From contig JBAXAI010000012.1 of NCBI GenBank assembly GCA_037142615.1, positions 26,415 through 90,414 on the forward strand: a stretch of DNA of 64,000 nucleotides, given 5' to 3'. The DNA is from Spirochaetales bacterium. Its GTDB lineage: Bacteria; Spirochaetota; Spirochaetia; JABEVK01. Positions 1 to 64,000 of the stretch are shown here, in pieces. A program made the position numbers and the translations under genes. The notes beneath the pieces are model-generated. The model was not told the origin of the DNA, did no database searches, and saw nothing but the letters and a program-made list of their open reading frames with translations. Position 1 is the stretch's first letter. Every line of letters begins with the position of its first letter.

Positions 1-198
1 TACTACGCCAAGAGTGGCCTGCTGTTCCGGCAAATGGTGCTGTCGGGGTACTCGACGCTCGCGGGGCGCCTGCGGGCCACCAACCTCGAAATGACCAGCC
101 TCGACAAAAAGGGCACCAAGACCATCCTGCACATCGATTCGATGGACGAAAAGCCTCTGCCCGACAGCCTGTTCAACCTGACGAACCTGACCAAGTGA
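1..198 (+). CDS. 3' end of an upstream CDS (partial, C-terminal 65 aa; frame 1 open from window edge to TGA at 196-198)
   Basis: Open frame from position 1 with no stop until 196-198. Stop overlaps GTG of next gene (GTGA). No recognisable motif. Confidence 0.3.
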   Translation, partial: YYAKSGLLFRQMVLSGYSTLAGRLRATNLEMTSLDKKGTKTILHIDSMDEKPLPDSLFNLTNLTK

Positions 199-1427
199 GG
201 TGTGCCACGCGTGTTTCTCTTTGCCGTGCGGTGGCTACTTTGGGGGCTGTGTTGACGGCTGGCTGGGCTGCCGCTGAGGCTCCGACGCAACCCGCCTTTC
301 AATTGTTGGGCAACGTGAGCCAGAAACTTTCGTGGGTAGGGACCTCCTGGGACACCGGAGCCACCTCGAGTTGGGGCTTTACGGCGGGGCTCAGGCCGCA
401 GTTTACCGATGGGCCGTTTCACTTTGTCGCCGACACCACTTGGACTCTGCCGCTCACCGGTAGTCTGGTTTCGGTGGCGCCGACGGTGTCGGTGCCCGAG
501 GCCTACGCAAGGCTGACGCTGACCGACAACCTTGACGTGACCTTTGGCCAGAAGCGCCTCGCGCTCGGCGTGGGCCAAACGGTGACCGTGGCGGATTCGC
601 TGAACCCCACCGTCGGGTTCTTTGACCAGAAGACCGGCTTCCGTGGCTTCACGGCCGAATGGAGCCCGACCACCTGGGCCTCGGTGTCGGCGGCGGCTTC
701 GACCGAAAGCGGTCGGCTCGACGACTGGGCCGGCGCCGGTCAGGTCAGCCTGCTCGCGGGCGGGGTGCAGGCGGTCGCGTCGTTGGTAGCCCGCGAGGCC
801 AAAACCTTCCGGCCCGCGCTGGGAGTCACCTACGACCTGTTCGGCTTCATCTTGAGCGCCGAGGGCGCGGCCGAGTACCTGCCCCAAGTGATCAGGCCCT
901 CTGGTCCGTGGGGCTCGGCGACGGCTTTGAGTTCCTGGTCGGCTCCGGCGGCGTGGACTGCGCCGGCCTTTTCCGGAAGCGCAGGCGCCCGCTACGCCCT
1001 GACCCTGGGTGACTTCGACCTCACAGTGTCGGCCGAGGCGCTCCACGCTGGCGAAAGCTTCACGGTCGACGAAACCACCGCGTGGAAAGAGGCCTTGGCG
1101 GCGGCTACGGTGGCGCATCAGGCGGCCGTACTCGGGGCCTTGGCCGCGCTTCGGGGTACGCTTCCCTTGCGCAGCCAGGACAACGCGTTCTTCCGGGTCT
1201 CGCTGGGGTACGCCGGTGAAGCCGCCGTGTCGAGTTTTGCCGCCGTCGATTTGCAGGACCACAGCACGTTGTTTCAAGCCAGCGCCACCTGGACCCTCGT
1301 CGACAACCTCGATCTGACCCTGGGAGGCCAGGCGACTTCGGGCGACGCTGGCGACAGTTGGGAGTTCGTCGTTCCGGCCGACAAGAGCCGCTTTCTCGTC
1401 TCTTTTGCGACCACCTACCACTTTTGA
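195..1427 (+). CDS. secreted / outer-membrane-like hypothetical protein (signal peptide, Ala/Thr/Ser/Gly-rich, C-terminal ...TTYHF aromatic terminus)
   Basis: 410-aa ORF, GTG start overlapping upstream stop. N-terminal hydrophobic signal-like segment (AVATLGAVLTAGWAAAEAP). C-terminal Phe typical of beta-barrel OMPs. Directly upstream of ABC/FtsX genes. Confidence 0.5.
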   Translation: MRCATRVSLCRAVATLGAVLTAGWAAAEAPTQPAFQLLGNVSQKLSWVGTSWDTGATSSWGFTAGLRPQFTDGPFHFVADTTWTLPLTGSLVSVAPTVSVPEAYARLTLTDNLDVTFGQKRLALGVGQTVTVADSLNPTVGFFDQKTGFRGFTAEWSPTTWASVSAAASTESGRLDDWAGAGQVSLLAGGVQAVASLVAREAKTFRPALGVTYDLFGFILSAEGAAEYLPQVIRPSGPWGSATALSSWSAPAAWTAPAFSGSAGARYALTLGDFDLTVSAEALHAGESFTVDETTAWKEALAAATVAHQAAVLGALAALRGTLPLRSQDNAFFRVSLGYAGEAAVSSFAAVDLQDHSTLFQASATWTLVDNLDLTLGGQATSGDAGDSWEFVVPADKSRFLVSFATTYHF

Positions 1428-1437
1428 GGAGCCAACC

Positions 1438-2136
1438 ATGCCCGAGACCATTCTCGCCGTAAGGGACGTGACAAAAGACTACCAACTGGGCAAAACGGTC
1501 ATACCGGCCCTCAAGGGGGTGAGCTTCGACATCCACGAAGGCGAGTTCCTATCAATCGTGGGCCCCTCGGGCTGCGGCAAGTCGACCCTGCTCAACCTCA
1601 TTGGATGCATCGACAAGGCCACGAGCGGCTCGGTGACGTTTCAGGGGACAGACCTCGCCACGCTCAACGACGATCAGGAGGCCGAGATCCGCCTCAACCA
1701 GATCGGCTTCATCTTTCAGAGTTTCAACCTTGTCTCGGTGCTCAACGTGATCGAGAACATCGAGTTTCCCCTGCTGATGAACAAAGTGCCCCGTGCCGAG
1801 CGCCGTGCCATCGTGGACCATCTCGTGGAAGTTGTCGGGCTCGGAGAGTTCATTCGCCACCGACCCGACGAGCTTTCGGGCGGCCAGCGTCAGCGGGTGG
1901 CCATCGCGCGGGCCCTGGTGAATCGGCCCAGGCTGGTGATCGCCGATGAACCCACGGCCAACCTCGACAGCGAAACCTCGGCCACCGTCATGGAGGCGAT
2001 GAAGCGGCTGAACGAGGAAGACAAGGTCAGCTTCATCTTCAGCACTCACAACGAGTTGATTGAACGTTACGCCCGACGCGTCATCCGCCTGAAGGACGGC
2101 CGCATCGTAGGCGACACCGCCCCCGGAGAACACTGA
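1438..2136 (+). CDS. ABC transporter ATP-binding protein, MacB/LolD-like
   Basis: Walker A GPSGCGKST, signature LSGGQRQRVAIARAL, Walker B LVIADEPT. GGAGG RBS 7 nt upstream of ATG at 1438. Confidence 0.9.
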   Translation: MPETILAVRDVTKDYQLGKTVIPALKGVSFDIHEGEFLSIVGPSGCGKSTLLNLIGCIDKATSGSVTFQGTDLATLNDDQEAEIRLNQIGFIFQSFNLVSVLNVIENIEFPLLMNKVPRAERRAIVDHLVEVVGLGEFIRHRPDELSGGQRQRVAIARALVNRPRLVIADEPTANLDSETSATVMEAMKRLNEEDKVSFIFSTHNELIERYARRVIRLKDGRIVGDTAPGEH

Positions 2137-2137
2137 G

Positions 2138-3364
2138 GTGTTTGCCAAGCTTGCGCTGCTGAACATCCTCAAACACGCCAAACGCTCGGCGGTGGTGTTT
2201 GGAGCTGTAGCCGTGGCCGTGGTTGTGCTGACCATCGCCGGAGGGGTGATTCGCGGCCTTTCGGACACCGTGCTGGCATCGATCATCCCGACGGCCGGCC
2301 ACGTGGTGATCACCGAGGCCGCCGCCCAAGATGCCGCTAACCCGCTGGATCTGAAGTACCTGATTCCCGGTGCCGAGGAACTCTTGGCCACGCTTCACGA
2401 CGAGAGGATTGCCGTCGCCGAGACCATCCTAACCTTTCCGGCCCTCCTGGTCGAACCGGTACCCGATTCGAAGAAAGAGGCCCGCAACGTGGGCCTGATG
2501 GGCCAAGGCGTGCGCCCCGACACGCGCTTTTTGAGCAGCGTCCGGGCCGGAATCACCGCAGGGAGCTTTTTGCCGGGGGGCCAGGGGGTCGCTCTTTCGA
2601 ACCGGGTGGCCAAGCTGCTGGGCGTCAGTCTGGGCGGCACCGTCATGGTGCTGACCACCGACAGGGGTAACAATCCCTGGTATCAGGAATTGCCCATCAC
2701 CGGCCTGTTCAACTCGGGCAGCGAACAGCTCGACCTGAACACCTTTGTGGTGAGCCAGGAGACCGCGCGCGAGCTGGTCGATGCTGCCGACATGAGCCGC
2801 GAAATCCGCATCTTGCTGAGGGATCCCGAGACCGCGCCCGCACTGGCTGCCGACTTGTCGAGGCAACTGGAGGGTCAGGGACTGCGGGTTCTCGACTGGC
2901 AACGGAACTTCGCGGCCGTGCTGACCATTGTCAAGTTCCTCGACATCCTGTTTGTCTTCATTCGCGTGTTTTTTGTCATTGTCGCGGGCTCGGTGATCAC
3001 CAACAGCATCCTGATGACGGTGTTCGAGCGCACGCGTGAGTACGGTACCCTGCGCGCCATCGGGCTCAAAAAGCGCCAACTGCGGGCGATGATCCTCACC
3101 GAAGGGGCCTTGCTGGGGGGCTTGGGCTCGCTGGCGGGGCTGGCCGTGGGCATTCCCCTGGTGCTGGTGATGTCGGTCGTGGGGCTGGATCTTGGCAGCG
3201 CCACCGAGTACGTCGGGTTTTCGAGCCGCATTTACCCGCTCTTTTCGGCGATCGACGGCGTGACCAACCTGGTGTTTGGTACCCTGATCGCGCTCGCCGC
3301 CAGTTGGTACGCGTCGCGGGTGTCGTCGCGCCTTTCGGTGAACCAACTGCTGAGCCACACCTAA
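2138..3364 (+). CDS. ABC transporter permease, FtsX/MacB-LolC/E family (N-terminal TM, large periplasmic domain, C-terminal 3 TM)
   Basis: 408 aa. GTG start 1 nt after ATPase stop. Typical FtsX C-terminal TM block (LRAIGLKKRQLRAMILTEG...). Confidence 0.85.
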   Translation: MFAKLALLNILKHAKRSAVVFGAVAVAVVVLTIAGGVIRGLSDTVLASIIPTAGHVVITEAAAQDAANPLDLKYLIPGAEELLATLHDERIAVAETILTFPALLVEPVPDSKKEARNVGLMGQGVRPDTRFLSSVRAGITAGSFLPGGQGVALSNRVAKLLGVSLGGTVMVLTTDRGNNPWYQELPITGLFNSGSEQLDLNTFVVSQETARELVDAADMSREIRILLRDPETAPALAADLSRQLEGQGLRVLDWQRNFAAVLTIVKFLDILFVFIRVFFVIVAGSVITNSILMTVFERTREYGTLRAIGLKKRQLRAMILTEGALLGGLGSLAGLAVGIPLVLVMSVVGLDLGSATEYVGFSSRIYPLFSAIDGVTNLVFGTLIALAASWYASRVSSRLSVNQLLSHT

Positions 3365-3377
3365 CCCCGGAGAAGCC

Positions 3378-4634
3378 ATGGAAATGTTCAACATCGCGCT
3401 GCGAAATGTGTTCCGAAATCCACGCCGAACGGCCCTGAACCTGGTGGCCATCGGCCTGGGCGTCACCATCATCCTCACGATGAAAGGCTGGGTCGGCGGC
3501 CTGTCGACTTCGGCCTACCAGACCCAGATCGACCTCGACACGGCGCACGTGCAGGTGCTCGATTCTCGCTACCAGGAAGAGGCCCGACGTCTGCCGCTCG
3601 ACCTGCGGCTAAGGAATTGGCCCGCCGTGAAAGCCGCGCTGGCCGAGTTGCCCGACCTGGTAGGCGCTGGTCCGCGCCTCGACTTCGCGGCGCAAATCAG
3701 CAACGGGGAGACGGCCCTGACCACCAGCGTCCGTGGGGTTGAGCCGGCCGACGAGGCAAAAACGAACACTGTTGCCCAGCAAATCACCTTGGGCACCTGG
3801 CTGACCGGCGATAACCAGGTGGTCCTCGGCTCGGGCTTGGCCCGGAAACTGAACCTGAACGTGGGCGACCAGGTGTTCCTGACCGCGCTCGACCAGTACG
3901 GGGTGCGCAACTTGGTCGACGCCTCGGTGGCGGGGATTTTTACTACCGGCTACGGCATCTTTGACGACGCGGTGGTGTACACCAGCCTCAAGAAGGCCCA
4001 GGACACGCTGGATCTGGGCCCAGGCGATGCGACCCGACTGGTGCTCAGGTTCCGCAATACAGACAATCTAGACCGGGACGTGGCACGGGTGAAGGCGGCC
4101 TTGGAAAAAGCCGGCCTGGTCCGCTCGGGAGATTCAAGCTTGAGCGTTTACCCGTGGCGTGAGTTCGCCAAGGGCCTGGTCGATACCATTGAGAGTCGGG
4201 TGGCGCTGATGATGGCCGGGCTGGGCCTTCTGGTGGTGCTGGTCACGATCGGCATCCTCAATTCGATGTCGATGGCGGTGCAAGAGCGCTTCCAGGAAAT
4301 CGGCACCTTGCGGGCCATCGGCATGAACCGGCGGCGCCTGAGCCAGATGTTCCTGCTCGAGGGGTTCTGTCTGGGGCTGGCCGGGGGATTGATCGGCATG
4401 ACGGCGGCGGCCCTCCTTGCTTGGGTGGGGGTTACCTATGGGGTCGACGCCCGGGGCTTTTTGCCGCGCGAGGTTCCCGTCCCGCTGGTAACGGTGCTCA
4501 GGCCCACCTACTGGATCACCGATTTTCCGCTCGCCGCGCTGGCCGCCGCCGGGTTGGCCACGCTGGGGTCACTTCTCCCCGCTCGTCGCGCGGGGCAAAT
4601 GGTGATCCGCGACGTGCTCGGCACCCACGTGTAG
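3378..4634 (+). CDS. ABC transporter permease, FtsX family (second permease)
   Basis: 418 aa paralogue of previous permease (LRAIGMNRRRLSQMFLLEGF...). Forms ATPase plus 2 permease module. Confidence 0.85.
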   Translation: MEMFNIALRNVFRNPRRTALNLVAIGLGVTIILTMKGWVGGLSTSAYQTQIDLDTAHVQVLDSRYQEEARRLPLDLRLRNWPAVKAALAELPDLVGAGPRLDFAAQISNGETALTTSVRGVEPADEAKTNTVAQQITLGTWLTGDNQVVLGSGLARKLNLNVGDQVFLTALDQYGVRNLVDASVAGIFTTGYGIFDDAVVYTSLKKAQDTLDLGPGDATRLVLRFRNTDNLDRDVARVKAALEKAGLVRSGDSSLSVYPWREFAKGLVDTIESRVALMMAGLGLLVVLVTIGILNSMSMAVQERFQEIGTLRAIGMNRRRLSQMFLLEGFCLGLAGGLIGMTAAALLAWVGVTYGVDARGFLPREVPVPLVTVLRPTYWITDFPLAALAAAGLATLGSLLPARRAGQMVIRDVLGTHV

Positions 4635-4647
4635 CGTCTGCCGTTCG

Positions 4648-5127
4648 TTACAGCAGCGAATCGAGCTTCTGCAGGGCCCAAAGCACCGCGGCTGACCGGA
4701 CAGCGGCCCGGTCTCCGGCAAAGTGGCAGCACTCGGTGGCCACGCGTCCGGCGACGCTCCACCCGAACCACACCGTGCCGACCGGCTTGTCGGCGCTTCC
4801 GCCCCCCGGACCGGCGATTCCCGTGGTCGCGACCGACACCTGGGTCCCCGCCAGGTGGCAGGCTTGCTGAGCCATCGCGGCTGCCACCTCGCCGCTCACG
4901 GCACCAAACTGAGTCACCAGATCGGCCGAGACCCCGAGCATCTGGGTCTTCGACTCGTTGGAGTAGGTGACAAAGCCCCGGTCGAACCAGTCAGACGAGC
5001 CGGGCACCTCGGTCAGAGCGTGCGCGAGGCCACCGCCGGTGCAACTTTCTGCCGTGGCCAGCAGCCAACCTCGGGTGCGGAGTTTCGTTCCCAGAGACTC
5101 GGCCAGGGCGTACGTGGGGGAGTTCAT
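4648..5127 (-). CDS. pncC: CinA C-terminal domain protein / NMN amidohydrolase PncC-like
   Basis: MNSPTYALAESLGTKLRTRGWLLATAESCTGGGLAHALT... matches the CinA-C (PncC) family N-terminus. ATG at 5127 chosen over the longer ORF start. Confidence 0.7.
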   Translation of the reverse strand: MNSPTYALAESLGTKLRTRGWLLATAESCTGGGLAHALTEVPGSSDWFDRGFVTYSNESKTQMLGVSADLVTQFGAVSGEVAAAMAQQACHLAGTQVSVATTGIAGPGGGSADKPVGTVWFGWSVAGRVATECCHFAGDRAAVRSAAVLWALQKLDSLL

Positions 5128-5185
5128 GGGCTCCAGTATAGCTTGCCGGTGGACGCGACGCCTCGTCTCACGTACTTTGAAGTCC

Positions 5186-5830
5186 ATGATTCGAACTTTG
5201 GAACGCAAACCCCTTGAGCCGTCGACCGGCAAGGCTCCCCTTCTCGTCTTTTTGCACGGATTCGGCTCGAACGAAGCCGACCTTTTTGGTCTCGCCGAGG
5301 CGTTTGATCCGCGCTTTCACGTGCTGTCGCTGCGGGCGCCGATGACGCTGAGCCCCCAGTCGTTCGCGTGGTTCATGGTCGACTTTACGCCCGAAGGTCC
5401 GCAACACGACGAAGCGGCCGCGACCAAGAGCCTTGGCCTGTTGGTGGAGTTTCTGGAAACGGCGCGAAAAACCCTGCCGATCGAAGCGTCGCAAGTGTAT
5501 CTGGTGGGCTTCAGCCAAGGGGCCATTTTGGCGACCAGCGTGTTGCTCACGCGCCCGGACCTGGTGGCGGGGGTGGTCGCGTGGAGCGGCAGGACCCTGC
5601 CCGAGGTCGTCCCCACGGCACCGGGCCCTGCGGCGCTGGCCGACAAGCCCATTCTGGTCGTCCACGGAACCGAGGACCGCACCCTGCCCATCCATCACGG
5701 GCGCGCCACCCGTGAGGCGCTGGCCAAACTCCCGGTCGAGCTGACCTACCAGGAGTTCGCCATGGGCCACGAGGTGACCGACGAAAGTCTCGAGTTCACC
5801 CGCGATTGGATGAACTCGAGGGTGAAGTAG
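5186..5830 (+). CDS. phospholipase/carboxylesterase family alpha/beta hydrolase
   Basis: 214 aa. LLVFLHGFGSNEAD, nucleophile elbow GFSQGA, HG...D/H catalytic arrangement typical of esterase/PLC family. ATG at 5186. Confidence 0.75.
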   Translation: MIRTLERKPLEPSTGKAPLLVFLHGFGSNEADLFGLAEAFDPRFHVLSLRAPMTLSPQSFAWFMVDFTPEGPQHDEAAATKSLGLLVEFLETARKTLPIEASQVYLVGFSQGAILATSVLLTRPDLVAGVVAWSGRTLPEVVPTAPGPAALADKPILVVHGTEDRTLPIHHGRATREALAKLPVELTYQEFAMGHEVTDESLEFTRDWMNSRVK

Positions 5831-8806
5831 CTACTGGTACAGCACGTAGGCGCTCAGCGGGTCGAGCTTGAGGGTACCGGTGGCGGTGCCGAGTTTGGCG
5901 GTGCCGGCGTTGGTCCCATTGGCAACGAGGGTCCAGTTTCCGGCGGGTAGCTTGTACGTGCCGGCGGCGGCCTTGCCATTGCTGACGAACAAAACGGTCT
6001 TCCAACTGTCGCCGATCTGTGTGCCGTCGACTGTGTAGCTGACGATGGGAGAGGCCGCCGAGGTCGGAGGAATGAACTTCAGCGCCGAGCGGATCTGCGC
6101 CGGGTCGTCCAGGCGGAACGCCGGGTGGGCCCGCCGAAGAGCGATCCAGCCCGCGTAGTAGTCGCTCACGGTCTTGTAGTCTTGCGCGCGCAGCCAGTCG
6201 AAACGGTTGACGGCGTCGCCGGAATTGTAGCTGTTGGCGTTGCCGCCCTTGGTGCGCCCGAGTTCGGCCCCGCCCTCGAGGAAGGGGATGCCCTGGGCCC
6301 CCAGGAGCATGGCCGCCGCCAGCCGGGCCGACTGCAAGCGCAAGGGGTCCTTGGCGGTGTAGAGCTTGTCGAACTTGTCCATGAGCGTCGAGTTGTCGTG
6401 GGCCGAGATGTAGTTGATCGTCTCGCGGGGGCTGGTGGCGAAGTCCTTGATGTTGCCGCCGAAGTCGAAGCTCCCGGCGAGCCCGCGCTGCACTTCCACC
6501 GGCGAGGTGGCGTTGCCCGTCACGTAGCCCTTGCGCGTGCCATCGAGGTCGCCGCGTAGCACGTTGCGGTAGTTGTCGTTGAACACCGCGAAGTTCATAC
6601 CCTTCTGTTCGCCCTTGCCAAAGCGGGTTGGACCACCGCCGGTCCAGGGCTCGCCGTACATCACAGCGTCGGGTCGAACGGCGCGGACGGCGTCGGCAAG
6701 GTCGCTCACGGTCTCTTTGGTGAACATGCCCACGAGGTCGAACCGAAAGCCGTCGACTTTGTACTCGTTCACCCAGTACAGGAGTGAGTCGCGGATGAAC
6801 TTGCGCACCATGGGGCGCTGGTCGTTCATGGAATTGCCGACGCCCGACTCGTTGAGCACCTTGCCGGCGTCGTCGGTGCGGAAGTAGTAGAACGGCACCG
6901 AGGCGTCGAAGGGCGAGGCATCACCCGAGACGGGCAGCGCGTGGTTGTATACGACGTCCATCACCAGGCGCAACCCGGCGGCGTGGAGGCCTTTCACCAT
7001 GGTTTTGACCTCGCCTATGGTCTGCACGCTGTCCTTGGGATTCGTGGCGTAGCGCGCATCGGGCACGTTGAACAGCGTGGTCTCGTAGCCCCAGTTGTAC
7101 TTGGCGGTATTCCCGGGGTTGAACTTCTGAAACGGAAGCACGTGCAGGTCGGTCACCCCGAGTTTGACGAGGTAGTCCAGGCCGGTGGGAGCGTTCTTTT
7201 TGCCCGGGACGCTGGTACCGCGCTGCACCAGCCCCAAGTAGGTACCACGGAGCGCGGAGTCGACCCCGCTGGACTCGTCGATGGTGAAGTCGCGCACGTG
7301 CACCTCGTACAGGATGGCGTCGGTGGTCTTGGCCAAAGGAGGAATCCTGGTGCTGGCCCAGCCTTCGGGATTGGTGGCGGCGAGATTGACGACCTGGGAA
7401 CGCTTGCCATCGAGGCTGGCGCCATAACCGTTCACGTCGGCAGCCACGCGGTCCTTGCCGTAGCTGTGGAAACGGTACTGGTAGTAGCGTCCGTCAAGGT
7501 CGCCCGGCACGGTGGCGCTCCAGGTGCCGGTGGCGTCGCGCTTGAGGTCGAGGCTCTTGCTGACCTCGCCGGCGGGGGTAAACGAAAGTTCGACGCGCAC
7601 GCGGTCGCTCACAGGGCTCCACACGGCGAAGGTGGTGCTTTCGGCGGAGTAGCGGGCGCCGAGGTCGGTCGCGGCGTGGTAATAGGTTGCCGCCGACAAA
7701 ACGTCGCGGGCGTAGACCGTGAACTCCTTTTCGCCAACCAGCAACTTCAGGGGCAGCGCGAGGTCGTCCAGCCCGAGCGATCGCGAGAGGGTGAGGTCGA
7801 GCGTGGCAGAAGGACCGGCCTTGGGCGGCGCAAAGGTCGGGGTCGGCGGCAGGCTAGCAGGGGCGAGGACCTCGGGGTTGTTGATCGAGTCGCGAAGCAG
7901 GCCCTTGGCCTTGTCGAACACGAAGCGGACAAGGGTGTTGTCGTTACCGGGCGCGGGGGCCGGAACCTGGAGGGTCAGGTTGTCGCCGCCGGGAGCGGCG
8001 TCCTTGCCCCAGTTCTTTTCCCAAGTGCCTCCCTGCGCGACTTTGTACTCGTAGCTGCCGGCCGGGAAAGCCGCGACGAACTCAAACACGCCGGGCGAGG
8101 TTTCCCACATGCGGGTGCTATCGCCGTTGGGATTCCACTCGACGCCGCCGAGAGCCGACTGCAGGGTGCCCGGCAGAGTGATCTTGTCGGGGTCGAGTCC
8201 CGCTCCCCCGGCTTGGACAGCGGTGACCGACGCCACCGGCAGCGGCTTGCCGTCGAGCGAGAGTTGCACCTGGCTCAGAACCGCCGAGGCCTCGACCGCA
8301 GCATCGAGCTTGACCCGGATCCGGTCGGCGGCGTCGAGAAAGGCGTTGCCGGGCAAGGGTTTAGCCGCGACAGGGGCCTTTTTGGGGGGCACCACGTCGG
8401 GGGCCTTTACCTTGTCGGGGTTGTTCAGCGAGTCAAACACGGTGTGGCTGTCTTCGCGGAAGACGAACTTGACGATGGTATCCGCGACCAGGACTTTGAG
8501 CGGAATATTGTCACCGTGGTCGGCGCCGTTCTTGCCGTAGTTGACGTCCCACGAACCGTTGATTGCCACTTTGTACTCGAAACTCCCCTTGGGGAGCTTC
8601 GCGACGAACTCCCACACACCGTCGCCGACGCTTTCCATGCGGGTGGTTTCGACATTGGTGTTCCACGCGGCGCCACCGAGGGCTACCTGAAGGGTGCCGG
8701 GGAGTTCCACACGCTCCACTTGGGCAGCCAGGCCTGGTGTGACAAAACTCAGCGTGACCAACCACAGCAGCAAGGCGAGCCTGCCCGCGACAACTCGGTT
8801 TTTCAT
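5831..8806 (-). CDS. pulA: pullulanase-type glycoside hydrolase family 13 enzyme with N-terminal tandem carbohydrate-binding modules and signal peptide
   Basis: 991 aa. Signal peptide. Two repeated CBM-like modules (GTLQVALGGAAWN... / GTLQSALGGVEWN...). GH13 catalytic motifs (VVYNH, GFRFDLVG, YGEPW, YISAHDN). Confidence 0.85.
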   Translation of the reverse strand: MKNRVVAGRLALLLWLVTLSFVTPGLAAQVERVELPGTLQVALGGAAWNTNVETTRMESVGDGVWEFVAKLPKGSFEYKVAINGSWDVNYGKNGADHGDNIPLKVLVADTIVKFVFREDSHTVFDSLNNPDKVKAPDVVPPKKAPVAAKPLPGNAFLDAADRIRVKLDAAVEASAVLSQVQLSLDGKPLPVASVTAVQAGGAGLDPDKITLPGTLQSALGGVEWNPNGDSTRMWETSPGVFEFVAAFPAGSYEYKVAQGGTWEKNWGKDAAPGGDNLTLQVPAPAPGNDNTLVRFVFDKAKGLLRDSINNPEVLAPASLPPTPTFAPPKAGPSATLDLTLSRSLGLDDLALPLKLLVGEKEFTVYARDVLSAATYYHAATDLGARYSAESTTFAVWSPVSDRVRVELSFTPAGEVSKSLDLKRDATGTWSATVPGDLDGRYYQYRFHSYGKDRVAADVNGYGASLDGKRSQVVNLAATNPEGWASTRIPPLAKTTDAILYEVHVRDFTIDESSGVDSALRGTYLGLVQRGTSVPGKKNAPTGLDYLVKLGVTDLHVLPFQKFNPGNTAKYNWGYETTLFNVPDARYATNPKDSVQTIGEVKTMVKGLHAAGLRLVMDVVYNHALPVSGDASPFDASVPFYYFRTDDAGKVLNESGVGNSMNDQRPMVRKFIRDSLLYWVNEYKVDGFRFDLVGMFTKETVSDLADAVRAVRPDAVMYGEPWTGGGPTRFGKGEQKGMNFAVFNDNYRNVLRGDLDGTRKGYVTGNATSPVEVQRGLAGSFDFGGNIKDFATSPRETINYISAHDNSTLMDKFDKLYTAKDPLRLQSARLAAAMLLGAQGIPFLEGGAELGRTKGGNANSYNSGDAVNRFDWLRAQDYKTVSDYYAGWIALRRAHPAFRLDDPAQIRSALKFIPPTSAASPIVSYTVDGTQIGDSWKTVLFVSNGKAAAGTYKLPAGNWTLVANGTNAGTAKLGTATGTLKLDPLSAYVLYQ

Positions 8807-8871
8807 GATTTCCTCCGTCGGCTTGCGTTACTAAACCGGTTCAGGAAGCGTAAGCCCAGTTCATCCGGCGG

Positions 8872-9792
8872 TCAACGGGAAAGCGTTGTTGTGGCAAGTT
8901 GCTCGCCGCTGGTGCCGAGCAAACGGACCTTGAGCGTGGTGGCGTCGTACTCCACAACGGCGAACCCCAGGGCGGCGCGACGAAACAGCGTGGGATTGCT
9001 CCCGTTGACGTGGGTCAGCGTGGCTCCCCCTCCCCCGGCGACGACCAGAAGTGGATGACCGGCGGCCGCCGCCATCAACTGCAAACCGTGGTCATGACCG
9101 GCCAGGTACAAGTCGGCGTGACCGGCGACGACCTCGTCGAAGAACGCCGCGAACGCTGGCGATTCGCCCGAGGCGTTGCCGTGAGGTCCGTTGGAAAGGT
9201 ACGGATGATGCCCCAAGACAATCTTCCAGCCCGACAACCCGGAGGTCGAGGACGTGGCAAGCCATCCGGTCACCGCAGTCTTTTGAGCGCCCGAAGCCTC
9301 CGGGTGCAGGCGCAAGGCGTTGGTGTCGAGCGCCACGAGAGTGCCGGCGCCAAAGGTTTGCCGGTAAAAGTGCGCCGGCATTTTCCAGGTGGGGGAGTAC
9401 AACGCATAGGCGAGCTGGTACTCGGCTTTGGCGGGTTCGTCGCCGGCGCCGTTGCCCCCATAGTCGTGGTTGCCGAGCACCGCGTACACCGGCAAGCCCC
9501 AGCTTCCGTAGAGGTCTTCGTACTTGGTCTTCCATTGCGGGTCGATCACCGAGGTCACACCCGAAGGGTAGAAGTTGTCACCGAGCAGGACGACAAAGTC
9601 GACTTTTTCGTGGCTCAGAAAGGTGTGGATGGCGGTGGCGACCAGAGCTTGGTCGGCTTCGCCGGTTCCGGTGTCGCCCACGGCCACGAAACGGACCAGT
9701 GGCTGGGGCACGGGTGCGGGTACAGCGCAGGACGAAGCGGAAACCAAGGCCCAGAGCAGGGCCAGGAGTGTCGTTCTGCGCGGGGCAGACAT
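8872..9792 (-). CDS. calcineurin-like metallophosphoesterase (purple acid phosphatase-like), secreted
   Basis: Signal peptide. Motifs GDTG, GDNFY, GNHDY, GHHP, GHDH characteristic of metallophosphoesterases. Start ATG overlaps upstream stop (ATGA). Confidence 0.8.
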   Translation of the reverse strand: MSAPRRTTLLALLWALVSASSCAVPAPVPQPLVRFVAVGDTGTGEADQALVATAIHTFLSHEKVDFVVLLGDNFYPSGVTSVIDPQWKTKYEDLYGSWGLPVYAVLGNHDYGGNGAGDEPAKAEYQLAYALYSPTWKMPAHFYRQTFGAGTLVALDTNALRLHPEASGAQKTAVTGWLATSSTSGLSGWKIVLGHHPYLSNGPHGNASGESPAFAAFFDEVVAGHADLYLAGHDHGLQLMAAAAGHPLLVVAGGGGATLTHVNGSNPTLFRRAALGFAVVEYDATTLKVRLLGTSGEQLATTTLSR

Positions 9793-10358
9793 CAGCGTTC
9801 CTCCGATTCCTTTTCGGGTCCGAAGACGGCGAACTCAAGGTCAAGCCGCACGGGAAGCTCCCACACGGCGTAGGTGGCGGCGGCGTACCAGGGTGCGGCG
9901 GTGTAGCGCAGGCCCACCGACAGCCCAAGGCCGATTCCGGGCTCGTTGGCCCATTCCAGGCGGGCCTCGGTCTCGCCTCCGAGCAAAGCCTGAGGAGTGA
10001 ACGCGTCACCCACTTTGCTCAGGGTTGCACCGGCCAGAGCGTGCAAAGCCAGGTCGGCACTCCAACCGGCCTCGAAAAACGTCTTCCACGTGACACCCAA
10101 CGGCATCACCACCTGGGCACCGAGACCCGAAGAGTTGGTGGCCAACTCGAGCCCAAGTTCGGGACGAAAGCCTTGCGGGAGCATCTCGGGGGGGCCCTCG
10201 GCCAGCAATTGGATGGCGCCGCTCGTGAGGCCAAACGACGGGGCGTTGTTGTAGGCCAGACCCGCGAAACCCAGCACACCGAGGCGTAGGTCGATCGCGC
10301 TCACAGGTGCGGCGACTCCGATGAAGACGGCCACAAGGGCACACAGGGTTCGGTTCAT
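9792..10358 (-). CDS. hypothetical secreted protein, small beta-barrel/OMP-like
   Basis: 189 aa from ATG at 10358. Signal peptide MNRTLCALVAVFIGVAAPVSA. Gly/Ala/Leu-rich. 4-bp overlaps with both neighbours. Confidence 0.45.
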   Translation of the reverse strand: MNRTLCALVAVFIGVAAPVSAIDLRLGVLGFAGLAYNNAPSFGLTSGAIQLLAEGPPEMLPQGFRPELGLELATNSSGLGAQVVMPLGVTWKTFFEAGWSADLALHALAGATLSKVGDAFTPQALLGGETEARLEWANEPGIGLGLSVGLRYTAAPWYAAATYAVWELPVRLDLEFAVFGPEKESEER

Positions 10359-11044
10359 AGGGTGCTCCAGAAGTCGACGAGTTTCTGCGCCAGGTAGTCC
10401 CACTGCGCTTCTTTGGTGATGGTGGCGATGCCGTCGCCGCTTTGAACGCCGTAGTCGCCCCACTGCGCGTGGTTGCCGCCCGTGAGCTTGAGGAACTGGG
10501 TCTGCGTTGGCAGGGCGGTGTTAGCCGAAGTGAACTTGTCGCTGGTGGCCAAGCCGTCCTGGTCGCCGTGGATCGAGATCACGGGTCCGGTCCAGTCGCT
10601 CAGAGGGGTGCTGTCGGCAGGGTAGCTTGCCAGCAAGACGAGGCCCTTGAACGCCGTCGGGTGGTCGAAGACGGTCCAGGCCGCCGTGGTGCCCCCAAGC
10701 GAATGCCCGCCGGCCACCCAGTCGCCCTGCAGTCGCTGGGCGAGCTCGTAACCCTTGCCGATCTGCGTGATGGCGAGGTTGAGCGTCACCTTGGCGATGA
10801 CCACGCGGTAGCCCCGGCCGGCAAACACGCCCAAACTGGCGACGTACGCGTGCGGGTCGACCAACCCGCCAGGCCAAAACATCAGGCCGATGGGGCTGGC
10901 CAGCGCGCCCGTGGGCCGCAGCTCGATGTAGTCGGCGTAGTCGGTGACGGTGTAGCCAACCGGGGTGGGATACGGGGACGGAAGGTAACTGCAACTGGTA
11001 AGAGCCAGCAAAGCCAGCACAAGGAAACTGAGGGGGGCTTTCAT
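10355..11044 (-). CDS. alpha/beta hydrolase lipoprotein (serine hydrolase, GHSLGG nucleophile motif)
   Basis: 229 aa. Lipoprotein signal (LALLALTSC). GHSLGG pentapeptide. Late Asp/His candidates (HGDQDG...NH). Confidence 0.65.
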   Translation of the reverse strand: MKAPLSFLVLALLALTSCSYLPSPYPTPVGYTVTDYADYIELRPTGALASPIGLMFWPGGLVDPHAYVASLGVFAGRGYRVVIAKVTLNLAITQIGKGYELAQRLQGDWVAGGHSLGGTTAAWTVFDHPTAFKGLVLLASYPADSTPLSDWTGPVISIHGDQDGLATSDKFTSANTALPTQTQFLKLTGGNHAQWGDYGVQSGDGIATITKEAQWDYLAQKLVDFWSTL

Positions 11045-11538
11045 CGCTCCAAGATACGGACAATCTCGCTGACAAGGAAGTCCAGGCCCAGGCTGGCATC
11101 GACCACGTGGCGGGCCCAGCGCAGGTACAGCGCTTGGCGCTCGGCGAACAGCTCGTCGAGACTCTGGCCGGGCGCCCGCACAATGGCACGGGTGTCGGCA
11201 TTGGGAATGCGCCGACGGACGGTCGCCAGCGGCAAGTCAAGAAAGACCACCGAACCGAGCCGCGTCAGGTGCTCCATGGCGGGGGTGCTGTAGACGGCGC
11301 TTCCTCCGGTTGAGATCACCGCGCGCGGGGCACTGCAACCGAGCAGGGCCTTTTCTTCACGCTCGAGGAACCCAACGGCTCCGTGCCTGTCGAGCACCTC
11401 TTGCGGACGGCAGTGCTCCTGATGCGCAATCAGGTCATCGGTATCGACAAAGTCGAGGCCCAGGCGGCGAGCCAGGGCTCTGCCGACGGTGCTCTTGCCC
11501 GCCCCCGGCATGCCGATCAGAACAATGGACTCGCTCAC
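11041..11538 (-). CDS. aroK: shikimate kinase
   Basis: GTG start. VLIGMPGAGKSTVGRALARRLGLDFVDTDDLI... classic AroK P-loop and DTD motif. 166 aa. 4-bp overlap with upstream GH36 gene. Confidence 0.75.
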   Translation of the reverse strand: MSESIVLIGMPGAGKSTVGRALARRLGLDFVDTDDLIAHQEHCRPQEVLDRHGAVGFLEREEKALLGCSAPRAVISTGGSAVYSTPAMEHLTRLGSVVFLDLPLATVRRRIPNADTRAIVRAPGQSLDELFAERQALYLRWARHVVDASLGLDFLVSEIVRILER

Positions 11539-13931
11539 TTCGCCGCGTCGACCTTGGTCAGGTGGTAGAGCCTCGACCCGAAGTCGCCGACCAGTCGCAC
11601 CTTTTCGTTGAAGCCGGTGCCGGTGAACTGCGGCGAAGGCCGGAAGCCCGCGTGCATCAGCTCGTCGCCACGCGCGGTGACGGTGTCGGTGCCGAGCGCG
11701 TACAAGTAGTTGTCGGCCAGCACGTTGTGGATCACGCCGTTGGCCTTGATCGGAATCGGTGCCACCTGGCCAATCAGATCGCCCAGCGTGCGGAGGTTGA
11801 GGTACTGGGTACGGGTCTGCAGCAGGTAGTCGGACGCCGCATCGAGACCCGTGAGTCGCAGCGTTTCGTGGCCGCCGTTGGCCGGTTGCAGGCGCTGATA
11901 GTAGCCGACGAGGGCCTCGCTCTGGTCGGGACTGACCACCATCCACAGGCACACGTTGTTCTCGAAGGGCGAGAGCAAACGGTGAAAGGTGCCAAACTGC
12001 AGGGTTTGGCGGTGCCGCTTGTAGTAGGCAACCTGCTTTTCGATCACTTGCAGTTCAAAGCTGGGCAGCTTGGTCAGGTCGAGCTCGTAACCCAGGAGGC
12101 CGAAGGCCGCCACGTGAAAGCGCGTCTCGAGCGGCGTGGTACGGAGCACCTGGTGACTGGGCGCGCCGCTGACGTGGGCCCCCATCGTGCTGGGCGGGAA
12201 CACGTAGCTGGTGCCCCACTGGATTCCCTGGCGCTCCACGGCGTCGGTGTCGTCGCTGGTCCAGGTTTGCGGCATGTACGCGAGCATCCCGAGGTCGAAC
12301 CGGTTGCCCCCGCTGGAGCAGCTTTCGAACAACACGTCGGGGAAGGCTTCGACGAGCCGCTGCAGCAGCGCGTACAAGCCCAAAACGTTGCGGTGCAACA
12401 CTTCTTTCTGCTGGCTGGCGGGCAGCCACGAACTGTAGACGTCGCTGAAGTTGCGGTTGTGGTCCCACTTGACGTAGCTGACGCGAGCGCGCTGGAACAC
12501 GCCGCCCAGGATGCCAAACAGGTAGTCTTGCACCGCCGGATTGCCGAGGTCGAGGAGCAGTTGGTGGCGACCCAGCGACGGTTCGCGGCCGGGCAGTTGC
12601 AGGGCCCATTCGGGGTGGGCGCGGTACAGGTCGCTGTCGATGCTGACCATCTCGGGTTCGACCCACAGGCCGAACTCGAGGCCGGTCTTGTGGATCTTGT
12701 CGGCCAGACCTTCCAGCCCCTTGGGGAGCTTCTTCTTGTGTTCGAACCAGTCGCCCAGGCTGGTGGTGTCGTTGTCGCGCTTGCCAAACCAGCCGTCGTC
12801 GAGCACGAACAGTTCGATGCCAAGTTTTGCCGCCTCCTTGGCGAGCGAGACGAGCTTGGCCTCGCTGAAGTCGAAGTAGGTGGCCTCCCAGTTGTTGATG
12901 AGAACGGGCCGGGCCACCCCCTGCCAGCGTTTGGCAACCAAATGGTTCTGCACCAGCGCGTGGAAGTTGCGGCTCATCCCGCCCAGGCCTTCGGCGCTGA
13001 AGGTCATCACCGCTTCGGGGCTTTGGAAGCTTTCGCCGGGGGCGAGCGTCCAGCCGAAGCCGTGGGGGCTGAGCCCCAGCAGCACGCGGGTGAGGTTGTG
13101 GGGGCTGACTTCGGCCGTGGCCCGGTGGTTGCCGCTGTAAACCAGCGCAAAACCGAAGGCCTCACCGTGCGTTTCGGTGGCCGCGGGGCTGACGAGGGCC
13201 ACAAACGGGCTGTGGTCGGCGCTGCTGACGCCCTTCTTGCTGTCCACTCCCTGAAGCCCGGGGGACAGACCTCGGCGGTGGGGCGTGCGTTCGGCAATCC
13301 ACTTGCCGTCGAGGGTGACGAGCTCAAAGTGGGCGTGACTGAAGTCGTGCTGCAGACTGGCCAAGGCCTCGATCTTGAGGTCGGCGCCACCGGTGTTCAC
13401 GACGCGCGCCGAACGGGCCACGACGTCGGCAGCTTCGAACACGCTCCAACAGAGAACGAGTTGCAAGCCGCAGTGGCGATCCTCGAGGGTAATTTCCAGC
13501 GTTTCAACGTGGTCGCCAAACGTCGAGGGGAGGCCGGCCAAGGCGGGCTTGGAGGCCAAGAGGCGGTGGCTGGCGTAGCGGGGGTCGTGCGTCGAGGTGC
13601 CAGCCAAGGTCGAGGTGCCAGCCAAGGTTGAGGCTCCACCAAACGTGAACTGGGCCGGAGGCTCGCGGTAGTCGCCCTTCCCACTCCCCGACCACTCCAG
13701 GGGAATCGCGTCGAGGTTGAACCCGGGGTGCTTCGGGCTGTAGTCGGTCGAACTGCCCCACGAGGTGGCAAAGCTTTGCACCAGCGAGGCAAAGTCCGGC
13801 CGGTCGGCCAAACGCTGGCCGTAGTGCAGTTGTTGCAGATGGCCAGTGACGGTCACGCGGAAGATCAGACTGGTGCGCGCGGTCTGCAGGTGGAACTCGG
13901 GGCCGGAAGCAAGCGGATGAACATGGATCAT
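11535..13931 (-). CDS. alpha-galactosidase, glycoside hydrolase family 36
   Basis: 798 aa from ATG at 13931 (GGAGA RBS). GH36 motifs LFVLDDGWF, KWDHNR, CSSGGNRFD, WTSDDTD. Contains an in-frame 18-bp tandem repeat. Confidence 0.85.
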   Translation of the reverse strand: MIHVHPLASGPEFHLQTARTSLIFRVTVTGHLQQLHYGQRLADRPDFASLVQSFATSWGSSTDYSPKHPGFNLDAIPLEWSGSGKGDYREPPAQFTFGGASTLAGTSTLAGTSTHDPRYASHRLLASKPALAGLPSTFGDHVETLEITLEDRHCGLQLVLCWSVFEAADVVARSARVVNTGGADLKIEALASLQHDFSHAHFELVTLDGKWIAERTPHRRGLSPGLQGVDSKKGVSSADHSPFVALVSPAATETHGEAFGFALVYSGNHRATAEVSPHNLTRVLLGLSPHGFGWTLAPGESFQSPEAVMTFSAEGLGGMSRNFHALVQNHLVAKRWQGVARPVLINNWEATYFDFSEAKLVSLAKEAAKLGIELFVLDDGWFGKRDNDTTSLGDWFEHKKKLPKGLEGLADKIHKTGLEFGLWVEPEMVSIDSDLYRAHPEWALQLPGREPSLGRHQLLLDLGNPAVQDYLFGILGGVFQRARVSYVKWDHNRNFSDVYSSWLPASQQKEVLHRNVLGLYALLQRLVEAFPDVLFESCSSGGNRFDLGMLAYMPQTWTSDDTDAVERQGIQWGTSYVFPPSTMGAHVSGAPSHQVLRTTPLETRFHVAAFGLLGYELDLTKLPSFELQVIEKQVAYYKRHRQTLQFGTFHRLLSPFENNVCLWMVVSPDQSEALVGYYQRLQPANGGHETLRLTGLDAASDYLLQTRTQYLNLRTLGDLIGQVAPIPIKANGVIHNVLADNYLYALGTDTVTARGDELMHAGFRPSPQFTGTGFNEKVRLVGDFGSRLYHLTKVDAAK

Positions 13932-16372
13932 GGTTTCTCCTTGCGGACGTTTAGGGTCAGCGACTGGGTTCCGGTCTGCACGCCCGACGCGGTCAAAGCA
14001 AGCAGGTGGCGTGTTCCGGCGCCGAGGTCGGCCGCACGGGTTCGCACCCAAACCGCGCAAACACCGCCAATCAGGGCCACGGTGGTGGGCCCCAAGATTT
14101 CGCCGGGACCAGTGAGCGTCAAGGTCACCACTTCGCTCGAGTAGGTGAGCACCTGCTCGTGGGTGTCGAGGTGGCGCAGGACGACGCGGGTGACGTCGTA
14201 GGTTTCGCGTTCGACCAAGTGCGTCGCGTCGGCCTTCACCTCGAGGCGGGCCGACTGCGACGGCCCCTTGTCGGTGCGGGCGACCACCTCGCCGTTTTGG
14301 AGGGCCTCGAAGGTGTACACCAGCGAGGTCTGACCCCACTGCCCTACGTAGCGCACGAACAGCGCGGTGAGCCTGGGCAGGCTGAAGCCATGCAACATCA
14401 GGAAGCCGGCCCGCAGCTGGGCCGTAAGCGGCAACGCTTTGTCTCCGTGACGGACGATGGCGCGGAACAGCCTCTTGAGCATTCGCGACGCCAGCGGCGT
14501 CAACCCTTCTTTGGTGACTAGCTGCTCGCCGACAAAATCGTCGATCACCACCGGCGGATGCGGCAAGTCAGGCCAGTTTTTCCGGTCCGGGAGAAACTCG
14601 GCCAGCACCTCGCCGTTGAGGCTCAGCCGTACCCGGTCGGCGTTGGTGAAGGCCAGCACCTGCCCCAGCATGCCGCCGTCGCGGTCGCCGGGAATCATGG
14701 CCGTGGCCAGCTCGAGCACGGGCACTTCGCTCTGTTGGCTGGCGTAGGCCGCCGCGGCGAGCTTGGGCAGGCGGAAGATGTCGCTCACGCCGTGGTAGCA
14801 GATGTGGTCACCCGAGCCGAAGTCGCGGTGGGTGTTGTAGTCGAACGCGCACCAACCAATGGCGCCCGAGCGCTGCGGATGCGCGTAGGCGGCCTGAAGC
14901 ACCCGCAGGTGACGAAGGGCGTGCTCGATCCGGCGGCTTTCGGTGTCAAAGCTCTTGGTGGGGAACATGTGGCCGTTGTGCTCGGTGACCAGGAACGGGG
15001 CCTTGCGGGGCAAAACTTTCTTCGGGTCGAGGAGCGCTTGGTTGGTGCCCTTGTGCACAAAGTCATTGTAGGTATAGACATCCTCGAACAGGGCGCTCTT
15101 TTCGAAGTTGCGAACCCCGCCGGTTTGCCGGGTGGGGTCGAGCTGGTGAGCGAGCGCGTTGGTGCGGCGGTAGAACTCGTCGCTGTCGGGGCTCTCGTTG
15201 ATGCGCACGCCCCACAGGATGACCGAAGGGCGGTTGCGGTCCCGGACAATCATGTCGCGCACGTCTTGCAGCGACTGCTCCTGCCAGGCCAGATCGCCGA
15301 TGTGCTGCCAACCAGGAATCTCCTCGAACACCAAGAGGCCGATCTCGTCGCAGCGGTCCAAAAAGTGCCGGCTCTGCGGGTAGTGGCTGGTGCGCACCAG
15401 GTTCACACCGAGTTCGAACTTCAGCAGGTCTGCGTCGCGGGCCTGGGCCGAGCGCGGCATGGCGTACCCCACGTGGGGCCACGCCTGGTGGCGGTTGAGC
15501 CCGCGCAGCTTGAGAGGTTTGCCGTTGAGCAAGAAGCCCTCGGGCGTGAAGCGGGCCTCGCGGAAACCGAAGGTGACCTGAGCCGCGTGGGGCCGGGCGC
15601 TGACGCCTTCCACTTTCAGCTGGTACAGCGCGGGAGTCTCGGGCGACCAGAGCTGCACACCTTCGGGGTACAGCGCGCAGACGGCGACTTGCCCGGCGCC
15701 GGAGCCGAACTCGAAGTGAAACGGGCGCGTGAGCACGACTTCGGAGCCCTTCGAAAGAGTCAGCACCAGATCGACGGCGCGGGGACGGGCAAGCTCACCG
15801 GAGAGGGGACCGACGAAGTTCAGTTCCACTTCCAGGTGCGGTTGGAGCTCTGGCGTGCCGGGCAAGACGTCGAGGGTCTTCACAAAGGTGTCGACCAGGT
15901 GGAAGGGCTCGACCCACTCCAGCTGCACCTCTCGGTAGATGCCGGCGAAAGTGAGGTAGTCGACCACGTAGCCAAAGGGGGGAATGCGCTTGTCCTCGTG
16001 CCCGTCGACCAGCACCTCGACGACATTCTCTTGCCCGGCAACGAGTTGGTCGGTGAGGTCGAAGGTGAACGGGGTATAGCCGCCCAAGTGTTCCCCCACC
16101 AGGGTGAGCGGTCCGACGGAGGCCGAGGCCGGTCCCACGCGAACCTCCGCCCGTGCCATGACGCCCTCGAAGTGGATCAGGGTTCGCAGGCCGGGGCGCA
16201 GCGCGTCGGGCGGGAGGATCTTGCGGTAGCGGCTGACAAAGTGGAACTCGGTCTCGCTGAAGTTGTTGAGCGGCAGGTCGGTGGTGGAATGCGGCAGGTC
16301 GACCAGATCGCAGGCGTCACCAACAGGGTCGCGGAACCACTGCCAGCCGAAGTTGAGGGGTGTGCTGTTCAT
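13928..16372 (-). CDS. glycoside hydrolase family 2 protein (beta-galactosidase/beta-glucuronidase-type)
   Basis: 814 aa. GH2 motifs (NLVRTSHYPQSRHFLDRCDEIGLLVFEE, WGVRINES). ATGA overlap with downstream GH36 gene and upstream ABC ATPase gene. Confidence 0.8.
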   Translation of the reverse strand: MNSTPLNFGWQWFRDPVGDACDLVDLPHSTTDLPLNNFSETEFHFVSRYRKILPPDALRPGLRTLIHFEGVMARAEVRVGPASASVGPLTLVGEHLGGYTPFTFDLTDQLVAGQENVVEVLVDGHEDKRIPPFGYVVDYLTFAGIYREVQLEWVEPFHLVDTFVKTLDVLPGTPELQPHLEVELNFVGPLSGELARPRAVDLVLTLSKGSEVVLTRPFHFEFGSGAGQVAVCALYPEGVQLWSPETPALYQLKVEGVSARPHAAQVTFGFREARFTPEGFLLNGKPLKLRGLNRHQAWPHVGYAMPRSAQARDADLLKFELGVNLVRTSHYPQSRHFLDRCDEIGLLVFEEIPGWQHIGDLAWQEQSLQDVRDMIVRDRNRPSVILWGVRINESPDSDEFYRRTNALAHQLDPTRQTGGVRNFEKSALFEDVYTYNDFVHKGTNQALLDPKKVLPRKAPFLVTEHNGHMFPTKSFDTESRRIEHALRHLRVLQAAYAHPQRSGAIGWCAFDYNTHRDFGSGDHICYHGVSDIFRLPKLAAAAYASQQSEVPVLELATAMIPGDRDGGMLGQVLAFTNADRVRLSLNGEVLAEFLPDRKNWPDLPHPPVVIDDFVGEQLVTKEGLTPLASRMLKRLFRAIVRHGDKALPLTAQLRAGFLMLHGFSLPRLTALFVRYVGQWGQTSLVYTFEALQNGEVVARTDKGPSQSARLEVKADATHLVERETYDVTRVVLRHLDTHEQVLTYSSEVVTLTLTGPGEILGPTTVALIGGVCAVWVRTRAADLGAGTRHLLALTASGVQTGTQSLTLNVRKEKP

Positions 16373-17346
16373 GAGTGTTGGTAGATCTCCTTGACGATGT
16401 CGGCGATGTCGGGGTCTTCGATGGCGAGGTCTTTCACCTCGCGCTCCTGCACCACGCGGGCGATCAGGTCGCCGGACCGGATCCCTTCGCGGGGGAAGCG
16501 CAGCACGAGGCGGTCGGGGGTCTCTTCGGCGGTGACGCCTTCGGGCAGCCCGGTGAGCGGTGCGCCGCCGGGTCGTCCCAGGTCAAAACTGATGCGTCGT
16601 ATGCGGCCGTAGCGGTCGCGCAAATCGTTCTGGCTACCGTCGAAAGCCTGCTTGCCGTCGTCGATGACAATGATGCGCCCGCAGATCTGCTCAATATCGC
16701 CCAGGTCGTGCGTGGTGAGGAAGATGGTGGTTCCCCGGTTCTTGTTCACGTCCTTGATGGCTTCGCGCAGGCGTTCCTTCACCACGAGGTCGAGGCCGAT
16801 GGTGGGTTCGTCGAGGAACAGGATTTTGGGGTCGTGGAGCAGGCTGGCGGCAAAATCGGCACGCATCCTCTGGCCCAGACTCAAGTTGCGCACCGGCGTC
16901 AGGTAGAACTCGTCGAGCTCGAGGATTTTCTTGAACCACGCGAGGTTCTCGTCGAAGCGGGCCTGGGGCACCTGGTAGAGCCGCCGCAGAATGCCCAGGC
17001 TCTCGCTCACGGGCAGGTCCCACCACAGCTGCGTGCGCTGGCCGAACACCACACCGATGTTTTGGGCGTTCTTCTGGCGGTTCTTGTGCGCCTCGGCCCC
17101 GAACACCCGGCATTGGCCCGACGTGGGGTGCAGAATCCCGGTCATCATTTTGATGGTGGTGCTCTTGCCGGCGCCGTTGACCCCGATAAAGCCGATGGAC
17201 TCGCCACCGGCGATGCTCAGGCTCAGGTCGTCCACCGCGCGTTTGACGGTGTATTCCCGGCTGAAGAGCGTCTTGAACGCGCCGCCGAGGCCCTCGTGCT
17301 TTTTGGGAGTGCGGAACTCCTTGGTCAGATGCTCCAGCTCGATCAC
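16369..17346 (-). CDS. ABC transporter ATP-binding protein (ABC-2 exporter type)
   Basis: Walker A GVNGAGKST, signature LSLGQRMRADFAASL, Walker B ILFLDEPT, H-loop TTHD. Confidence 0.85.
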   Translation of the reverse strand: MIELEHLTKEFRTPKKHEGLGGAFKTLFSREYTVKRAVDDLSLSIAGGESIGFIGVNGAGKSTTIKMMTGILHPTSGQCRVFGAEAHKNRQKNAQNIGVVFGQRTQLWWDLPVSESLGILRRLYQVPQARFDENLAWFKKILELDEFYLTPVRNLSLGQRMRADFAASLLHDPKILFLDEPTIGLDLVVKERLREAIKDVNKNRGTTIFLTTHDLGDIEQICGRIIVIDDGKQAFDGSQNDLRDRYGRIRRISFDLGRPGGAPLTGLPEGVTAEETPDRLVLRFPREGIRSGDLIARVVQEREVKDLAIEDPDIADIVKEIYQHS

Positions 17347-17367
17347 AGCGCCCTCCTCACGGTCAAC

Positions 17368-18198
17368 TTAGGTCCCGGTCCCGGTGTAGCGGCGCAGACC
17401 GATGCGGAACAGAACGAAGCCAAAACCAACGAACGCCGCCGACAACAGCGCCATGCCGACGGGAACCCACGTCTTGCTCACGACGTCAAAGCCCAGCGCC
17501 GCCGATAGCGCCGCCGTGTCGCGCAAAAACCAGGCCATGGGCACGTAACTCACGACGGCGAAAGGAAGCACGAACAGCAGGAAGTTCTTCAGCCACACGT
17601 TCTTGTAGATGTCGAGCGGGTACTTGGTGAAGCTGTTGACCTCGTAGGCCACCTGCATCAGCTCGCCGCTCGACACCGTCCAGAAGGCCACCGCCGCCGC
17701 CGCCAGCTTGATGCCGAAGTACAGCGCCAAGCCGCAGACCAGGAACACCAGCAGCATGCCCAGTTCGGCGGGCCCGAGAGCCAGCCCCAATCGCAGCCAG
17801 GCGTAAGCGAACAGCAGGAACCCGACCAGCAGTTCGCCAAAGCCGTCGAACTGCACGCGCTCCATGATGATGTGCTGGATGATGCCGATAGGCCGCAGCA
17901 GGTAGTGGGTGAAGCTGCCGTCGCGGATACGCCACCACCCCACCAGCCAGATGTTGTCGTTGTAGATGTGGTCGATGCCGCGCACCACCTGGCTCCAGCC
18001 GTAGAACAGCAGCATCTCGTCGAAGCTCCAGCCGCCCACCGCCTTGATCTGCGTGAACACCGCGAACAACACGAGGAAGGACCCAATCTGCTGGATGCTC
18101 AGCGCGATGACGCCGATGAGGAAGTCGAGCTTGTACTCGACGAGGGCCTTCACCTGCTGGCTGAGGAACGCCGCGTAGATAGAAAAGAACCGGCGCAT
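17368..18198 (-). CDS. ABC-2 family transporter permease
   Basis: 276 aa polytopic membrane protein from ATG at 18198 (the 600-aa ORF call is an upstream extension in same frame). Immediately upstream of ABC ATPase. Confidence 0.6.
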   Translation of the reverse strand: MRRFFSIYAAFLSQQVKALVEYKLDFLIGVIALSIQQIGSFLVLFAVFTQIKAVGGWSFDEMLLFYGWSQVVRGIDHIYNDNIWLVGWWRIRDGSFTHYLLRPIGIIQHIIMERVQFDGFGELLVGFLLFAYAWLRLGLALGPAELGMLLVFLVCGLALYFGIKLAAAAVAFWTVSSGELMQVAYEVNSFTKYPLDIYKNVWLKNFLLFVLPFAVVSYVPMAWFLRDTAALSAALGFDVVSKTWVPVGMALLSAAFVGFGFVLFRIGLRRYTGTGT

Positions 18199-19073
18199 CA
18201 GCCCCCCTGAATCGTGACGCGTTTGAGCGCCCGACCCCAGGTGAGCCAAACCACGAGTGCCATCGCGAGCACCCAGAACGCCTGCATGCCGAGGTGCCAG
18301 GCGATTTCGGTGGGGGTGCTGAGCATGCCGGTGGCAATAGCCGACGGCACGTAGTACAGCGAGGGGAACGGCGTGGCGTAGGCCACGTACCCAAGGCCCG
18401 TCAGCAAGCCCTTCGTCAGTTCCTCGGGTAAGAACGGCACCGGGAAGTTGCCGCTGGGCGCGTTCGCCAACTGGAACAGCAGGTTGAACGCGATCACCTG
18501 CCCCGAGAACAGCGCGATGGCCTGGTCCTTGAACAGGAACAACCCCCAGTAGTTGGTGATCCAGAAGGCCACCAGCCCGAGCAAAAAGGCCACGAGAAGG
18601 GCCAGCACGTAGGTGAGGGCCAAGCTGAGCACCGTGAGCGCCACCGTCGTCAGGCTGACCGAGGCGATGGGCACCAAAAACGCGACGATGACCACGAAGG
18701 GCACCAGCGCGAGCAGGTTGCCCACCGTGAAGCCCACCTGTTGGGCCACCTGCTCGCCGAAAAAGCTGTAGGGGCGCACCAGGTGCATGGCGATGGCGCC
18801 GTCCTTGATGGTGCCGCCCACGTTGCCGTCGATGCCGCAGGCCGTGAGGCGGCCGAAGATCATGCCCAGCGCGACATAGCTGAGGTACTGGCCCAGGCTG
18901 ATGGTGCCCAGCGTGCCGCCATTCCCCCCGAACACCGCGCTCCACAAAAAGTACTGGATGAGCAGGAGCACCAGATCGTTGATCATGAAGATCAGAACAC
19001 GGACCCGGTAGGTCCACATCACCTGGATGTTGAGAGGAATGAAGCCGAGGTAGCGGTCGAGGCGCGCGAACAT
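18198..19073 (-). CDS. ABC-2 family transporter permease
   Basis: Polytopic membrane protein. Start placed at ATG 19073 (MFARLDRYLG...) to avoid overlapping galE. Longer alternative start at 19118. Confidence 0.6.
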   Translation of the reverse strand: MFARLDRYLGFIPLNIQVMWTYRVRVLIFMINDLVLLLIQYFLWSAVFGGNGGTLGTISLGQYLSYVALGMIFGRLTACGIDGNVGGTIKDGAIAMHLVRPYSFFGEQVAQQVGFTVGNLLALVPFVVIVAFLVPIASVSLTTVALTVLSLALTYVLALLVAFLLGLVAFWITNYWGLFLFKDQAIALFSGQVIAFNLLFQLANAPSGNFPVPFLPEELTKGLLTGLGYVAYATPFPSLYYVPSAIATGMLSTPTEIAWHLGMQAFWVLAMALVVWLTWGRALKRVTIQGG

Positions 19074-19078
19074 GCGCC

Positions 19079-20107
19079 CTAATTGTAACCCTTGGGGTTC
19101 TGGCTTTGCCAGCGCCACGCGTCAGCGCACATGGCGTCGAGGCCGCGGGTGGCCTTCCAGCCAAGTTCACGCTCGGCGAGGCTGGGGTCGGCGTAGCTGG
19201 CCGCCACGTCGCCGGGCCTTCGGGGTACCACTTCGTAGGGCACTTTTTTGCCGCTGGCCTTTTCGAAGGCCTTCACGACGTCGAGCACGCTGCTGGGGTT
19301 GCCAGTGCCAAGGTTATACGCGACAGCCCCTGGCCTGGTCGCGAGCTTCTCGACGGCCTTGAGGTGGCCTTGCGCCAGGTCGACGACGTGGATGTAGTCG
19401 CGCAGGCCGGTGCCGTCGGGCGTCGGGTAGTCGTTGCCGTACACCTTGAGCTGTGCGCGCATTCCCACGGCCACTTGGCTGACAAACGGCAGCAGGTTGG
19501 CCGGCACGCCCAGCGGATCCTCGCCGATTTTGCCCGACGGGTGCGCTCCCACCGGGTTGAAGTACCGCAGCAGGATGACGTTCCAAGGGTTGGGATCCTT
19601 GGCGAGCACGTCGGCATGGGCTGCGTCACGCAGAATCTGCTCCATCATCACCTTGGTCCAGCCGTAGGGGTTGGTGGCAGCTGTCGGCAGATCCTCGGCG
19701 AAGGGCGGGTTGGGATTCTCGCCGTACACGGTGGCCGACGAGCTGAACACGATGTTTTTGACCCCGGCGGCGGCCATCGCCTCGCAGAGCACAATGGTGC
19801 CGGCGATGTTGTTGTGGTAGTAGCGCAGCGGCTGGGCCACCGACTCGCCCACCGCCTTGAGCGCCGCGAAATGAATCACAGCGTCGATCTTGTGGGCGGC
19901 GAACACTTTGTCGAGGCCCGGACGGTCGAGCAGATCGACGCGGTGGAAGGTCAGCGCCTTGCCGGTGATTTCGCGCACCCGGTCGAGAGCGATGGTCTTG
20001 CTGTTCACGAGGTTGTCGACGACCACCACCTGATGGCCCGCGTTCAGCAGTTCCACGCAGGTGTGGCTTCCGATGTAGCCGGCCCCGCCGGCAACGAGAA
20101 TGGTCAT
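19079..20107 (-). CDS. galE: UDP-glucose 4-epimerase
   Basis: MTILVAGGAGYIGSH... Rossmann GxxGxxG. YxxxK (YGRSK-like region). 342 aa. Full-length GalE architecture. Confidence 0.9.
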   Translation of the reverse strand: MTILVAGGAGYIGSHTCVELLNAGHQVVVVDNLVNSKTIALDRVREITGKALTFHRVDLLDRPGLDKVFAAHKIDAVIHFAALKAVGESVAQPLRYYHNNIAGTIVLCEAMAAAGVKNIVFSSSATVYGENPNPPFAEDLPTAATNPYGWTKVMMEQILRDAAHADVLAKDPNPWNVILLRYFNPVGAHPSGKIGEDPLGVPANLLPFVSQVAVGMRAQLKVYGNDYPTPDGTGLRDYIHVVDLAQGHLKAVEKLATRPGAVAYNLGTGNPSSVLDVVKAFEKASGKKVPYEVVPRRPGDVAASYADPSLAERELGWKATRGLDAMCADAWRWQSQNPKGYN

Positions 20108-20116
20108 AGAAACTCC

Positions 20117-21334
20117 TTACAGTTTGGCCTCGCCAGCGCGGTCGGGGCGTACGCTCAGCCGGTGCACCGACCCGGGGCCGAACACCGCCTCCATCGTTTT
20201 CGCATAGTCCGCGGCCCGCTTCAAGGGAATATAGGCCTGGATGGTGCCGGCAAACCCGCCACCGTGGACGCGTACCGCCCCGACGCCTTGCGGGTTGTCG
20301 TGGCTCAAGAAGCGGCGCGTGAGGGCCAGGCCCAGAGGAATCGCCTGGTCGCGGATGGCGCCGTGGGGGATGACGTTCTGCAGGAACTCGGCGCTCGAGG
20401 CCCCCGACGCGTCGACCAGTGCCAGGTAGTCCTCGAACCGCCCCGCCTCGATCGCCTTCACCATGTGCTCGACACGGAGGTTTTCTTCCAAGAAGTGCAT
20501 CGCCCGCAGCACGGCCCGGTCGCCCACGCGGGCCCGCAGTCCGGCCACCTCGGCCCAGAACTTCGCGGGATCGACCTCGCGCAGAACCGACTTGCCGAAG
20601 CAGGCCGCCACAGCGTTCATTTCACTGCGGATGGCGGCGTAGTCGGGAGTCAGGTCGGCGTGGTTGCCCTTGGTGTCGACAATGCACAGCGCGTACCCGT
20701 GGGCCTCCCAGTCGAGGGCCAGTTGCCGGATCACGGGCTGGGACGGTGAGGCGAAGTCGATGGTGACCAGGCCGCCCACCGAGCTCGCCATCTGGTCCAT
20801 CAGGCCGCACGGTTTGCCAAAGTGCAGGTTCTCAGCCTCCTGCCCGATGACGCCCAGCGTCACCGCGTCGACCTTGCCGTCGTTGTACAGGGCGCTGAGA
20901 ATGGTGCCGGTGAGGACTTCGAAGGCGGCCGAACTCGACAGTCCCGAGCCCTGGAGCACGCTGCTTTCGACACAGGCACGGAAGCCACCCACTTTCAGAC
21001 CCCGTTTGACGAACGCGGCGGCCACACCACGGAGCAAGGCTTCCGTCTTGCCCGTCTCGGCGGGTTGTGGCTCAAGCGAATCGAGGGCCACGCGGAATGG
21101 GGCGTCCCAGCCGGCGGAGCGCAGTTCGATCACGCCTTCGGCACGCTGAACGACGGCGGCGGCCTCGAGGTCGATGGCGGCGGCGAGGACCCGGCCGTTG
21201 TTGTGGTCGGTGTGGTTGCCCCCCAGTTCGGTACGGCCGGGCGCGGTAAAGGCCCGCAGGCCGGTGGTGTTGCCGTACACTTCGCCGAAGCGTTTGGTCA
21301 GGCGTGCGAAAACAGCGGCGCGTTCGCTTTTCAT
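20117..21334 (-). CDS. galK: galactokinase
   Basis: 405 aa from ATG 21334. GHMP kinase motifs ([25 protein letters not shown]). Overlaps galT stop (ATGA). Confidence 0.9.
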
Positions 21335-22395
21335 GAGGCGGCTCCCGGGGTAAGGACAGTTTCGACGCCGAGTGCCGTCTCGGCGCAGGCCCGGAGGCGC
21401 TCGGCGGCCTGCTCGGCGGTGATGTCGCGCTGGGGTTGAGCCAGCATCTCGTAACCCACCATGAACTTGCGCACGGTGGCCGAACGCAGCAGCGGCGGCA
21501 AAAAGTGCAGGTGCAGCTGCCAGTGGTCGTGCGCCTGCCCGTCGGTGGGGCGCTGGTGCAGGCCCATGGTGTACGGAAAACTCACCTGGAACAGGTTGTC
21601 GTAACGGCGCGTCATGCGGCCCAGCGCATCGGCCAGCCCAGCACGCTCGGCGCGGGTCAGTTCGGCCACGTCGCGGCGATGAGTTTTGGGGAGCAGCATG
21701 GTTTCGAAGGGCCACACCGCCCAGTACGGCACCACGGCCACCCAGGTGTCGTTTTCGAACAGCACGCGTTCCTTTTCTTTGAGCTCGAGCTTCAGGTAAT
21801 CGAGCAGCAAGACGCTGCCCTTGTCTTTCAACCACTTGGCCTGCTGTTCGCCTTCGCGGGCTGGCAGGTCGGGCACCGTGCGCTGGGCCCAGATCTGCCC
21901 GTGCGGGTGCGGCATCGACGAGCCCATGATTTCGCCCCGGTTCTCGAAAATCTGCACCGAGTTGATTTCGGGGCGACCACCGAGGTCGAGGTACTGGGCC
22001 GCCCACTCGTCGACCACCTTGGTGAGGCCCTCGTTGGTCATGCGAGCCAAGGTGAGGTTGTGTTCGGGGCTGAAGCACACGACACGGCACAAGCCCGCTT
22101 CGGCTTCGGCCACGAGCAAACCGCCTTCGTTGCGCGCCCCGGTCGGAACGTCGGTCAGCAGCGCCGAGAAGTCATTGGTGAAACTGAACACGTCGGTGTA
22201 GGCGGGATTCACGTCGCCGGTGACCCGCTTGTTGCCGGGGCACAAATAGCAATTGGGATCGTGCTTGGGCATGTTGGTGGGCGGCACAGCCTCGACCTTG
22301 CCCTGCCAGGGCCGCTTGGTGCGGTGCGGCGACACCAGTACGGTCTCACCCGTCAGCGGGTTAAATCGGCGGTGCGGAACGTCATTCCAATCCAT
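21331..22395 (-). CDS. galT: galactose-1-phosphate uridylyltransferase
   Basis: 354 aa. CxxC...HxHxQ (CYLCPGN, HPHGQIW) HIT-like GalT motifs. Confidence 0.9.
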
Positions 22396-22416
22396 AAAGT
22401 CTCCTGTTTCGCGACG

Positions 22417-22432
22417 ATGTACACGTGTACAT
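22417..22432. promoter_or_regulatory. perfect 16-bp palindrome ATGTACACGTGTACAT (LacI-family operator-like, central CG) upstream of galT
   Basis: Seen directly. Fits TGnnnnCGnnnnCA LacI/GalR-type half-site symmetry. Lies between galT start (22395) and divergent gene. Confidence 0.5.
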
Positions 22433-22513
22433 TACGGTCAAAAGACGAGACTGTCAAGTCAATCAGGCATGCGACGGTTTTTTCTGTTACAATGCGCAAC
22501 GACAGGAGTTCTC

Positions 22514-23545
22514 ATGGACATTAAAATGTGGGGCAAGGCCCTGAGTATCATCCCTGCGGTGACAAAGGACGAGTGGAACGCCCTCGACTTCGTAGCCAAG
22601 TGGCTGATTGCCACCCGCGCGGCCGTCCTGCTGATGACTTTTTTGTCGGCGGCGCTCGCCGGACTGTTCGCTGCCCGCGACGGCGGCTTCGAGTTTCTGC
22701 CGTGGCTGGCGGTCGCGCTGGGGCTGATTCTGGCCCATGCGACCAACAACATTGTGAACGACTACACCGACTTTGTGCGTGGCGTCGACACCGACAACTA
22801 CTTCCGACGGCAGTACGGGCCGCAGCCGGTGGCCGAAGGCCTGCTGACCAAGGGCCAAACCCTGCGCTGGGCCATCACCACGGGCGTGATCGCCTTGGCC
22901 ATTGGCTTGGGCCTGTCGTGGTGGCGGGGCTGGGATCCGGTCGTCCTGTATTTGCTGTTCGGCGGCGTGTTCCTGGTGCTGGCCTACACGTGGCCGCTCA
23001 AACAACTCGCGCTCGGTGAAGTGTCGGTCATCCTGGCGTGGGGCCCGCTGATGATCGGTGGCGGCTACTACACGCTCACCGGCCACTGGGACTGGAACGT
23101 GGTGCTCGCGGGTCTGCCCTACGCGCTGGGCGTGACCACCGTCATCTTCGGCAAGCACATCGACAAACTCGAAATCGACAAGGCCAAGAAGATCCACACG
23201 CTGCCGGTGCTCATCGGCGAAAAGGCCTCGCGCTGGGCGGTCATCGCGATGATGTTGCTGCCCTACCTGCTGGTGGGTGGCCTGATCGCGACCAAGTACT
23301 TCACCCCGGTGATGGCGCTCGTGGTGCTCGCCATTCCGTCGTCGCTCAAGACCATCCAACTCTTCCTCAAACCACGACCGGCGGAGCGTCCCGAGTGGAT
23401 GGCCGAGGGCAATGGTGGCTGGCCGTTGTTCTTTGCGCCGATCGGGTTTATCAACAACCGGGCCTTTGGCCTGTGGTTCCTGCTGGGACTGATTGTCGAT
23501 GTCGCTTTGCGGGTGATTCCAGCCACCAGCGGCTTCTGGCGGTAG
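22514..23545 (+). CDS. menA: UbiA-family prenyltransferase, MenA-like (1,4-dihydroxy-2-naphthoate polyprenyltransferase)
   Basis: 343 aa from ATG 22514 (AGGAG RBS). 8-9 TM. Asp-rich motif NNIVNDYTDFVRGVD typical of UbiA/MenA. Confidence 0.65.
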   Translation: MDIKMWGKALSIIPAVTKDEWNALDFVAKWLIATRAAVLLMTFLSAALAGLFAARDGGFEFLPWLAVALGLILAHATNNIVNDYTDFVRGVDTDNYFRRQYGPQPVAEGLLTKGQTLRWAITTGVIALAIGLGLSWWRGWDPVVLYLLFGGVFLVLAYTWPLKQLALGEVSVILAWGPLMIGGGYYTLTGHWDWNVVLAGLPYALGVTTVIFGKHIDKLEIDKAKKIHTLPVLIGEKASRWAVIAMMLLPYLLVGGLIATKYFTPVMALVVLAIPSSLKTIQLFLKPRPAERPEWMAEGNGGWPLFFAPIGFINNRAFGLWFLLGLIVDVALRVIPATSGFWR

Positions 23546-23550
23546 AGCCG

Positions 23551-24372
23551 GTGGACCTCGAAACCCTGTATCAACCGATTGCCAGCGAGTTGGACGCCGT
23601 CAAGGTCGGTCTGAGTGCCTTGGCCAACACGTTCCACTACGGGCACACCAACACCATCCTGGAGCATTTCTTCCAGCGTCCGGGCAAGCTCTTGAGGCCG
23701 GCACTGGTGCTCCTGTCGGCGAAGGCCCTGGTGGATCCCCTGCCCGCTCCGCTGCGCGAACGGCTGGTGCAAACCGCCTTGGGGGTCGAACTGCTGCACG
23801 ATGCGAGCTTGGTGCACGACGACGTGCTCGACAGTGACACCGAGCGCCGGGGGCAGGCCACGCTCAATGGGGCTTGGGGCAACAAGATCGCGGTGCTGGC
23901 GGGCGACGTCATCTACTCGCGCGGGTTCGGGCTTTTTACGCAGGCCTTGCCACAGCCGCTTTTGGCCGACGTGATCCGCCTGAACGAGCAGATGTGCTCG
24001 GCCGAGATCGAACAGGCCCGGACGCTCGGAAGCCCGCTCGACCGGGAAACCTATTTCCGCATCATCGAGGGCAAGACCGCCGCGTTCATGAGCGTTTGCT
24101 GCCACCTGGGTGCGTCGGTGGCCGCTGAGGTGAACCCGAACTACTTGCCGCATGCCTTCACCCTGCGCCGTTTCGGGCTGGCCTTCGGCCTGGCGTATCA
24201 ACTCTTTGACGACCACGCCGATGGCGACCTGAACTGTCCGGGCCTCGACGGCGTGACCGAGGGCCGCCGCCATCTGGCGAAAGCGGTCGATCTGGTAAGT
24301 TCGTTACCACCAAGCCCCGCAAGCTTGGAACTCTCTCATCTTTGCTCATTCCTCCAGGAACAAAACTCGTAA
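23551..24372 (+). CDS. polyprenyl diphosphate synthase (trans-isoprenyl diphosphate synthase family)
   Basis: GTG start. GKLLRP, first DDxxD (LVHDDVLD) and second DDxxD (FDDHADGD) motifs. Confidence 0.7.
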   Translation: MDLETLYQPIASELDAVKVGLSALANTFHYGHTNTILEHFFQRPGKLLRPALVLLSAKALVDPLPAPLRERLVQTALGVELLHDASLVHDDVLDSDTERRGQATLNGAWGNKIAVLAGDVIYSRGFGLFTQALPQPLLADVIRLNEQMCSAEIEQARTLGSPLDRETYFRIIEGKTAAFMSVCCHLGASVAAEVNPNYLPHAFTLRRFGLAFGLAYQLFDDHADGDLNCPGLDGVTEGRRHLAKAVDLVSSLPPSPASLELSHLCSFLQEQNS

Positions 24373-24377
24373 TTCAT

Positions 24378-24416
24378 TTGACAGCGGGTCCTTTCGGGTA
24401 GTTAATGGAAATTAAC
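24378..24416 (+). promoter_or_regulatory. sigma70-like promoter TTGACA-17bp-GTTAAT with palindrome GTTAATGGAAATTAAC over the -10
   Basis: TTGACA 24378-83, 17-nt spacer, GTTAAT 24401-06. -10 embedded in 16-bp palindrome. 10 bp before GGAGG RBS of cytochrome b gene. Confidence 0.4.
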
Positions 24417-24425
24417 GGAGGATTT

Positions 24426-25979
24426 ATGTCAGATTTAAAGTATCCCGAGGATAAGAAGCTGGGTCCCCAGTTTTCCAGCTTGATGATCGACGAAGTTCCC
24501 AACTACGGCAACCGTTTCCAGTACTCGCTGGGGTTTCTGGCGGCCATCGCGTTCACCATGCTTATTGTCACTGGCGTGATCGAAGTGTTCTTCGGCGCCG
24601 ACTGGTGGCTGACCAACAGCGTGGGTATTTTCTTCCGCAGCATTCACCTTTGGGCCACGCAGGCCTTTGTGGTGTTCATCATTCTTCACCTTGTCGTGGT
24701 GTTCTGTACCATGGGCTACCGTGGCAAACGCAAGATCACCTGGGTGCTCGGTGTGTTGATGTTCCTGTTCGCCTTGATTGAGACCGAAATGGGCTACGCC
24801 CTCCGTGGCGACTTCTCGGCCCAGTGGCGCGCGCTGCAGGGCGCTGACTTCTTCAACGGCTCCGGCCTGGGTCTTTGGATCAACCCGCTCAACGAACTCA
24901 AGATCATGGGCACCCACATCATGATCATGCCGCTGATCATCATCACCATTTTGGTGGTGCACTACATGTTGGTCCGCTTCCTGGGTCTTGCCACGCCTCC
25001 CAAGCCCGACCATCCGCACCGCATCGAAAAAGCCAACCACACCGTGCTGTTTCTGCGCGGCGGTTTTGTCGCGGTGCTCGTCATTGTGCTCGCTATCCTG
25101 CTCCCTTCCCCCTACGTCAAGCCCGTGACGGCGGCCGAAGTCGCCAAGAGTGACCCCAAACTGTTTGCCCGCACGCTGGTGGGTGAATTTGGCCGGCTGG
25201 AAAGCCTGGTCGTTCCCGGTCAGGCCGCCGACGTCAAAGAGGCCGATCTGGAAGCGCAAGACCTCACCTCAGGCTATGTCGACAACCTGCACCCCTACAC
25301 CGACAAAGTGGATGAGGCAACCAAGGCCGCCGACCCCGGCGTTCCCGGCATTGCCTTCGACACACGCGAAGTGTTCGTCAAGCAACCGTGGTCCGGACTG
25401 GTCGCTGGCGGACGCCTGACCGACGATTTGGCCACCATCGAAAAGCTCAGCGCTGAAGAACAGGCCAAGCTGGTGGAAGAAGCCGCCGACTATTTCGGCG
25501 ACAACAAGGGCAACGTGCAGCCGGCGAACAACCTGCTGATCGGTGTGGTCAACAACCTGACCACCCTGGCGACTTCCGGCTACTACGACCAGTACCTCAA
25601 GGGTTACGGCAACGCGGGCGACAACACCAAGTTTCTCCGCTTCATGGCCGACCTGGGCGTGCTCGCGCCACTGGCCGACGCGATGGACATCACCACCGAA
25701 AAGTGGGGCTTCCTGCGCGAAGAAAAGCCGACCGGCACCGACGGCAAGCCGATGATGGACGTCGCCACGCCCCCCGGAGCTTGGTGGCTGGCCCCGATCG
25801 GCGTGCTCAACACCACGGTTCTCGTGGGTGACGACAACGGCGACCGCGACGGAGCCATGATCCTGGGCATTCTGGTGCTGATTCTGGGTGCGGTTCCCTT
25901 CATCCCTGGAGTCAACAAGCTGCCCCTGTACCTGAGCCTTTACAAGCTATTCCAGCGCAAACCCAAGGCTGCGAAGTAG
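24426..25979 (+). CDS. cytochrome b (bc-complex cytochrome b N-terminal domain) with long C-terminal hydrophilic extension
   Basis: RSIHLWATQAFVVFIILHLVVVFCTMGYRGKRKITWVLGV matches the conserved cytochrome b/b6 helix B-C region incl. haem-ligand His. About 250-aa non-membrane C-terminus. Confidence 0.7.
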   Translation: MSDLKYPEDKKLGPQFSSLMIDEVPNYGNRFQYSLGFLAAIAFTMLIVTGVIEVFFGADWWLTNSVGIFFRSIHLWATQAFVVFIILHLVVVFCTMGYRGKRKITWVLGVLMFLFALIETEMGYALRGDFSAQWRALQGADFFNGSGLGLWINPLNELKIMGTHIMIMPLIIITILVVHYMLVRFLGLATPPKPDHPHRIEKANHTVLFLRGGFVAVLVIVLAILLPSPYVKPVTAAEVAKSDPKLFARTLVGEFGRLESLVVPGQAADVKEADLEAQDLTSGYVDNLHPYTDKVDEATKAADPGVPGIAFDTREVFVKQPWSGLVAGGRLTDDLATIEKLSAEEQAKLVEEAADYFGDNKGNVQPANNLLIGVVNNLTTLATSGYYDQYLKGYGNAGDNTKFLRFMADLGVLAPLADAMDITTEKWGFLREEKPTGTDGKPMMDVATPPGAWWLAPIGVLNTTVLVGDDNGDRDGAMILGILVLILGAVPFIPGVNKLPLYLSLYKLFQRKPKAAK

Positions 25980-25992
25980 CACCAACTTGACC

Positions 25993-26006
25993 TGAACACG
26001 TGTTCA
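25993..26006. promoter_or_regulatory. perfect 14-bp palindrome TGAACACGTGTTCA upstream of the LacI-family regulator gene
   Basis: Seen directly. Same central CACGTG core as the galT palindrome. 16 bp before the ATG of the LacI-family gene. Confidence 0.5.
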
Positions 26007-26021
26007 CGCCATGCTGGCAAC

Positions 26022-27005
26022 ATGCCTACCCGTCAGGATGTTGCCAGCAAAGCCGGCGTGAGCGGCGCCACCGTCAGCCGGGTGTACAACTCGCCTGGCC
26101 TGGTTGACGCCGCCACCCGTGAACGCGTGCGGGCTGCCGCTGCCGCGTTGGGCTTTGTCCCCGACCGCCATGCGGCTGCCTTGCGGCGCAAAACCAGCAC
26201 CACCCTGCTTCTTGTCGAAATCGAGGACTCCGAGGCCTACCGGTGGCCAGGTCAGCGTGCGTACCAGAGCCTGTACGGCGAGATCATCCGTGGGCTGGTG
26301 CATCACCTTCAGACGACCCCGTGGCACCTCGAGCTTGTCAACTTACCTTCATCACGCGACCTCCCTTCGTTGGTGGCGGGCCCCGAGTTTGCGGGGATTC
26401 TGGGGTTTGACGTGGTCACCCAGGCGGTGGCCGACGAACTGGCGAAGCTGGGGAAGCCGGTGGTCTGCGCCCACCATGGCGATCATCTGACCGGTGTCAG
26501 TACCGTGACAACCGACAATTTCGCCGGAGGCGCGCTTCAGGCGCGCTGGCTTCGCGAGCAAGGCCTGGTTGACGTGGCGTACGTCACAGGACTTTCGGAC
26601 CAGGTCAGGTCGCACTCGTTGCGCCAGCAGGGCTTCGCCTCGGTTCTGCAACCCCTTGAACTGCTCGCCACGGGCGTCGGTCTGCTGGAAGGGAGGCAAG
26701 CCGCCCGGAGTCTGGCGCCCCTGGTCAAAACGGGCCGGGTGAGGGCTGCGGCCTGCGTGAACGACCTGACGGCGCTGGGGCTGATCCAGGGCTTGGCCTC
26801 GCTGGGCTTGCAGGTTCCGCGCGATGTGGTGGTGCTGGGCTACGACAACCTGGTGGTGACCGATCTGTTCGAGACCCGCTTGCCCACCATTGAGGCCCGG
26901 TTGCCCCTCGTGTACGAGCAGGCGCTCGACGTGCTGATCGGTCTGGTGCAGCACCCCGGCGGAGAGACCCACCTCGCCGTGATCCCCGAATTAGCGGGGG
27001 TCTGA
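26022..27005 (+). CDS. LacI-family transcriptional regulator
   Basis: N-terminal HTH MPTRQDVASKAGVSGATVSRVYN, periplasmic-binding-like sugar domain. 327 aa. Confidence 0.85.
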   Translation: MPTRQDVASKAGVSGATVSRVYNSPGLVDAATRERVRAAAAALGFVPDRHAAALRRKTSTTLLLVEIEDSEAYRWPGQRAYQSLYGEIIRGLVHHLQTTPWHLELVNLPSSRDLPSLVAGPEFAGILGFDVVTQAVADELAKLGKPVVCAHHGDHLTGVSTVTTDNFAGGALQARWLREQGLVDVAYVTGLSDQVRSHSLRQQGFASVLQPLELLATGVGLLEGRQAARSLAPLVKTGRVRAAACVNDLTALGLIQGLASLGLQVPRDVVVLGYDNLVVTDLFETRLPTIEARLPLVYEQALDVLIGLVQHPGGETHLAVIPELAGV

Positions 27006-27872
27006 AACGACCACCCGGTTGCGCCCGGATTCCTTGGCTTCGTAAAGGGCCCGGTCGGCGTGCTCGAGCAGATGGTCTCCACTGGTGTCGGCGAGGGTCA
27101 TTTCGGCCACGCCGATGCTGACCGTGAAGCGAATCGACTGGCCTTCGTGTTCCACAGCGACGGCGGCGACTTTTTCGCACAGGCGAACGGCGAGCCCTCG
27201 CGCATTGGCCAAGTCGGCGCCAGGAAGCAGAACGGCAAACTCCTCGCCGCCCAAACGGCCTGCCACGTCGAAACGGCGTAGGGTGGCGCTAACCAAGTCG
27301 GCGAACTGCCGCAGAAGGGTATCGCCCGCGGCGTGGCCGTAGTTGTCGTTCACGCGCTTGAAGTGATCCAGGTCGAGCATCAACAACGACACAGGCTGGT
27401 CGGGTTGCCTCTGGAACCGCGAGATTTCGGCCTCGTAGAGGGCCAAAAACGACCGGCGGTTGCAAAGGCCGGTCAGAAAGTCGGTCGCGGCGAGGTCTCT
27501 CAGTTCCAGTTCCAAACGTTTATGGCCGGAAATGTCGGTGACGGTGCCGAAGTAGCCCACCAATTCTTCGCCCTCGCGGTCGTCGGTGGCCTGCCCGAGC
27601 ACCCAGATCGTCGAACCGTCGCGCCGCACCAGGCGAAAATCCTCCGAAAAAGGCCCACCACCGTGAGCGAAGGCAGCCCAGCGTGCCAGCACCCGTTCGC
27701 GGTCGTCGTCGTGGATAACCTCGGTCCAGCCGTCGTCCTGAGCCCGGGCTGAGTTCTGGCCCGTGAGCAAGGTCCAGCGGTCGTTGACGTAGTCGCAGCG
27801 GCCCTGGAGGTCGGTCCGGAAGATTCCGACAGGGAGGTGCTCGAGCAGGCGCGTCATCATTCCCGGTTGCAT
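26991..27872 (-). CDS. PAS domain-containing diguanylate cyclase (GGDEF)
   Basis: ATG at 27872 with GAGG RBS. PAS (DGSTIWVLG...), GGDEF (RLGGEEF), RxxD I-site absent/unclear. Convergent 15-bp overlap with lacI-family gene. Confidence 0.8.
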   Translation of the reverse strand: MQPGMMTRLLEHLPVGIFRTDLQGRCDYVNDRWTLLTGQNSARAQDDGWTEVIHDDDRERVLARWAAFAHGGGPFSEDFRLVRRDGSTIWVLGQATDDREGEELVGYFGTVTDISGHKRLELELRDLAATDFLTGLCNRRSFLALYEAEISRFQRQPDQPVSLLMLDLDHFKRVNDNYGHAAGDTLLRQFADLVSATLRRFDVAGRLGGEEFAVLLPGADLANARGLAVRLCEKVAAVAVEHEGQSIRFTVSIGVAEMTLADTSGDHLLEHADRALYEAKESGRNRVVVSDPR

Positions 27873-27909
27873 AGCCTCATCGTCTTCTTTTTGCTGGAGT
27901 TTGACAAGT

Positions 27910-28695
27910 TCACTCCTGCGCCGAGGCCAAGCGGTACAGCGCCACGCTGGCCGCAACCGAAGCGTTGAGGCTATCGTGCCCCTCGGCCATGGGAAGCACC
28001 AAGGGGATGGAACCCTGCAGCCGTTCGGTAGGCGACAACCCTTCGAACTCGTTGCCTACCCACACCGCCAGTTTGCCGGCCCTCGCTGTGCGCCCAGCGG
28101 GACTTTCGCGCCACACTTCCAAGGGAAGAGCACCCTCTTCCAGCGCCAAAACGACCGTCGTCCACCCGGCCTGCCCGAAGAGCTTCTGCATCGCAACCAA
28201 AGAGTCGGGTAACTGCACGGGCGGGTGGGCGTACACCGCGCCCATCGACACCTTGGCGCAGCGGCGGCTGAAGGGGTCGCACGATTCCCGTCCCACCGCC
28301 ACCGCATCCCAGCCCAGGGCCAGCGCCGAACGGTAGAGCGCGCCGAGGTTCTCGGGATCGGTGAGCCGTGGGGCCACGGCAAGCCGCCGGGCAGGACCGG
28401 CCAAAAAGGCTTCCAGAGTCAGCGGCGCGGGCCGATGGGCCACGGCAATCACGCCCCGATGAAAGGAAAAACCCGCCCACCGGTCCATTTCGGCCTGCGA
28501 CAGCACCTGAACCGGGCAGCGCCCCGCGGCCAAAACCGTGAACTCGGCGTAGTGTGCCTCGAGGCAGTGAACCGCCTCGGGAACCAACGACGATGCGAGC
28601 AAACGGCGGGCCAAGGTGTTTCCTTCGGCCAACGTGAGGCCGGAACGGGTCCACTGCCGTTCGCTGAAGCCCCAGTACGGGGTGGGATCGTCCAT
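27910..28695 (-). CDS. TrmH/SpoU-family RNA 2'-O-methyltransferase
   Basis: 261 aa from ATG 28695. SpoU methylase motifs (LVLGNE-like WVGNEFEGL, SLNASVAASVALY). Confidence 0.65.
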   Translation of the reverse strand: MDDPTPYWGFSERQWTRSGLTLAEGNTLARRLLASSLVPEAVHCLEAHYAEFTVLAAGRCPVQVLSQAEMDRWAGFSFHRGVIAVAHRPAPLTLEAFLAGPARRLAVAPRLTDPENLGALYRSALALGWDAVAVGRESCDPFSRRCAKVSMGAVYAHPPVQLPDSLVAMQKLFGQAGWTTVVLALEEGALPLEVWRESPAGRTARAGKLAVWVGNEFEGLSPTERLQGSIPLVLPMAEGHDSLNASVAASVALYRLASAQE

Positions 28696-28696
28696 G

Positions 28697-29725
28697 CTAA
28701 ACGAGAAGCTTCTCGACTTCCTTGATGCAAGCTTCCAGCCGTTCGTAGTAGTCCGGCGAGCTGACGGTGACAAACTTGCGCATGTCAAAGCCAAAATCCT
28801 TGTACATCTTCATCAACGCCGTGTGGTTGGTGTCGCGCAGCACTTCACCGGTGTCGCGCATGCCATCGTCGATCCACGGCACGTTGGGCTTGAGCGCCAG
28901 CACGAGGTCGTACTTGTTCGGGTCGATGAAACTCTCGAGGCGGCTCGACACCTGCCCCATGAAGAACACACTGAAAAAGCGGGTCACCACCGCGTCGGTG
29001 TCGAAAAAGCAGACCTTGCTACTGGTGGCCAGTGCCTGCAGGTCCTGCTCGTACTGGATGTGGGCGATGCGATTGAAGTCTTCGAGCTCAAAGAGCGTCC
29101 CGTCGCCCCCCAAAAAGTCTTCCTGGTAGGTGCGGCCGGCCTCTTCGGACCAACTGGTGTAGAACACCTTGGCCAGCTTCTTGGTCAGCGTGGTCTTGCC
29201 GCAGCTTTCAGTGCCGGTGATGAGCACACGCTTGGTGAAGAACGGACGCGCGGCGCCGACGATGTAGTCCCAGTACTTGTAAGGATGCTGGCGAATCTCG
29301 GTGCTGCTGATGTTCCACTTGCTGCGGTTGGGGTCGAGCAGGCGGTACTCGGCCTCGGGAAACGCCCGTTTGTGATCTTCGGTGTAGCGGGTTTCGCCAC
29401 CGAACACGAGGTCGATTTTTTTGCCGACGGCTCCGCGGACCAGTTGGGCGTACTCCGTCCAACCGTAGGGCGAAGGCGGAATGTCGGCCTCATCGACCAG
29501 GCGGATGCGGATGCCCAGCCCCTTCAACTCTTGCGCCAACCAGCGTCGGCGCAGGGCGCCGTCAACGTAGGCGATTCCCGCGTCACGGCACAGCGCTTCG
29601 TCTTCTTCGCGGCGCTCGCTCACCACCACAAAGAGCTCATCGCACAAGGCGTGCGCGCGCAGGATTCCGGTCAGGTGACCACGGTGGGGAGGCAGAAAAC
29701 GACCGGGAAAGACGCCAACGCTCAT
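28697..29725 (-). CDS. nadR: NadR-like bifunctional NMN adenylyltransferase / ribosylnicotinamide kinase (no HTH domain)
   Basis: GVFPGRFLPPHRGH nucleotidyltransferase motif (HxGH) and P-loop GTESCGKTTL kinase domain. Confidence 0.75.
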   Translation of the reverse strand: MSVGVFPGRFLPPHRGHLTGILRAHALCDELFVVVSERREEDEALCRDAGIAYVDGALRRRWLAQELKGLGIRIRLVDEADIPPSPYGWTEYAQLVRGAVGKKIDLVFGGETRYTEDHKRAFPEAEYRLLDPNRSKWNISSTEIRQHPYKYWDYIVGAARPFFTKRVLITGTESCGKTTLTKKLAKVFYTSWSEEAGRTYQEDFLGGDGTLFELEDFNRIAHIQYEQDLQALATSSKVCFFDTDAVVTRFFSVFFMGQVSSRLESFIDPNKYDLVLALKPNVPWIDDGMRDTGEVLRDTNHTALMKMYKDFGFDMRKFVTVSSPDYYERLEACIKEVEKLLV

Positions 29726-29734
29726 GGCGCTACA

Positions 29735-30460
29735 CTACACCACGACGGGTGCCTTGAGAAGGGTTGGAGCAGGACGCCGCGCCCCGATGACGCTCGCGGC
29801 CGTCACGCTCAGCAAGATGAGCGCACCACCGGCCAGCGTCCAGCCCGACGGAGCCTCGCCGAGCGCCAGGAACACCCACACGGGGTTGAACAGCGGCTCG
29901 ATCACGACGAGCAGGCTTCCCGTGGTAGCCGACACCCGCTTGATGCCGTAGCTGAAGAACAGCGCGGCCAGGCCCATCTGCACTACGCCCAAGGCCACGA
30001 TGAGCCCGATCGAGAGCGGCGTGAACACCGGCAGTGGCTGAAAGGCCGCGATTCCCAGCGTGCCAAAGGCCGCCAAAAATTGCGACAGCAGCATCGAGTG
30101 CACCGGGTTACCGTCCTTTTGACGGCGGGTCAGGATGATCATGAACGCGAAGGCCAGCCCCGAGGCCAGCGCGGCCAGGTTGCCCCACAGCGCGCCGGGC
30201 CCCAGTTTGTCGGCGAAGAGCAGCACCAGACCAGCCAGCGTGGCCACCAGCGCGACAATTTGTTCCGGGTGAAGCTTTTCGCGCAGAAACCAGATGGCCA
30301 GCAGCGCCGTCGGCACTGGCGCCCAGTATTGGATGAGGATGGCATTGGCCGAGGTGGTCATTTTGTTGGCCAACACGAACAGAACCATGCACACGGCGTT
30401 CGCGACGGCCGCCAGCACCAGCGTGGGGCTCCAAGCGATCTTCCAGGGGCGGACGACCAC
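29735..30460 (-). CDS. EamA/DMT-family transporter (homology continues upstream to about 30592 with no ATG/GTG/TTG start)
   Basis: Polytopic membrane protein with EamA-like repeats. In-frame upstream 44 codons encode a typical first TM (LKGSLALVACAFFWSTAGLFIKLL...) but only a CTG is available as start. Confidence 0.55.
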   Translation of the reverse strand: MVVRPWKIAWSPTLVLAAVANAVCMVLFVLANKMTTSANAILIQYWAPVPTALLAIWFLREKLHPEQIVALVATLAGLVLLFADKLGPGALWGNLAALASGLAFAFMIILTRRQKDGNPVHSMLLSQFLAAFGTLGIAAFQPLPVFTPLSIGLIVALGVVQMGLAALFFSYGIKRVSATTGSLLVVIEPLFNPVWVFLALGEAPSGWTLAGGALILLSVTAASVIGARRPAPTLLKAPVVV

Positions 30461-30588
30461 GAGCAGGAACAGCCCCGCGATCAGGCTCCGCAGGCCGGCG
30501 ATCCAAAAAGGGCTCCAGTCGAGCAGCTTGATGAACAGGCCGGCCGTGCTCCAGAAGAACGCGCAGGCGACGAGGGCGAGGGAACCTT

Positions 30589-32622
30589 TCAGGCCAGCCC
30601 CCGCTGCTTCAACAGAGCGCCGATCTGTGGGTCGCGGCCCCGGAAGTTACGGAAGGCCTGCGCCGGTTCGACCGAGTTGCCGATGCTGAGGATGGTCGCC
30701 TTGAGCTTGGCTGCCAACTCGGGATCGAACAGGTCGCCCTTCTCCTCGAAGGCGGCGAACACGTCGGCTTCGAGCACTTCTGCCCACATGTACACGTAGT
30801 ACCCGGCCGCGTAGCCTTCGCCCGTGAACAGGTGCTGAAAGTGCGGCAGGCGGTGGCGCAAGCCGATCTCGTCGGGCACACCCAGCCGCTTGGATTCCTC
30901 GCGCTCAAAGGTGGCGGCGTCGAAGCCCGCCGCATCGGGCAAACTGTGAAGCGCCATGTCGAGCAGGGCTGGTCCCAGGTACTGCACGGTTTCCCAGCCC
31001 ATATTGAAGGTGCGGGCCTTGCGGATCTTCTTGACCAGAGCGGGAGGGATGCTGGCTCCGGTCTTCACATGCTTGGCGAACTTGGCCAGCACCTCGGGCG
31101 CGAGAGCCCAGTGCTCATTGAGTTGGCTGGGCAGCTCGACGAAGTCCTGCAGAACGTTGGTGCCGCTCAGGCCCTCATATTTCACGCGGCTGAGCAGGCC
31201 GTGGAGGCCGTGGCCGAACTCGTGGAACAGCGTCTCGACGTCGTCGAAGCTGAGCAAGACGGGCTCGCCGGGTTTGCCGTGATTAAAGTTGTTGTTGTTG
31301 CTCACGATGGGCACCACGCCCTCGCTCTGCTCGCGGTAGTTGCTCATCCACGCGCCGGAATGCTTGCCGGTGCGGGAATAGTTGTCGCTGATGAAAATGC
31401 CCTGCAGGCTGCCATCGGCGTTGCGCACCTCGAACAGGCGGGCGTCGGGGTGGTACAGCGCTGCCTTGCCGGTCACCTCGGCAAACTCGACCTGGTACAG
31501 GCGGCTGGCCGTGTGGAACATCGCCTGCAGCATGTTGTCGAGCACGAAGTAGGGCTTGATTTCGCCGTCGTCGAGTTGGTAGTCACGCACGCGCACCTTT
31601 TCCGCGTAGTAGCGCCAGTCCCAGGCCTCAAGAGCGGTCAGACCATCGGCCTTGGCCACCGAGAGCAGCAACTGATATTCCTCGCGGGATCGCTTCAGCG
31701 CGGCCGGCCACACCTGCTCGAGCAGGCCCGCGACGTTGGCGGGGGTCTTGGCCATGCGGCTCACCAGAGCGTAGTCGGCGTAGCTTTTGTACCCGTGGAT
31801 GTGGGCCATCTCGGTGCGCAGCGCCAAGATTTCGGCAATCAGCGGCTTGGTGTCGCGCTCGGGGTGCATTTCGCCCCGGGCCGAAAACTGGTCGTACACC
31901 TTTTTGCGCAGATCGCGGCGGCTCGAGCGGGTCAAAAAGGGCTCGACAAAGGAACGGCTGGTGGTGAGGGCCCACTTTCCGGGGTGGTCGTGTTCCTTGG
32001 CGCACTCGGCGGCGGCCTCGATCAGGTCTTCGGGGAGCCCGGCGAGGTCAGCCTTGCTGTCGAGCACGATGAGCGTCGAATCCTCGTCGGCGAGCACGTA
32101 CTGCCCAAAGGTGGTGCATTTTTGCGACAACTGTTCGACCAGTTCGGCGAGGCGGGCCTTTTTGGCGGCGTCAAGCTTGGCACCCGCGAGCACGAAGTCG
32201 AGGTGGATCCGCTCGGTCAGGCGAATCTGCACAGGGTCGAGACCGCCGGAGTGGCGTGTGCTGTGCACCGCATCGACGCGGGCGAACAGGGCCGCATCGA
32301 GGTAGAACTTTTGCTGGTAGACAGCCAGCTTCGGACTGTATTCCATTTCGATGGCTTGCAGGGCCTCGTTGGTCAGGTTGCTCGTCAGGTTGCCGAACAC
32401 GCCGTACACTCGGCTCAGCGTGGCCCCTGCCCGGTCGAAGGGCTCGAGGGTGTTGGCGAACGTTGGCGCGTTCCGATTGCTAGTGATAGCTGCCACGTCG
32501 GCCGACCCTTCGGCCATGGCGGCGTCGAGGGCTGCGGCGTAGTGTTCGGTTTGAATCAAGTCGAAGGGGGGTAGGCCGTAGGGCGTGTTCCACGGCATAA
32601 GCAGGGGGTTGGTGGTGCTCAT
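30589..32622 (-). CDS. dcp: peptidyl-dipeptidase Dcp / oligopeptidase A-type M3 zinc metallopeptidase
   Basis: 677 aa from ATG at 32622. HEFGHGLH zinc-binding HExxH plus downstream Glu. M3-family length and motif spacing. Confidence 0.85.
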   Translation of the reverse strand: MSTTNPLLMPWNTPYGLPPFDLIQTEHYAAALDAAMAEGSADVAAITSNRNAPTFANTLEPFDRAGATLSRVYGVFGNLTSNLTNEALQAIEMEYSPKLAVYQQKFYLDAALFARVDAVHSTRHSGGLDPVQIRLTERIHLDFVLAGAKLDAAKKARLAELVEQLSQKCTTFGQYVLADEDSTLIVLDSKADLAGLPEDLIEAAAECAKEHDHPGKWALTTSRSFVEPFLTRSSRRDLRKKVYDQFSARGEMHPERDTKPLIAEILALRTEMAHIHGYKSYADYALVSRMAKTPANVAGLLEQVWPAALKRSREEYQLLLSVAKADGLTALEAWDWRYYAEKVRVRDYQLDDGEIKPYFVLDNMLQAMFHTASRLYQVEFAEVTGKAALYHPDARLFEVRNADGSLQGIFISDNYSRTGKHSGAWMSNYREQSEGVVPIVSNNNNFNHGKPGEPVLLSFDDVETLFHEFGHGLHGLLSRVKYEGLSGTNVLQDFVELPSQLNEHWALAPEVLAKFAKHVKTGASIPPALVKKIRKARTFNMGWETVQYLGPALLDMALHSLPDAAGFDAATFEREESKRLGVPDEIGLRHRLPHFQHLFTGEGYAAGYYVYMWAEVLEADVFAAFEEKGDLFDPELAAKLKATILSIGNSVEPAQAFRNFRGRDPQIGALLKQRGLA

Positions 32623-33135
32623 AAGGTGACTAGGATAAACCGATTGTGGGGCGAGTGTCAGCCGTTCAAAGCGGTAGTACCGGTCGGCGAGCTCCTGCAG
32701 GTTTTCTTCGATATGCCTCAAGGCGTACATCCACTCGGCCAGTTCTGACTTTTCGCCCTCGGGCAGTTTTCGCAATTCCAGAAAATGCAGCACGCTCACG
32801 CTGACCACGGGCATGAGCCTACGGTACTGATCACCTTCGTAGATCTGCTCTGTGTAGCTCTTGGCCCAGTAGTACAGGCTGCGCTCACCGTATTCTGCCT
32901 GACTTCGGACCTGCACCTCGACGTTGATCACCGTGCCGGATGTCGATCACCGTGGGCTTGGCGGAATAGTATTCGAGCTCACCGATCGGGTTGACGATCT
33001 CGAGCGACGAAAACTCCTCCATTCCCGCGTGCCGCTGCACCGCGTTGGCGGCCAAAGCGTGGAAGGCCACCCCGGGGCAAGCCGAGATCCCGGTGGGCGC
33101 TTTGGCGCCCGACCGAAGCTCGGCTGGGGGGCGGG
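32623..33135 (-). pseudogene. frameshifted, internally deleted paralogue of the Rpn/TIGR01784-type PD-(D/E)XK 'transposase' gene
   Basis: N-terminal part in one frame (…LEIVNPIGELEYYSAKPTVIDI) and C-terminal part (INVEVQ…ERSLYYWAKSY…) in another, which runs in-frame into the dcp ORF call. Homologous to intact neighbour at 33238. Junction has a 19-nt near-duplication. Confidence 0.5.
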
Positions 33136-33237
33136 TCGGAGGGACCATCGGCCGGGAAAGCGTTGCCGCCCCCCGATTCTTCTGGATTTCTGGAAGCAAA
33201 CGCCTTCATTTCCCTGTCTTGCTGGGTGGAGGTTTCT

Positions 33238-34074
33238 ATGCCGTATTCTCCCATGACCAACGACCGTGTGTTCCGCTATGTTTTTGGTGAGCCCGAAGGC
33301 TTGCCGGTGCTCAAGAGTCTGATCAATGCCTACTTCGACCTCGCGAAACTGCCGCCGGTCGTCGAACTCGAACTGCTCAATCCCGACCTCGGACCCGAAA
33401 CTCTTGGAGAGAAAAGGACCGCGCTGGACGTTCTGGCCCAGGACGAAACCGGACGGAAGATCAATGTCGAAATCCAGACCAGCCGCAAACCGGCTTTCGC
33501 GGAAAGGAGTTTGTTTTACTGGGCGAGGCTCTATGGCCGACAACTTCCGGAAGGTGAGAACTACGTGAGCCTGAGGCCCGTGGCCACTATCAACTTCCTC
33601 GAGTACGAGATCGACCCCGCAGGTCCAGCCATTGGCGAGTACCGCCTGCCCTTCACCGACCATTTGGTGCTGTTCCAGGTCGAGTTGCCGAAGTTCGTGG
33701 GAAAGGCCGCCGAGGGCTTGAATCCGGCCGAACTTTGGGGCAAATTCCTCGAAGAGCCACGGAGCTCGGGACTAACGCGGGAACTGCCGCAGGCGCAGGC
33801 CCTGAATGCCGCCCGTGACCGAATGGAGGCCTTTATGTCGCTTACGCCCGATGTTGTCCGCGAAATCCAGCTGTCGATGTACGACCATGACATCGCCACC
33901 CTCAAGAAGATGGCCGAGCTAGAAGGTAGAGCCAAAGGCAAGGCTGAAGGTCATGCCGAGGGGCTGGAGGAAGGTCTGGCCGTGAAGTCGCTGGCCGTGG
34001 ACGAGATGGTCCGACGGCTCAAAGCCGAGGGCCTATCCCAAGAGTCAATCCGCAGGCTCGTCGAAGGACTGTAG
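33238..34074 (+). CDS. Rpn-family / TIGR01784-type PD-(D/E)XK nuclease 'putative transposase'
   Basis: 278 aa from ATG 33238 (GGAGG RBS). Conserved block D...GRKINVEIQ...ERSLFYWARLY typical of this family. Confidence 0.65.
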   Translation: MPYSPMTNDRVFRYVFGEPEGLPVLKSLINAYFDLAKLPPVVELELLNPDLGPETLGEKRTALDVLAQDETGRKINVEIQTSRKPAFAERSLFYWARLYGRQLPEGENYVSLRPVATINFLEYEIDPAGPAIGEYRLPFTDHLVLFQVELPKFVGKAAEGLNPAELWGKFLEEPRSSGLTRELPQAQALNAARDRMEAFMSLTPDVVREIQLSMYDHDIATLKKMAELEGRAKGKAEGHAEGLEEGLAVKSLAVDEMVRRLKAEGLSQESIRRLVEGL

Positions 34075-34089
34075 CGAAAATCCCACCCC

Positions 34090-35757
34090 CTACCCCACCG
34101 TGAAGCGCTTGATTTTCTTGGTCGAGGTCATCTCCATGGGCTCGGCCACGAAGGTGGTCTTGGTGATCTTCTGCCACACGTGCAGCCCGGTGTTAACCTC
34201 GCTGACGATGGCGGCCAGGCGCTCGTCGGTGGGGCGCTTGGGTTCCTGCTGGGGGTAGATGACGGCTTCGATGCCCTCGGCCCGGGTGGCCTCGTCGACC
34301 ACGTAACCGCGCACCAAAATCTGGTCCACCTCGGAAAACAGCTGAAAACGGTCCTCGATTTCCTCGGGGTACACGTTCTTGCCACCCTCGGTGACGATAA
34401 GGTTCTTGGCTCGCCCGGTAAGGTACACGTAGTGCTCGTCGTCGATGTAGCCGACGTCGCCGGTGTTGAGCCAGCCGTCGGAGCTCAGCACTTCGGCGGT
34501 AGCCTCGGGATTCTGGTAGTACCCCTTCATCACCATGGGACCGCGCAGCGCGATGACGCCCTGACCGTTGGAATCGGGCTCGAGGATCTTGAGCTCGACC
34601 TGCGGGATGAGCGAACCGACGCTGGTCTCTTTGTAGTGCCAGGTGGGGTTGATGGTGACGATGGGGCTGGTCTCGGTAAGGCCGTAGCCCTGCACAAAAT
34701 CGACGCCCAGTTGGTTGAAGCCGCGGAACGTCGACGCGGGCAGCGGTCCGCCCCCCGAGATACAGATGCGGATGTCGGCCAGCCCGGCCTGCGAAAGCAC
34801 GGCGCCGAACAGGGCCTTGCCGGGGTTGAGTCCGGTGGTCTTCTTGAGCAGGCCGCTGACACTCATCAGGAACCGCAAAACTCCGTTCACCACCGGACCC
34901 TTGTCTTTGATGCCTTTGAGGATGCCGGCCAGCAGGCGGTTGAACAGCAGGGGTACGCCCAAAAACATCGTGACCTTGGCCTGTTTGAGATCCTTGAGGA
35001 TCTGCGACACGACCATCTTTTTGCCGAAGACGACTTCGGCGCCGCACGACATCGACACCAGAAACACCGCGACCAAAGTATAGCTGTGGTGGATGGGCAA
35101 AAGAGCGTAGAACACGTCGGTGGGGAACAACGGCATGTTGTATTGCGCCAGAAAGGCGTCGCTGACGAGATTTTCGTGGGTGAGCATGACGCCTTTTGGA
35201 TTGCCCGTGGTGCCACTGGTGTACAGCAGCGCGGCCAGGTCGTCGCCCCGGCGCAGCGGCGCGGCAAGGGGCGCCAGAGCGGGCTCGGGCGAGGCTTCCA
35301 GACTCAGCAACTGCACTCCGTCGGGGATTCCGGCTTGCGTGAGCACTTCCAGGCGGTCTTGGTCGGCCCACAGCATCCGCGCGCCGCTAGCAACCAAAAG
35401 GGCCCTCACTTCCTCGCCCTTGAGGCTTGCGTCGAGGGGCACCACAACGGCGTCACAAAACAGGATGGCGAAAAAACCCAACGCCCACTCGGGACTGTTC
35501 TTGCCGCAAAGCCCAACCCTGTCGCCGGGAGCGACTCCGCGCCGCCGCAGATCGGCAGCCCAAACGAGCATGCGCTGGTGCGCCCTGGCGTAGGTGATGT
35601 GCTCCTCGTCTGGATCAAACACCGTGAAGCAAGCCCGGTCGGGGAACTTCTGGGCCGTTTGGGTAAACATTTCGGGCAGCGAAGGCCAAGCGGCAAGATG
35701 CGACCACGGAGCGGGGCCCACGCGGGCAGGTCGGGGGGCGAGATTTGGAATGTCCAT
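34090..35757 (-). CDS. long-chain fatty-acid--CoA ligase (AMP-binding enzyme family)
   Basis: AMP-binding signature LLYTSGTTGNPKGVMLTHENL, YGLTE, and C-terminal GWLNTGD...TGRAKNLI motifs. 555 aa. Confidence 0.8.
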   Translation of the reverse strand: MDIPNLAPRPARVGPAPWSHLAAWPSLPEMFTQTAQKFPDRACFTVFDPDEEHITYARAHQRMLVWAADLRRRGVAPGDRVGLCGKNSPEWALGFFAILFCDAVVVPLDASLKGEEVRALLVASGARMLWADQDRLEVLTQAGIPDGVQLLSLEASPEPALAPLAAPLRRGDDLAALLYTSGTTGNPKGVMLTHENLVSDAFLAQYNMPLFPTDVFYALLPIHHSYTLVAVFLVSMSCGAEVVFGKKMVVSQILKDLKQAKVTMFLGVPLLFNRLLAGILKGIKDKGPVVNGVLRFLMSVSGLLKKTTGLNPGKALFGAVLSQAGLADIRICISGGGPLPASTFRGFNQLGVDFVQGYGLTETSPIVTINPTWHYKETSVGSLIPQVELKILEPDSNGQGVIALRGPMVMKGYYQNPEATAEVLSSDGWLNTGDVGYIDDEHYVYLTGRAKNLIVTEGGKNVYPEEIEDRFQLFSEVDQILVRGYVVDEATRAEGIEAVIYPQQEPKRPTDERLAAIVSEVNTGLHVWQKITKTTFVAEPMEMTSTKKIKRFTVG

Positions 35758-35773
35758 AAAAATGAGTGTAACC

Positions 35774-36619
35774 CTACCGGTCGGATTTGCGAAGCGACAA
35801 CTTCCAACTCAGGCCCGTACCGATGTTGTAGGCGCGCGCGAACGAGCCCTGGTTGATGGCCACTGCGACGTTGAGCAGGCTGTTGATGTACACCAGCGGC
35901 TCGCCCACATGCACCGAGGCGAAGCTTTTGACGAACACCATGCTGTTGCGGTACAGCTCGCGCGTGTCGTTGCGGATGCTCACCTCGACCCGGTCGCCGT
36001 AACCGATGCCGAGCTTCTGGAACAGCGTGTGGGGAATGTTGCTCCACAGGCTGCCAAAGCGGACGTCGAGGGTGTCGACCGTGCCGCGCACTGCCCCGTC
36101 GTCAAAGGTGGCCGGCAAGTGGTCGAGTTCGATCACCGAGTCGATGGGCACCTCGGGGCCTACGGCTTCGGGGGCCAACTGCCCCGACGCGAGCCGGGCT
36201 CCGGTAAAGGCGTACACATCGCGACCGTGAAAGGTGTAACTGAGTTCGGAGCCCGCCAGGCGGTTGCTGGCCTCGTCGAGCACCCAAGCTTTTTCGAGTC
36301 CCAGGAGCAACTTGATATGGGTGAGCGTCCCGTTGTCGGGCGTGACGACGAGCTGCCCGCCCTTGGTGCGCGCTACCAGGCTGCGGCGCTGACTGCCCAC
36401 GCCGGGGTCGACCACGCTGACAAACACCGTGCCAGCCGGCCAGTAGCTGATGGTCTGCACCAGGCGGTAGCTCGCCTCCCAGATGTCGTACTGCGGAATC
36501 TCGTGCGTGAGGTTGTTGAGGTTGAGCTGGGGATCAACCTGGTAGGCCACCCCTTGCATGGCGCTCACGGCGCCGTCGGCGAGGCCGAAATCGGTTTGAA
36601 AAACGAGGGCTTGCGACAT
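35774..36619 (-). CDS. SAM hydroxide adenosyltransferase family protein (DUF62 / fluorinase-chlorinase-like fold)
   Basis: ATG 36619 with AGGAG RBS. N-terminal LVFQTDFGLADGAVSAMQGV...HEIPQYDI matches the conserved DUF62 start. Confidence 0.65.
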   Translation of the reverse strand: MSQALVFQTDFGLADGAVSAMQGVAYQVDPQLNLNNLTHEIPQYDIWEASYRLVQTISYWPAGTVFVSVVDPGVGSQRRSLVARTKGGQLVVTPDNGTLTHIKLLLGLEKAWVLDEASNRLAGSELSYTFHGRDVYAFTGARLASGQLAPEAVGPEVPIDSVIELDHLPATFDDGAVRGTVDTLDVRFGSLWSNIPHTLFQKLGIGYGDRVEVSIRNDTRELYRNSMVFVKSFASVHVGEPLVYINSLLNVAVAINQGSFARAYNIGTGLSWKLSLRKSDR

Positions 36620-36635
36620 GAAAACTCCTTGGCGC

Positions 36636-37445
36636 CTAGCGCCGGCTTCGGCCCAGCCGCTCTTCGAGCACACGGGCAGCGAGCGACAGGGTAATGGTCA
36701 GGCAGAGGTAGAAAAACGCCACGGCGTTGTAGGTTTCAAAAAACTGGAACGTGCTGGCCGCATACACCTTGCCCATTTGGGTGATGTCTTGCACGCCGAG
36801 CACCGACACGAGCGAGGAGTCCTTGATCATGGCGACCGACTCGTTCACCAGCGCCGGCAGCACGTTGCGGAACATTTGAGGCAGCACGATGTGGCGCAGC
36901 GTTTGCCAGCGGCTGAGGCCCAGCGCGAGGCCGGCCTCGGTTTGTCCCTTGTCGACGCTCTCGATGCCGGCGCGGAACACCTCGGCCAAAAACGCCGAGT
37001 ACCCCAGCGTGAGCGCGGTGACAGCGCGGGTGGTGAAGTCGATGTTGCGGGCCGACAGCGGCACCATCCAGCCCAACGCCTGCACAGGAAACAAGAAAAA
37101 GTTCAGGATTCCCGCGAGAACGGGCGTGGCCACAAACGCGATGTAGTAAAGGATGACCAGCATGGGCAACCCGCGCATCAGCTCGATGTAAAAGGTGGCG
37201 GCCTCGCGGGCCAAGCGCCACGGGCTCCCCTTGAGCAGGGCCAGCCCGAGACCCAGGAACAGACTGATGACGTAGGCGATCATCGCCACAAGAACGGTGA
37301 TTCCGATGCCCGACGCGGTCACCTCAAAAATGACGCGCGACTGGGGGCTCGACAGGGCCGACGTGAGACCGAGGGCCCCCAGCACAACGATGGTGATCAG
37401 CCACCACGGCCAGGGCGCGCGCGAACGCGCCGGGGACCGGAGCAC
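36636..37445 (-). CDS. polar amino-acid ABC transporter permease (HisM/GlnP family), orphan (no adjacent ATPase or binding protein)
   Basis: GTG start overlapping upstream stop (CTAG/GTG). Conserved EAAxxxG-like block EAGLALGLSRWQTLRHIVLPQ. Confidence 0.65.
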   Translation of the reverse strand: MLRSPARSRAPWPWWLITIVVLGALGLTSALSSPQSRVIFEVTASGIGITVLVAMIAYVISLFLGLGLALLKGSPWRLAREAATFYIELMRGLPMLVILYYIAFVATPVLAGILNFFLFPVQALGWMVPLSARNIDFTTRAVTALTLGYSAFLAEVFRAGIESVDKGQTEAGLALGLSRWQTLRHIVLPQMFRNVLPALVNESVAMIKDSSLVSVLGVQDITQMGKVYAASTFQFFETYNAVAFFYLCLTITLSLAARVLEERLGRSRR

Positions 37446-38188
37446 TAGTCTTTCCAGGGAAAAATCATGCCACGGAGGCTGCGCGGACCCAACCGATCGA
37501 GGTCCTCGGCAAGGATTTGCTTCCAGGGCAAGGGTTTCTTCTTGTCCCAGTCCGGGTTCTTCTCCATCCATTCGTAGCGGGTGAGCAGGAACCGGAACGC
37601 CACCTGCAACCAAACATGCACGCCGAGAATACCAGGAAAAAAGCCGAGCGTGACGACCGAGAGGCCCAGAAACAGCACGGTGAAGATGAACAGGATCAGC
37701 GACTGCAGAGGGTGGGCCATGAACAGCATGAAACTCTTGCGCGCCAGCGACTTGAGATTACCCCCGACCTGCGCCTGAAGTCCCGAAAGGTACAAGCTCA
37801 TCCCGAGCAGGAAGAACGCGCCCCAGAACATGACGGCGCCAAACCCCATGCCCGCCCACTGATTGAGCGCCGAGTAGAACGGCACACCGAACACGAAGCC
37901 GGTGCCCAGAAGAATCCAAACGACCGAAGTGGCCAGCGAAGTCTTCCACGAGGCCTTGAAGTGCGGCCAGGCGTCGCGCCAACGAAAGGCGCCAGAAACC
38001 ACCAGGTCCTTGGCCCAGAAGCTCGCGATGCCGCCGAGCAGAAGGCACAACGTCATCCCCAGAGGGAAGAACAGCGGCAATGCGCCGGTGCCCAGCAGGG
38101 CGGTGGTAAACAAAAAGTTGACCAAAAGGACCATGAACAGTTGGTCCCACAGGTCGAAGAACGCTTTTTTGATGGCGAAAGGAAACAT
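37445..38188 (-). CDS. hypothetical membrane protein (YesL/DUF624-like, 6 TM)
   Basis: 247 aa hydrophobic protein. Family assignment from memory only. Confidence 0.45.
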   Translation of the reverse strand: MFPFAIKKAFFDLWDQLFMVLLVNFLFTTALLGTGALPLFFPLGMTLCLLLGGIASFWAKDLVVSGAFRWRDAWPHFKASWKTSLATSVVWILLGTGFVFGVPFYSALNQWAGMGFGAVMFWGAFFLLGMSLYLSGLQAQVGGNLKSLARKSFMLFMAHPLQSLILFIFTVLFLGLSVVTLGFFPGILGVHVWLQVAFRFLLTRYEWMEKNPDWDKKKPLPWKQILAEDLDRLGPRSLRGMIFPWKD

Positions 38189-38197
38189 GTCGAGAGT

Positions 38198-38734
38198 CTA
38201 CCCCAACCGACCGCTCGACAACAAGAACCGCCAGAAGGCCTGGAGCGACGGGAAAGCGAGGTCGGCGAGGTCGACGTCGCGGGGGTTCAGCCAGACGAGC
38301 CTCGTCACCTCGGCCGGGTCGATCACCAGTTCGTCGGGGGGCGTGACCAGTTCGGCTTGAAAGTAAAAGTCGCAGGTGTGGTACCACGCCTTGCCAAACG
38401 TGTACTGGTTGGGGAACGAGGCCAGCAACACAGGTGTGCCGACCTGGCCACCGACTTCTTCGCGCACTTCGCGGGCCAAGGACTGCTCGGCACTTTCGCC
38501 GGGATCGGTGAAGCCCCCGGGTAGACCGAGTTTGCCCTTGGACGGTTCGAGGGCCCGTTCGATGAACAGGGCCTTGCCTTCGTGCATCAGAAGGGCTCCG
38601 ACCGCCGTCGCGACGCTGTGAAAATAACGGAAGCCGCAGGCGGGGCACCGAAACTCGTGCTGGCGCAGGAACTCGATGCCTTTTTGGCCGCACGAGGGGC
38701 AGAAAGTGAACGGAGAAGGCCGGGGGGTTTGCAT
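38198..38734 (-). CDS. NUDIX hydrolase with N-terminal zinc-ribbon
   Basis: 178 aa from ATG 38734. CPSCG...CPACG zinc ribbon. Nudix box GGFTDPGESAEQSLAREVREEVG. Confidence 0.7.
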   Translation of the reverse strand: MQTPRPSPFTFCPSCGQKGIEFLRQHEFRCPACGFRYFHSVATAVGALLMHEGKALFIERALEPSKGKLGLPGGFTDPGESAEQSLAREVREEVGGQVGTPVLLASFPNQYTFGKAWYHTCDFYFQAELVTPPDELVIDPAEVTRLVWLNPRDVDLADLAFPSLQAFWRFLLSSGRLG

Positions 38735-38751
38735 GGCCAGAGTGTAGCGCC

Positions 38752-38790
38752 TTGACCTGCCCTTGAACAACATTTGAACTCCCTTTGAAC
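38752..38790 (+). promoter_or_regulatory. four direct repeats TTGACC/TTGAAC/TTGAAC/TTGAAC at exact 11-bp spacing upstream of the OMP-like gene
   Basis: Seen directly at 38752, 38763, 38774, 38785. Same heptamer family (TTTGA[AC]C) as repeats near the two-component system. Confidence 0.45.
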
Positions 38791-38849
38791 CCCAGTGACG
38801 TTTAACCCTGCTAACGTGAATCCAACATATTTTTTTTGGAGGATTCTGC

Positions 38850-40124
38850 ATGAAACGAATTGTTCTTGCCTTTCTTGCCGTCGCGTTGACCGGAGTCGGC
38901 GCCTTTGCCGACGACGCGGCCAATGCTGCAACGCTTACGGTGCCGTCGCCCCTGACCGCCGCCATTACCGCCGACGGATACGTCCAGGCGGGCGTGGATC
39001 TCGACAAGGGAACCTTCGGTTTCTCGAACGGCTATGACTTCGGCTTCACGTTCAACCTGCTGCCCGGAACCGGCGTCGCACACGGTGACGGCACCATGAC
39101 CGGTACCCTCAGCGTCAGCGCGATCCGCTTGTTCCATTACGACGGCGTTGGTCTTTCCGCGGGTGACCCGGGCAACGGCCTTGCAGGCACCGCTCCTACC
39201 GTCCTCGCCAGCATCGGCGACGTGGTGGCCAAGCTCGTGATCGGTGACCTCTGGATCCAGCTCGGTGACAACGGCGCCGGACCCGGTGCGAGCGTCAACT
39301 ACCAGCCCGGTTTGGCCAACGATTCGGGCTTCCTCACCAGCGACGACACCTTCTACACCTACAGTGGTGTCTACGGCGGATCCTCGACCGAGTACGGCTT
39401 GTCGACCAAGGGTGCAATTGACCCTTCGGCCGCCGCCAAGGGACTTAGCTTTGGCTACACCCTGCCTAACCTCGTCGGTCTGACTGGTTCGGTGGCCTCG
39501 CTCAACGATTGGAAGACTGCGGGCACCAACGTGTACGAAGTCAAGGGCGAAGCCAGCGTGCTCGTCGACTCCAACCTGACACTGGTTGCCGCCTACGCCA
39601 TGTCGACCGCCGCCAGCAGCGATGCCGGCGTGGGAATCAAGGCTGGCTACAACGTGGGTATTCTGAGCCCCCTGGTCGGTGTTGACTTCAACCTCACAAC
39701 CTCGAAGTACTCGGCCGTTGTCGGTTCCAAGGCCGCGCTGGTCAAGGACCTGCTCAACCTGGCCGCCTACGCCCAGTACGACGCCACCGGCGCCGCCGCT
39801 GTGGCTAACGCCGCCGCCAGCCTCGAAGTGACCGCCGCTCCCCTTGGACTCAAGGTAGCGACCCAGTTGACCGACCTGACCGGAACCCTCAAGGACACCA
39901 TCAACGCCCAGCTGACCTTCGCTGCCACCCCTGACATCGGCGTCTGGGCAAAGATGTCGTTCGACAACCTCGGTGCTTCCAATGCCCTGTTCGCCAAGGC
40001 CGGTGTCGATATCGCAAAGCTCTTGCCTATGACCACCCTCTCGCTCGAGTACGACTCGAACGACCTGATGGGAACCAGCGCCATTCTGGGCGAAGTGTTC
40101 ACCACCCTCAAGGTGACCTACTAA
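38850..40124 (+). CDS. secreted Gly/Ala/Thr-rich protein, outer-membrane/porin-like (C-terminal ...TLKVTY)
   Basis: 424 aa. Signal peptide MKRIVLAFLAVALTGVGAFA. GGAGG RBS. Alternating beta-strand-like composition, aromatic C-terminus. Confidence 0.5.
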   Translation: MKRIVLAFLAVALTGVGAFADDAANAATLTVPSPLTAAITADGYVQAGVDLDKGTFGFSNGYDFGFTFNLLPGTGVAHGDGTMTGTLSVSAIRLFHYDGVGLSAGDPGNGLAGTAPTVLASIGDVVAKLVIGDLWIQLGDNGAGPGASVNYQPGLANDSGFLTSDDTFYTYSGVYGGSSTEYGLSTKGAIDPSAAAKGLSFGYTLPNLVGLTGSVASLNDWKTAGTNVYEVKGEASVLVDSNLTLVAAYAMSTAASSDAGVGIKAGYNVGILSPLVGVDFNLTTSKYSAVVGSKAALVKDLLNLAAYAQYDATGAAAVANAAASLEVTAAPLGLKVATQLTDLTGTLKDTINAQLTFAATPDIGVWAKMSFDNLGASNALFAKAGVDIAKLLPMTTLSLEYDSNDLMGTSAILGEVFTTLKVTY

Positions 40125-40149
40125 GCCTGACCCTTCTCGCGGAGAAGTG

Positions 40150-40180
40150 GGCTGGTCCTGTGGGGCCAGCCCTTTTCTTT
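40150..40180 (+). terminator. rho-independent terminator (GGGCTGG...CCAGCCC stem followed by TTTTCTTT)
   Basis: Hairpin plus T-tract 25 bp after OMP-like gene stop. Confidence 0.6.
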
Positions 40181-40491
40181 GTCCGGAAACGACTTGGTAT
40201 TTAACCTGCATTTGACCTGACGTTGAACTAGCCATAACCCGACGTAACCGGGCGTGCGCTAGGATGTCTCTAGAAGTGCGAGAGTGCTGAAGCCCGTGGG
40301 TCTGGAGCGACCGTTCCCAAGGGCAGCAACACACAGCGGTTCAGGGAGGCAGACGTGCCTCCCCTTTTTTTTGGGCCTTCGCTAACACAACCAGTGGTCT
40401 AATGACGCGCCGACCTCTTGCGTCTGGCTGCGCCTCGTCCTCGCCAGACCCAAGACTTCGTCGTGAAGCCCCAAAAAAAATCTTGCCCCCC

Positions 40492-41035
40492 GTCAAGGCG
40501 CAGCCGAAGACACCAGTACGCCCGCCAAAGGTGTTGGACGCAGGTCAAGGCGCAGCCGAAGACACCAAAGTGCCCGCCAAAGGCGCCCGACGCAGGTCAA
40601 GGCGCAGCCGAAGACACCAGTGTGCCCACAAAAGGGCCACGACGCAGGTCAAGGCGCAGCCGAAGACACCAGCATGCCCGTCAAAGGGGCCACGACGCGG
40701 GTCAAGGCGCAGCCGAAGACACCAGCATGCCCGCCAAAGGCGCCCGACGCAGGTCAAGGCGCAGCCGAAGACACCAGTACGCCCACAAAAGGGCCATGAC
40801 GCGGGTCAAGGCGCAGCCGAAGACACCAGTATGCCCGTCTAAGGCGCCCGACGCGGGTCGAGGCGCAGCCGAAGATACCAAAGTGCCCGCCAAAGGTGTT
40901 GGACGCCGGTCAAGGCGCAGCCGAAGACACCAAAGTGCCCGCCAAAGGTGTTGGACGCCGGTCAAGGCGCAGCCGAAGACACCAAAGTGCCCGCCAAAAG
41001 GGTTTGACGCGGGTCGAGGCGCAGCCGAAGACACC
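40492..41035. repeat. 52-bp period tandem repeat (minisatellite), 11 copies: constant 24-mer GTCAAGGCGCAGCCGAAGACACCA plus 28-nt semi-variable part
   Basis: Seen directly. Period exactly 52 bp. Variable part is always a variant of nnnTGCCCGCCAAAGGnnnnnGACGCnG. All six frames open, so ORF calls across it are artefacts. Confidence 0.9.
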
Positions 41036-41072
41036 AGTGTGCACCGAGTAGGCCCTTCCGGGGTGGTGAGTG

Positions 41073-41195
41073 CCCTAGCGCGAGTTCTCCGGTTTGGCTA
41101 AGTCGAGGGGGCGCGAGTACCGCAGCATAGCGGCAGCTATGTGAGGACACGGAGCGTCCCCGAGACGACGCCAAACCGGAGAAATCGCGCTAGGG
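41073..41195. repeat. 26-bp near-perfect inverted repeat (CCCTAGCGCGAGTTCTCCGGTTTGGC / GCCAAACCGGAGAAATCGCGCTAGGG) flanking a 71-bp loop
   Basis: Seen directly (25/26 complementary). Right arm overlaps the stop codon of the response-regulator gene. Lies immediately after the minisatellite. Confidence 0.7.
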
Positions 41196-41909
41196 CTGGA
41201 AGACGTAGCCGATGCCACGGACGGTGGTAATATACCCCTCTGCGTTCGACACCGTTCTCAGTTTCTTGCGCAGCCAAGCCACGTGCACGTACACGGTGCG
41301 CGAGGTCACGAGAGCCTCGTAGCCCCAGGCCAGGCTGAGAATCTTGTCGGTACCGAGCACCTCGTGGGGATGTTCCACAAACAGGCACAAAAGGCGGAAC
41401 TCCTGATGCGAAAGGGGGACGATTTTGCCGGAACGCAACAGGTGTCCACTTTTGTAGTGCAGAACGAACTCACCAAAGACCGTGTCAGCCTTGGTGGTGT
41501 CGAGCCAGTTCTTCTCAAGGGGCAAGGGGGCATCGGTGGTGGCGGGTCCCCGGCGGAGGTGGGCCTCAATCCGCGCCAAGAACTCGTCGTACTCGAAAGG
41601 TTTGGTGATGTAGTCGTCGGCACCGCCGCGCAACCCTTCAACCCGGTCGGCAAGCGAGTCCTTGGCCGAAACGATCATGATGGGCACCGAAGAGCCCGTT
41701 TCGCGAAGTTGGCGGATGATGCGCTCGCCGCCGAAGCCGGGCAACATCAGGTCGATCAGCAGCAGGTCCCAGACCTTGCTGCGCGCCGCCTCCCACCCGC
41801 TGGGTCCATCGTAACACGAGGAGAACTCGTACCCCAACGAAGTCAAGCGATCGCCCACGGCCATGACAAGGCTCCTCGTGTCTTCCACCATCAGGATTCT
41901 TTTGCCCAT
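41190..41909 (-). CDS. OmpR/PhoB-family response regulator
   Basis: Receiver domain (D at LLIDLMLPG) plus winged-helix (VYVHVAWLRKKL...GIGYVF). Confidence 0.85.
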   Translation of the reverse strand: MGKRILMVEDTRSLVMAVGDRLTSLGYEFSSCYDGPSGWEAARSKVWDLLLIDLMLPGFGGERIIRQLRETGSSVPIMIVSAKDSLADRVEGLRGGADDYITKPFEYDEFLARIEAHLRRGPATTDAPLPLEKNWLDTTKADTVFGEFVLHYKSGHLLRSGKIVPLSHQEFRLLCLFVEHPHEVLGTDKILSLAWGYEALVTSRTVYVHVAWLRKKLRTVSNAEGYITTVRGIGYVFQP

Positions 41910-41940
41910 AGAGGATTCTATCCACGGTGTGTCCCCTTGA

Positions 41941-41962
41941 GGTCAAATCGAGGTTAAATCGG
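41941..41962 (-). promoter_or_regulatory. two 11-bp direct repeats GGTCAAATCGA / GGTTAAATCGG (TTTGACC-type heptamers read toward the regulator gene)
   Basis: Seen directly in the divergent region between response regulator and histidine kinase genes. Confidence 0.4.
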
Positions 41963-42008
41963 CACTCCTGCTCTCGAAACCTTGACAGTGAGCCACTATA
42001 CCAAGGCA

Positions 42009-43727
42009 ATGAGAGTTATGCCGCTCGCCAACGCGCGCTCCTCGTTCGTTTTCGTTCCTGTTCTTGCCGTCTTGGCTCTGGCGTCGCTTGTCCTGTTCAA
42101 TTCGCTCGAAACCGAGTCGCAAGCCGAGAACGCCCGTCAGTTGCACTTCATGAAGACCGCAGCGTTCCAGGTTGTCGACGACCTGGGCTACGAGTTATTC
42201 AGCATGGTGTCGGCGTTCAGCTTCGACCTGAATACCCAGATCGCTGACGGGACCGTGATCACCCGCGACACACTGACCGCCGCGGTGGCTCGTTACCGGG
42301 CCCAAGCCCGTTTTCCGTCACTGTTTGAAGAGCTTGCCTGTCTGGAGCGGACCGGACCCGGCACCTACCGTTTCGACAGCTGGAACGACTCGGGCTGGGT
42401 CACCGACTATCGGCCCAGCTGGGCCGAAAACATGGTGGTGCCGCCCCAAGACGGGGGTCGACCAGAAAGCACACCTCCCAGCGACAACACCTTTTCGCTC
42501 GACCGGCCCGTGTTGACCGTGTACCTTCGCAACCGCAGGGCGCAGGTGGGTGAAGTGATTGCCATCACGCTGCGCTTCCGGCCGCAAACGGTGATCGGCA
42601 CCATCGTCCCCGCGCTTGTGAGTCAGAGGTTTTCCGAAAGCAACGGCGCCAGCCCCTACATCGCCAACATCATCTACAGTCCGGCGACAACCTCGGGCGA
42701 CAGCATCCCGGTCGACTGGAGGGTGCCGCTGTTGCCGTGGACCCCCTTTGAAGGCTGGTTCGACTACTACGTGAAGCGGATCTCGGCGCTCCAACCGTCT
42801 CGGACTGCCTTTGATCGGCTTGCCCAACAGCCTGTGGGCGCCAAGACAGAGGGTACAGGTTGGAACCTCGAGGTGAGTCGCCTTCCCGGGGGACTGCTGG
42901 AAGAATTGATCGGTTTCCGGTGGCGGAACGGCGCCCTTTCCCTGGGCTTCTTTCTCGTGCTGGGCCTTGGCTTTCTGGGCTTGTACCTCACAACGAGGCA
43001 GACCAGGTTGCACGAACATCAGGTGCGGACGTTTCTGGCCCTGGTATCGCATGAGCTGAAGACACCGCTGGCGGTGGTTCAGTCGCTGGCCGACAACCTT
43101 TCGCGCGGCATAGGCACCGATGAAGCGCGTGCCAGGGAGTACGGGGTGGTACTGCGCCAAGAAAGCGACCGACTGGGACGCATGGTGAACAACATCCTCG
43201 GTCTGACGGCCATCCAAGGCGGGATTTCGCCCCGCGACAGGTGCCCGATCGAGGTGTCGGCTCTAGTGAAAGATCGTTTGGCCTGTGAGCCTGACCTGCA
43301 AGACCAAGCCGCAGACCTCACAGTCAACACCGAGTTTCCGACCGACCTGCCGCTCGTGCTGGGCCACCACACGGCCTTGTCGGCGGCGATCGACAACCTG
43401 GTCGGCAACGCCTTCCGCCACGGCACACTGGGTCCGGGCCCCCACCTGGTGGAACTCCGGTTGCGGAGCCAACACCGTCTCGGTCGGCGAGGGGTTTCAT
43501 TCTCGGTGCGCGACAACGGGCCCGGCTTCACGCGGCGGGAAGGGCGCCGGTTCCGTCGTCCGTTCCGGCGGGGTCAGCGTGCCAGCCAGGAACAGACCCC
43601 TGGCAGCGGCGTTGGTCTCAGCCTTGTGTACTCCACGGCCGAAAGCCTGGGCGGTCACCTGAGCTGGAAGTCGCAGGCCGGTCGTGGCAGCCAGTTCGTC
43701 CTGTGGCTGCCGGCGGTGGTCAAGTGA
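42009..43727 (+). CDS. sensor histidine kinase (2 TM, periplasmic domain, HisKA, HATPase_c)
   Basis: H-box LVSHELKTPLAVV. N/G boxes (NLVGNAFRHG, GSGVGLSLV). Start at ATG 42009 (TTG at 41982 and ATG 42018 are alternatives). Confidence 0.8.
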   Translation: MRVMPLANARSSFVFVPVLAVLALASLVLFNSLETESQAENARQLHFMKTAAFQVVDDLGYELFSMVSAFSFDLNTQIADGTVITRDTLTAAVARYRAQARFPSLFEELACLERTGPGTYRFDSWNDSGWVTDYRPSWAENMVVPPQDGGRPESTPPSDNTFSLDRPVLTVYLRNRRAQVGEVIAITLRFRPQTVIGTIVPALVSQRFSESNGASPYIANIIYSPATTSGDSIPVDWRVPLLPWTPFEGWFDYYVKRISALQPSRTAFDRLAQQPVGAKTEGTGWNLEVSRLPGGLLEELIGFRWRNGALSLGFFLVLGLGFLGLYLTTRQTRLHEHQVRTFLALVSHELKTPLAVVQSLADNLSRGIGTDEARAREYGVVLRQESDRLGRMVNNILGLTAIQGGISPRDRCPIEVSALVKDRLACEPDLQDQAADLTVNTEFPTDLPLVLGHHTALSAAIDNLVGNAFRHGTLGPGPHLVELRLRSQHRLGRRGVSFSVRDNGPGFTRREGRRFRRPFRRGQRASQEQTPGSGVGLSLVYSTAESLGGHLSWKSQAGRGSQFVLWLPAVVK

Positions 43728-44422
43728 CCCCGGCACCCAAACGCATTTTGATGATCGAAGACGAGCGGGGCCTGGTGCTGTCGGTGAGCGACCGGCTTCG
43801 CAGCGAAGGCTACCAAGTGTTTGCCGAAACCCGCGGAGACAGCGGCTTGCAGCGGGCGTTGGCCGAGGAGTGGGACCTCTTTTTGATCGATGTGATGCTC
43901 CCCGGCGTCGATGGCTTCGAGATCGTCAAACGCCTTCGCCAGGCCAAAATCACCACGCCGGCCCTGTTGGTGACCGCGCGAGAACAGGTGGTCGACCGCG
44001 TTTCGGGCCTGCGCCTCGGGGCCGATGACTACCTGGTCAAACCCTTTGCCATGGACGAGTTGGTCGCCCGCATCGAAAACCAGATTCGCCGGTTGGTAAC
44101 CATGCCGGGCCCGAGCACGCCGAGCCAACGGGTCTTTGGACCCTACGTGTTCGACCCGGTAAAAGCCGGCGTGTTTGTCGAAGGCGAGCGCGTCACCATG
44201 ACCCACCAGGAGTTCCTGCTGCTCAAGGTGCTCATCGAACACGAGGGGCAAGTGGTGGAGCCCGCCAAGCTGCTCGACCTGGCCTGGGGTTACGGCAGCG
44301 AGGTTACCTCGCGAACCCTGTACGTCCATATGTCTTGGTTGCGTCAGAAATTAAAAATCCCCGACCGCAAGGATGGACCCATCCAGACGGTGCGGGGCTT
44401 CGGCTACCTGTTCGTCGGCTAG
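43724..44422 (+). CDS. OmpR/PhoB-family response regulator (second, co-transcribed with kinase)
   Basis: GTG overlapping kinase stop (GTGA). Receiver plus winged helix. Paralogous to the divergent regulator. Confidence 0.8.
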   Translation: MTPAPKRILMIEDERGLVLSVSDRLRSEGYQVFAETRGDSGLQRALAEEWDLFLIDVMLPGVDGFEIVKRLRQAKITTPALLVTAREQVVDRVSGLRLGADDYLVKPFAMDELVARIENQIRRLVTMPGPSTPSQRVFGPYVFDPVKAGVFVEGERVTMTHQEFLLLKVLIEHEGQVVEPAKLLDLAWGYGSEVTSRTLYVHMSWLRQKLKIPDRKDGPIQTVRGFGYLFVG

Positions 44423-44434
44423 AGTGTGCCGGGT

Positions 44435-44851
44435 CTAGCTGCGGTCTTCGGGACCGTCGATGCCCATCGTCCAAATGTTGCGCCCGATTCGCATGCTCGC
44501 AAACTCGGTTTCACCGCGCACCAGCGACGCCTTGAGCAACGGATTGATCAGGGCCGTCAGCGAAGCGCGGTTGTTGGTGTCGTTCACCAGCGTGTCGATG
44601 GCGTCCTTGTAGGTTACGGCGACCGAGGCCAGCGGGGCGTCGATCTTGTCGCCGTCAACTCCATGGGCAGTGAACCATGCGCGGATCGCGTCGGCGGGCG
44701 AAACCTCGATGGTGCCGAGGGTTGTCTGGTCGTTTGTGTGGCCGTACGTGGTCACCAAACGGTAGTTTTCCGCATTGCCCTGAGCGAACGCCATTCCAGC
44801 AGCGCTGGTGACCAGCAGGGTTGCAAGTGCCAATTTCTTGAAGGTTTTCAT
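44435..44851 (-). CDS. small secreted hypothetical protein
   Basis: 138 aa. Signal peptide MKTFKKLALATLLVTSAAGMAFA. Strong GGAGGAAGG RBS. Confidence 0.5.
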   Translation of the reverse strand: MKTFKKLALATLLVTSAAGMAFAQGNAENYRLVTTYGHTNDQTTLGTIEVSPADAIRAWFTAHGVDGDKIDAPLASVAVTYKDAIDTLVNDTNNRASLTALINPLLKASLVRGETEFASMRIGRNIWTMGIDGPEDRS

Positions 44852-44897
44852 GTTTCCTTCCTCCTGAGTCCAAGCTAGTTCTTCCGCGCTGGAGCAA

Positions 44898-44937
44898 GGT
44901 CAAACGACAGCTAAACGTAGGTCAAAGGCCGGTCAAA
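44898..44937 (-). promoter_or_regulatory. four 11-bp-phased direct repeats (GGTCAAA, AGCTAAA, GGTCAAA, GGTCAAA) reading TTTGACC toward the small secreted protein gene
   Basis: Seen directly at 44898, 44909, 44920, 44931. Confidence 0.45.
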
Positions 44938-44966
44938 TGCGCTAGACTGAAGAGCGGAGGTCACCC

Positions 44967-47294
44967 ATGCTTCGTTTCCTTCTGGTCTTTCTGCTGGTTT
45001 TCCCGGTTCTGGACGCTCAAGTCATTCAAAAACAAACGCTTTATACCACCGCGAAGGTGGAAGGCGGAGTCACTGTCACGGTAGATGGCCAAACCTTCGG
45101 ACCCTATCAGGGGGTCGAGGGAGTACCCGCTTTTTCGGCCGACCTGCAGCACTGGGCTCTCGTGGCTCGCAAAACTGGCCCCGGGAACGCTCACGAGGTG
45201 CTGGTTGATGGCAAGAGCGCAACGACGTTGGACCAATACAATGGCCTGATGGGCCTTTCGCTCACCGAGGACGGCAAGACGTGGAGCCTGGTCGCGGGCC
45301 TGAGCACCAACTCACGGCAGAATGCCGTGCGCATCACCAATGGAGTTGCATCCCCGCCGCTGGGCAATGTCGGGCCCCTGGTGGGGTCTCCCGACGGCAA
45401 GAGCTCGTACTTCGTGGCCGAAAGCGACAAAGGCCGGGTTGTGGTGCTGAACGGAAAAGTGCTGGGACCGTTCCAAGACGTCCGTTTCGCGGCTTGGGAC
45501 CTGGGCGGCTCCAAGCTGGCGTTCAGTTTTTCGCGCGGTGGCTCCTGGTTCCTGTGGACCGATGGGAAAGAAGCGGGACCGTTTCAGGACGCGCAGCCCA
45601 TCACCCGCGCCGACGGGGCCTGGCTGGGAACTTCGACCACCGACAAGGCCAACAAGACCACGTTGAACATCGGCGGCAAGGCCTATGGGCCCTACGATTC
45701 CGTCGCCCCCAACCTCGACTGGAAGAGTGCCGACGGCACCAAATGGATGACCCGCGCCTACAAGAAAGGTGTGGCCTACCTGGTCGACAATGGCAAAGAG
45801 ACCAAGCTCGACTCGCTGGATTTCCAAACCCTCCCCGGCGGAAGTTGGGTGGCCCGCTACGGCGGCTTTGCGAATTGGAGGCTGAACATCGACGGCCAGG
45901 TGCTGGGCCCCTACGACGCACCAAGCACACCGCTGGCGTTTGCCGACGGCTCGAACTGGGCCTTTTCGTACGGAACCCTTCCCAACGACCCCACCGAGAA
46001 GTATTTCATCCGCTTGAAAAACGGCAAGACCTATCCAGGTGCGCACCTTAAACTCATCGCCGACGATCAAGGTCAGGCGTTCACCTGGTACACCGACGAC
46101 CGCCAAGGGCCGCTGGTATTCAGCCGGGTCGACAAGTCGGGCTATCAAAGCACGACGCTGGTGACGGTGGTCCCCTCGCCGCCCGACGGTATCACGTTGC
46201 AGGCCGAAAAAGTGACCTCCGGCCCCTACGCCGAAGTGACCGGGTGGGCAGCTTCTCCCGATGGTAGGCATTGGGGCGCGCTGGTCCGGCTCAGCGGTGA
46301 CCGCTACCAGGTGGTGGTCGATGGCCGCGAAGGTGCACCGACCGGGGCCCTGACCCACGTCGGCGACCTGCAGATCAGTGGCAACGGTGCCTCGTGGAGC
46401 TTGCGGGGCTGGCCCACCAAGGGGAGCGACTCCCAGGTACGAATCGTCAACGGTGTTATGGCCGGTCCGTTCCAGTCGCCGTGGCCCGTGATGTTTTCGG
46501 CCGACGGTTCGCACTCTGGCTATTGGAGCCAGTCCCTCAAGGGCAACCAGAAGCAGCTCAACTTCGACGGCAAGCAGTACGGCCCGTACGCCAAAGATCA
46601 GCTGCAGCACCTGTACGACCTCGATGCCGGCCACTTTGCGTTTGGCATGCCCGACAAAGGCGGCACGCTGGTCGTGACGGACCAAGGCAACTTCGGTCCT
46701 TTCCAGGACTACCGCATTCTGCCCAAGCGGGAGCTGGTGCGCGATTCAGAGACCGGAAGTCTGTTTGGCTTCACGGCCCGCAAGTCAGACGGTTCCACCG
46801 TCCTGTACGTGTTTCCGGGCGTTCCCGGTGGTGGAGTGACCTACGGGCCCTTCCAGAATCTGAATGGCAATGGACAGGGTGCCGTGACCCAGGGCGACTG
46901 GTACTTTCTGGGCCAAAAATCCGGCAGCCCCAGCCAAACCCTGCTGCACAACGGCGAGGCGACTGAGGTGCGCGGGGCCGACGTGCGCGTCCTGGCCTCA
47001 GGCGGAGTGCAACTGCGTGTTTGGGAAGAAAACCAGGAAACACTGACGTTGAATGGCCGCAGTCTGGGTTCTTGGACCCACGTGAACCAGTGGTTGGTTG
47101 CCGACGACCAAAACTGGGCCGCCGAAGTGCAGCAAGGGGAGGGCCCGCAGTCTCGCAATCTTCTGGTCATCAACGGCCAGGAGCTCACGGGGACAGACCT
47201 CAAGCTTATTGGCAGCCCGGGTCGCCAAAGCTTCCAGTGGTTCTCGGTGACACCCGAAGGCAGCGGCGTGCGCAATACGTTGGCCCTCCCATGA
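44967..47294 (+). CDS. secreted repeat protein (at least ten ~60-90-aa modules each containing G-P-[FY]-x-[DS]-[VA]); possible beta-propeller
   Basis: 775 aa. Signal peptide. Recurring motif ...NGKVLGPFQDV / GKAYGPYDSV / GQVLGPYDAP / GNFGPFQDY etc. GGAGG RBS. Confidence 0.55.
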   Translation: MLRFLLVFLLVFPVLDAQVIQKQTLYTTAKVEGGVTVTVDGQTFGPYQGVEGVPAFSADLQHWALVARKTGPGNAHEVLVDGKSATTLDQYNGLMGLSLTEDGKTWSLVAGLSTNSRQNAVRITNGVASPPLGNVGPLVGSPDGKSSYFVAESDKGRVVVLNGKVLGPFQDVRFAAWDLGGSKLAFSFSRGGSWFLWTDGKEAGPFQDAQPITRADGAWLGTSTTDKANKTTLNIGGKAYGPYDSVAPNLDWKSADGTKWMTRAYKKGVAYLVDNGKETKLDSLDFQTLPGGSWVARYGGFANWRLNIDGQVLGPYDAPSTPLAFADGSNWAFSYGTLPNDPTEKYFIRLKNGKTYPGAHLKLIADDQGQAFTWYTDDRQGPLVFSRVDKSGYQSTTLVTVVPSPPDGITLQAEKVTSGPYAEVTGWAASPDGRHWGALVRLSGDRYQVVVDGREGAPTGALTHVGDLQISGNGASWSLRGWPTKGSDSQVRIVNGVMAGPFQSPWPVMFSADGSHSGYWSQSLKGNQKQLNFDGKQYGPYAKDQLQHLYDLDAGHFAFGMPDKGGTLVVTDQGNFGPFQDYRILPKRELVRDSETGSLFGFTARKSDGSTVLYVFPGVPGGGVTYGPFQNLNGNGQGAVTQGDWYFLGQKSGSPSQTLLHNGEATEVRGADVRVLASGGVQLRVWEENQETLTLNGRSLGSWTHVNQWLVADDQNWAAEVQQGEGPQSRNLLVINGQELTGTDLKLIGSPGRQSFQWFSVTPEGSGVRNTLALP

Positions 47295-47671
47295 ACCGGT
47301 CGATGGCCGCCTTGATCGACCATTTGATTGCCCACCACGACGTGCTTCGCGTGGGTTTCGTCGGCGCGGGCGACAAGCCCTACGCCGCCTCGCTGTTGGC
47401 GCAGTTCCGCTCGCGCACCGACGACGCGGCGATCCGGCCCGAGGCCGCTTGGGTTTGCCCGGGTGGGACGACTGCCGAAGACGGTGCCGCCGCCGCAGAT
47501 TCCTTGGTCGCGTGGGCCCGGGCCAACTCGCACCGGGGCGCCTTCCAAGCCGTGATCGTCGTCGGAGCTGAGCAGACCCAAGGTGTTCGCCAAGTGTTGG
47601 CCGCGGCGGGGGGAGCCTTGGCGGCCGTTTTCGTCGAAACGATCGAACCGGAACTGGCGACTCAGTACTGA
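47291..47671 (+). CDS. hypothetical protein (126 aa), translationally coupled to the repeat protein gene (ATGA)
   Basis: ORF with ATG overlapping upstream stop. No recognisable motif. Confidence 0.4.
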
Positions 47672-49683
47672 AGGGACTCGATCAGGCTTTCGAGGCTCCG
47701 ACCCTCTTCACGGAGCGTATTGGCCATTGCACTCAGCGACGAGGCCGTTTCTGCCGTGCTGGCGTTGAGTTCAGCCAGATGGCCCAGCGAGGTCTGGATC
47801 GTGAGGGTGCCGCTGAGCTGGCGAGCGGTCGTGGTGCCCGCTTGTGAGGCCAGCGACTGCTGCGTCCGGCTGCTCTTTTCGAGGTCCAGCAACAGGGGAC
47901 CCTGCGCGGCCAACTCCCCCGAAACCTCCGACAGCAATTGGGCCGAGTTGCTCAGGTCTTGCGACAAGTGCTGCAGTTGTTCGCGCACCGTGCGGGAAAG
48001 GCCGGCAAACGCTTCGGCCTCGCCCGTGGCCTGCTGGGCCAGACCCACGACGCCCTCGATTCGATCCCTAACCGACCCAAGGATGACACCGGTGGCCGAG
48101 ACAGACAGGTTGGCCTGTTCGGCCAGCTTACCGACTTCGCCGGCGATCACGGCGAAGCCCTTGCCAGCGGAACCCGCATGAGCCGCCTGAATCGACGCAT
48201 TCATCGCCAACAGGGCCGTTCGGGCCGCGATGTCGGTTATTCCCGTCAGCACCTCGTCGATGCGCTGGCTTTCTTGCTGAATTTGCTGCATTTCACCATC
48301 AAGGCCGGCGAGCAACCGCGCCAAGGTGCTGAACTTTTCAAGGCCTCGGTCCAGGTGGACCACTTCCTCACGGGCGGCGGAGGACCGTTCCAGGCTCTCG
48401 CGACAGGCGTCGGCGGCTCTGTCGGCCAGGTTCTGGCTGCGAACCAGAAGGCCCGAGAGTGTTTGTGCGCCGGTCTGGGCTTGCAGGGCCTGGTCTTCGG
48501 CGGTTCGACCCAGATGTTCGGCGGCTCCCGCCAGGTCGTTGATTTCCTGGGTGATGTTGCGATTCGCTTCGGTTTGAACCTCGAGTCCGAGCTCGAGTTC
48601 GTTGGACCGGGTCTGCGCGGTTTCGGCCGAAAGCAGCAGCTTGCTGAGCACTGTCTCGATGGACCGGAACAGCGTTCGAAGCTCGGCAGAAACGCGGTTC
48701 AGCTGGTGAGCCACAGCGCCCAACTCATCGCCAGAAAGCCGCGAAGTGTCCTGTCGAAAGTCACCGTGAGACAGGTGGCCTACCGTCGTGTTCAAGGCCC
48801 GGATTTGGCGGATCAACGACAACAGGATGAGGCTCATCAACCCGAGACCCAGGGCCACGGCGGCGGTGGAACCGACCAGCGACCACAGCAGTTCCCCTTG
48901 GTAACGGTCGACGCGTGCCTGCACCATCGCTTCCAGGTCGGTGTTGGCGGCATACCAGAGCGCTTCGAGACTGGTCATCGCCTGCCGAGTCAGCGCTTGC
49001 AGCGACGCGCGCGAACCCGTGCCCAGTTCGTCGGCGAGAAGCTTCAAGTCGTTGGTGAGTTTGCCGCTGAGGGTGGGCAGGTGGTCGCTCAACGCTGGCA
49101 GCGGGCCCATGAAGTGTGCATCCTCGCGCAACACGGTCGCAACCGAGGCCTCCACGCCGGGCAAATCGATCTGCTGCACGAGCACCCGGACTTCGGCCTG
49201 GGCCTCGCGGGCCACTTCGCCTACCGCCAAACCGGCCTCGAGGGCCTCGAGCCGTTGCCAAAGGGGCACCAACTGAAACACCGAAAGGTTCATCAAGTAG
49301 TAGCTGTCGAGGTCTGGATCCAGAGTCAGGTTCGAAGCATCCGAAACGGCGGTAATCTGGCCGGCGGCCCAGGTGGCCCAGGCGTCTGGGGTCTTGCTGC
49401 TGTCGAGGGTGAGGTCTTTCAGCGGGAGCGAAGGGAAGTCTGCCGCGTGGCTGCGCAGGTGCGCTTGGATGGCTGCGAGGTCGGCTGTGGGCTGGTGAAG
49501 GCTCACCAGCAGTTGGAACAGGGGCTTGAGCAGCTGGGCACCCTGCACTTCTTTGGCGTTGAAGTTGATGTTGCCCATCGAAACCTGTACCAACAGGTAG
49601 AGCACAAACAACAAAGGAAGAAGAAAGCTGGAGACCATCCAAAAGAACTTTCCCCGGAGCTTCATGCCAGTAGGTTTTTCCAT
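47662..49683 (-). CDS. methyl-accepting chemotaxis protein
   Basis: N-terminal TM, ligand domain, HAMP, and MCP signalling domain with the highly conserved ...[16 protein letters not shown]... segment. Confidence 0.85.
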
Positions 49684-49819
49684 ACGCCAATAGTAATTGC
49701 ACCGGGGCCCGGCGTAAACAGCAAAGAAGTCGACTATTCCGTCCTAATCCCCGTCAACAACCGCCAACGCCGGTCAGGGGCAGACACGAGCGCCCGGGCC
49801 GGTGTATGTTGGCGCACCT

Positions 49820-51658
<1,839 letters not shown>

Positions 51659-51695
51659 TGGAGGGGGGCGTCCCCCCCCTGCGCTCCATAAAAAA

Positions 51696-51720
51696 GGCGG
51701 CCCTCGGGCCGCCTTTTGTT
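51696..51720 (+). terminator. rho-independent terminator of typA (GGCGGCCC-TCG-GGGCCGCC + TTTTGTT), preceded by a G7/C8 hairpin
   Basis: Seen directly. Flanks GCGCTCCATAAAAA and TTTGTTATTGCGCTACCCC are repeated at 63604-63660. Confidence 0.65.
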
Positions 51721-51763
51721 ATTGCGCTACCCCCGTGCGGGGACACCCCTCAAGGCCCGATGG

Positions 51764-51794
51764 TTCGCAAGACTCCGTTGCCCATGCTATAAAG
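51764..51794 (+). promoter_or_regulatory. candidate sigma70-type promoter for the island operon (TTCGCA-18bp-TATAAA)
   Basis: Hexamers at 51764-69 and 51788-93, 20 bp upstream of gene start at 51814. Confidence 0.3.
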
Positions 51795-51813
51795 ATGTTC
51801 GGAGTCCGAACAC

Positions 51814-54800
51814 ATGCGAACCGTAAGAGACCTCTGTACAATTCAGCCCGGTGCCCTCGATGTCAGCGTTTCCGATCAGATCGAACGCCTCGACCAATTG
51901 ATCAACGAAAAAGGCGATGGCAGGGAGTTTTTTGACAAGACATTTGTCACGGAAGGCATGAAAGCGATGCTTACCGAGGGGTTTGCGCGCCTCTCGGGGA
52001 AGTCCTCACAGGCACTGTTCCACCTGAAACAGGCGATGGGTGGGGGAAAAACCCACCTTCTAGTCAGTTTTGGACTCTTGGCCAAGAGCGTCGATCTTCG
52101 CCGCTTGGTCACCCCCAACATCGCCTATCACGAGTCTTTCGTTCCGGCCAAGGTCGCCGCCTTCACCGGACGAAACTATCCCAACGAATACTTCTGGGGC
52201 TCTTTGGCGAGCCAACTTGGTAACCCCGCGCTCTTTTCCCGCTATTGGACCAATGGACCGGACGCCCCAGGTGAGGATGCGTGGCTCCAACTGTTTGACG
52301 GTGACCAACCCATACTCATCCTGCTTGACGAATTGCCACCCTACTTTAACTTCTACCGAACCAAAGAAGTCGGCCAGGGGACTGTTGCAGATATAGCGAC
52401 CAGTGCGCTCTCCAACATGTTTTCGGCGGCTAGCAAGAAGGCGAATGTCTGTGTCGTGATCGCCGATCTTAATGCCGCTTACGAGAAAGGCGCCGCGGGG
52501 ATCAACCACGCGCTCGAGGACGCGAAACAGGAGCTTGGTCGGGGGGCAAAAACCATTACACCGGTTGACTTGGCCGGTAATGAAATCTACGCCATCCTAC
52601 GCAAACGTTTGTTCGCCTCGCTGCCAAGCCAGAGTGCCATCGACGAAGTAGCTGCCGGCTATGGAAGGGCGATCGCCGAGGCCAGCCGGGCCAAGATGAT
52701 CGGTCGGTCAGCCGAGGCGATCGCCGACGAAATCAGCCAAACCTACCCGTTCCATCCCAAACTCAAGAACCTCATTGCGTTGTTCAAGGAGAATGAACAG
52801 TTCCGGCAAACACGTGGCCTCATGGAATTGGTTTCCCGACTTCTGAAGAGCGTGTGGACCCGCGAACTGAACGACGTCTACTTGATTGGCCCGCAGCACT
52901 TTGATCTGTCGATCTCCGAGGTTCGCGACAAGCTTGCTGATATTTCCGACATGGCCGACGTGATTGCCAAAGACTTGTGGGACGCCAACGGTGCCGCACA
53001 TGCTCAGGTGATTGACGCTGATACCCAAAATGACGCTGCTCGCATTGCAGCGAATCTCGTGTTCACCTCGAGCCTTTCGACCGCGCACAACGCGGTTCGC
53101 GGCCTGACTTCCGAGGAAATTCTGGAATGTGCCATTAGTCCGTTTCAAGATGCTGCCAGCATCACTACGGCATTGGAGCAACTCAACTTGCAGGCATGGT
53201 ACTTGCACCACTCGGGCGAAGGGAAGTACTTCTTCGACAGGGTCGAGAACCTGACCAAGCTATTGCAGGACCTCGCGGAGAAGGCACCAAGACCTCAGGT
53301 CGACCAGGTGATTCAGAAGAGACTATCCGATCTCTTTCAGCCGACCCGCAAAGTTGCGTACGAAGAAATGATCGCGCTCCCGACTCTCTCGGAGGTGGAA
53401 GACACTATCCGAAAAAAGCGAGTCCTACTCATTCTACCCCCTGAGGGTAAGATCCCTTCCGACGGACTTGAGAAGTTCTTCCAGTCGATTCAGTCCAAAA
53501 ACAACTTGTTGGTGCTGACCGGGGAAAAGAGCGTGATGGACAACCTTGAGGCCAAAGCAAGGTACGTGTTCGCATCCATCAAAGCTGAATCCAGAATCCC
53601 CAAGGGACACGCTCAGCGTGAAGAACTCGAGCGGAAGCAAGAACAGTACTCTGCTGACCTTCTGACCGCGACCCTCAACACGTTCGATAAGGTAGTGTTC
53701 CCCACCCAACGTTCGGGTCAACAGGCTCGCCTTGTCTCCAAGCCGCTTTCTCAAAGCTATAACCAGAGCAAACCTTACAATGGTGAACAGCAGATAGAGG
53801 CCACGTTGGCGGCGGACCCTCTGAAGTTGTATGTCGATGTTGCCCAAGATTTTGAGGCGATTCGCGACAAAGCGCAGGATTTACTGTGGCCGCAAGGGAG
53901 CGACGATACGAGGTGGACGGACGCTCGAGAGCGGGCAACTCAGGAACCGGCCATGCCCTGGCTACCGTCCGTAGGTTCCGCAGGTCTCGAACTCGTGAAA
54001 CAACTGGCTCTCAGCCATGGCAAGTGGGAAGATCTGGGGAACGGATACGTCACCAAGAAACCCCGCCCCAAGAAGGCGTCGTTGCAGATTTCGCAGGAGT
54101 CGGAGCCCGACGACGAAGGCCGAGTCCGCTTGAGGCTGGTACCTCAGAACGCAGGCAATCAACCCAAAATCTACGTTCAGGAAGAAGGGTCGGTCTCACC
54201 TTCCAGCCCAGTTCATCTAGATACACTGTTTTCAACCAAAGCCTTGTGGGCCGAGTTTCTTGTTGTAGACCCTTCGGGCCAAGCCCTGCCCGGTGAGCCA
54301 ATACGGTGGGACAACGAGCTGGTGATTCGTCATCGGGTAAGCGGTCAAGGAGCCCACCGAAGCGTGGAGTTGTACCTGTCGCCGCGCGGAAAACTTTGGT
54401 ACAGCCTCGATGGTACAGAACCTCGAAACGGTGCCTCCTATGATGGCTCCTTCGAAGTCGCAGAAACGGGAGGCCGGCTGCTTGTCTATGGCAAAGCCGA
54501 CGCCCTTGAAAAAAAGGCTGACTTCACGATTCCGGCAGTTCAGCAAAACGAAGTCACCTTCGACGAGAGTCGGCCCGCAAGTCTAGTTCGGCCTTCACCG
54601 TTTCGCCTTGACTCGCGACAGAAGACATTCGAGCTCTTGGAGCTAGCTGCAACCCAACAAGTGGTGTTTTCCAAACTCTCGCTGGCCGTCGGCCAAATGG
54701 CTTCTGCGATTTCGGTGACAATCCCACAGAAAGAAGTTAGCGCCGAGTATCTTCTGAAGATTGTGAAGGCCATTAGCGACGACCTGCCAGCCAGCGAACC

Positions 54801-54906
54801 TATCACTTTAGGGTTTTGCCGCGCCCAGTTTCGCCTTGGCAAAGAGCTCAAGGAGTTCACCGACCGAGCTGGCTTCAATCCGCAGGCAGGAGACATTGTT
54901 CAGTGA
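51814..54906 (+). CDS. large P-loop NTPase (about 1030 aa; Walker A-like MGGGKTHLL near N-terminus), possibly DUF499-type defence ATPase
   Basis: Walker A GGGKTH at aa about 75. Hydrophobic-DELP Walker B-like (ILILLDELPPYF). No other recognisable domain. First gene of coupled operon. Confidence 0.55.
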   Translation: MRTVRDLCTIQPGALDVSVSDQIERLDQLINEKGDGREFFDKTFVTEGMKAMLTEGFARLSGKSSQALFHLKQAMGGGKTHLLVSFGLLAKSVDLRRLVTPNIAYHESFVPAKVAAFTGRNYPNEYFWGSLASQLGNPALFSRYWTNGPDAPGEDAWLQLFDGDQPILILLDELPPYFNFYRTKEVGQGTVADIATSALSNMFSAASKKANVCVVIADLNAAYEKGAAGINHALEDAKQELGRGAKTITPVDLAGNEIYAILRKRLFASLPSQSAIDEVAAGYGRAIAEASRAKMIGRSAEAIADEISQTYPFHPKLKNLIALFKENEQFRQTRGLMELVSRLLKSVWTRELNDVYLIGPQHFDLSISEVRDKLADISDMADVIAKDLWDANGAAHAQVIDADTQNDAARIAANLVFTSSLSTAHNAVRGLTSEEILECAISPFQDAASITTALEQLNLQAWYLHHSGEGKYFFDRVENLTKLLQDLAEKAPRPQVDQVIQKRLSDLFQPTRKVAYEEMIALPTLSEVEDTIRKKRVLLILPPEGKIPSDGLEKFFQSIQSKNNLLVLTGEKSVMDNLEAKARYVFASIKAESRIPKGHAQREELERKQEQYSADLLTATLNTFDKVVFPTQRSGQQARLVSKPLSQSYNQSKPYNGEQQIEATLAADPLKLYVDVAQDFEAIRDKAQDLLWPQGSDDTRWTDARERATQEPAMPWLPSVGSAGLELVKQLALSHGKWEDLGNGYVTKKPRPKKASLQISQESEPDDEGRVRLRLVPQNAGNQPKIYVQEEGSVSPSSPVHLDTLFSTKALWAEFLVVDPSGQALPGEPIRWDNELVIRHRVSGQGAHRSVELYLSPRGKLWYSLDGTEPRNGASYDGSFEVAETGGRLLVYGKADALEKKADFTIPAVQQNEVTFDESRPASLVRPSPFRLDSRQKTFELLELAATQQVVFSKLSLAVGQMASAISVTIPQKEVSAEYLLKIVKAISDDLPASEPITLGFCRAQFRLGKELKEFTDRAGFNPQAGDIVQ

Positions 54907-55490
54907 ACAATCTGCCCCAGTTTGAAGACTTTGGTGCACCCACTAGGGTGGGCTCTCACATCTTCTTGGTCGATATTCCCATCAGTCGTTCAGAGCCGGT
55001 TCTCATTCTGGAAAACTATGGCTTCCTTGGCGGTGAACGGGGTATTCCCGAGAAGGAAACCCGCGTCAGTCTGAATCGCAGCCATTGGTACGGTATTTCG
55101 GAGATCGCCCGACAAGACTTCAACGATCGGCTCAAGGGCAAGAAGATGACGACGAGCCGATGGACGACCGGCCTGAACAAACTCGACAAGCTATTGGGCA
55201 AAGAACTCTGCGTGCTAGCCTGGGCAGCAGAGCAGTCGTCGTTGGAACAGCTGCCCATCGTTTGCCACAGGTGGGTGTCGCTCCGACCAGAGGAACGCTG
55301 GTGGTTGTTTCGCATGACTGTCGCCGAGGCAGGGCTGGCGCAAGACCTCGACCGAGGCTGGCGAAAGGCCCTCCACTTTGCTCTTTCTGATGGTAAGATT
55401 GACGAGCGGCGCATCAAGCGCCCCCGACCCGATGACGACGACGAGGATTTGTCGTTGTTCGGTGGTTCCGTGCAGGAGGTTCACCAGTGA
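54903..55490 (+). CDS. small protein (195 aa) with acidic C-terminal tail (RPRPDDDDEDLSLFGG), function unknown
   Basis: GTG overlapping upstream stop (GTGA). Always-coupled position between the large NTPase and the AAA ATPase. Confidence 0.45.
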   Translation: MNNLPQFEDFGAPTRVGSHIFLVDIPISRSEPVLILENYGFLGGERGIPEKETRVSLNRSHWYGISEIARQDFNDRLKGKKMTTSRWTTGLNKLDKLLGKELCVLAWAAEQSSLEQLPIVCHRWVSLRPEERWWLFRMTVAEAGLAQDLDRGWRKALHFALSDGKIDERRIKRPRPDDDDEDLSLFGGSVQEVHQ

Positions 55491-56533
55491 TTAGCCACCT
55501 CAGCGTTGAAAACTTTGCGGCACTGGAGCAGGCCGAGCTCGACTTTTCCCCGGGGCTGAATGTCATCCTGGGCGAGAACAGCACCGGCAAAAGTTTGCTG
55601 ATGAAATTGATGTATTCCGGCGCTTGGGTCAGCCACTCCTTGGGGAAAGGCGACCGCAAAACCAAAGATGAGCTGCAGCGAGCCATAGCTGACAAGCTGA
55701 AGGCAGTGTGCATTCCTGAATCTCTTGGGAGACTCGTTACCCGGAAGGCGGGCCGAAATCGGTGCACGGTTCGGGTATCGTTCAGCGAACCCCAGAATGC
55801 CTCATTCGGGTTCTCATTCGCCACAAATAGCGATCGTGAAGCCAAACTCGACGGCGCCACCCCCGAAGGCTACCTGAGCTCATCGCCTATTTTCATTCCA
55901 ACAAAAGAAGTTCTTTCGGTGTTCCCCAATTTTGCAGCGACACTTCGCTCCAAGCACCTCTTCTTTGACGATACATACCTTGATTTGCTCGACGCACTCG
56001 ACCAGCCAGTCAACAAAGGGGCCCCCAAGAAGGACGAAAGAGAACTCCGGGATTCACTGGAGCAGGCAATGGCGGGTCGCGTTGTGTTCGACGGAGGCCG
56101 CTTCTACTACCTGCCCGAAGCAGAGGGCAAAGGGAAGATTGAAATGCCGTTGGTTGCCGAAGGCCTACGGAAGATTTCGATCTTGACCTACCTAGTGATG
56201 AACGGTGGCCTGCGCAATAAGTCTCTCTTATTCTGGGACGAACCTGAGGTTAACTTGAACCCCAAACTGATGCGCAGACTTGCCGTCGTGTTGGTCGACA
56301 TGGCCGAGCGCGGGGTTCAAGTGATCCTTGCCACTCATAGTCTGTTCTTGCTCCGCGAGTTGGTCATTGCTCGCGCCAGTAGCAAGACGAAAGAACCCGT
56401 GCGTTTCTTTGCCCTTTCGAAGCAAGGAGACACGCAGAGGGTGACGCAAGGTGACTCGGTCGAAGAGGTCGACCCGTTGGCCAGTCTCGATGCGGAACTG
56501 GAACAGAGCGATCGGTACCTGGAGCTTCCTTGA
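55487..56533 (+). CDS. AAA/ABC-type ATPase (RecF/SMC-like, AAA_21-like: Walker A GENSTGKS ... Walker B LLFWDEPEVNL ... ATHS)
   Basis: GTG start overlapping upstream stop. P-loop at N-terminus, Q/signature region, D-loop and H-loop spacing typical of the OLD/AbiEii/Septu-PtuA-type ABC ATPases. Confidence 0.7.
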   Translation: MISHLSVENFAALEQAELDFSPGLNVILGENSTGKSLLMKLMYSGAWVSHSLGKGDRKTKDELQRAIADKLKAVCIPESLGRLVTRKAGRNRCTVRVSFSEPQNASFGFSFATNSDREAKLDGATPEGYLSSSPIFIPTKEVLSVFPNFAATLRSKHLFFDDTYLDLLDALDQPVNKGAPKKDERELRDSLEQAMAGRVVFDGGRFYYLPEAEGKGKIEMPLVAEGLRKISILTYLVMNGGLRNKSLLFWDEPEVNLNPKLMRRLAVVLVDMAERGVQVILATHSLFLLRELVIARASSKTKEPVRFFALSKQGDTQRVTQGDSVEEVDPLASLDAELEQSDRYLELP

Positions 56534-57072
56534 TGCAAGTCTTCGACGAGCAGGGAATTGCGTTTGCCTTTCCTGACGACTTTGTCGTTTTTCGCCCTCA
56601 ACACTCCGTTTTTTACAGAAAGTTGTGGCAGCGGTTTTCGATCCCCGACGCGGCGGGCGAGAAAGGAAACAAAGAAGCTGACTTCGTTGCCGTCGACCGA
56701 AAGGAGCAACGCCTTTGGCTCATCGAGGCCAAGGACTATCGTGTCCACGAACGCACCAAGCCCGGGTCACTGTCGCAGGAGTTTGCCCGCAAATGCCGCG
56801 ATTCGCTGGCATTGTTGGCCGCGTTGCAGCTCAGTAGCACCGCAGCCGAGGTTGGCGAAACAGCGAGCGGGCTGTTGGATGGTCTCAAGAAGGTTTCTTG
56901 CGTCTTGCACGTCGAGCAGAAGGCAGGTGAAAAACTTTTCCCGCTGGCGGTCAGACCCACTGACCTGAAAGACGCACTGCGTCGCGAACTACATGCCCTT
57001 GACCCCCAGGCGCTCACGGGTACGGCTGCGGAGCTCGCAACACTTCAACTTCCCTTCACCATCACCGTCTAG
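56533..57072 (+). CDS. small PD-(D/E)XK-like putative nuclease (motif D-x19-EAK: ADFVAVD...LWLIEAKD)
   Basis: 179 aa. ATG overlaps ATPase stop (TGATG). D/ExK arrangement consistent with restriction-endonuclease fold (inference). Confidence 0.4.
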   Translation: MQVFDEQGIAFAFPDDFVVFRPQHSVFYRKLWQRFSIPDAAGEKGNKEADFVAVDRKEQRLWLIEAKDYRVHERTKPGSLSQEFARKCRDSLALLAALQLSSTAAEVGETASGLLDGLKKVSCVLHVEQKAGEKLFPLAVRPTDLKDALRRELHALDPQALTGTAAELATLQLPFTITV

Positions 57073-57080
57073 GAGCCCCC

Positions 57081-59042
57081 ATGCCAGTAGTTCCCTTTTC
57101 CCTCAAAGAAGCACCGGCGTTGATCGAAACGCTGTTCCCGGCCCAGAAGTTGTCGATCGAAGCGTACAAGGAACAGATGGCGGGCAGCGGCAAGACCTTG
57201 ACCGCTTTGGGAAGCTACTGGAAGGGCCGCAAGCCGCTCATCTTGAACCGTGCCTGTGTCTTGGGCTGCCTGCTGCCGGTGACTGCCAACCCCATCCGGG
57301 ACCTCGAGATTTTCGAGAAGCTAATGGCCATGGACGAAACCGCGCTAACTCACCGTCTCAAGGCCAAGAACGACAAGAAGAGTCGCTCTCTTATTTCCAG
57401 CTATCAACATAAGGTCGATGCCGCCTGTCGCCCCGAGGAGTGCGACAACACTTTGTACGACGGGATTTGGCCCGAGGTAAACGCTCACTTGGGCACCGAA
57501 GCGACGAGCTTTCCCGAGTTGGTGGAACAGCTGGGAATCATGCGCTTTGGCCACCGTCCCCGGTTTGCCGACGTGTTTTCGGGCAGCGGGCAGATTCCCT
57601 TCGAGGCCGCCCGGCTGGGCTGCGACGTGTACGCCAGCGACCTGAACCCCGTGGCCTGCATGCTTACTTGGGGCTCGTTTCATTTGGTGGGTGCCCAGCC
57701 CGAGGAGCGGCAAGAGATTGCAGTGGCGCAGGCACGGTTGGTGCAGAAGGTGCAGTCCGAAGTCGATGCCTTGGGCATCGAGAACGACGGCAAGGGATGG
57801 CGGGCTAAGGCCTTTCTGTATTGCGTCGAGGTAAGGTGCCCCCAGACAGGCTGGATGGTGCCGCTGATTCCCAGTTTGATTGTCAGCCAGCCACGTACGG
57901 GCGAGGTGCGCAACAACGTGGTGGTTCAGCTGGTTCCCCTGCCCGCCGAAAAGCGCTACCGCATTGATGTGGTTTCGTTCGCCACTGAAGCCCAACTGGC
58001 TCAAGCCGAACTCGGCACCGTACAGGGCGGCGAGATGGTGCATTCGCCCGACGGTACCAAGGTGTACCGCACCAAGATCAGCACCTTGCGGGGGGATTAC
58101 GCCGAGGGCGGCGAAACCAAGAACAGGCTGCGAATGTGGGAAAAGCATGACTTTGTAGCTCGGCCCCACGACCTATACCAAGAGCGACTGTACTGTGTGC
58201 AGTGGCTTCGCACCAAAGCCGCTGGCCGGGGGCAGGAGTACGAGTTCCGGTCGGTGACTCCCGACGACCTGACGCGCGAGAAAACAGTGATCGACTTTGT
58301 GGGATCACGGCTGGCCGAATGGCAGGCCAAGGGTTGGGTCCCCGACATGGTGATCGAGGCCGGGGCCAAGACCGACGAGCCGATTCGCACCCGGGGCTGG
58401 ACTCACTGGCACCACCTGTTCAACCCGAGGCAGTTGCTGGTGGCGGGGTTGGTGCGGCAAAACATCAACTCCACCACGGCGTTCGGACTGTCGCAGGTGA
58501 TCAACTGGAACAGCCGGTTGTGTCGATGGAATATGGGCAGCGGTGGCGGTGGCAGTATCCAGGACGTATTCTACAATCAGGCTCTCAATACTCTTTTCAA
58601 CTACGGTTGTCGTAACACAGCTCTGGCCCTTACCCAGGTCGACCTCGGTGCCAGGAGCTTTCCTTTCGCCAAAGGAGTGAAGGCTGAAGTGAAGACTCAC
58701 GCGGCCAACGCCATCACCGCGCCCACCGATCTGTTCATCACCGACCCGCCGTACGGCGACGCCGTCAAGTACGAAGAAATCCTCGAGTTCTTCATCGCCT
58801 GGCTGCGCAAGAACCCGCCTGCCGAGTTCAAAGGTTGGGTGTGGGACAGCCGCCGGGTGATGGCCATCAAGGGTGAAGACGACAAGTTCCGGCAGGCCAT
58901 GATCGACGCGTATTCGGCCATTACGCGTTGTATGCCCGACAACGGTATGCAGGTCATCATGTTCACCCACCAGTCGGGCAGCATTTGGGCCGACATGGCG
59001 CACATCGTGTGGGCGGCGGGGCTGCAGGTCACGGCGGCGTAG
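57081..59042 (+). CDS. N6-adenine DNA methyltransferase (motif I FxGxG: DVFSGSGQIPFE; motif IV DPPY: FITDPPYGD), terminated by in-frame TAG
   Basis: AGGAG RBS. SAM-binding motif near aa 165 and DPPY near aa 545 with a large intervening region. Ends at TAG 59040-42. Confidence 0.75.
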   Translation: MPVVPFSLKEAPALIETLFPAQKLSIEAYKEQMAGSGKTLTALGSYWKGRKPLILNRACVLGCLLPVTANPIRDLEIFEKLMAMDETALTHRLKAKNDKKSRSLISSYQHKVDAACRPEECDNTLYDGIWPEVNAHLGTEATSFPELVEQLGIMRFGHRPRFADVFSGSGQIPFEAARLGCDVYASDLNPVACMLTWGSFHLVGAQPEERQEIAVAQARLVQKVQSEVDALGIENDGKGWRAKAFLYCVEVRCPQTGWMVPLIPSLIVSQPRTGEVRNNVVVQLVPLPAEKRYRIDVVSFATEAQLAQAELGTVQGGEMVHSPDGTKVYRTKISTLRGDYAEGGETKNRLRMWEKHDFVARPHDLYQERLYCVQWLRTKAAGRGQEYEFRSVTPDDLTREKTVIDFVGSRLAEWQAKGWVPDMVIEAGAKTDEPIRTRGWTHWHHLFNPRQLLVAGLVRQNINSTTAFGLSQVINWNSRLCRWNMGSGGGGSIQDVFYNQALNTLFNYGCRNTALALTQVDLGARSFPFAKGVKAEVKTHAANAITAPTDLFITDPPYGDAVKYEEILEFFIAWLRKNPPAEFKGWVWDSRRVMAIKGEDDKFRQAMIDAYSAITRCMPDNGMQVIMFTHQSGSIWADMAHIVWAAGLQVTAA

Positions 59043-59045
59043 TAC

Positions 59046-59915
59046 GTGGTCACCGAAACCGACAGCGCCTTGCGCGGCAGCAACAACGTCAAAGGAACAG
59101 TGCTTCTGGTACTCCGCAAACGACAGGGTGAACACAAAAGCAGCCGCAGCGACTTGGGGTGGGAACTGCAAGAAGAAGTCGACCGGCAAGTGCAGACTCT
59201 GACCGGTCTGAACCAGAGCGCGAAGACTCTGTACCGAGACGAAAACTTGTTCAGCGACGCCGACCTACAGATGGCGGGCTACGCGGCGGCGCTGCGAGTG
59301 CTTACCCGGTACACATTCATCGACGGCAAAGACATGCGTATCGAGGCCGGGCGCCCCAAACAGAAGGGCAAGAAGGACTTTGTCGAGCAGCTGATCGACT
59401 TTGCCGTCGAGACCGCCAACGGGGCTTTGGTCCCCTTGGGGCTGGAACGTTCCGTGTGGGAAAAGCTTACCCCCGGCGAGCGGTTCTACCTCAAGATGAT
59501 CGACCTCGAGTCGCAAGGGGCCAAGTCGCTCGACAACTACCAAAACTTCGCCAAAGCGTTCAAGGTGCCTGACTACCGGCTGTACCTGGCCGAAGACCGG
59601 GCCAACCATGCCCGCCTTAAGTCAGGCGCCGATTTTGGACGCAGCGAAATGTCCGACTCTTCCGAACTGGCGGGCACCCGGCTCCGGGGCTTGCTGTATG
59701 GCTTGATGGAACTGGGCCAAGGCGTCGAGTCCGACGATGTGCTGGGTCACCTGAGTCTGAACGTGAAGAACTACTTCAACTGCCGTTTGGAACTTGTCGA
59801 AATCGCCGACTTCTTGGCCGCCAAGCTGGAGCACCTGGACGCCGACCAGGCCAGCCACGCACGCGTGCTGCGCGACCTGGTACGCCACCAGAAACTCGGC
59901 GCCTGGGAAAACTGA
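59046..59915 (+). CDS. C-terminal continuation of the methyltransferase reading frame (289 aa, same frame, separated only by TAG + one codon)
   Basis: 57081 and 59046 are both congruent mod 3. E plus F would give about 944 aa. Either a split gene or nonsense-interrupted pseudogene. Confidence 0.5.
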   Translation: MVTETDSALRGSNNVKGTVLLVLRKRQGEHKSSRSDLGWELQEEVDRQVQTLTGLNQSAKTLYRDENLFSDADLQMAGYAAALRVLTRYTFIDGKDMRIEAGRPKQKGKKDFVEQLIDFAVETANGALVPLGLERSVWEKLTPGERFYLKMIDLESQGAKSLDNYQNFAKAFKVPDYRLYLAEDRANHARLKSGADFGRSEMSDSSELAGTRLRGLLYGLMELGQGVESDDVLGHLSLNVKNYFNCRLELVEIADFLAAKLEHLDADQASHARVLRDLVRHQKLGAWEN

Positions 59916-62665
59916 TGCCGATTCGACGTTTTTCCTCGCTGCACGAGCGCCTCGACAAGAGCTTTCTGGCCGAACACCTCAAGGGTGCCCGCTCATATCG
60001 CCGCATCGCCGGGTACTTCCGGTCGTCCATCTTCGAGCTGGTGGGCGAAGAAATCGCCGGTATTCCCGACGTACGAATTCTGTGCAACAGCGAACTCGAT
60101 GTGCACGACATCAATGTAGCCCAGGAAGCCAGCCGCAACGTTGCCTTGAAGGAAAAGTGGAATCAGGTTCCTGTGGAAGTGGAAGGGCTACTCCACAAGC
60201 ACCGTTATAGGGCCCTCTACGACTTGCTCATGGCCGGAAACCTGAAGATCCAGGTGGTTCCCAAAGACAGCGTGTTCGTGCACGGCAAGGCGGGCGTCAT
60301 CGAAGGCGCCGATGGCAAGCGGATCGCCTTCTTGGGCTCGATCAACGAAAGCAAGTCGGCGTTCCTGACCAATTACGAAATTCTTTGGGAAGACGACAGC
60401 CCGGAAGGTGTCGCGTGGGTCGACCGTGAGTTTGACGAGCTTTGGAAGCGCAGCTACCCCTTGCCGCAAGCCATTATCGAAGAAATCGGCAGAGTGGCCA
60501 ACCGAACCGAGGTCAGGTTCGAGGATTTAGAAGACGCCGACATTCCCGCCTCGGCGTTGGTAGAGGCGCCCATCTACCGTGGCGGCGAGCAATTGCAGCC
60601 CTGGCAGCGGTCCTTCGTGACGCTATTTCAGAAGCATCGCGATATGTACGGCAAAGTACGCCTATTGCTGGCCGACGAAGTCGGGTTGGGAAAGACCCTC
60701 TCACTGGCCACCGCAGCGATGGTGGCCAACCTCATGGGCGATGGCCCCGTTCTCATCCTGTGCCCGGCGACCTTGGTGTGGCAATGGCAGGTCGAACTCA
60801 AAGATCGGCTGGGGATTCCCAGCTGCGTGTGGGAATCCAGCAAGAAGGTTTGGGTCGACCCCGAGGGCCGGGTGATCCCTACCAAGGGTGCCGAAGACAT
60901 CGCCAAGTGTCCCTTCCAAGTCGCCATTGTCTCTACGGGGCTCATTTTCCAATCGTCCCGCGCGCGCGAACCCGAGGTGTTGTTGCAGCGCCGGGGTGGC
61001 TACGGAACTGTAGTGCTGGACGAGGCACACAAAGCCCGCAAGCGCGGTGGCCTGGGCCAACGTGACGCCGAACCCAACAACCTGCTTGAGTTCATGCTCC
61101 GCATTGGCGAGAAAACTCGACACCTGCTTTTGGGAACGGCGACGCCCATCCAAACCAACGTGGAAGAGCTTTGGGACCTCATGGAGATCCTTTCGGTCAA
61201 GGCGGAGTTCGTGCTGGGTCGGGAAACGCCTTCTTACTGGCGCCGCATGGACTTCGCGCTCCCACTGATCAAAGGGGAATCGGTACCTGAAAGTGCGCTC
61301 GAAGCTTGGGATCTGCTTCGAAACCCACTGCCACCGATTCAGGAGACCTGCGAACCGGCTGCGATGATTCGGACCCTGCTCGAGTTGGAAGACAGTCGAT
61401 TCTTCGTTCCTACAGGATACCATCAGCTCGATCCGACCGTTCAGATGCAGGTAGACCAAGCTATGGAACCAGGTTTTTTTCGCGAACATAACCCTTTGCT
61501 CAGGCACGTCGTCTTGCGGAAACGGGCCCGATTGGAAGACTTGGGTCTGTTGGAACGCATCCGTGTCGACGTTCATCCGGACCCTGAATTGGGCCCTGGA
61601 GCCTACCCCGGAATCCCCTTTGCCGTAGAGGGACAGGGACTCCTGACCAATCAACCGTTCAACCTAGCTTACCGAGCTGCCGAGGAATTTACGCGCCTCC
61701 TTGCATCCAAAGTAAAGAGTGCGGGGTTCATGAAGTCCCTGATGCTGCAACGAATCTGCTCGAGCTTTGCGTCGGGACTTTCGACAGCCCGAAAGATCAT
61801 GGCAAAAGCAATCTTGGGCGACTCGGAAGATGAATCCCAATCGATGTCTGCCGTCTACGACGCCATTGGCGAAGAAGAACTCGCCCAACTGCAGATCATT
61901 GTTGACGAGCTTTCGCGGCCGGAAGCCCGTGACCCCAAACTGGGGGCGGTGAAGCATTTTCTGCTGGAACATCGGTCCGCGTTTGATGACACTTTGGCTC
62001 AACCTCACAACTGGCTCGAATACGGGTGCATCATCTTTTCGCAGTACTACGACACTGCGCTCTGGGTGGCGAAAGAGCTCGCCAGGGTGCTCCCCGACGA
62101 ACCGGTCGGTGTCTACGCTGGTTCAGAGAAGAGTGGGATCTACCGCAACGACGACTTCAGTAGCGTTGAGCGTCATCAGCTCAAACTTGCGGTCAAAGAT
62201 CGAAGTATCCGGCTCATGGTGGCTACCGACGCGGCGTGTGAGGGACTCAACCTTCAAACCCTTGGAACACTAATAAACGTTGACCTCCCGTGGAACCCGA
62301 GCCGTCTGGAACAACGTCTGGGCCGCATCAAGCGCTTTGGTCAGGCTCGCAGAAGCGTCGACATGCTCAATTTGGTCTACCACGACACCCAGGACCAGAA
62401 GGTCTATTCAGTGATTTCCCAGCGACTTAAGGACAAGTTCGACATTTTCGGCAGCCTTCCCGATACGATCGACGACGAGTGGATTGCCGACGAGCAAACA
62501 TTGGAAGAGCGACTAAATCAGTACCTCCATCTCCGTGATCAAGCCAAGAATGCGTTTGAACTCCGCTATGAAGATGACGTCGACCCCGAGAAGAATCGAT
62601 GGGAGCTTTGTAGCCGAGTTCTCAGTCGAAAGGACATCGAAGAGAGAATGGCAAAGAGTTGGTAA
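59915..62665 (+). CDS. PLD-family (HKD) nuclease domain fused to SNF2/DEAD-like superfamily 2 helicase
   Basis: N-terminal HxK...D / GSxN (VHGKAGVIEGADGKRIAFLGSINESKSAF). Helicase motif I LLADEVGLGKT, II VVLDEAHKARK, III LLLGTATPIQ, C-terminal helicase domain (MVATDAACEGLNLQ, QRLGRIKRFGQ). ATG overlaps upstream stop (TGATG). Confidence 0.8.
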   Translation: MPIRRFSSLHERLDKSFLAEHLKGARSYRRIAGYFRSSIFELVGEEIAGIPDVRILCNSELDVHDINVAQEASRNVALKEKWNQVPVEVEGLLHKHRYRALYDLLMAGNLKIQVVPKDSVFVHGKAGVIEGADGKRIAFLGSINESKSAFLTNYEILWEDDSPEGVAWVDREFDELWKRSYPLPQAIIEEIGRVANRTEVRFEDLEDADIPASALVEAPIYRGGEQLQPWQRSFVTLFQKHRDMYGKVRLLLADEVGLGKTLSLATAAMVANLMGDGPVLILCPATLVWQWQVELKDRLGIPSCVWESSKKVWVDPEGRVIPTKGAEDIAKCPFQVAIVSTGLIFQSSRAREPEVLLQRRGGYGTVVLDEAHKARKRGGLGQRDAEPNNLLEFMLRIGEKTRHLLLGTATPIQTNVEELWDLMEILSVKAEFVLGRETPSYWRRMDFALPLIKGESVPESALEAWDLLRNPLPPIQETCEPAAMIRTLLELEDSRFFVPTGYHQLDPTVQMQVDQAMEPGFFREHNPLLRHVVLRKRARLEDLGLLERIRVDVHPDPELGPGAYPGIPFAVEGQGLLTNQPFNLAYRAAEEFTRLLASKVKSAGFMKSLMLQRICSSFASGLSTARKIMAKAILGDSEDESQSMSAVYDAIGEEELAQLQIIVDELSRPEARDPKLGAVKHFLLEHRSAFDDTLAQPHNWLEYGCIIFSQYYDTALWVAKELARVLPDEPVGVYAGSEKSGIYRNDDFSSVERHQLKLAVKDRSIRLMVATDAACEGLNLQTLGTLINVDLPWNPSRLEQRLGRIKRFGQARRSVDMLNLVYHDTQDQKVYSVISQRLKDKFDIFGSLPDTIDDEWIADEQTLEERLNQYLHLRDQAKNAFELRYEDDVDPEKNRWELCSRVLSRKDIEERMAKSW

Positions 62666-62900
62666 GGGCTCCGGGCAGCGCCCGGCGAGGGGGTAGCGGA
62701 AGACCCCGCAGGCGCAGCCGAGGAGGCTGAAGCGAGGGGGAGACTTCCCCCCTTGGTCCAGTCGACCTACCAAGCTCCTCGGCCGAGATCGGGGCTTTGG
62801 CTAAGCCGAGGGAGAAGCGAGGACCGCAGGCGTACTGGAAGTACGTCGAGGACCGGAGCCGCCCTAGGCGACGCCAAAGACCCGAGATCGGCCGAGGAGG

Positions 62901-63537
62901 GCACGAGCCCATCGAGCACCGCCACATCGACTGCGAAGAAAGCTACACCGGCATCGTCACCGAAAAGCTGAGCATGCGCAAATGCCGCATGACCAACATG
63001 GTCAACCACGGCAGCGGTCGCGTGCGCCTGGAGTTTTCGGCCCCCAGCCGCTCGCTCATCGGTTACCGCGACGAGTTCCTCACCGATACCAAAGGCACCG
63101 GCCTGATGAACAGCTACCTCGCCGGCTACGAACCCTACCGCGGCGAAATCCCGAGCCGTAACAACGGCTCTTTGGTGTGCGACCGCCAGGGCGAAGCCGT
63201 GGCCTACGGCATTTTCCACCTCGAACCCCGCGGCCGCATTTTCGTGGTGCCCGGCGACAAGGTGTACGAAGGCATGATCGTCGGCGAACACAACCGCGAC
63301 CTCGACCTCGACATCAACGTGTGCAAGGAAAAGAAACTCAGCAACATGCGCTCCGCCGGCAAAGACGACAACATTTTGCTCACGCCCGTGAAGCCCATGA
63401 CGCTAGAGGCCAGCCTGAACTTTTTGCGCGACGACGAGTGGCTGGAAGTGACCCCGAAGAATTTGCGGTTGCGGAAGCAATACCTGGGGATTGCGGATCG
63501 GAAGCAACACAGTAAGAAACTCAACGACGGGGTGTAG
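62901..63537 (+). pseudogene. typA: diverged duplicate of the 3' terminal ~640 bp of typA (encodes C-terminal about 211 aa of TypA, no 5' part)
   Basis: Aligns with 51022-51658 at roughly 90% nucleotide identity with mostly synonymous differences. Encoded peptide nearly identical (…DKVYEG… vs …DKCYEG…). Confidence 0.8.
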
Positions 63538-63617
63538 CTAGGACCGGAGAGTTTTTGGCGAAGCCAGAAACTCTGGGGCTAAGGTACCGTAGGTGCCGTG
63601 CCCGCGCTCCATAAAAA

Positions 63618-63643
63618 CAGCCCCGTCAACGGGGCTGTTTGTT
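63618..63643 (+). terminator. rho-independent terminator after the typA fragment (CAGCCCCG-TCAA-CGGGGCTG + TTTGTT)
   Basis: Same conserved flanks as the typA terminator at 51696-51720 but a completely different stem sequence. Confidence 0.6.
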
Positions 63644-63735
63644 ATTGCGCTACCCCGGCGCAGACTTCGCTAGCGCCTGCCGGGCGTCGCCCGGAGCCCG
63701 GATCGCGTGCTATAACACTCCTGTGAGACCGATTC

Positions 63736-64000
63736 ATGGCGAATGAAGCCGCTGCCCGCCTCAAGATCAATCACTTGCTCACCACCGCCGGCTGGAGGCT
63801 CCTCGACGAAGGCGACCTGCGCGCCAACGTGCATGTCGAGGCCAAGAGCGACGCAGGGTTTGCAGACTACCTGCTGTTCGACTCGCAAGGCTTCCCGCTC
63901 GCGGTCATCGAGGCCAAGGCGCCTGCCAAGAACCCGTTGGTGGGCAAGGAACAGGCGCGCGGCTATGCCAAAGATCACCATGTGCGGTTTGTGTTCTTGT
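63736..64000 (+). CDS. hsdR: type I restriction enzyme R-subunit-like protein (HsdR N-terminal PD-(D/E)XK domain), 5' partial in window
   Basis: MANEAAARLKINHLLTTAGW...GFADYLLFDSQGFPLAVIEAKA matches the conserved HsdR/Res N-terminal nuclease motif (D...EAK). Continues past window end. Confidence 0.6.
   Translation, partial: MANEAAARLKINHLLTTAGWRLLDEGDLRANVHVEAKSDAGFADYLLFDSQGFPLAVIEAKAPAKNPLVGKEQARGYAKDHHVRFVFL

Follow-up and report, generated by a model that had tools for sequence, protein, structure and literature searches.

Two matching 16-bp palindromes in the 64-kb window, the whole stretch of Spirochaetales DNA that was analyzed, very probably serve as binding sites for the neighboring LacI-family repressor, as judged from sequence comparisons. 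The predicted operator O1 (22417-22432, ATGTACACGTGTACAT) precedes galT, and the predicted operator O2 (25992-26007, cTGAACACGTGTTCAc) precedes the regulator gene (26022-27005, plus strand); neither site is assigned to a strand. It is likely, with good confidence, that the regulator represses the operon from galT to the GH36 gene via O1 and its own gene via O2, and that the gap between the two genes arose from the later insertion of a cassette. Autoregulation and control of the gal cluster across 3.6 kb had been proposed in the first-pass annotation, and this proposal is supported by conservation in relatives, the derived character of the insertion, and the pairing of the motif with one head subtype.

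In the proposed mechanism, the 327-aa protein would bind aTGwACACGTGTwCAt, presumably as a dimer. Bound to O1, it would switch off the galT-galK-galE-ABC2 transporter-GH2-GH36 operon, the genes of which are tightly packed. Bound to O2, between the -35 and -10 boxes of the regulator promoter, it would provide negative autoregulation. A pathway sugar, most likely galactose, would release the repressor; the sole pointer to the effector is the conserved galT-galK(-galE) core of the regulon. The system, found in an uncultured freshwater spirochaete, would be ordinary sugar regulation by a LacI-family gal repressor that acts locally and controls its own gene, a description well supported by the relatives, and the understanding of LacI-family regulation is unchanged by these results. 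A literature search returned nothing relevant for this operator sequence in combination with LacI or for spirochaete gal regulators. For uncultured freshwater and peat Spirochaetales, a lineage without genetics, the predicted repressor, 16-bp operator, two promoters, and eight targets provide a testable regulon.

Predicted Operator Sites and Promoters of a Putative Galactose Operon and Its Regulator

O1 is a perfect palindrome centered on CG, as the first-pass annotation had described, and lies 21 nt from the galT ATG (22395, minus strand), in agreement with the earlier estimate of about 20 bp. O2 contains the perfect 14-mer palindrome that had also been reported (TGAACACGTGTTCA, 25993-26006); 15 nt were measured between this 14-mer and the regulator ATG at 26022, where 16 bp had been given. 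The full shared pattern TGNACACGTGTNCA has exactly two matches in the window and none in 100 dinucleotide-preserving shuffles. A 16-bp position weight matrix made from orthologous sites provided scores of 31.0 bits for O1, which is the matrix maximum, and 21.2 bits for O2. No other position in the window exceeds 4.9 bits, and the best of 30 shuffles reaches 14.9 bits. The 8-mer core ACACGTGT alone is not significant (2 occurrences against 1.08 expected, with 28 of 100 shuffles reaching 2). The LacI/GalR operator symmetry claimed for both sites is present in the loose form TGNNCNCGNGNNCA, but at 2 matches against 2.58 expected it is not significant by itself. Therefore, the signal stems from where the sites are located and from the 12 specified bases that they have in common.

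Searches of the window with the matrix at weaker scores and with mismatches gave no further credible site. A two-mismatch match at 30781 and a half-site at 30788 were rejected; they fall inside a peptidase gene and score 3.9 bits, less than the shuffle maximum. In the 25 sites tallied for the 16-bp motif, the central C/G is found in 100%, and G occupies half-site position 6 in 98% of the symmetrized sites.

The predicted galT promoter (minus strand) has a -35 hexamer TTGACA at 22452-22457, for which TGTCAA is invariant in alignment A2, and a -10 hexamer TAATGT at 22429-22434, with four of its six bases within O1. Since the -10 box and the predicted start region share sequence with O1, RNA polymerase would be blocked when O1 is occupied. 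The arrangement TTGACA-17 nt-TAATGT recurs in 9 of 13 lineages, and two more have TATCGT or TAGAGT; the 17-nt spacing is kept among lineages though the spacer sequences are unrelated. The predicted regulator promoter (plus strand) has TTGACC at 25987-25992, where CTTGAC[CG] is conserved in 14 lineages, and CATGCT at 26010-26015, 17 nt past the -35 hexamer and 6 nt before the ATG. O2 occupies this 17-nt spacer, and the same spacer holds the equivalent site ATGGACACGTGTTCAT in ten relatives (L002, L082, L085-L089, L001, L080, and L083). The -10 hexamers of relatives appear at the same spacing as TACCCT, TACCGT, or CATGGT, followed by 5-7 nt and the ATG. The regulator gene has no Shine-Dalgarno sequence, which implies a leaderless mRNA, and the promoter appears to yield one. 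A generic sigma-70 promoter scanner called neither promoter. Both predicted -10 hexamers match TATAAT at only three of six positions, which explains the missing call for galT, and both promoters are argued from conserved boxes and spacing, not from scanner calls.

The operon is encoded on the minus strand. Its first gene is galT (galactose-1-phosphate uridylyltransferase, 21331-22395; Pfam PF01087 and PF02744, E 1e-60 to 1e-64). The start of galK (galactokinase, 20117-21334) overlaps the galT stop codon, and its NCBIfam galactokinase matches have an E value of 2e-43, below the equivalog cut-offs. The UDP-glucose 4-epimerase-type gene galE (19079-20107; Pfam Epimerase and GDP_Man_Dehyd, E 2e-57 to 3e-57) begins 9 nt past galK. 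Packed tightly past galE are two ABC-2-type permease genes (17368-19118, with 18198-19118 or 18198-19073 for one and 17368-18198 for the other; Pfam PF06182), followed by a DrrA-like ABC transporter ATPase (16369-17346; Pfam ABC_tran, with drrA as the best NCBIfam model, below cut-off). A beta-galactosidase-type GH2 glycoside hydrolase (13928-16372; Pfam Glyco_hydro_2_C, E 1e-26) starts over the ATPase stop codon. The last gene of the cluster is a GH36 alpha-galactosidase (11535-13931; Pfam Melibiase, E 1.5e-150, GH36N, and GH36C). The gene names given in the first-pass annotation are thus borne out by Pfam for galT, galE, GH2, GH36, the ABC ATPase, the two ABC-2 permeases, and the LacI-family regulator, and by NCBIfam for galK.

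In relatives, an orthologous galK adjoins galT (Pfam GalKase_gal_bdg was found on the L159 gene) and is followed by a galE-type gene that is 78-85% identical. The ABC-2 permease genes are absent from relative L001, where galE is followed directly by GH2. The junctions from galT to GH36 are overlaps or gaps of 0-21 nt. Terminator-like sites within the operon number 7 against 9.9 expected; all are inside genes and none is intergenic. All eight genes would be co-transcribed, with tight gene packing as the one ground for extending the proposed control to the transporter, GH2, and GH36. Internal promoters may occur within the 10.9-kb operon.

Conservation in Relatives and the Inserted Cassette

About 15 Spirochaetales lineages with regulators of 39-72% identity were compared. 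TGTACACGTGTACA precedes galT with 0 mismatches in every orthologous lineage that has galT on the contig, except for L091 (2 mismatches), and the conservation extends to the 39-40% identical orthologues of Marispirochaeta sp. and an uncultured Spirochaetaceae bacterium. The first-pass annotation had let its case depend on the motif upstream of the gal genes of relatives; the motif is conserved there, the opposite of a refutation. O1 is invariant in alignment A2 (11 lineages) while the flanking intergenic DNA has diverged completely, and the only conserved intergenic elements in this alignment are O1, O2, the two -35 boxes, the -10 box, and the ribosome-binding site. Most relatives have galT and the regulator gene side by side in divergent orientation, with a second copy of the motif inside the regulator promoter. 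O2 is absent from four to five related lineages (L003, L081, L090, L091, and L005/L159), and therefore autoregulation through a second site is not universal. Two-mismatch matches in relatives (L001 at 6956 and 12930; L081 at 4706) are inside genes and were taken as chance.

The cassette between galT and the regulator gene (22514-25979, plus strand) was identified using Pfam and the gene calls on an identical contig. The quinone/cytochrome genes of the first-pass annotation were recovered by Pfam as a UbiA prenyltransferase (22514-23545), a polyprenyl synthase (23551-24372), and a cytochrome b-like protein (24405-25979). The cassette has its own extended -10 box, TGtTACAAT (22485-22493), and the box TACAATGCGCA is conserved in L001. 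A scanner match near UbiA (22499-22527), which overlaps the start codon of that gene, was dismissed as spurious. In 12 other lineages, the spacer between galT and the regulator gene is free of the cassette. Since the regulator gene is directly divergent from galT in most relatives, and with a neighbor-joining tree as further evidence, the 3.6-kb gap is a derived insertion. By this comparison, the cassette entered an ancestral control region shared by the divergent galT and regulator genes, between its two back-to-back -35 boxes; this region would have been split cleanly with both halves intact. The cassette itself is probably outside the regulon. TTGACC-17-CATG[CG]T and O2 are kept in all three insertion-bearing lineages and in L083, and their retention after the insertion argues for selection.

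The Regulator and Its Recognition Head

The regulator is the sole LacI-family gene in the window. Its HTH domain matches Pfam PF00356 over residues 5-48 (E 2.1e-14, 53.5 bits against a cut-off of 27), and its effector domain matches Pfam Peripla_BP_3, _4, and _1, all above gathering scores. Full-length matches to the PDB sequences of CcpA, PurR, LacI, and RbsR structures have E values of 1e-13 to 1e-16, and the fold membership is clear from the Pfam and PDB matches. The search of NCBIfam provided no equivalog name: the scores are 67.6 bits for GalR (NF008002, cut-off 557), 74.1 bits for GalS (NF007706, cut-off 555), and 64.4 bits for CcpA (TIGR01481, cut-off 442.35), which places the protein outside the CcpA group. 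The regulator is a putative functional analogue of enterobacterial GalR/GalS, not an orthologue. The recognition helix contains T17, V18, S19, and R20, and the head is invariant among orthologues. Hinge residues A51, A53, L54, R55, and R56 are invariant in 20 orthologues, and their numbering coincides with that of PurR.

The LacI-type HTH, the PBP-like effector domain, the hinge pair Ala51/Leu54, and Arg20 with G6 were all found, and the operator, located near the regulated promoter, has an even length, palindromic symmetry, and CG at its center. Published rules for the family (Camas et al., PMC2978694) state that Ala51 and a hydrophobic residue 54 (Leu) go with insertion at a central CG step, that Arg20 of the TVSR recognition helix pairs with G at operator position 6, and, in Table S1, that Ala16 goes with (T/A)A at positions 5 and 4. 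The spirochaete pair fits each of these, with Leu54 and Ala51 for the central CG, Arg20 for G at position 6, and Ala16 for A at position 4. The recognition pair Gly15-Ala16 is absent from the 48 classes of that table (PMC2978694).

The head R[QND][DE]VA..AGVSGATVSRV[FY]N has the motif upstream in 30 of 32 distinct LacI-family loci, against 0 of 109 for other heads, where the motif was allowed at most one mismatch within 300 bp upstream and loci were counted without correction for shared ancestry. The motif-positive loci include Bacillota in which the operon is composed of ThuA and Gfo/Idh/MocA genes, not gal genes. The motif is missing for regulators that have G15-A16 but differ at residues 4 and 5 and have V, I, or L as residue 22. 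A tentative proposal, which we rate somewhat below even, is that the head R4-[Q/N/D]5...G15-A16-T-V-S-R20-V-[Y/F]22 is an uncatalogued LacI-family recognition class that reads the E-box-like ACACGTGT (C at position 3, A at position 2) and is common to non-orthologous regulators of Spirochaetota (gal operons) and Bacillota (ThuA/Gfo operons). If so, specificity at the inner operator positions would depend on residues outside the classical 15/16 pair, and the published recognition code of two residues would be extended. The pairing of motif and head may help to annotate regulators of this type in metagenomes, or it may serve as an orthogonal pair of repressor and operator.

Alternative Readings and Known Systems

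The frequency of the 8-bp core, which is not over-represented, would suit palindromes that arose by chance or as structural elements (e.g., hairpins) with no regulatory role. The full pattern, however, was never obtained by shuffling, and the 16-mer is invariant amid fully diverged flanks and keeps a constant distance to the promoter boxes; these conservation data effectively refute such an origin, the probability of which is close to nil. O1 is only two mismatches from the cre consensus, TGWAANCGNTNWCA, which is a point for binding of the palindromes by a different regulator, either a CcpA-type global catabolite regulator or a CopY/BlaI-type winged-helix repressor, with the LacI-family gene as a bystander. 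O1 also contains TACACGTGTA, which fits the CopR/CopY box TACAnnTGTA (PMC7253601). This box was rejected on account of the O2 sites: TACA...TGTA is missing from the O2 of the window (AACACGTGTT) and from nearly all O2 sites of relatives, among them GACACGTGTT and ATCACGTGTT, and T, A, or G stands at the position where TACA would have its T. The genes near the sites are sugar genes, not copper or beta-lactam genes, and the CcpA model of NCBIfam scores 64 against a cut-off of 442. The motif follows the LacI-family head subtype, non-gal operons included, and a bystander role is very improbable.

It is also unlikely that O1 is the only working operator in this genome, with transcription of the regulator gene since the insertion coming mostly from read-through of the UbiA-polyprenyl synthase-cytochrome b operon, and with O2 left as a relic or a roadblock of little effect. 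Such expression would be consistent with the lack of a terminator-like site in the stretch from the stop codon of the cytochrome b gene (25979) to the ATG of the regulator gene (26022), with a regulator -10 hexamer (CATGCT) weaker than the TACCCT of relatives, and with the loss of O2 in several lineages. Against it are the perfect 14-mer in O2 and the retention of O2 with its promoter boxes in the insertion-bearing lineages.

Repression by the LacI-family protein through both O1 and O2 may be compared with the GalR of Streptococcus, which has a divergent galR-galKTE layout and is autoregulated. As summarized in one paper with reference to Ajdic and Ferretti 1998, the GalR of S. mutans and S. 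thermophilus is a local LacI-family regulator whose gene adjoins the Leloir genes on their upstream side; its target is the intergenic region of galR and galK, from which galactose releases it (PMC11950750). The ancestral spirochaete layout is similarly divergent, with operators in the spacer shared by galT and the regulator gene. It differs in that galT is first in the gene order, the operator is different, and the protein is only distantly related with no equivalog passed; in the window, the regulator gene has in addition been moved 3.6 kb away by the insertion. The same paper describes the GalR of S. thermophilus as an activator (PMC11950750), whereas the positions of the spirochaete sites indicate repression.

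The half-site TGTACAC of the spirochaete operator is one position apart from TGTAAAC of E. coli GalR, and Ala16 is common to both proteins (V15 A16 in E. coli GalR). In E. coli, galETK is repressed by the LacI-family proteins GalR/GalS through two operators, and galactose is the inducer. Ravcheev et al. (PMC4052901) count GalR operators among the few motifs of odd length, whereas the spirochaete operator is an even 16-mer, and O2 would control the promoter of the regulator rather than that of the operon. There is no evidence at the spirochaete locus for HU-mediated looping as in E. coli gal.

The 2014 survey of Ravcheev et al. (PMC4052901), in which spirochaetes are unmentioned, described most motifs of the family as even palindromes with a central CG, the rule for operators being 16-22 bp; 72% of LacI-family regulators are autoregulated, and ten non-orthologous groups control the use of galactose or galactosides. 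The spirochaete system resembles generic local LacI-family regulons in its even central-CG palindrome near the start codon, its predicted autoregulation, and its sugar catabolic operon. Other CACGTG-centered sites are found in the dataset of Camas et al. (PMC2978694), where TGCACACGTGTGCA occurs with an HSTVSR head and AAACACGTGTTT is located upstream of genes with an RSTVSR head.

Palindromes and gene layout

The first-pass annotation proposed autoregulating LacI-family control of the gal cluster through two palindromes despite a 3.6-kb gap, and this proposal is supported by conservation, gene layout and the association of the motif with the DNA-reading helix-turn-helix head. The 327-aa LacI-family regulator (26022–27005, plus strand), the sole LacI-family gene product in the window, very probably binds operators O1 and O2 and represses galT and itself. 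The two matching palindromes are confirmed at the positions first assigned: ATGTACACGTGTACAT at 22417–22432 (O1, before galT) and TGAACACGTGTTCA at 25993–26006 (within O2, 25992–26007, before the regulator gene). Their common pattern, TGNACACGTGTNCA, has two exact matches in the window and none in 100 shuffles; neither the bare 8-mer core nor the loose family symmetry is significant alone in the window. Scored with a 16-bp matrix derived from orthologous sites, O1 and O2 give 31.0 and 21.2 bits, the next-ranked position in the 64 kb gives 4.9, and the shuffle maximum is 14.9 (best of 30). The sequence CTGCCCACATGTACACGTAGTACC at 30780–30803, within an M3-type peptidase gene, has one good half-site, ATGTACACG; as a further operator it scores 3.9 bits, under the shuffle maximum, and is taken as chance.

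The gene names were borne out by Pfam and NCBIfam. The minus-strand cluster comprises, in transcription order, galT (21331–22395), galK (20117–21334), galE (19079–20107), two ABC-2 permeases (PF06182, 17368–19118), a DrrA-like ABC ATPase (16369–17346), a GH2 enzyme (13928–16372) and a GH36 alpha-galactosidase (11535–13931). All junctions among these eight genes are overlaps or gaps of at most 21 nt, no intergenic terminator-like sites were found from galT to GH36, and co-transcription is likely. The ABC-2 transporter (16369–19118) has no substrate-binding protein gene and is missing from the otherwise syntenic locus L001. Its architecture is usually linked to export, and a role as sugar importer is unsupported. 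On the other side of the regulator, a PAS-GGDEF diguanylate cyclase gene (26991–27956, minus strand) is convergent with the regulator gene, its 3' end overlapping the final 15 bp.

Predicted promoters and a probable cassette insertion

Metagenomes from freshwater, peat and groundwater, along with uncultured Spirochaetales genomes, contain about 50 orthologue clusters of the regulator (57–72% identity); an uncultured Spirochaetaceae and Marispirochaeta sp. have remoter orthologues (39–40%). An identical protein is encoded on contig CAZYDO010000046.1 (GCA_964646265.1). The head is nearly invariant across orthologues, and the same operator should therefore be read by all. Positions of the motif and of counterparts of the window gal proteins were mapped in about 20 orthologous loci. 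TGTACACGTGTACA lies just upstream of galT, with no mismatches, in every lineage with galT on the contig (L001/L079, L002, L006/L086/L094, L081, L082, L085, L087–L090, L005/L093 and L159) except L091, where the site has two mismatches. Motif conservation upstream of gal genes in relatives, the check set beforehand as decisive, was thus favourable in the mapped loci.

The galT strand carries TTGACA-17 nt-TAATGT in nine lineages out of 13, the spacers being unrelated in sequence, and TATCGT or TAGAGT takes the place of TAATGT, at unchanged spacing, in another two. In the window the predicted galT -35 and -10 boxes are at 22452–22457 and 22429–22434 (minus strand). O1 starts within the -10 box and spans the expected start site near 22422, the position expected of a repressor that would shut out RNA polymerase. 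The regulator's predicted promoter consists of TTGAC[CG], a 17-nt spacer occupied by O2, and TACCCT, TACCGT or CATG[CG]T (predicted boxes at 25987–25992 and 26010–26015, plus strand; ATG at 26022). The location of O2 inside this spacer implies that the regulator would repress its own promoter. In 14 lineages (including L002 and L081–L089) the ATG lies 5–7 nt past the predicted -10 box without a Shine-Dalgarno sequence, which suggests that a leaderless mRNA is a conserved feature. L159, the orthologue from Marispirochaeta, differs in having a leader with AAGGAG. Both -10 boxes, predicted from conservation alone, match TATAAT at three of six positions, and a generic promoter scanner called neither promoter.

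The regulator gene is directly divergent from galT in 12 lineages, with a spacer of 85–140 bp. An alignment of 11 such spacers contains six short conserved islands in otherwise diverged sequence: the galT ribosome-binding site, an invariant O1, TGTCAA (TTGACA on the galT strand), CTTGACG, the second palindrome ATGGACACGTGTTCAT, and TACCCT. In a neighbour-joining tree (no bootstrap) the window clusters with L001 and L080, where UbiA/polyprenyl synthase genes also lie upstream of the regulator, together with cytochrome b in L080. L083, the sister, has its regulator unlinked to galT, and the outgroups have the divergent layout. From this grouping and the outgroup layout, the 3.6-kb separation is most simply explained by a derived insertion, which in the window falls exactly between the two back-to-back -35 boxes (TGTCAAG / 3.5 kb / CTTGACC), and both halves of the split region retain promoter boxes and operator.

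The cassette spans 22458–25986 in the window, 8006–9965 in L001 and 285–1794 in L080. In the window its plus-strand genes encode a UbiA prenyltransferase (22514–23545), a polyprenyl synthase (23551–24372) and a cytochrome b-like protein (24405–25979), and the cassette carries a conserved extended -10 box of its own, TGtTACAATGCGCA, at 22485–22498. The cytochrome b gene is not in L001, despite near-identical L001 and L080 regulators. Of the 524 residues of the window protein, only the first ~230 match models of cytochrome b, and weakly so; the top hit in NCBIfam is ExtP-like (56 bits versus a cut-off of 290), and the C-terminal 290 residues match no family.

The O1–O2 centre-to-centre distance is 50 bp in L082, L085 and L089, 51 bp in L087 and L088, 62 bp in L002 and 84 bp in L086; each of these few independent spacings departs by no more than about a quarter turn from 5, 6 or 8 whole helical turns (10.5 bp per turn). 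There are hints of cooperative binding or looping between O1 and O2 in relatives; if so, the insertion would have ended such coupling in the window lineage. The 39–40% identical outgroups L159 (7900–7995) and L005 (9900–9990), unlike the freshwater clade with its two-operator, back-to-back design, have a single operator between crossing promoters (TTGACT-18-TATACT rightward, TTGACG-17-TACCAT leftward), where one site would shut both transcripts.

Alternatives and the nature of the system

A chance origin of the palindromes is vanishingly improbable, being ruled out by conservation. Binding by a regulator of CopY type or by a CcpA-type global regulator is scarcely more credible: the CopY-type box TACAnnTGTA lies within O1 but is missing from O2 and its counterparts, the position concerned varies, and a CcpA-type regulator has no NCBIfam support. 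It is also unlikely, if less so, that O2 has little effect in this genome and that read-through from the cassette drives expression of the regulator; no terminator separates the two, but O2 is intact in all three lineages carrying the insertion.

The regulator and its operators belong to a well-known kind of system, and by analogy the protein would act like a local LacI-family gal repressor. The textbook analogue, E. coli GalR/GalS, has a half-site different at one position. The closest design is that of streptococcal GalR, whose gene adjoins galKTE. The regulator is orthologous to neither and misses every NCBIfam equivalog cut-off by a wide margin. All lineages share galT-galK as the conserved regulon core, in most cases accompanied by galE; because this is the conserved part, galactose would on balance be the most likely inducer. 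GH2 and GH36 are additions confined to the window/L001 clade, and the ABC-2 transporter is an addition unique to the window. Ten non-orthologous LacI-family groups were already known to control galactose or galactoside use in a 2014 survey that does not mention Spirochaetes (Ravcheev et al. 2014, PMC4052901).

Association of the motif with the reading head

Locus retrieval with the head peptide AGVSGATVS brought in some 140 LacI-family loci spanning many phyla, which provided an unplanned control. The motif (≤1 mismatch, ≤300 bp upstream) occurs at 30 of 32 distinct loci with the head R[QND][DE]VA..AGVSGATVSRV[FY]N and at 0 of 109 others, though 100 of these have AGVSGATVS (Fisher p = 1e-28, loci counted irrespective of phylogeny). 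Among the positives are regulators from Bacillota and Clostridia, only 25–30% identical overall, whose operon encodes ThuA and a Gfo/Idh/MocA oxidoreductase, not gal enzymes. By sequence comparison, the motif tracks the reading head rather than gal genes, as expected if the protein family binds it.

LacI-family operators are normally even palindromes centred on CG, and autoregulation is likewise the norm in the family (Ravcheev et al. 2014, PMC4052901). In PurR numbering, which the regulator follows, family rules pair Ala51 and Leu54 with the central CG; the partner of Arg20 is G at position 6, and that of Ala16 is A at position 4 together with T or A at position 5. The site found here conforms to these rules. 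The 48 recognition classes tabulated in 2010 do not include Gly15-Ala16, although other CACGTG-centred LacI-family sites appear in that dataset (Camas et al., PMC2978694). The head/operator pairing could conceivably be a new recognition class shared between phyla, though this is less likely than not.

The Bacillota and Clostridia genes preceded by TG[AT]ACACGTGT[AT]CA are L007, L015, L020, L021, L041, L050, L058, L061, L095, L098–L101, L103, L107, L132 and L137; Phe54 replaces Leu54 in the hinge of these regulators. L020 and L021 have two motif copies, 44 bp apart. In the loci with downstream sequence examined (L020, L021, L041, L058, L095 and L101), ThuA-like and Gfo/Idh/MocA genes follow, with Pfam confirmation in L058 and L095.

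What the first reader, a model, noticed from the sequence alone, without database searches (positions are those of the whole stretch)
40492..41035. 52-bp minisatellite (11 copies) with two hypervariable patches, not CRISPR and not coding
The period is exactly 52 bp. A constant 24-mer, GTCAAGGCGCAGCCGAAGACACCA, alternates with a 28-nt segment that is always a variant of nnnTGCCCGCCAAAGGnnnnnGACGCnG. Variation is confined to about 5-nt and about 4-nt patches. Units 9 and 10 are identical, indicating recent expansion. Because 52 is not divisible by 3, and all frames are open only through GC bias, a protein product is implausible. The array lies between a terminated OMP-like gene and a response-regulator gene. 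It could be a VNTR, a protein-binding iteron array or a repeated small RNA unit.
Basis: seen in the sequence. Interest (0 to 1): 0.55.

Follow-up and report, generated by a model that had tools for sequence, protein, structure and literature searches.

The report
Variable tandem array of palindromic-repeat arms
The 52-bp array is real, is neither CRISPR nor coding, and differs in copy number between near-identical strains; it is a tandem amplification of one arm of a hairpin-forming intergenic repeat family in an uncultured spirochaete, so it is an ordinary kind of bacterial repeat in a lineage where it had not been described.

Summary
There are eleven copies of GTCRAGGCGCAGCCGAAGAYACCA at 40492-41036, nine of them exact. 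The spacing is 52 bp, with one unit of 53 bp. The 28-29-nt segments between them are variants of one another.

It is a VNTR. Assemblies that are 99.1-99.8% identical in the flanks carry 11, 12 and 13 cores. They differ by internal 52- or 53-nt units.

It is not coding. GC is flat across codon positions, and the two largest alleles differ by 106 nt, which is not a multiple of 3. It is not CRISPR. The spacers are homologous to each other, the changes are internal, and the 64-kb window has no cas genes.

A species-level relative has the same intergenic block with only two cores. Neutral sites between the two genomes are saturated (46% identity at 4-fold sites). The block is still 83-92% identical, so it is constrained.

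The constant core is homologous to the 3' arm of a dispersed ~135-nt hairpin element. That family has copies at 41065-41202 and 62769-62905, and a decayed inverted copy at 40396-40476. Twelve of its 36 stem pairs show compensatory change.

Best reading: a REP/REPIN/BIME-like repeat cluster in which a "solo arm + spacer" module was amplified. Its function is unknown. Binding of the neighbouring response regulator and a role as RNA remain minor alternatives.

The parts
40492..41036 (+). Tandem array. It has 11 cores (GTCRAGGCGCAGCCGAAGAYACCA) separated by 10 variable segments of 28-29 nt. The unit order is A B C D E F G H I J K.
41013..41071 (+). Terminal unit: core K, which keeps the ancestral G at core position 4, plus a conserved tail GTGTGCACCGAGTAGGCCCTTCCGGGGTGGTGAGTGC. 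The array spacers are paralogues of this tail (GTGTGCCC-loop-GGCCC).
   Evidence: Alignment with L018 shows near-identity.
41065..41202 (+). Intact long hairpin element I1, with arms at 41072-41114 and 41154-41196. Its 3' arm supplies the stop codon of the response-regulator gene on the minus strand.
   Evidence: Inverted repeat of 43 nt, 84% complementary. Covariance model R1 scores 148 bits. 12 of 36 pairs are compensatory across four copies. The stop codon is TAG here and TGA in L018, with a matching change in the other arm.
40396..40476 (-). Decayed copy (X) of the same hairpin family in inverted orientation, with its central ~56 model positions deleted. Its 3' arm is an inverted copy of the array core (GACGAGGCGCAGCCAGAC on the minus strand, at about 40428-40447).
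   Evidence: R1 hit of 20.8 bits, E = 0.0015-0.003. The undeleted version in L018 (1617-1748, minus strand) scores 29.7 bits, E = 7e-6 to 1.3e-5. Conservation with L018, including a stretch of about 40 identical bases around 40403-40443, is.
62769..62905 (+). Second intact copy (I2) of the long hairpin family. It lies at the junction between an inserted defence island and a duplicated bipA 3' fragment.
   Evidence: (139.9 bits).
62710..62721 (+). Core-like 12-mer AGGCGCAGCCGA, about 50 nt upstream of I2. It is the only exact match to this part of the core outside the array.
   Evidence: 12 matches against 0.87 expected by chance.

Best explanation
The array is a copy-number-variable tandem amplification (minisatellite) inside a cluster of extragenic palindromic repeats. 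The cluster resembles REP/REPIN/BIME clusters.

The genome is an uncultured Spirochaetales bacterium with about 62% GC. It carries a family of ~135-nt hairpin elements. The 3' arm of these elements reads CGAGGCGCAGCC(A/G)AAGAC.

An ancestor acquired the following between the terminator of a conserved small-RNA-like gene and the stop codon of an OmpR-type response-regulator gene:
- one element in inverted orientation (now decayed);
- one or two solo copies of the 3' arm, each followed by a short spacer;
- one intact element.

In the window's lineage the ~52-bp 'solo arm + spacer' module was multiplied to 11-13 copies. The likely mechanism is replication slippage or unequal recombination, including at least one three-unit block duplication. 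Strains still gain and lose internal units.

The 24-nt core stays constant because it is the family's conserved arm, which is the part under constraint. That constraint could be recognition by a protein or pairing with the inverted arm. The spacer is free to drift.

The array encodes no protein and is not an immune memory. Any effect is probably structural, on DNA or on read-through RNA between two convergent transcription units.

Shown: the array, its polymorphism, its non-coding and non-CRISPR nature, the two-core ancestral state, homology of the core to the hairpin arm, structural conservation of the hairpin family, and constraint on the whole block.

Inferred: the slippage mechanism, the reason for the core's constancy, and the lack of a dedicated function.
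For: - Three alleles exist. The window reads A B C D E F G H I J K. L009 and L021 read A B C L M D E F G H (I J K). L020 reads A B C L N D E F G H J K. Flanks are 99.1-99.8% identical.
- A 156-bp higher-order period and the similarity of units B C D to E F G indicate block duplication.
- L018 has the same gene order, with the OMP-like protein 54-56% identical and the regulator 85% identical. It has only two cores, 45 bp apart.
- 4-fold degenerate sites are 45-47% identical, while the intergenic block is 83-92% identical.
- The core aligns with the 3' arms of I1, I2, X and the L022 hairpin. CGAGGCGCAGCCAAA is identical between L018 core 1 and the L022 arm.
- The hairpin family shows 12 of 36 compensatory pairs. 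The covariance model finds three copies in the window, two in L018 and one in L022.
- More distant relatives (L023, L025, L029) have the same convergent gene pair but only short spacers, with no array and no hairpin. The block is therefore an insertion.
- L022 carries the same hairpin family next to an unrelated 35-nt x 12.6 tandem array. Tandem arrays have thus arisen beside these elements more than once.
- Tandemly repeated REPIN clusters of up to about 700 bp are documented in Pseudomonas (PMC3116915, read).
Against: - Only three family copies are seen in 64 kb, so genome-wide abundance is unknown.
- No REP-associated transposase gene is in the window.
- Classical REP clusters alternate in orientation, whereas these cores are all direct.
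- Core diversity of 1.7% against 26.5% in the spacer requires ongoing constraint on the core, and its agent is unidentified.
- Conservation of the whole block well above the neutral level would also fit a dedicated RNA or DNA function.
- The 11- and 12-core alleles are each seen in only one short-read assembly and could be partly assembly collapse.
Confidence: 0.62

Rival explanations
1. The array is a set of binding sites for the neighbouring response regulator (a decoy or iteron array). On the minus strand each unit junction reads GCGCCTTGACCTGC, which is a half-site for the adjacent OmpR-family regulator. Eleven such sites spaced 52 bp apart (five helical turns) would bind or titrate the phosphorylated regulator.
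For: - Direct repeats of TTTGACC-like boxes at an 11-bp period lie upstream of the OMP-like gene (38752-38790), the small-RNA-like gene (40201-40228), the regulator gene (41941-41957, minus strand) and a 138-aa secreted-protein gene (44920-44936, minus strand).
- GCCTTGACCTG occurs exactly only in the first OMP box and in the array units. Reading the two sequences shows that the shared stretch extends to 14 nt.
- The box-creating A at core position 4 is the amplified state. The ancestral state is G, as in the L018 cores and core K.
Against: - There is only one good half-site per 52 bp, whereas this family binds paired half-sites 10-11 bp apart. The neighbouring 11-mer TCTTCGGCTGC matches poorly.
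- The L018 cores read TCGAC and lack the box, yet they are conserved. The box therefore cannot explain core conservation.
- The array lies downstream of both flanking genes, with no obvious promoter to control.
- The core is explained independently as a hairpin arm.
Confidence: 0.12
2. The array is part of a functional structured RNA with repeated modules. The block would be transcribed either as the 3' UTR of the regulator mRNA or as read-through from the small-RNA-like gene. The repeated core hairpins (GUC-AA-GGC-GCA-GCC-GAA-GAC) would act as multiple protein-binding or pairing modules, for example a sponge or a stabiliser.
For: - The block is far more conserved than neutral sites.
- Substitutions among the cores of the window, L009 and L018 fall at unpaired positions of the small hairpin, or keep a G.U pair.
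- The inverted core in X is predicted to pair with a core over about 16 bp.
- The long hairpin shows compensatory changes.
Against: - Hairpins in the variable segments are no more stable than shuffled sequences (mean z -0.6 on the plus strand, -0.05 on the minus strand).
- The core hairpin has only 6 bp (z -1.8).
- All four combinations occur at the one candidate covarying pair (units D, L, M, N).
- There is no Rfam match.
- No sigma-70-type promoter match was found, and a strong terminator lies just upstream.
- There is no significant complementarity to the adjacent small-RNA-like element. The match to the OMP mRNA is not conserved.
Confidence: 0.15
3. The array is a CRISPR or CRISPR-like array.
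For: A 24-nt repeat alternating with ~28-nt intervening segments, and N repeats with N-1 spacers, fit the geometry.
Against: - The spacers are variants of one sequence.
- Alleles differ by internal units, not at one end of the array.
- No cas genes occur in 64 kb.
- The core is absent from viral contigs, and there are no phage or plasmid matches.
Confidence: 0.01
4. The array encodes a protein repeat.
For: - ORFs of 227 and 146 aa span the array.
- A public gene caller annotated a 177-aa product over it (P0001).
- The 15-mer AGGCGCAGCCGAAGA encodes (K/E)AQPKT in genuine repeat proteins of other phyla (L002, L005, L007).
Against: - GC is flat by codon position.
- The 52/53-nt period rotates the reading frame at every unit.
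- The 13- and 11-core alleles differ by 106 nt.
- There is no Pfam hit. The only homologue among 5.8 billion proteins is the same locus.
Confidence: 0.01

Closest known systems
REP / REPIN clusters and BIMEs (repetitive extragenic palindromes of proteobacteria)
   Same: - A short conserved motif occurs in inverted pairs that form long hairpins in extragenic space, directly after stop codons and between convergent genes.
- The sequences are conserved across species.
- Higher-order tandem clusters of several hundred bp exist (PMC3116915).
   Different: - The cores here are all in direct orientation and are solo arms with a variable spacer, not whole REPINs or alternating REPs.
- The host is a spirochaete.
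- No associated RAYT transposase has been seen.
- The family's copy number is unknown.
MIRU-type intergenic minisatellites (VNTR loci of Mycobacterium tuberculosis)
   Same: - The units are about 50 bp, head to tail, and intergenic.
- Unit variants occur within an array, and copy number differs between close strains (MIRUs are described as minisatellites in PMC3635867; unit size is from my own knowledge).
   Different: - MIRUs are not known to be arms of a palindromic element.
- MIRUs often carry small ORFs in phase with the flanking genes. This array does not.
Plasmid centromere or iteron arrays, for example F sopC with 12 x 43 bp (from my own knowledge)
   Same: Regularly spaced direct repeats with a constant, partly palindromic core, at a spacing close to an integral number of helical turns.
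   Different: The context is chromosomal and housekeeping, with no par or rep genes. No plasmid match was found.
CRISPR arrays
   Same: The repeat and spacer geometry.
   Different: The spacers are homologous to one another, there are no cas genes, and growth is not polar.

Membership tests
CRISPR array | Spacers are unique sequences, unrelated to each other | tested here: not met
   The variable segments differ at only 26.5% of sites on average and share the invariant blocks GCCC, AA and GACGC.
CRISPR array | cas genes or a leader with polar spacer addition | tested here: not met
   No cas domains among the window ORFs scanned with Pfam. Allele differences are internal: units L/M/N after C, and unit I.
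CRISPR array | Spacers match mobile elements | tested here: not met
   No blastn match in the phage or plasmid collections. This is a weak test for 28-nt segments.
VNTR / minisatellite | Head-to-tail repeats of a 10-100-bp unit | tested here: met
   TRF period 52, 10.6 copies, score 687.
VNTR / minisatellite | Copy number differs between closely related genomes | tested here: met
   11, 12 and 13 cores in assemblies whose flanks are 99.1-99.8% identical. The 13-core order is seen in two independent sources. Caveat: these are short-read assemblies.
REP / REPIN-like extragenic palindromic elements | Conserved motif in inverted pairs forming a long hairpin in extragenic space | tested here: met
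   I1, I2, X and the L022 hairpin; 12 of 36 pairs compensatory. The core aligns to the 3' arm.
REP / REPIN-like extragenic palindromic elements | Tens to hundreds of copies per genome | tested here: inconclusive
   Three copies in 64 kb, and copies in two other species. The rest of the genome could not be read. The look-up meant to extend the contig failed.
REP / REPIN-like extragenic palindromic elements | A cognate RAYT (Y1 transposase) gene flanked by the repeats | not testable with these tools
   None in the window. The whole genome is not available.
Iteron / centromere-like protein-binding array | Adjacent gene for the binding protein (rep/par), or demonstrated binding | tested here: not met
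   No rep or par genes were found. The neighbouring regulator's putative box occurs once per unit, but not in the ancestral cores. Binding itself is not testable here.
Type III toxin-antitoxin RNA repeat (ToxI-like) | Repeat array directly upstream of an endoribonuclease toxin gene on the same strand | tested here: not met
   On the plus strand the array is followed by the hairpin and the 3' end of a convergent regulator gene. On the minus strand it is followed by non-coding sequence.

The most novel reading that the evidence does not exclude
The amplified units are not passive. A point change in the ancestral hairpin arm (TCGAC to TTGAC) would have created a half-site for the adjacent OmpR-type regulator. 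Amplification would then have built a phased array of 11-13 regulator-binding sites, with a copy number that varies between strains. This would be a tunable decoy, or a nucleoprotein scaffold, that sets the output of a two-component system controlling an outer-membrane protein and a small RNA.
Probability: 0.1. Interest if true: 0.6.

Novelty: new member of a known kind. Interest (0 to 1): 0.3.

Why it matters
The finding extends hairpin-type extragenic repeat families and their tandem clusters to high-GC uncultured Spirochaetales. These have mostly been described in proteobacteria.

It gives a clear case in which the constant part of a minisatellite unit can be traced to the conserved arm of a palindromic element. 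That explains the "constant core / hypervariable rest" pattern without invoking CRISPR or coding.

In practice, the locus is a strain-typing marker for this population. It also breaks assemblies, since one public contig ends inside it, and it produces a false protein in public databases.

The surrounding block is much more conserved than neutral sites. It may therefore hold regulatory RNA or DNA elements of a small two-component regulon.

Tried and rejected
- Rfam at gathering and at permissive thresholds found nothing but chance microRNA-like hits on the long hairpin. No tRNA or tmRNA was found.
- The genome-contig scan for two cores 37-67 bp apart returned only unrelated material. This was GTCATTCTG-AGGCGCAGCCGAAGA-ATC hairpin arrays and (K/E)AQPKT coding repeats in other phyla.
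- The metagenome scan found only the same species. The viral scan found nothing. A viral scan with a hairpin-arm motif gave 9 chance hits, none of which forms a long hairpin.
- Per-unit RNA hairpins in the variable segment are not better than shuffled controls. The apparent compensatory pair 27:46 shows all four combinations.
- The 19/24 complementarity between the core and the OMP mRNA at 39365-39388 is not conserved in L018.
- Pairing between the adjacent small-RNA-like element and the array is not significant.
- Literature full-text searches for the core and related strings found no papers.
- An attempt to extend the contig through an exact-protein look-up failed, as did the first look-up with the regulator ORF.
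- Regulator homologues at 60-72% identity were checked. The others showed no array, except L022.

Full report
**1. The observation**

Tandem Repeats Finder reports one array at 40492-41042, with period 52, 10.6 copies, 86% matches and no indels scored. It also reports a 156-bp higher-order period over the same stretch.

A scan with the 24-mer GTCAAGGCGCAGCCGAAGACACCA finds 11 copies between 40492 and 41036. Nine are exact. The copy at 40857 has two substitutions and the copy at 41013 has one. The only other sequence within 5 mismatches in the 64 kb is a single site at 39388.

Spacing is 52 bp, except for one 53-bp unit at 40648-40700. In a gapped alignment of units A-J, only 2 of 24 core columns vary, against 16 of 29 columns in the rest (Fisher p = 4e-4). 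Mean pairwise difference is 1.7% per site in the core and 26.5% in the variable part.

The variable columns are 25-28, 33-36, 39-46 and 52. GCCC, AA and GACGC are invariant.

**2. Not coding and not CRISPR**

ORFs of 227 and 146 aa cross the array. Their GC content is flat across codon positions (0.66/0.64/0.63). The neighbouring genes show the usual pattern for this genome, for example 0.59/0.42/0.80 for the regulator gene.

The translation has no Pfam family. Its only homologue among 5.8 billion proteins is a 177-aa ORF called over the same locus in another assembly.

The 13- and 11-core alleles differ by 106 nt, which would shift any reading frame.

The features expected of CRISPR are absent:
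- The intervening segments are variants of one sequence.
- Allele differences are internal.
- No cas, reverse-transcriptase or transposase domains occur among the window's ORFs, which are ordinary chromosomal genes.
- The core does not occur in viral contigs.
- The region has no match in the phage or plasmid collections.

**3. Organism and alleles**

The upstream 424-aa protein is 100% identical to a hypothetical protein of a 'Spirochaetales bacterium' MAG.

Three other assemblies of the same species carry the locus. Their flanks are 99.1-99.8% identical to the window. The unit orders are:
- window: A B C D E F G H I J K (11 cores);
- L009 (ENA ERZ4224321): A B C L M D E F G H I J K (13 cores);
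- L021 (NCBI SESG01015026.1): the same order as L009 until its contig ends inside the array;
- L020 (ENA ERZ4200879): A B C L N D E F G H J K (12 cores).

The array therefore gains and loses internal units, as slippage or unequal exchange would produce. Units B C D resemble E F G, which matches the 156-bp period and indicates a block duplication.

Caveat: these are short-read assemblies. Only the 13-core order is seen twice.

**4. A more distant relative shows the ancestral state and the constraint**

L018 (JGI 3300045970) has the same convergent gene pair. The OMP-like protein is 54% identical by BLASTP (56% in a global alignment) and the regulator is 85% identical. At 4-fold degenerate sites the two genomes are 45-47% identical, which is essentially saturated.

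The intergenic DNA is nonetheless 83% identical upstream of the array and 92% identical downstream. This includes a stretch of about 40 identical bases.

L018 has only two cores, GTCGAGGCGCAGCCAAAGACACCA and GTCGAGGCGAAGCCGATGACACCA. They are 45 bp apart and separated by GTGTGCCCCATAAAGGCCCCC. That segment is a paralogue of the sequence following the last core. The 11-13-copy array is therefore a lineage-specific expansion of a pre-existing 'core + short spacer' module, within a block that is under constraint.

Homologous regulator loci at 61-70% identity (L023, L025, L029) have a spacer of only 195-325 bp between the regulator and the OMP-like gene, with no array. The whole block is thus an insertion in the window/L018 lineage.

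**5. What the core is**

Immediately 3' of the array lies a 43-nt-arm inverted repeat (41072-41114 / 41154-41196). A second, related one lies at 62775-62899. L022, another spirochaete contig, has a related hairpin directly after its regulator gene.

Across these four copies RNAalifold predicts one long hairpin. Twelve of its 36 pairs are kept through changes on both sides. In L018 the regulator's stop codon, which lies in one arm, is TGA instead of TAG, and the opposite arm carries the compensating change.

A covariance model built from the four copies also detects two further copies on the minus strand:
- a decayed copy in L018 (1617-1748; 29.7 bits, E = 7e-6 to 1.3e-5);
- an internally deleted copy in the window (40396-40476; 20.8 bits, E = 0.0015-0.003).

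This is the conserved block upstream of the array. Its 3' arm is the 'inverted core' seen there.

Aligning the cores with the 3' arms of all hairpins shows a shared motif, C(G/T)AGGCG(C/A)(A/C)GCC(A/G)A(A/G). CGAGGCGCAGCCAAA is identical between L018 core 1 and the L022 arm. The only other exact copy of AGGCGCAGCCGA in the window lies about 50 nt upstream of the second hairpin.

The constant 24-mer is therefore a solo copy of the conserved arm of a dispersed palindromic element. From left to right the locus contains a decayed inverted element, 11 solo arms with spacers, and one intact element.

L022 carries a different tandem array (35 nt x 12.6) next to its hairpin. This suggests that these elements seed tandem arrays repeatedly.

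**6. Mechanism and rival explanations**

The most economical reading is a REP/REPIN/BIME-like cluster in which one module was amplified and is still unstable. Tandem REPIN clusters of up to about 700 bp are known in Pseudomonas (PMC3116915). The contrast between constant core and variable spacer follows if the arm is the constrained part of the family.

I could not identify what constrains it. No RAYT-type gene is in the window, and the genome-wide copy number is unknown.

Two functional alternatives remain.

*Regulator binding.* TTTGACC-like boxes at an 11-bp period lie upstream of the OMP-like gene, the small-RNA-like gene, the regulator gene and a 138-aa secreted-protein gene. The minus strand of most unit junctions reads GCGCCTTGACCTGC, which is identical over 14 nt to the first OMP box. 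Against this reading:
- There is one half-site per 52 bp.
- The box is absent from the conserved L018 cores.
- There is nothing obvious for the array to regulate.

*A structured RNA.* The block's conservation, the small core hairpin whose substitutions fall in unpaired positions, and the predicted pairing of the inverted core with a core fit this reading. Against it:
- Variable-segment hairpins are no better than shuffled sequence.
- There is no Rfam match.
- No sigma-70-type promoter match was found, and a strong terminator lies just upstream.

**7. Verdict**

It is a new member of a known kind: an intergenic VNTR built from extragenic palindromic repeats, in a lineage where such families have not been described.

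Interest is modest. The unexplained constraint on the block, and the regulator-box coincidence, leave a small chance of something more specific.

Noticed in passing
window 40240-40372 (+); promoter-like region 40195-40255: A conserved small-RNA-like element with its own intrinsic terminator (40344-40363 plus T8) lies between the OMP-like gene's terminator and the repeat block. A 20-nt stretch, GGGTCTGGAGCGACCGTTCC, is invariant in the window, L018, L029 and L030. It is enclosed by a helix with 3-4 compensatory pairs. There is no Rfam match. It is present in relatives that lack the array, so it is older than the array.
   Followed up: partly
window 38752-38790 (+), 40201-40228 (+), 41941-41957 (-), 44920-44936 (-): Direct repeats of TTTGACC / TTGAAC-type boxes occur at an 11-bp period upstream of four neighbouring transcription units: the OMP-like gene, the small-RNA-like gene, the regulator gene and a 138-aa signal-peptide protein gene. 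They look like the binding sites, and so the local regulon, of the adjacent OmpR-family two-component system. TTTGACCT occurs 6 times against 1.4 expected.
   Followed up: partly
window 51659-62900; bipA 49802-51658; fragment 62901-63535: An ~11-kb stretch of lower GC (55-58%) is inserted after an intact bipA/typA gene. It encodes DUF499, DUF3780, AAA_21, DUF1156-methyltransferase-like and SNF2+PLD helicase proteins. It is followed by a 635-nt duplicate of the bipA 3' end (94.5% identical). This looks like a defence island integrated into the 3' end of bipA. Hairpin element I2 sits exactly at its right junction.
   Followed up: partly
window 41190-41196 and L018 about 1985-1991: The regulator's last codon and its stop codon lie inside the base of the long hairpin. 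The stop is TAG in the window and TGA in L018, with a compensating change in the opposite arm.
   Followed up: yes
L022 4849-5283: A different tandem array lies directly after the same hairpin family and the homologous regulator gene in another spirochaete contig, upstream of a lipoprotein-like gene. Its period is about 35 nt with 12.6 copies, and it has a 105-nt higher-order unit. Each unit contains GTGAC-GGCGCTTCGCTG-GTCAC.
   Followed up: partly
L001 5548-5607, L003 1788-1853, L004 23-74, L006 7179-7307: Unrelated MAGs (Planctomycetota, Lachnospiraceae, Pseudomonadales and an unclassified bacterium) carry short tandem arrays. Each has a constant hairpin, GTCATTCTG-AGGCGCAGCCGAAGA-ATC, and a short variable segment (period 37-51). 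One array lies directly after a tRNA gene. The apical GGC-GCA-GCC hairpin is the same as in the core studied here. It is unresolved whether this is common descent or coincidence, since the search selected for the 15-mer.
   Followed up: no
L009 10001-10534 (protein P0001): A public gene caller annotated a 177-aa protein across the array. It is almost certainly spurious. One public contig (SESG01015026.1) ends inside the array, so the repeat breaks assemblies.
   Followed up: yes
window 13591-13633: An 18-bp tandem repeat (2.4 copies, GTCGAGGTGCCAGCCAAG) lies inside a glycoside-hydrolase coding region.
   Followed up: no

Follow-up and report, generated by a model that had tools for sequence, protein, structure and literature searches.

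The DUF499 and DUF3780 proteins of a Spirochaetales island are very probably MtsA and MtsB of a MANTIS system

Gene content and borders of the island

The window (the whole stretch of 64,000 nucleotides that was analysed) contains an 11.9-kb island bracketed by a 635-bp direct repeat of the typA 3' end. Its leading genes, mtsA and mtsB, encode a DUF499 and a DUF3780 protein and belong to an operon that also encodes a DUF1156 N6-methyltransferase (mtsC) and a PLD-SNF2 helicase-nuclease (mtsD); the order A-B-C-D is kept, with a 1.6-kb insert between mtsB and mtsC (Table 1). This one operon has been named Gao_RL (Gao_29; 2020), Type-2 BREX-related (NAR 2026, PMC12839542) and, with the gene products MtsA-D, MANTIS (bioRxiv 10.64898/2026.09.23.753747, Sept 2026).

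Table 1. Coordinates in the window of the island genes and border features
Feature	Coordinates	Strand	Basis
Left repeat copy (3' end of intact typA/bipA, gene 49802-51658)	51022..51656	+	
Hairpin and T-run after typA, left island edge	51692..51717	+	Folding: -22 kcal/mol, z = -5.1
mtsA (DUF499 AAA+ ATPase, 1030 aa)	51814..54906	+	ATG start; Pfam, NCBIfam, PADLOC
mtsB (DUF3780, 195 aa)	54903..55490	+	GTG start; Pfam, NCBIfam, PADLOC
HEC-02 ABC-type ATPase (348 aa; cargo, not core MANTIS)	55487..56533	+	PADLOC PDLC04146, 355.6 bits, full-length
HEC-02 small NERD/PD-(D/E)xK-like protein (180 aa; cargo)	56530..57072	+	PADLOC PDLC04145, 99 bits
mtsC (DUF1156 N6-adenine methyltransferase)	57081..59915	+	NCBIfam, PADLOC, motifs
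mtsD (PLD(HKD)-SNF2 helicase-nuclease, 916 aa)	59915..62665	+	Pfam, NCBIfam, PADLOC
Right repeat copy (orphan typA 3' fragment, TypA profile positions 392-593)	62901..63535	+	

The two repeat copies are 94.5% identical, and identical over their last ~175 bp. An integrase was sought between them as an explanation for the repeat and none was found, so an integrative element was rejected as its source. The hairpin after typA, which was missed by a consensus terminator scan and confirmed by folding, is likely the typA terminator, and a diverged copy of it lies within 63601-63656. Upstream of mtsA, no sigma-70-like promoter was found in a consensus scan, and the 155-bp gap is too small for an MtsR-like repressor gene.

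The GTG start of mtsB at 54903 overlaps the mtsA stop codon TGA (54904-54906) in the string cAGTGAac, which agrees with the earlier note on this DNA, where an overlapping 195-aa gene with GTGA coupling had been described; a longer, TTG-started version (54816-55490) is given in the program-made list of open reading frames. A 4-nt ATGA/GTGA overlap occurs at 71 of 77 mtsA/mtsB junctions in the family, and the arrangement of the two genes indicates that they are translationally coupled.

Family membership and synteny

All four core proteins belong to MANTIS families, and full-length PADLOC matches were obtained to the DUF499, DUF3780, DUF1156_MTase and PLD_Helicase models. MtsA scored 1329.2 bits against NCBIfam NF042962 (anti-phage-associated DUF499; cut-off 1200) and 1370 bits against PADLOC PDLC02192 (DUF499) over residues 1-1030. 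MtsB scored 217.6 bits against NF042961 (anti-phage-associated DUF3780; cut-off 200) and matched Pfam PF12635 with an E value of 7.7e-66. MtsD reached 1186.6 bits with NF042964 (cut-off 1100) and 1372 bits with PLD_Helicase along its full length; it contains the Pfam domains PLDc_2, SNF2-rel_dom and Helicase_C, with the HKD/PLD part N-terminal to the helicase, and the motifs HGK (at 123), GLGKT (at 257) and DEAH (at 369). Profile searches had been proposed in the earlier note for both proteins of the pair, and each passed its equivalog cut-off; the proposed likeness of the larger one to BrxC/PglY- or DUF499-type defence ATPases was borne out for DUF499 (NF042962, PDLC02192).

Homologues are numerous (5225 for MtsA at E<=1e-10 and 2679 for MtsB at E<=1e-5), and many alignment columns are invariant in both families; mtsA and mtsB are thus real genes and not chance reading frames. 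Among 80 sampled genome loci, mtsA adjoins mtsB in 78 and mtsB is followed by the start of mtsC in 74, and all 37 complete four-gene loci have the order A-B-C-D on one strand. Co-occurrence with SNF2-PLD and methyltransferase genes, which the earlier note had proposed to examine, was found as conserved synteny across the 80 loci, and neither homology to a non-defence family nor a lack of synteny, which the earlier note had named as counter-evidence, was observed. The NCBI name of identical proteins is 'anti-phage-associated DUF3780/DUF499 domain-containing protein [Spirochaetales bacterium]', and plasmid homologues bear the same name. Taken together, the pair is very probably MtsA and MtsB of the MANTIS / Gao_RL / Type-2 DUF499-centred BREX-related system. 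This identity is already known, the locus being a routine instance of a family present in NCBIfam, PADLOC and DefenseFinder, the mechanism of which was published in 2026; what the locus adds is an extension of MANTIS to a Spirochaetales metagenome-assembled genome.

Conserved motifs and predicted folds of MtsA and MtsB

The large protein had been described as a P-loop protein with a Walker A and a DELP element and with no recognisable nuclease, methylase or helicase motif. The reading frame and both elements were recovered (AMGGGKTHLL at residues 74-83, with K79/T80 and then H81; the Walker B-type DELP at residues 172-175, with D172/E173), and Pfam detected DUF499 alone, nuclease, methylase and helicase domains being absent. 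R243 occupies the arginine-finger position and R334 the sensor-2 position. Among 31 aligned MtsA sequences, K79 and D172/E173 are invariant, and K79, E173, H81, R243 and R334 are invariant or nearly so; these residues are offset by 1-2 positions from the published K80, E174, H82, R244 and R336 (bioRxiv 10.64898/2026.09.23.753747). The ATPase motifs of MtsA are intact, and the impression that they depart from those of DUF499-type ATPases was mistaken: Walker A, Walker B and the counterparts of the published arginine-finger and sensor-2 residues are each present.

AF2 models of the two proteins are of moderate confidence (pLDDT 67), and MtsA residues 221-480 are poorly modelled. An AAA+ core, a pair of FnIII-like domains and, at the C-terminus, an RRM-like domain make up the MtsA model. 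In the tail, the two beta-sandwiches span ~745-910 and the RRM/ferredoxin-like domain spans ~920-1020; the top Foldseek matches of this tail in the PDB were tandem Ig/FnIII-like pairs (E 2.9e-4). PF13287 and PF13290 are present in MtsA homologues. A tail of two FnIII-like beta-sandwiches followed by a C-terminal RRM-like domain has been reported for Type-2 DUF499 proteins in 53% of taxa (PMC12839542), and the same layout is predicted here. Sequence searches of the PDB with MtsA, MtsB and the 31-sequence MtsA profile gave zero matches even at E<=1, in a copy lacking the published MtsA, MtsB and BrxC structures. Structure prediction, another check proposed in the earlier note, yielded model folds for both proteins that agree with the published descriptions.

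MtsB was modelled as an alpha+beta core (a beta-sheet and five helices) with a predicted disordered tail (166-195), and no fold in the PDB, known reader domains included, matched the model. Its C-terminal tail ends in ...KRPRPDDDDEDLSLFGGSVQEVHQ. The acidic tail that had been pointed out is indeed present as a poly-Asp/Glu run, but it is a feature of a small clade and is longer here than in most homologues, which have one to three acidic residues between RPRP and LSLF; what the family conserves instead is the motif RPRP...LSLF, with R173, R175 and P176 and later L185 and F186. MtsB may dock through the RPRP...LSLF peptide when it activates MtsA or MtsC, and the motif offers a concrete handle on the MtsB activation step of the MANTIS mechanism.

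Embedded HEC-02 cargo and interruption of mtsC

The insert between mtsB and mtsC consists of an adjacent ABC-type ATPase gene and NERD/PD-(D/E)xK gene, which assigns it to HEC-02. The ATPase has a Walker A GENSTGKS at 29 and a Walker B LLFWDE at 247, and the small protein has an ExK motif (E66-A-K68). HEC-02 is a validated two-gene system that, when cloned, defends alone with just its two genes, and the present locus shows "guilt-by-embedding" (HEC-02 within a BREX-related operon) for a Type-2 system.

The mtsC gene encodes the motifs FSGSG (at 166) and DPPY (at 555), and an in-frame TAG at 59040-59042 (codon 654) divides it into reading frames of 653 and 289 aa. The TAG replaces a TGG that is kept in 57/57 homologues, within the conserved VTAAWYVVTE. 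The two fragments match PADLOC PDLC02189 (DUF1156_MTase) with 1059 and 363 bits and cover positions 131-678 and 682-959 of the NF042963 profile, each alone scoring below the cut-off. Owing to this TAG, the system may be inactive in this genome; as MtsC is needed for methylation and targeting, it may be off without toxicity. In Pseudomonas aeruginosa, an mtsC knockout was non-toxic and abolished restriction (bioRxiv 10.64898/2026.09.23.753747), and the present locus, a natural nonsense allele of mtsC, fits this published non-toxic switch-off by loss of MtsC.

In the clade that bears HEC-02 (the window and loci L001 and L084/L085), mtsC is broken at different places in both readable lineages. 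In L084/L085 the frameshift lies near codon 515, at a site where neither a homopolymer nor a simple repeat was present when these were looked for, and phase variation of mtsC was rejected for this reason. A link between mtsC disruption and HEC-02 carriage is not claimed, because mtsC appears disrupted too often in the background (8/52) and two lineages do not suffice.

Proposed mechanism and alternative explanations

For the present locus, the mechanism is extrapolated from the homologous system of P. aeruginosa, which is described in one preprint where the nuclease role of MtsD is putative (bioRxiv 10.64898/2026.09.23.753747). There, MtsA loads and activates the methyltransferase on unmodified sites, MtsB stimulates methylation as a co-activator, and restriction requires both; in the P. 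aeruginosa system alone, hemimethylation of an asymmetric 6-bp site was found to need MtsA, MtsB and ATP, and restriction to need MtsA-D (bioRxiv 10.64898/2026.09.23.753747). By analogy, MtsA would be a dimeric AAA+ switch of the ORC/Cdc6 clade that places monomeric MtsC on unmodified asymmetric 6-bp sites, nucleotide-bound MtsA together with an MtsB dimer would promote hemimethylation, and ATP hydrolysis would reset MtsA for the next round. The same MtsABC recognition complex would license DNA restriction by MtsD, a dimeric motor-nuclease of the PLD-SNF2 type, with a preference for inverted pairs of unmodified sites. Since the P. aeruginosa proteins have these roles in methylation and restriction, the early guess that the pair forms the sensing or regulatory part of the system was probably right.

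Two other assignments of the pair are extremely improbable. Partial matches to HmaC (177.5 bits, over MtsA residues 32-668 only), HmaB (73.4 bits) and HmaA (110.8 bits), and the fact that HEC-type embedded cargo was first described in Hma, might place it in this Type-1 BREX-related system of helicase, methylase and the ATPase HmaC. However, the MANTIS models score far higher (DUF499 1370, DUF1156_MTase 1059+363 and PLD_Helicase 1372 bits, versus 177, 73 and 111 for Hma), and a standalone DUF3780 protein with an N-terminal HKD/PLD helicase defines the Type-2 and not the Type-1 BREX-related systems (PMC12839542); Hma membership is refuted by this score gap and the presence of DUF3780. MtsA would hardly be the BrxC/PglY ATPase of a BREX system either: DUF499 and BrxC share an ORC/Cdc6-type AAA+ core, a wHTH and a dimer interface (bioRxiv 10.64898/2026.09.23.753747; PMC12839542), and the methyltransferase matches PglX at 43 bits, but this weak match stands alone, as none of seven proteins matched the PADLOC models for BrxC, PglZ, BrxA or BrxB at E<=0.01, the operon lacks PglZ, BrxA and BrxB, and the predicted MtsA tail is two FnIII domains plus an RRM-like domain and not a coiled coil. 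BREX membership was rejected accordingly.

Other alternatives concern the function of a MANTIS locus. It was hypothesized in the NAR 2026 survey that DUF3780 proteins are modified-base readers replacing the TUDOR domain of other BREX-related helicases, and some of them occur as fusions with ASCH/PUA or RAMA reader domains (PMC12839542); such a role for MtsB in place of methylation co-activation appears unlikely, as reconstituted MtsB alone gave no DNA shift and was missing from the shifted MtsA-MtsC-DNA band, pre-methylated DNA formed no complex, and the authors of that work concluded that MtsB is apparently not a reader of modifications (bioRxiv 10.64898/2026.09.23.753747), in addition to the predicted fold being unlike known reader domains. 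We also consider it very unlikely that MtsA and MtsB serve the HEC-02 pair as well, for example as its sensor in a hybrid system: HEC-02 comes immediately 3' of mtsB, both junctions being 4-nt overlaps, and the arrangement recurs in relatives of ~67-68% identity (L001, L084/L085), but HEC-02 defends by itself when cloned, is absent from 76/77 loci readable at least 300 bp past mtsB, and is replaced in the mtsB-mtsC slot of other loci by unrelated cargo. There is a similarly slim chance of a rewiring in the HEC-02-bearing clade, such that MtsA and MtsB, either together with MtsD or without it, now act independently of methylation with the embedded ABC-ATPase/NERD nuclease. Compatible with the MANTIS identity, and quite possible if somewhat short of an even chance, is that the locus is decaying and non-functional here, the TAG abolishing methylation and targeting and leaving mtsA and mtsB as relics. 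The invariance of the replaced codon, the outcome of the model-system knockout and the frameshifted mtsC of the closest HEC-02-bearing relatives are consistent with decay, and apparent disruptions are not rare across the family (mtsC 8/52, mtsA 4/59, mtsD 4/42); on the other hand, every other gene is intact with invariant motifs, a GTG restart at 59046 could give a two-piece methyltransferase, and, the source being a metagenome-assembled genome, the one deviant base might stem from an error in assembly or from a minority variant.

Comparison with known systems

The locus shares with known MANTIS the four protein families, their order, the mtsA/mtsB coupling and the predicted domain layout, as well as the motifs of MtsA (Walker A/B, arginine finger and sensor 2), MtsC (FxGxG and DPPY) and MtsD (HKD and helicase Walker A). 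It differs in having no MtsR gene, an inserted HEC-02 cassette, an mtsC cut by TAG and a longer acidic run in MtsB, and in its host, which is a Spirochaetales metagenome-assembled genome and not Pseudomonas or E. coli.

Among related systems, Hma likewise combines a DUF499-type ATPase, a DUF1156-type N6-methyltransferase and an SF2 helicase-nuclease, and both tend to hold embedded defence cargo; however, Hma lacks DUF3780, and its helicase carries TUDOR at the N-terminus, where MtsD has PLD, and REase at the C-terminus. In BREX, too, a dimeric AAA+ ATPase of the ORC/Cdc6 clade controls a hemimethylating N6-methyltransferase that directs modification and restriction, whereas the present operon has no PglZ/BrxA/BrxB, another C-terminal tail on the ATPase, a group alpha methyltransferase with a nested TRD and a PLD-SNF2 effector. 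DISARM (DrmD SNF2, DrmC PLD and DrmMI) shares the SNF2 helicase, PLD chemistry and adenine methyltransferase, and DrmD models match the helicase half of MtsD (135 bits), but here the PLD and SNF2 parts are fused, the DUF499/DUF3780 pair is present and DrmA and DrmB (DUF1998) are not; DISARM membership was rejected, only partial DrmD/DrmA helicase-domain matches to MtsD being found and the DUF1998 protein being absent. MtsD resembles the dimeric PLD-helicase SauUSI. As in Type III and Type ISP restriction-modification and SauUSI, asymmetric sites are hemimethylated in MANTIS, sites communicate in an ATP-dependent manner and inverted sites are preferred; MANTIS differs from these systems in that methylation depends on MtsA as a separate AAA+ loader and on MtsB, and in an orientation rule that is graded and not strict (bioRxiv 10.64898/2026.09.23.753747).

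Family Identity and Gene Order

The large P-loop protein and its small acidic-tailed partner (MtsA and MtsB) form an ordinary and already known member of a named, annotated, and mechanistically characterised defence family. Pfam assigns DUF499 to the former and DUF3780 to the latter, and nothing else to either. NCBIfam holds equivalog models for four "anti-phage-associated" proteins, three of which were matched over their cut-offs: DUF499 by MtsA (1329.2 bits vs. 1200), DUF3780 by MtsB (217.6 vs. 200), and the PLD-domain protein by MtsD, a PLD-SNF2 helicase-nuclease (1186.6 vs. 1100). The fragments of mtsC, which encodes a DUF1156 N6-adenine methyltransferase, span positions 131-678 and 682-959 of the 960-position DUF1156 model. 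In addition, the PADLOC models DUF499, DUF3780, DUF1156_MTase, and PLD_Helicase were matched full-length by the island proteins, whereas matches to components of the Hma, DISARM, and BREX defence systems were partial and far weaker. The likeness to DUF499-type defence ATPases proposed in the earlier note is thus confirmed by Pfam, NCBIfam, and PADLOC, and its reading of the pair was correct in outline. Identical proteins from a Spirochaetales metagenome-assembled genome (MAG) are already present in a public collection, where NCBI names them as anti-phage-associated DUF499 or DUF3780 domain-containing proteins, and homologues occur on RefSeq plasmids under the same NCBI name. What remains of interest is the embedded HEC-02 pair, the candidate natural nonsense allele of mtsC, and a conserved motif in the MtsB tail.

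The genes between 51814 and 62665 are tightly packed and co-directional on the + strand, and the G+C content falls from approximately 0.64 in the flanks to 0.55-0.60 over the island genes. The sequence elements named earlier were all located: AMGGGKTHLL at MtsA residues 74-83, DELP at residues 172-175, a single GTGA string containing both the mtsA stop and the mtsB start, and an acidic C-terminus of MtsB (...KRPRPDDDDEDLSLFGGSVQEVHQ).

Features of the island and of related loci (window positions unless a locus is named)
Feature	Position	Strand	Remarks
typA repeat copies	51022-51656 and 62901-63535		94.5% identical, last ~175 bp identical
Terminator-like region after typA	51678-51733 vs. 63601-63656		diverged copy
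mtsA	51814-54906	+	1030 aa
mtsB	54903-55490	+	195 aa, start GTG at 54903
MtsB tail (residues 166-195)	55398-55490	+	predicted disordered
HEC-02 ABC-type ATPase gene	55487-56533	+	348 aa
HEC-02 NERD/PD-(D/E)xK-like gene	56530-57072	+	180 aa
mtsC	57081-59042 and 59046-59915	+	653 + 289 aa, one reading frame
mtsD	59915-62665	+	916 aa
L084 mtsC region	15281-18134		disrupted
L085 mtsC region	9251-12104		disrupted

Conservation of synteny was analyzed in 80 loci fetched from one-genome-per-species contigs with an alignment of 30 DUF3780 proteins; the window proteins were mapped onto these loci. The mtsA gene lies directly upstream of mtsB in 78 of these loci, the start of mtsC follows mtsB in 74, and every locus with all four genes complete (37/37) has the order A-B-C-D on a single strand, so that the absence of conserved synteny, named in the earlier note as a refutation, is clearly contradicted. 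A 4-nt overlap joins mtsA and mtsB at 71 of 77 junctions (ATGA in 48 and GTGA in 23); therefore, the GTGA coupling is a family trait, and this arrangement points to linked translation of the two genes.

Island Boundaries and Embedded Genes

The 3' end of typA/bipA is present as a 635-bp direct repeat on both sides of the 11.9-kb island, and no integrase or transposase was found between the repeats. The two genes between mtsB and mtsC (55487-57072), which have 4-nt overlaps at both upstream junctions, matched the PADLOC models of HEC-02 with 355.6 bits (348 aa) and 99 bits (180 aa). HEC-02 consists of an ABC-type ATPase and a NERD/PD-(D/E)xK nuclease and provides standalone phage defence, for which both genes are needed (10.1101/2024.01.29.577857). 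PADLOC assigns the labels A and B to its HEC-02 models in a way that disagrees with the naming used in that study.

Genes embedded in operons of this family are common: among the 80 loci, 19 of 74 had a gap longer than 300 bp separating mtsB from mtsC, and 31 of 49 had one separating mtsC from mtsD. Such cargo includes a cluster of 16 ORFs encoding SLFN_AlbA_2+HATPase_c_4 proteins, as well as YhcG/DUF1016 nucleases, DarT with a macro-domain (DarG-like) partner, GmrSD, PIN toxin modules, and MNT-HepT pairs. HEC-02 is rare in this role and limited to close relatives, being found in one of the 80 genome loci (L001) and in two loci from a metagenome look-up (L084 and L085).

Interruption of mtsC

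An in-frame TAG at 59040-59042 divides mtsC into two ORFs. In each of the 57 aligned homologues, this codon is TGG (Trp), within the conserved VTAAWYVVTE, and the TAG may be a genuine nonsense allele or a one-base error in the MAG assembly. Knockout of mtsC was non-toxic and abolished restriction in the model system (10.64898/2026.09.23.753747); a real nonsense allele would therefore safely silence the system. In L084 and L085, the closest HEC-02-bearing relatives (MtsA ~68% identical), which come from two separate samples, mtsC is disrupted in another way, by a frameshift close to codon 515 where no homopolymer or simple repeat was found. In L081, a 67% identical relative without HEC-02, MtsC is intact at 957 aa. 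Among the 80 loci, mostly MAG-derived, apparent disruptions by frameshifts or stops, which may reflect either decay or assembly error, were detected in mtsC (8/52), mtsA (4/59), and mtsD (4/42). As such disruptions of mtsC are not rare overall, nothing further is read into the lesions in the window and in L084/L085.

Comparison with Characterised Systems

The four-gene set has been described under several names. It corresponds to the "restriction-like" system (Gao_RL or Gao_29) reported by Gao et al. 2020, which is cited in a preprint from September 2026 on the mechanism (10.64898/2026.09.23.753747). A comparative survey treats it as the Type-2 DUF499-centred BREX-related (BR) system and reported it in 1120 taxa, 98% of which have a standalone DUF3780 (PMC12839542). 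The preprint itself uses the name MANTIS (mtsA-D). In the Introduction of the preprint, the DUF3780 (PF12635) of MtsB is printed as 'DUF3870', an apparent typographical slip that may mislead text searches.

The mechanism was worked out in P. aeruginosa and is carried to the window by homology. MtsC alone cannot bind DNA there, and MtsB neither appeared in the shifted complex with DNA nor acted like a reader of modifications (10.64898/2026.09.23.753747). By analogy, MtsA would act as a dimeric AAA+ switch loading MtsC onto unmethylated asymmetric 6-bp sites, its nucleotide binding together with MtsB would trigger methylation of one strand, and ATP hydrolysis by MtsA would allow turnover. Restriction would need all four proteins and both ATPases, would be strongest where two unmodified sites form an inverted pair, and, as the authors propose, would proceed via translocation by dimeric PLD-SNF2 MtsD. 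The suggestion that the pair is the sensing or regulatory part of the system is thus essentially right, judging from the P. aeruginosa proteins. In the published Pseudomonas system, an Arc/CopG-like regulator gene, MtsR, lies upstream of mtsA (10.64898/2026.09.23.753747), whereas no MtsR-like gene or other regulator was found in the window in the gap of ~100 bp between the typA terminator and mtsA. In the related locus L085, an HTH_17 gene (3767-3958, 63 aa) is located just upstream of mtsA.

In an alignment of 31 MtsA sequences (53-69% identity to the window protein), K79, T80, D172, E173, R243, and R334 were invariant and H81 nearly so. These residues are one or two positions off the functional residues published for P. 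aeruginosa MtsA, namely Walker A K80, Walker B E174, adenine-stacking H82, arginine finger R244, and sensor-2 R336 (10.64898/2026.09.23.753747). Placement of MtsA in the ORC/Cdc6 clade and its likeness to BrxC are taken from the literature (10.64898/2026.09.23.753747; PMC12839542). The AlphaFold2 model (mean pLDDT 67, pTM 0.31) was confident for an alpha/beta ATPase core (~30-220) and poor for residues 221-480; its best Foldseek matches in the PDB were tandem Ig/FnIII-like pairs (E 2.9e-4), and AAA+/RecA matches were weak only. The remainder of the protein, previously called unassigned, is now accounted for by the modelled architecture. According to the survey, approximately half of DUF499 proteins have two FnIII-like domains followed by a C-terminal RRM-like domain (PMC12839542), and the MtsA model agrees with this Type-2 DUF499 architecture.

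MtsB is strongly conserved, with a mean column identity of 67% and 58 invariant columns among the 30 DUF3780 proteins. Its core is basic (residues 1-170, computed pI 8.6) and its tail acidic (computed pI 4.5). The long Asp/Glu run is limited to a small clade, and conservation within the tail falls on RPRP (R173, R175, P176) and LSLF (L185, F186). As part of the published dimer interface lies at residues numbered 167-190 (10.64898/2026.09.23.753747), the conserved tail is possibly involved in dimerisation. It may serve as a dimerisation or docking peptide. No credible fold match to the MtsB model was found in the PDB, as was also the case in the published work, and the survey detected no homologue of the DUF3780 fold (PMC12839542). 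The predicted model (pLDDT 67), in which three strands are followed by five helices and the disordered tail, is close to the published MtsB fold of a four-stranded sheet and five helices (PMC12839542; 10.64898/2026.09.23.753747).

Follow-up and report, generated by a model that had tools for sequence, protein, structure and literature searches.

A gene for an ABC-type ATPase followed directly by a gene for a small protein with a nuclease-like motif is embedded in an operon of an uncultured Spirochaetales MAG, and the question raised by this locus is whether the pair is a second defence system nested in the operon or an effector arm of the operon itself. We analyzed the locus in a window of 64,000 nucleotides, to which all coordinates refer. 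Our answer is that the pair is very probably a HEC-02 module nested as a cassette of ~1.6 kb in a Type-2 BREX-related (BR) operon, with the ATPase acting as sensor or regulator and the small protein as nuclease effector. The features that are needed for the argument are as follows:

49802..51658, plus strand: typA/bipA, the 3' end of which is the left boundary of the island (translation; Pfam GTP_EFTU and BipA_C)
51814..54906, plus strand: DUF499 ATPase of the host system, 1030 aa (PADLOC DUF499, e value 0, and HmaC, 1e-52; Pfam DUF499)
54903..55490, plus strand: DUF3780 protein of the host system, 195 aa (Pfam DUF3780, 1e-65; PADLOC DUF3780, 6e-70)
55487..56533, plus strand: HEC-02 ABC ATPase, 348 aa, GTG start (PADLOC, Pfam, AF2/Foldseek)
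56533..57072, plus strand: HEC-02 partner, a NERD-like PD-(D/E)xK-type putative nuclease, 179 aa (PADLOC, conserved motif)
57081..59915, plus strand: DUF1156 N6-adenine methylase of the host system, split by an amber codon into 653 aa and 289 aa
59915..62665, plus strand: PLD(HKD)-SNF2 helicase of the host system, 916 aa (PADLOC PLD_Helicase, e value 0; Pfam PLDc_2, SNF2-rel_dom, and Helicase_C)
62899..63537, plus strand: duplicated typA 3' fragment, the right boundary of the 11-kb island (repeat search, tblastn)

Type-2 BR systems consist of a DUF499 ATPase, a standalone DUF3780 protein, a DUF1156 N6-methylase, and an HKD(PLD)-helicase, and DUF3780 is their hallmark (NAR 2026, PMC12839542). 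Based on Pfam and PADLOC matches, all four of these components are present in the window in a single co-directional operon, making the host operon a Type-2 BREX-related, restriction-like system, the presumed restriction effector of which is the PLD-SNF2 helicase. Canonical Hma systems (HmaA/B/C; Type-1 BR) differ in that their SNF2 helicase has a C-terminal NOV_C/REase domain and in that they lack DUF3780. In the window, PLDc_2 is the N-terminal domain of the helicase, NOV_C is not matched, and a DUF3780 gene is present. The PLD_Helicase, DUF1156_MTase, and DUF499 models each reach an e value of 0, against which the matches to HmaA, HmaB, and HmaC are weak (1e-32, 2e-21, and 1e-52). The PLDc_2 domain, the absence of NOV_C, and the presence of DUF3780 rule out a canonical Hma operon.

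The typA repeat that delimits the island spans ~636 bp, of which the last ~190 bp are 100% identical and the remainder ~92% identical, and the fragment shares 94% aa identity with typA residues 395–618 in a tblastn comparison. No tRNA was found that would account for the island or the cassette, and the repeat search returned one inverted repeat besides the duplication of typA, and nothing else; an integrase, tRNA, or transposase origin of the island or the cassette was rejected on these grounds.

Within the operon, the pair sits exactly between the DUF3780 gene (54903–55490) and the methylase gene (57081 onward). The sequence-only reading had placed it between the NTPase and the methylase of an R-M-like operon, which is correct on the methylase side, whereas the 5' neighbor is the DUF3780 gene and not the NTPase gene. 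All of these junctions are tight: The DUF499 and DUF3780 genes overlap by 4 nt (54906/54903), the GTG start codon of the ATPase gene shares the sequence GTGA with the stop codon of the DUF3780 gene, the two genes of the pair overlap in TGATG, and an 8-nt spacer follows. Because a scan of the operon gave no more promoter and terminator signals than shuffled sequence did, there is no support for an internal promoter. The pair is very probably cotranscribed and translationally coupled with the host operon.

The first gene of the pair encodes, as originally described, a 348-aa protein (55487–56533) with Walker A (G29-ENSTGKS-36), Walker B with the catalytic Glu (LLFWD251-E252-PEV), and H-loop (A-T-H284-S) motifs, all of which were found where they had been placed. 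In an alignment of 60 sequences, G29, N31, G34, K35, D251, E252, P253, H284, and S285 are invariant, as are A224, E225, G226, R228, and K229 of a signature-like motif (A224-E-G-x-R-K229). The PADLOC model PDLC04146 matches the protein with an e value of 6e-107, aligning residues 1–347 with positions 1–342 of the 344 positions of the model, and two other HEC-02 ATPase models match with e values of 6e-86 (PDLC04213) and 5e-66 (PDLC04214). Among Pfam models, AAA_21 (8e-20), AAA_15, AAA_23, and SMC_N match, the first two being models for which a profile search had been suggested. In Foldseek comparisons of an AF2 model of the protein (pLDDT 90.3) with the PDB, Rad50, SMC heads, and the PtuA protein of Septu were matched (e values of 2e-15 to 1e-12, probability 1.00), and this predicted structure confirms an ABC fold (Rad50/SMC/OLD-like) rather than an AAA+ fold. 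Thus, both the Pfam matches (AAA_21/AAA_15/SMC_N) and the structural matches (Rad50/SMC/PtuA) uphold the proposed assignment to the OLD/Septu-PtuA/AbiEii/Gabija-type class of ABC ATPases.

The second gene starts with an ATG at 56533 within CCTTGATGCAA, where the TGA of the ATPase gene and this ATG have one base in common, and its open reading frame ends at 57072; both the TGATG overlap and the 179-aa product had been recognized correctly. A mechanically generated list of open reading frames gives this protein 180 aa, counted from a TTG one codon upstream of the ATG. The HEC-02 partner model PDLC04145 from PADLOC matches with an e value of 7.9e-29, aligning residues 1–162 with positions 1–153 of 170, further partner models (PDLC04228, 04221, and 04224) match with e values of 3e-7 to 3e-5, and no PADLOC family other than HEC-02 was matched.

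The small-protein family comprises 595 representative clusters. In an alignment of 126 of its sequences, a D50-x14-E65-x-K67 motif is conserved in 125 (D), 126 (E), and 120 (K) sequences, and the near-invariant residues are D50, E65, K67, D68, K87, H126, and E128. The segment ADFVAVD...LWLIEAKD, in which a D-x19-ExK signature had been proposed, is present as described; however, the spacing is x14 and the conserved Asp is D50, with D55 not being conserved. Pfam NERD matches are weak and were obtained for 33 of the 126 family members (best e value 5e-4), and the weak NERD, Hjc, and REase matches from Pfam all map to the D…ExK hairpin of the small protein. Although the AF2 model is of high confidence (pLDDT 94.2, pTM 0.90), its best Foldseek matches were not significant in the PDB (e value 0.12, TM ≤0.37) or in BFVD (e value 1.2e-3), and the top matches are mostly PD-(D/E)xK nucleases that fall below significance. 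A search of PDB sequences with a profile of the family returned spurious matches alone (e value 0.19 or worse). The proposed PD-(D/E)XK identity is in this way backed by the conserved triad and the weak NERD, Hjc, and REase matches but not by a significant structural match, and the D…ExK triad together with the NERD matches supports the description of the small protein as a NERD-like PD-(D/E)xK-type putative nuclease.

HEC-02 (Hma-embedded candidate 02) was described by Payne, Hughes, Fineran & Jackson (bioRxiv 10.1101/2024.01.29.577857) and is represented in PADLOC-DB v2. It consists of an ABC ATPase and a NERD-like PD-(D/E)xK nuclease, was discovered inside Hma systems, and, in the representative tested, defends E. 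coli against coliphages in a manner that requires both genes (bioRxiv 10.1101/2024.01.29.577857). With PADLOC e values of 6e-107 and 7.9e-29 and a Pfam AAA_21 e value of 8e-20, the identification of the ATPase and the putative nuclease is far beyond chance, and these profile matches show that the pair belongs to HEC-02 as an ABC ATPase plus putative nuclease. The alignments show that the predicted catalytic motifs are complete in both proteins. The genes of the pair are direct, overlapping neighbors on one strand. In all metagenome loci examined and in 15 of 15 genome loci, the ATPase gene lies directly 5' of the small gene. The expectations that the pair is a module of ATPase and stand-alone nuclease of a known defence type, and that its genes are kept together, were both borne out, the former by the HEC-02 matches of both proteins and the latter by this strict pairing.

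In the mechanism that we propose, the OLD/Rad50-like ATPase would act as a sensor or regulator that holds or gates the small NERD-like nuclease as the effector. An infection cue would shift the nucleotide state or the conformation of the ATPase, the altered ATPase would license cleavage of nucleic acid by the nuclease, and the outcome would be a second layer of defence that is independent of the host operon. We infer the physical ATPase–nuclease complex, the trigger, and the substrate, which may be DNA or RNA, as well as whether the outcome would be abortive infection.

Comparisons with other loci bear on the choice between a nested system and an effector arm. Of 71 related Type-2 BR operons, 63 (89%) have nothing in the slot between the DUF3780 and methylase genes, and 8 carry cargo there, namely HEC-02, a YhcG/PDC-S02 nuclease, IS200, a MazF-like toxin, or unknown proteins. 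The pair also occurs standalone among housekeeping genes in many genomes, and most family members that we examined are standalone; ten proteins flanking the pair at three loci (L005, L006, and L013) had no PADLOC match and are encoded by housekeeping genes, which rules out that the pair is always embedded. One standalone copy, from Breznakiellaceae, nests in the embedded clade and has an ATPase that shares 95% identity with that of an embedded copy. Its DNA homology to the embedded locus extends over 1,622 bp, beginning 16 bp 5' of the ATPase start and ending ~20 bp past the stop of the small gene, and part of the region around the methylase start codon is retained in it. This near-identical copy bears scars of the flanking host genes, which is direct evidence for movement of the pair as an autonomous cassette of ~1.6 kb; no transposase, integrase, or repeats were found in the cassette. 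The dN/dS values between this copy and its embedded relative are 0.05 for the ATPase and 0.135 for the small protein, showing that the pair is autonomous, with standalone copies under purifying selection. The standalone copies, the variable slot, and the published activity of HEC-02 by itself make it more likely that the pair is an autonomous second system nested in the operon than that it is an obligate effector arm; of the two options that the sequence-only reading had offered ("may be a nested second system or an effector arm"), the first is thus preferred.

The alternative that survives best, which we consider unlikely, is that the pair depends on the Type-2 BR system as its effector arm or guard. 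Like PrrC, it would be kept silent by BR proteins and would fire only when the BR complex is inactivated by an anti-restriction factor from a phage. The same six-gene order of BR and HEC-02 genes is found in at least five other lineages (L022/23, L024/25, L026-28, L031, and L111/112), with 62–79% identity to the window (host genes 63–79%, ATPase 62–72%), and functional coupling with the host system is therefore possible; among these, L031 carries the pair with an ATPase gene that is frameshifted in an old assembly and was hence excluded from the tree. The overlapped or tightly spaced junctions of the operon and its promoter and terminator signals, which are not above chance, point in the same direction, and a backup or guard role has been proposed for embedded ABC-ATPase modules (bioRxiv 10.1101/2024.01.29.577857; PMC12839542). 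However, published HEC-02 is active in E. coli without Hma or BR genes, the majority of the family members examined are standalone with housekeeping neighbors, the Breznakiellaceae copy survives alone under purifying selection, and the related BR operons mostly lack cargo or hold unrelated cargo in the slot. If the pair were such a guard, an ABC-ATPase/NERD module would for the first time have a defined trigger, and an embedded module would for the first time be linked in function to a BR system.

The methylase gene is relevant here because a more specific form of this idea invokes its loss. An in-frame amber codon (TAG) at 59040–59042 replaces TGG within the conserved VTAAWYVVTETDSAL motif, and the two resulting open reading frames match positions 2–651 and 654–944 of the 944 positions of PADLOC DUF1156_MTase. 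Two further assemblies have the identical TAG, and therefore the stop is genuine and an assembly error is ruled out. That HEC-02 in the composite is a PrrC-like guard held by DUF3780 or the methylase, and freed by an anti-restriction factor or by loss of the methylase as in the amber allele, seems to us an improbable scenario. It is highly improbable that the pair is a selfish addiction or toxin–antitoxin-like cassette or a decaying passenger in a degenerating locus with no defence role here, as might be suggested by the fixed nonsense codon in the host methylase, by the IS200 transposase and MazF-like toxin that the slot also gathers in relatives, and by the name "putative AbiEii toxin" that AAA_21 has in Pfam, given that both open reading frames are intact with all catalytic residues kept, dN/dS is far below 1, the cassette lacks transposase, integrase, and repeats, and defence activity of the HEC-02 family has been demonstrated experimentally.

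With HEC-02 as a nested cassette, the locus is a further example of a published family in a published context; its novelty is low, and it matters little beyond annotation. Its modest additions are that the variability of the DUF3780-to-methylase slot is quantified (63/71 empty), that the composite of BR and HEC-02 is stably inherited across several lineages, and that a near-identical pair is caught outside the operon with scars of the flanking genes. These data on slot, composite, and cassette could guide experiments on the nesting of defence systems.

Several known systems resemble the pair in part. PARIS (AriA/AriB), Gabija (GajA), and OLD nucleases share an OLD-type ABC ATPase sensor, and the ATPase has partial HMM matches to AriA (1e-20), GajA, and Old in PADLOC that cover the conserved ATPase motifs only; however, the effector in those systems is Toprim/DUF4435, and neither protein of the pair has a Toprim or DUF4435 match, so the DUF4435-like partner that had been considered for it is not seen. 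Septu has the same two-gene logic of an ATPase and a small nuclease and is found inside Hma more often than any other system, and its PtuA is the closest solved relative of the ATPase by sequence (e value 5.5e-6) and is among the top structural matches. In contrast to the PD-(D/E)xK/NERD-type partner of the pair, PtuB is an HNH protein; no PtuA or PtuB model is among the top PADLOC matches listed, neither HNH nor PtuB is matched by the partner, and the ATPase is PtuA-like in fold and motif only. With a partner that belongs to neither the HNH nor the Toprim type, the pair was not assigned to Septu, PARIS, Gabija, or OLD. PrrC of EcoprrI (type Ic R-M) is likewise an ABC-type NTPase-linked nuclease encoded between R-M genes, but it is a single-polypeptide anticodon nuclease that is silenced by the host R-M complex, a dependence that nothing suggests for the pair.

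The match to HEC-02 is the closest: In both cases an ABC ATPase of ~345 aa is followed on the same strand by a NERD-like protein of ~170–180 aa with (D/E/Q)xK, the genes lie in a DUF499/DUF1156/helicase defence operon, and both proteins align with the HEC-02 HMMs along their full length. The differences are that the host here is a DUF3780/PLD-helicase Type-2 BR system, whereas the canonical host is Hma (Type-1 BR) with a C-terminal REase helicase, and that the present member comes from a Spirochaetales MAG and is known from sequence. OLD-ABC ATPases paired with HNH, PD-(D/E)XK, or PIN nucleases have been cataloged in BREX/BR loci of 594 taxa (NAR 2026, PMC12839542), and the pair has exactly the architecture and context of the OLD-ABC ATPase plus PD-(D/E)XK dyads among them; whereas that survey reads these dyads as suicidal effectors that back up the host system (PMC12839542), our data stress the autonomy of the module and its mobility as a cassette.

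The two genes at 55487-57072 encode a member of the HEC-02 defence family, and they lie within one co-directional, translationally coupled operon (51814-62665) whose other genes together make up a DUF499-centred system of the kind termed Type-2 BREX-related (BR) (PMC12839542). The genes of the operon, in order, are as follows.

First gene, DUF499 ATPase, 1030 aa
54903-55490, DUF3780 gene, between the DUF499 ATPase and the pair
55487-56533, + strand, ABC ATPase, 348 aa, GTG start
56533-57072, + strand, small protein, 179 aa, ATG start within a TGATG overlap
57081-59915, DUF1156 methylase, after the pair
Last gene, PLD-SNF2 helicase, 916 aa

Both proteins of the pair match HEC-02 models from PADLOC-DB over their full length, the ATPase matching PDLC04146 (6e-107) and PDLC04213 (6e-86) and the small protein matching PDLC04145 (7.9e-29) and no other PADLOC family in the model search. 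HEC-02 was defined as an ABC ATPase and a NERD-like PD-(D/E)xK protein embedded in Hma systems, and a representative lowered phage plaquing in Escherichia coli by orders of magnitude (bioRxiv 10.1101/2024.01.29.577857, Payne et al.). Protection required both genes, so that two-gene defence activity holds for a member of the family (bioRxiv 10.1101/2024.01.29.577857). In PADLOC-DB v2.0.0 two of these models appear to carry each other's A/B label, judged against the paper and the remaining HEC-02 models: PDLC04146, labelled HEC-02B, is the ATPase and PDLC04145, labelled HEC-02A, the small protein.

The sequence-only reading had described an ABC ATPase followed by a small PD-(D/E)XK protein, and its observation and interpretation were essentially correct. 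Both ORFs lie exactly where it placed them, the GTG start of the ATPase sharing bases with the preceding stop (GTGA), and the ATPase has the motifs claimed: Walker A (G29ENSTGKS36), Walker B with the catalytic Glu (LLFWD251E252PEV), and the H-loop (ATH284S). These motifs and a signature-like AEGxRK motif are invariant among 60 homologues. The Pfam domains AAA_21, AAA_15, AAA_23, and SMC_N were found on this protein, and its closest solved sequences are Septu and retron PtuA, Rad50, and FtsE. Its AF2 model (pLDDT 90.3, pTM 0.90) recovered Rad50 and SMC heads and PtuA in Foldseek (E 2e-15 to 1e-12).

In the small protein the residues ADFVAVD…LWLIEAKD are present as proposed, whereas the suggested D-x19-ExK spacing did not hold: the conserved Asp is D50, giving D50-x14-E65-x-K67. 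An exhaustive profile search delimited a family of 595 representative clusters, most of about 170 aa, and E65 occurs in every one of 126 diverse members, D50 in 125, and K67 in 120, with D68, K87, H126, and E128 near-invariant. The protein thus carries a candidate D…ExK nuclease motif with its D/E/K residues intact. The most common weak Pfam match in the family is NERD (33/126, best 5e-4), followed by DUF6661, Hjc, pPIWI_RE_REase, Mrr_cat_2, and HSDR_N_2, and those matches whose coordinates were inspected coincide exactly with the D…ExK hairpin. Confidence in its AF2 model is very high (pLDDT 94.2, pTM 0.90); in this model D50 is at the head of one β-strand and E65-x-K67 are in the next, after which come a long helix and a further strand. 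Top Foldseek entries were mostly PD-(D/E)xK enzymes, all below significance (best E 0.12 in PDB and 1.2e-3 in BFVD, TM ≤0.37), which is consistent with a putative PD-(D/E)xK fold.

The earlier reading had allowed for either a nested second system or an effector arm of the host operon. Searching with the small protein recovered 15 genome loci, each with an ATPase homologue directly upstream of the small gene, and no homologues of the window's DUF499, DUF3780, methylase, or helicase genes were detected beside the pair in those loci. Pairing is therefore obligate and the pair is autonomous of the host BR genes. In three of the loci (L005, L006, and L013) the neighbours are housekeeping genes (dnaX/recR, SOD/MiaB-like, and prs/FGGY/DAGK), a PADLOC scan of which gave no match, and a Thiobacillus copy is also standalone.

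The slot between the DUF3780 and methylase genes was surveyed in 80 metagenomic relatives of the window DUF3780 (54-70% identity), of which 71 were informative. It is empty in 63, where the DUF3780 stop and the start of the methylase share bases (ATGA), and filled in eight, the cargo comprising one HEC-02, two YhcG/DUF1016 PD-(D/E)xK proteins (PADLOC PDC-S02), an IS200 transposase, a MazF-like toxin, and unknown small proteins. One extra locus, in which the methylase was not seen, has a DUF4062/HATPase_c_4 protein just 3' of DUF3780. In locus L022 (6684-8509), a pair of an AAA_21 ATPase (378 aa) and a DUF4276 protein (230 aa) occupies the same slot upstream of HEC-02; two ABC-ATPase modules are thus stacked within one slot of a related BR operon.

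The cassette appears to be mobile. A standalone Breznakiellaceae copy, present in two independent assemblies, nests within the embedded clade of the ATPase tree, and its ATPase is 95% identical to that of the embedded locus L025. DNA homology between this standalone locus (L020, 3510-5131) and L025 (4142-5763) is a single 1,622-bp block of 88.5% identity, running from 16 bp before the ATPase start to about 20 bp past the stop of the small gene. The standalone copy still has 16 bp from the 3' end of DUF3780, and the block includes a decayed methylase start (ATGCCCGTGA to ATACCCGTGA), a scar that indicates a move from the embedded to the standalone position by excision of the 1.6-kb cassette from a BR operon. 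Since dN/dS between the two copies is low (0.05 for the ATPase and 0.135 for the small protein), function has been maintained in both contexts.

At least five other lineages (loci L022/23, L024/25, L026-28, L031, and L111/112) have the identical composite of six genes, with host proteins 63-79%, ATPases 62-72%, and small proteins 45-49% identical to those of the window. This recurrence counts against pure passenger status and, together with a promoter scan in which no internal promoter signal was evident within the operon, leaves room for a guard relationship with the BR host like that of PrrC, the nuclease embedded in the EcoprrI type Ic R-M locus. The data can be explained without such a relationship, which we regard as improbable; an autonomous, nested module accounts for them. 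A clear hairpin with a T-run (AAAAAGGCGGCCCTCGGGCCGCCTTTTGTT) lies just 3' of the typA stop (about 51690-51720), and the defence operon must therefore have its own promoter, within the roughly 100 bp before 51814.

The methylase carries an in-frame amber codon (59040-59042, TGG to TAG) in place of the Trp in the conserved VTAAWYVVTETDSAL motif, which is identical across the four methylase homologues compared; homologues are intact proteins of 932-952 aa. An assembly error was rejected as its source because the same TAG recurs in two other assemblies, L115 (Logan SRR8517161) and L116 (GCA_005795825.1). The codon divides the methylase into a 653-aa catalytic part and a 289-aa C-terminal part, and the PLD-helicase is intact.

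The operon and its HEC-02 pair are the only contents of an 11-kb island at the 3' end of typA/bipA, with a GC content of 55-60% compared with about 63-65% around it. About 636 bp from the 3' end of typA is directly repeated on either side of the island (51023-51658 and 62899-63537), 100% identical over the last ~190 bp and about 92% over the rest, and no integrase, transposase, or tRNA was found in the island. Immediately next to where the right-hand typA fragment begins is a 38-nt inverted repeat (62775-62812/62862-62899; 82% complementary, with 49 nt between the arms), which may be a site of recombination or a structured terminator. Past the typA fragment, just outside the 3' end of the window, lies another R-M-like cluster, from about 63736 (17204-20540 of the locus L001).

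HSDR_N/DEAD/SWI2_SNF2 protein, 843 aa
NYN-domain protein, 202 aa, between the R-like and M/S-like genes
N6_Mtase and Methylase_S fusion, 822 aa

With this restriction-like cluster, the 3' end of typA has the appearance of a hotspot for defence islands.

If the pair works as Septu PtuAB, PARIS, and Gabija do, the ABC ATPase would act as a sensor or gatekeeper that controls the small putative nuclease, and the sensing of infection may then lead this nuclease to cleave nucleic acid. The host operon differs from Hma, the Type-1 form in the classification of PMC12839542: the window helicase carries a PLD domain at its N terminus and is without the NOV_C nuclease found in canonical HmaA, and the operon is therefore a sibling of Hma rather than Hma proper. 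OLD-type ABC ATPases with PD-(D/E)XK, HNH, or PIN nucleases embedded in BREX/BR loci have been catalogued in 594 taxa (PMC12839542). Both the module and the occurrence of defence modules within DUF499/BREX-related operons are thus already published, and the window pair is, as judged from its sequence, a new HEC-02 member with a putative defence role from an uncultured Spirochaetales MAG.
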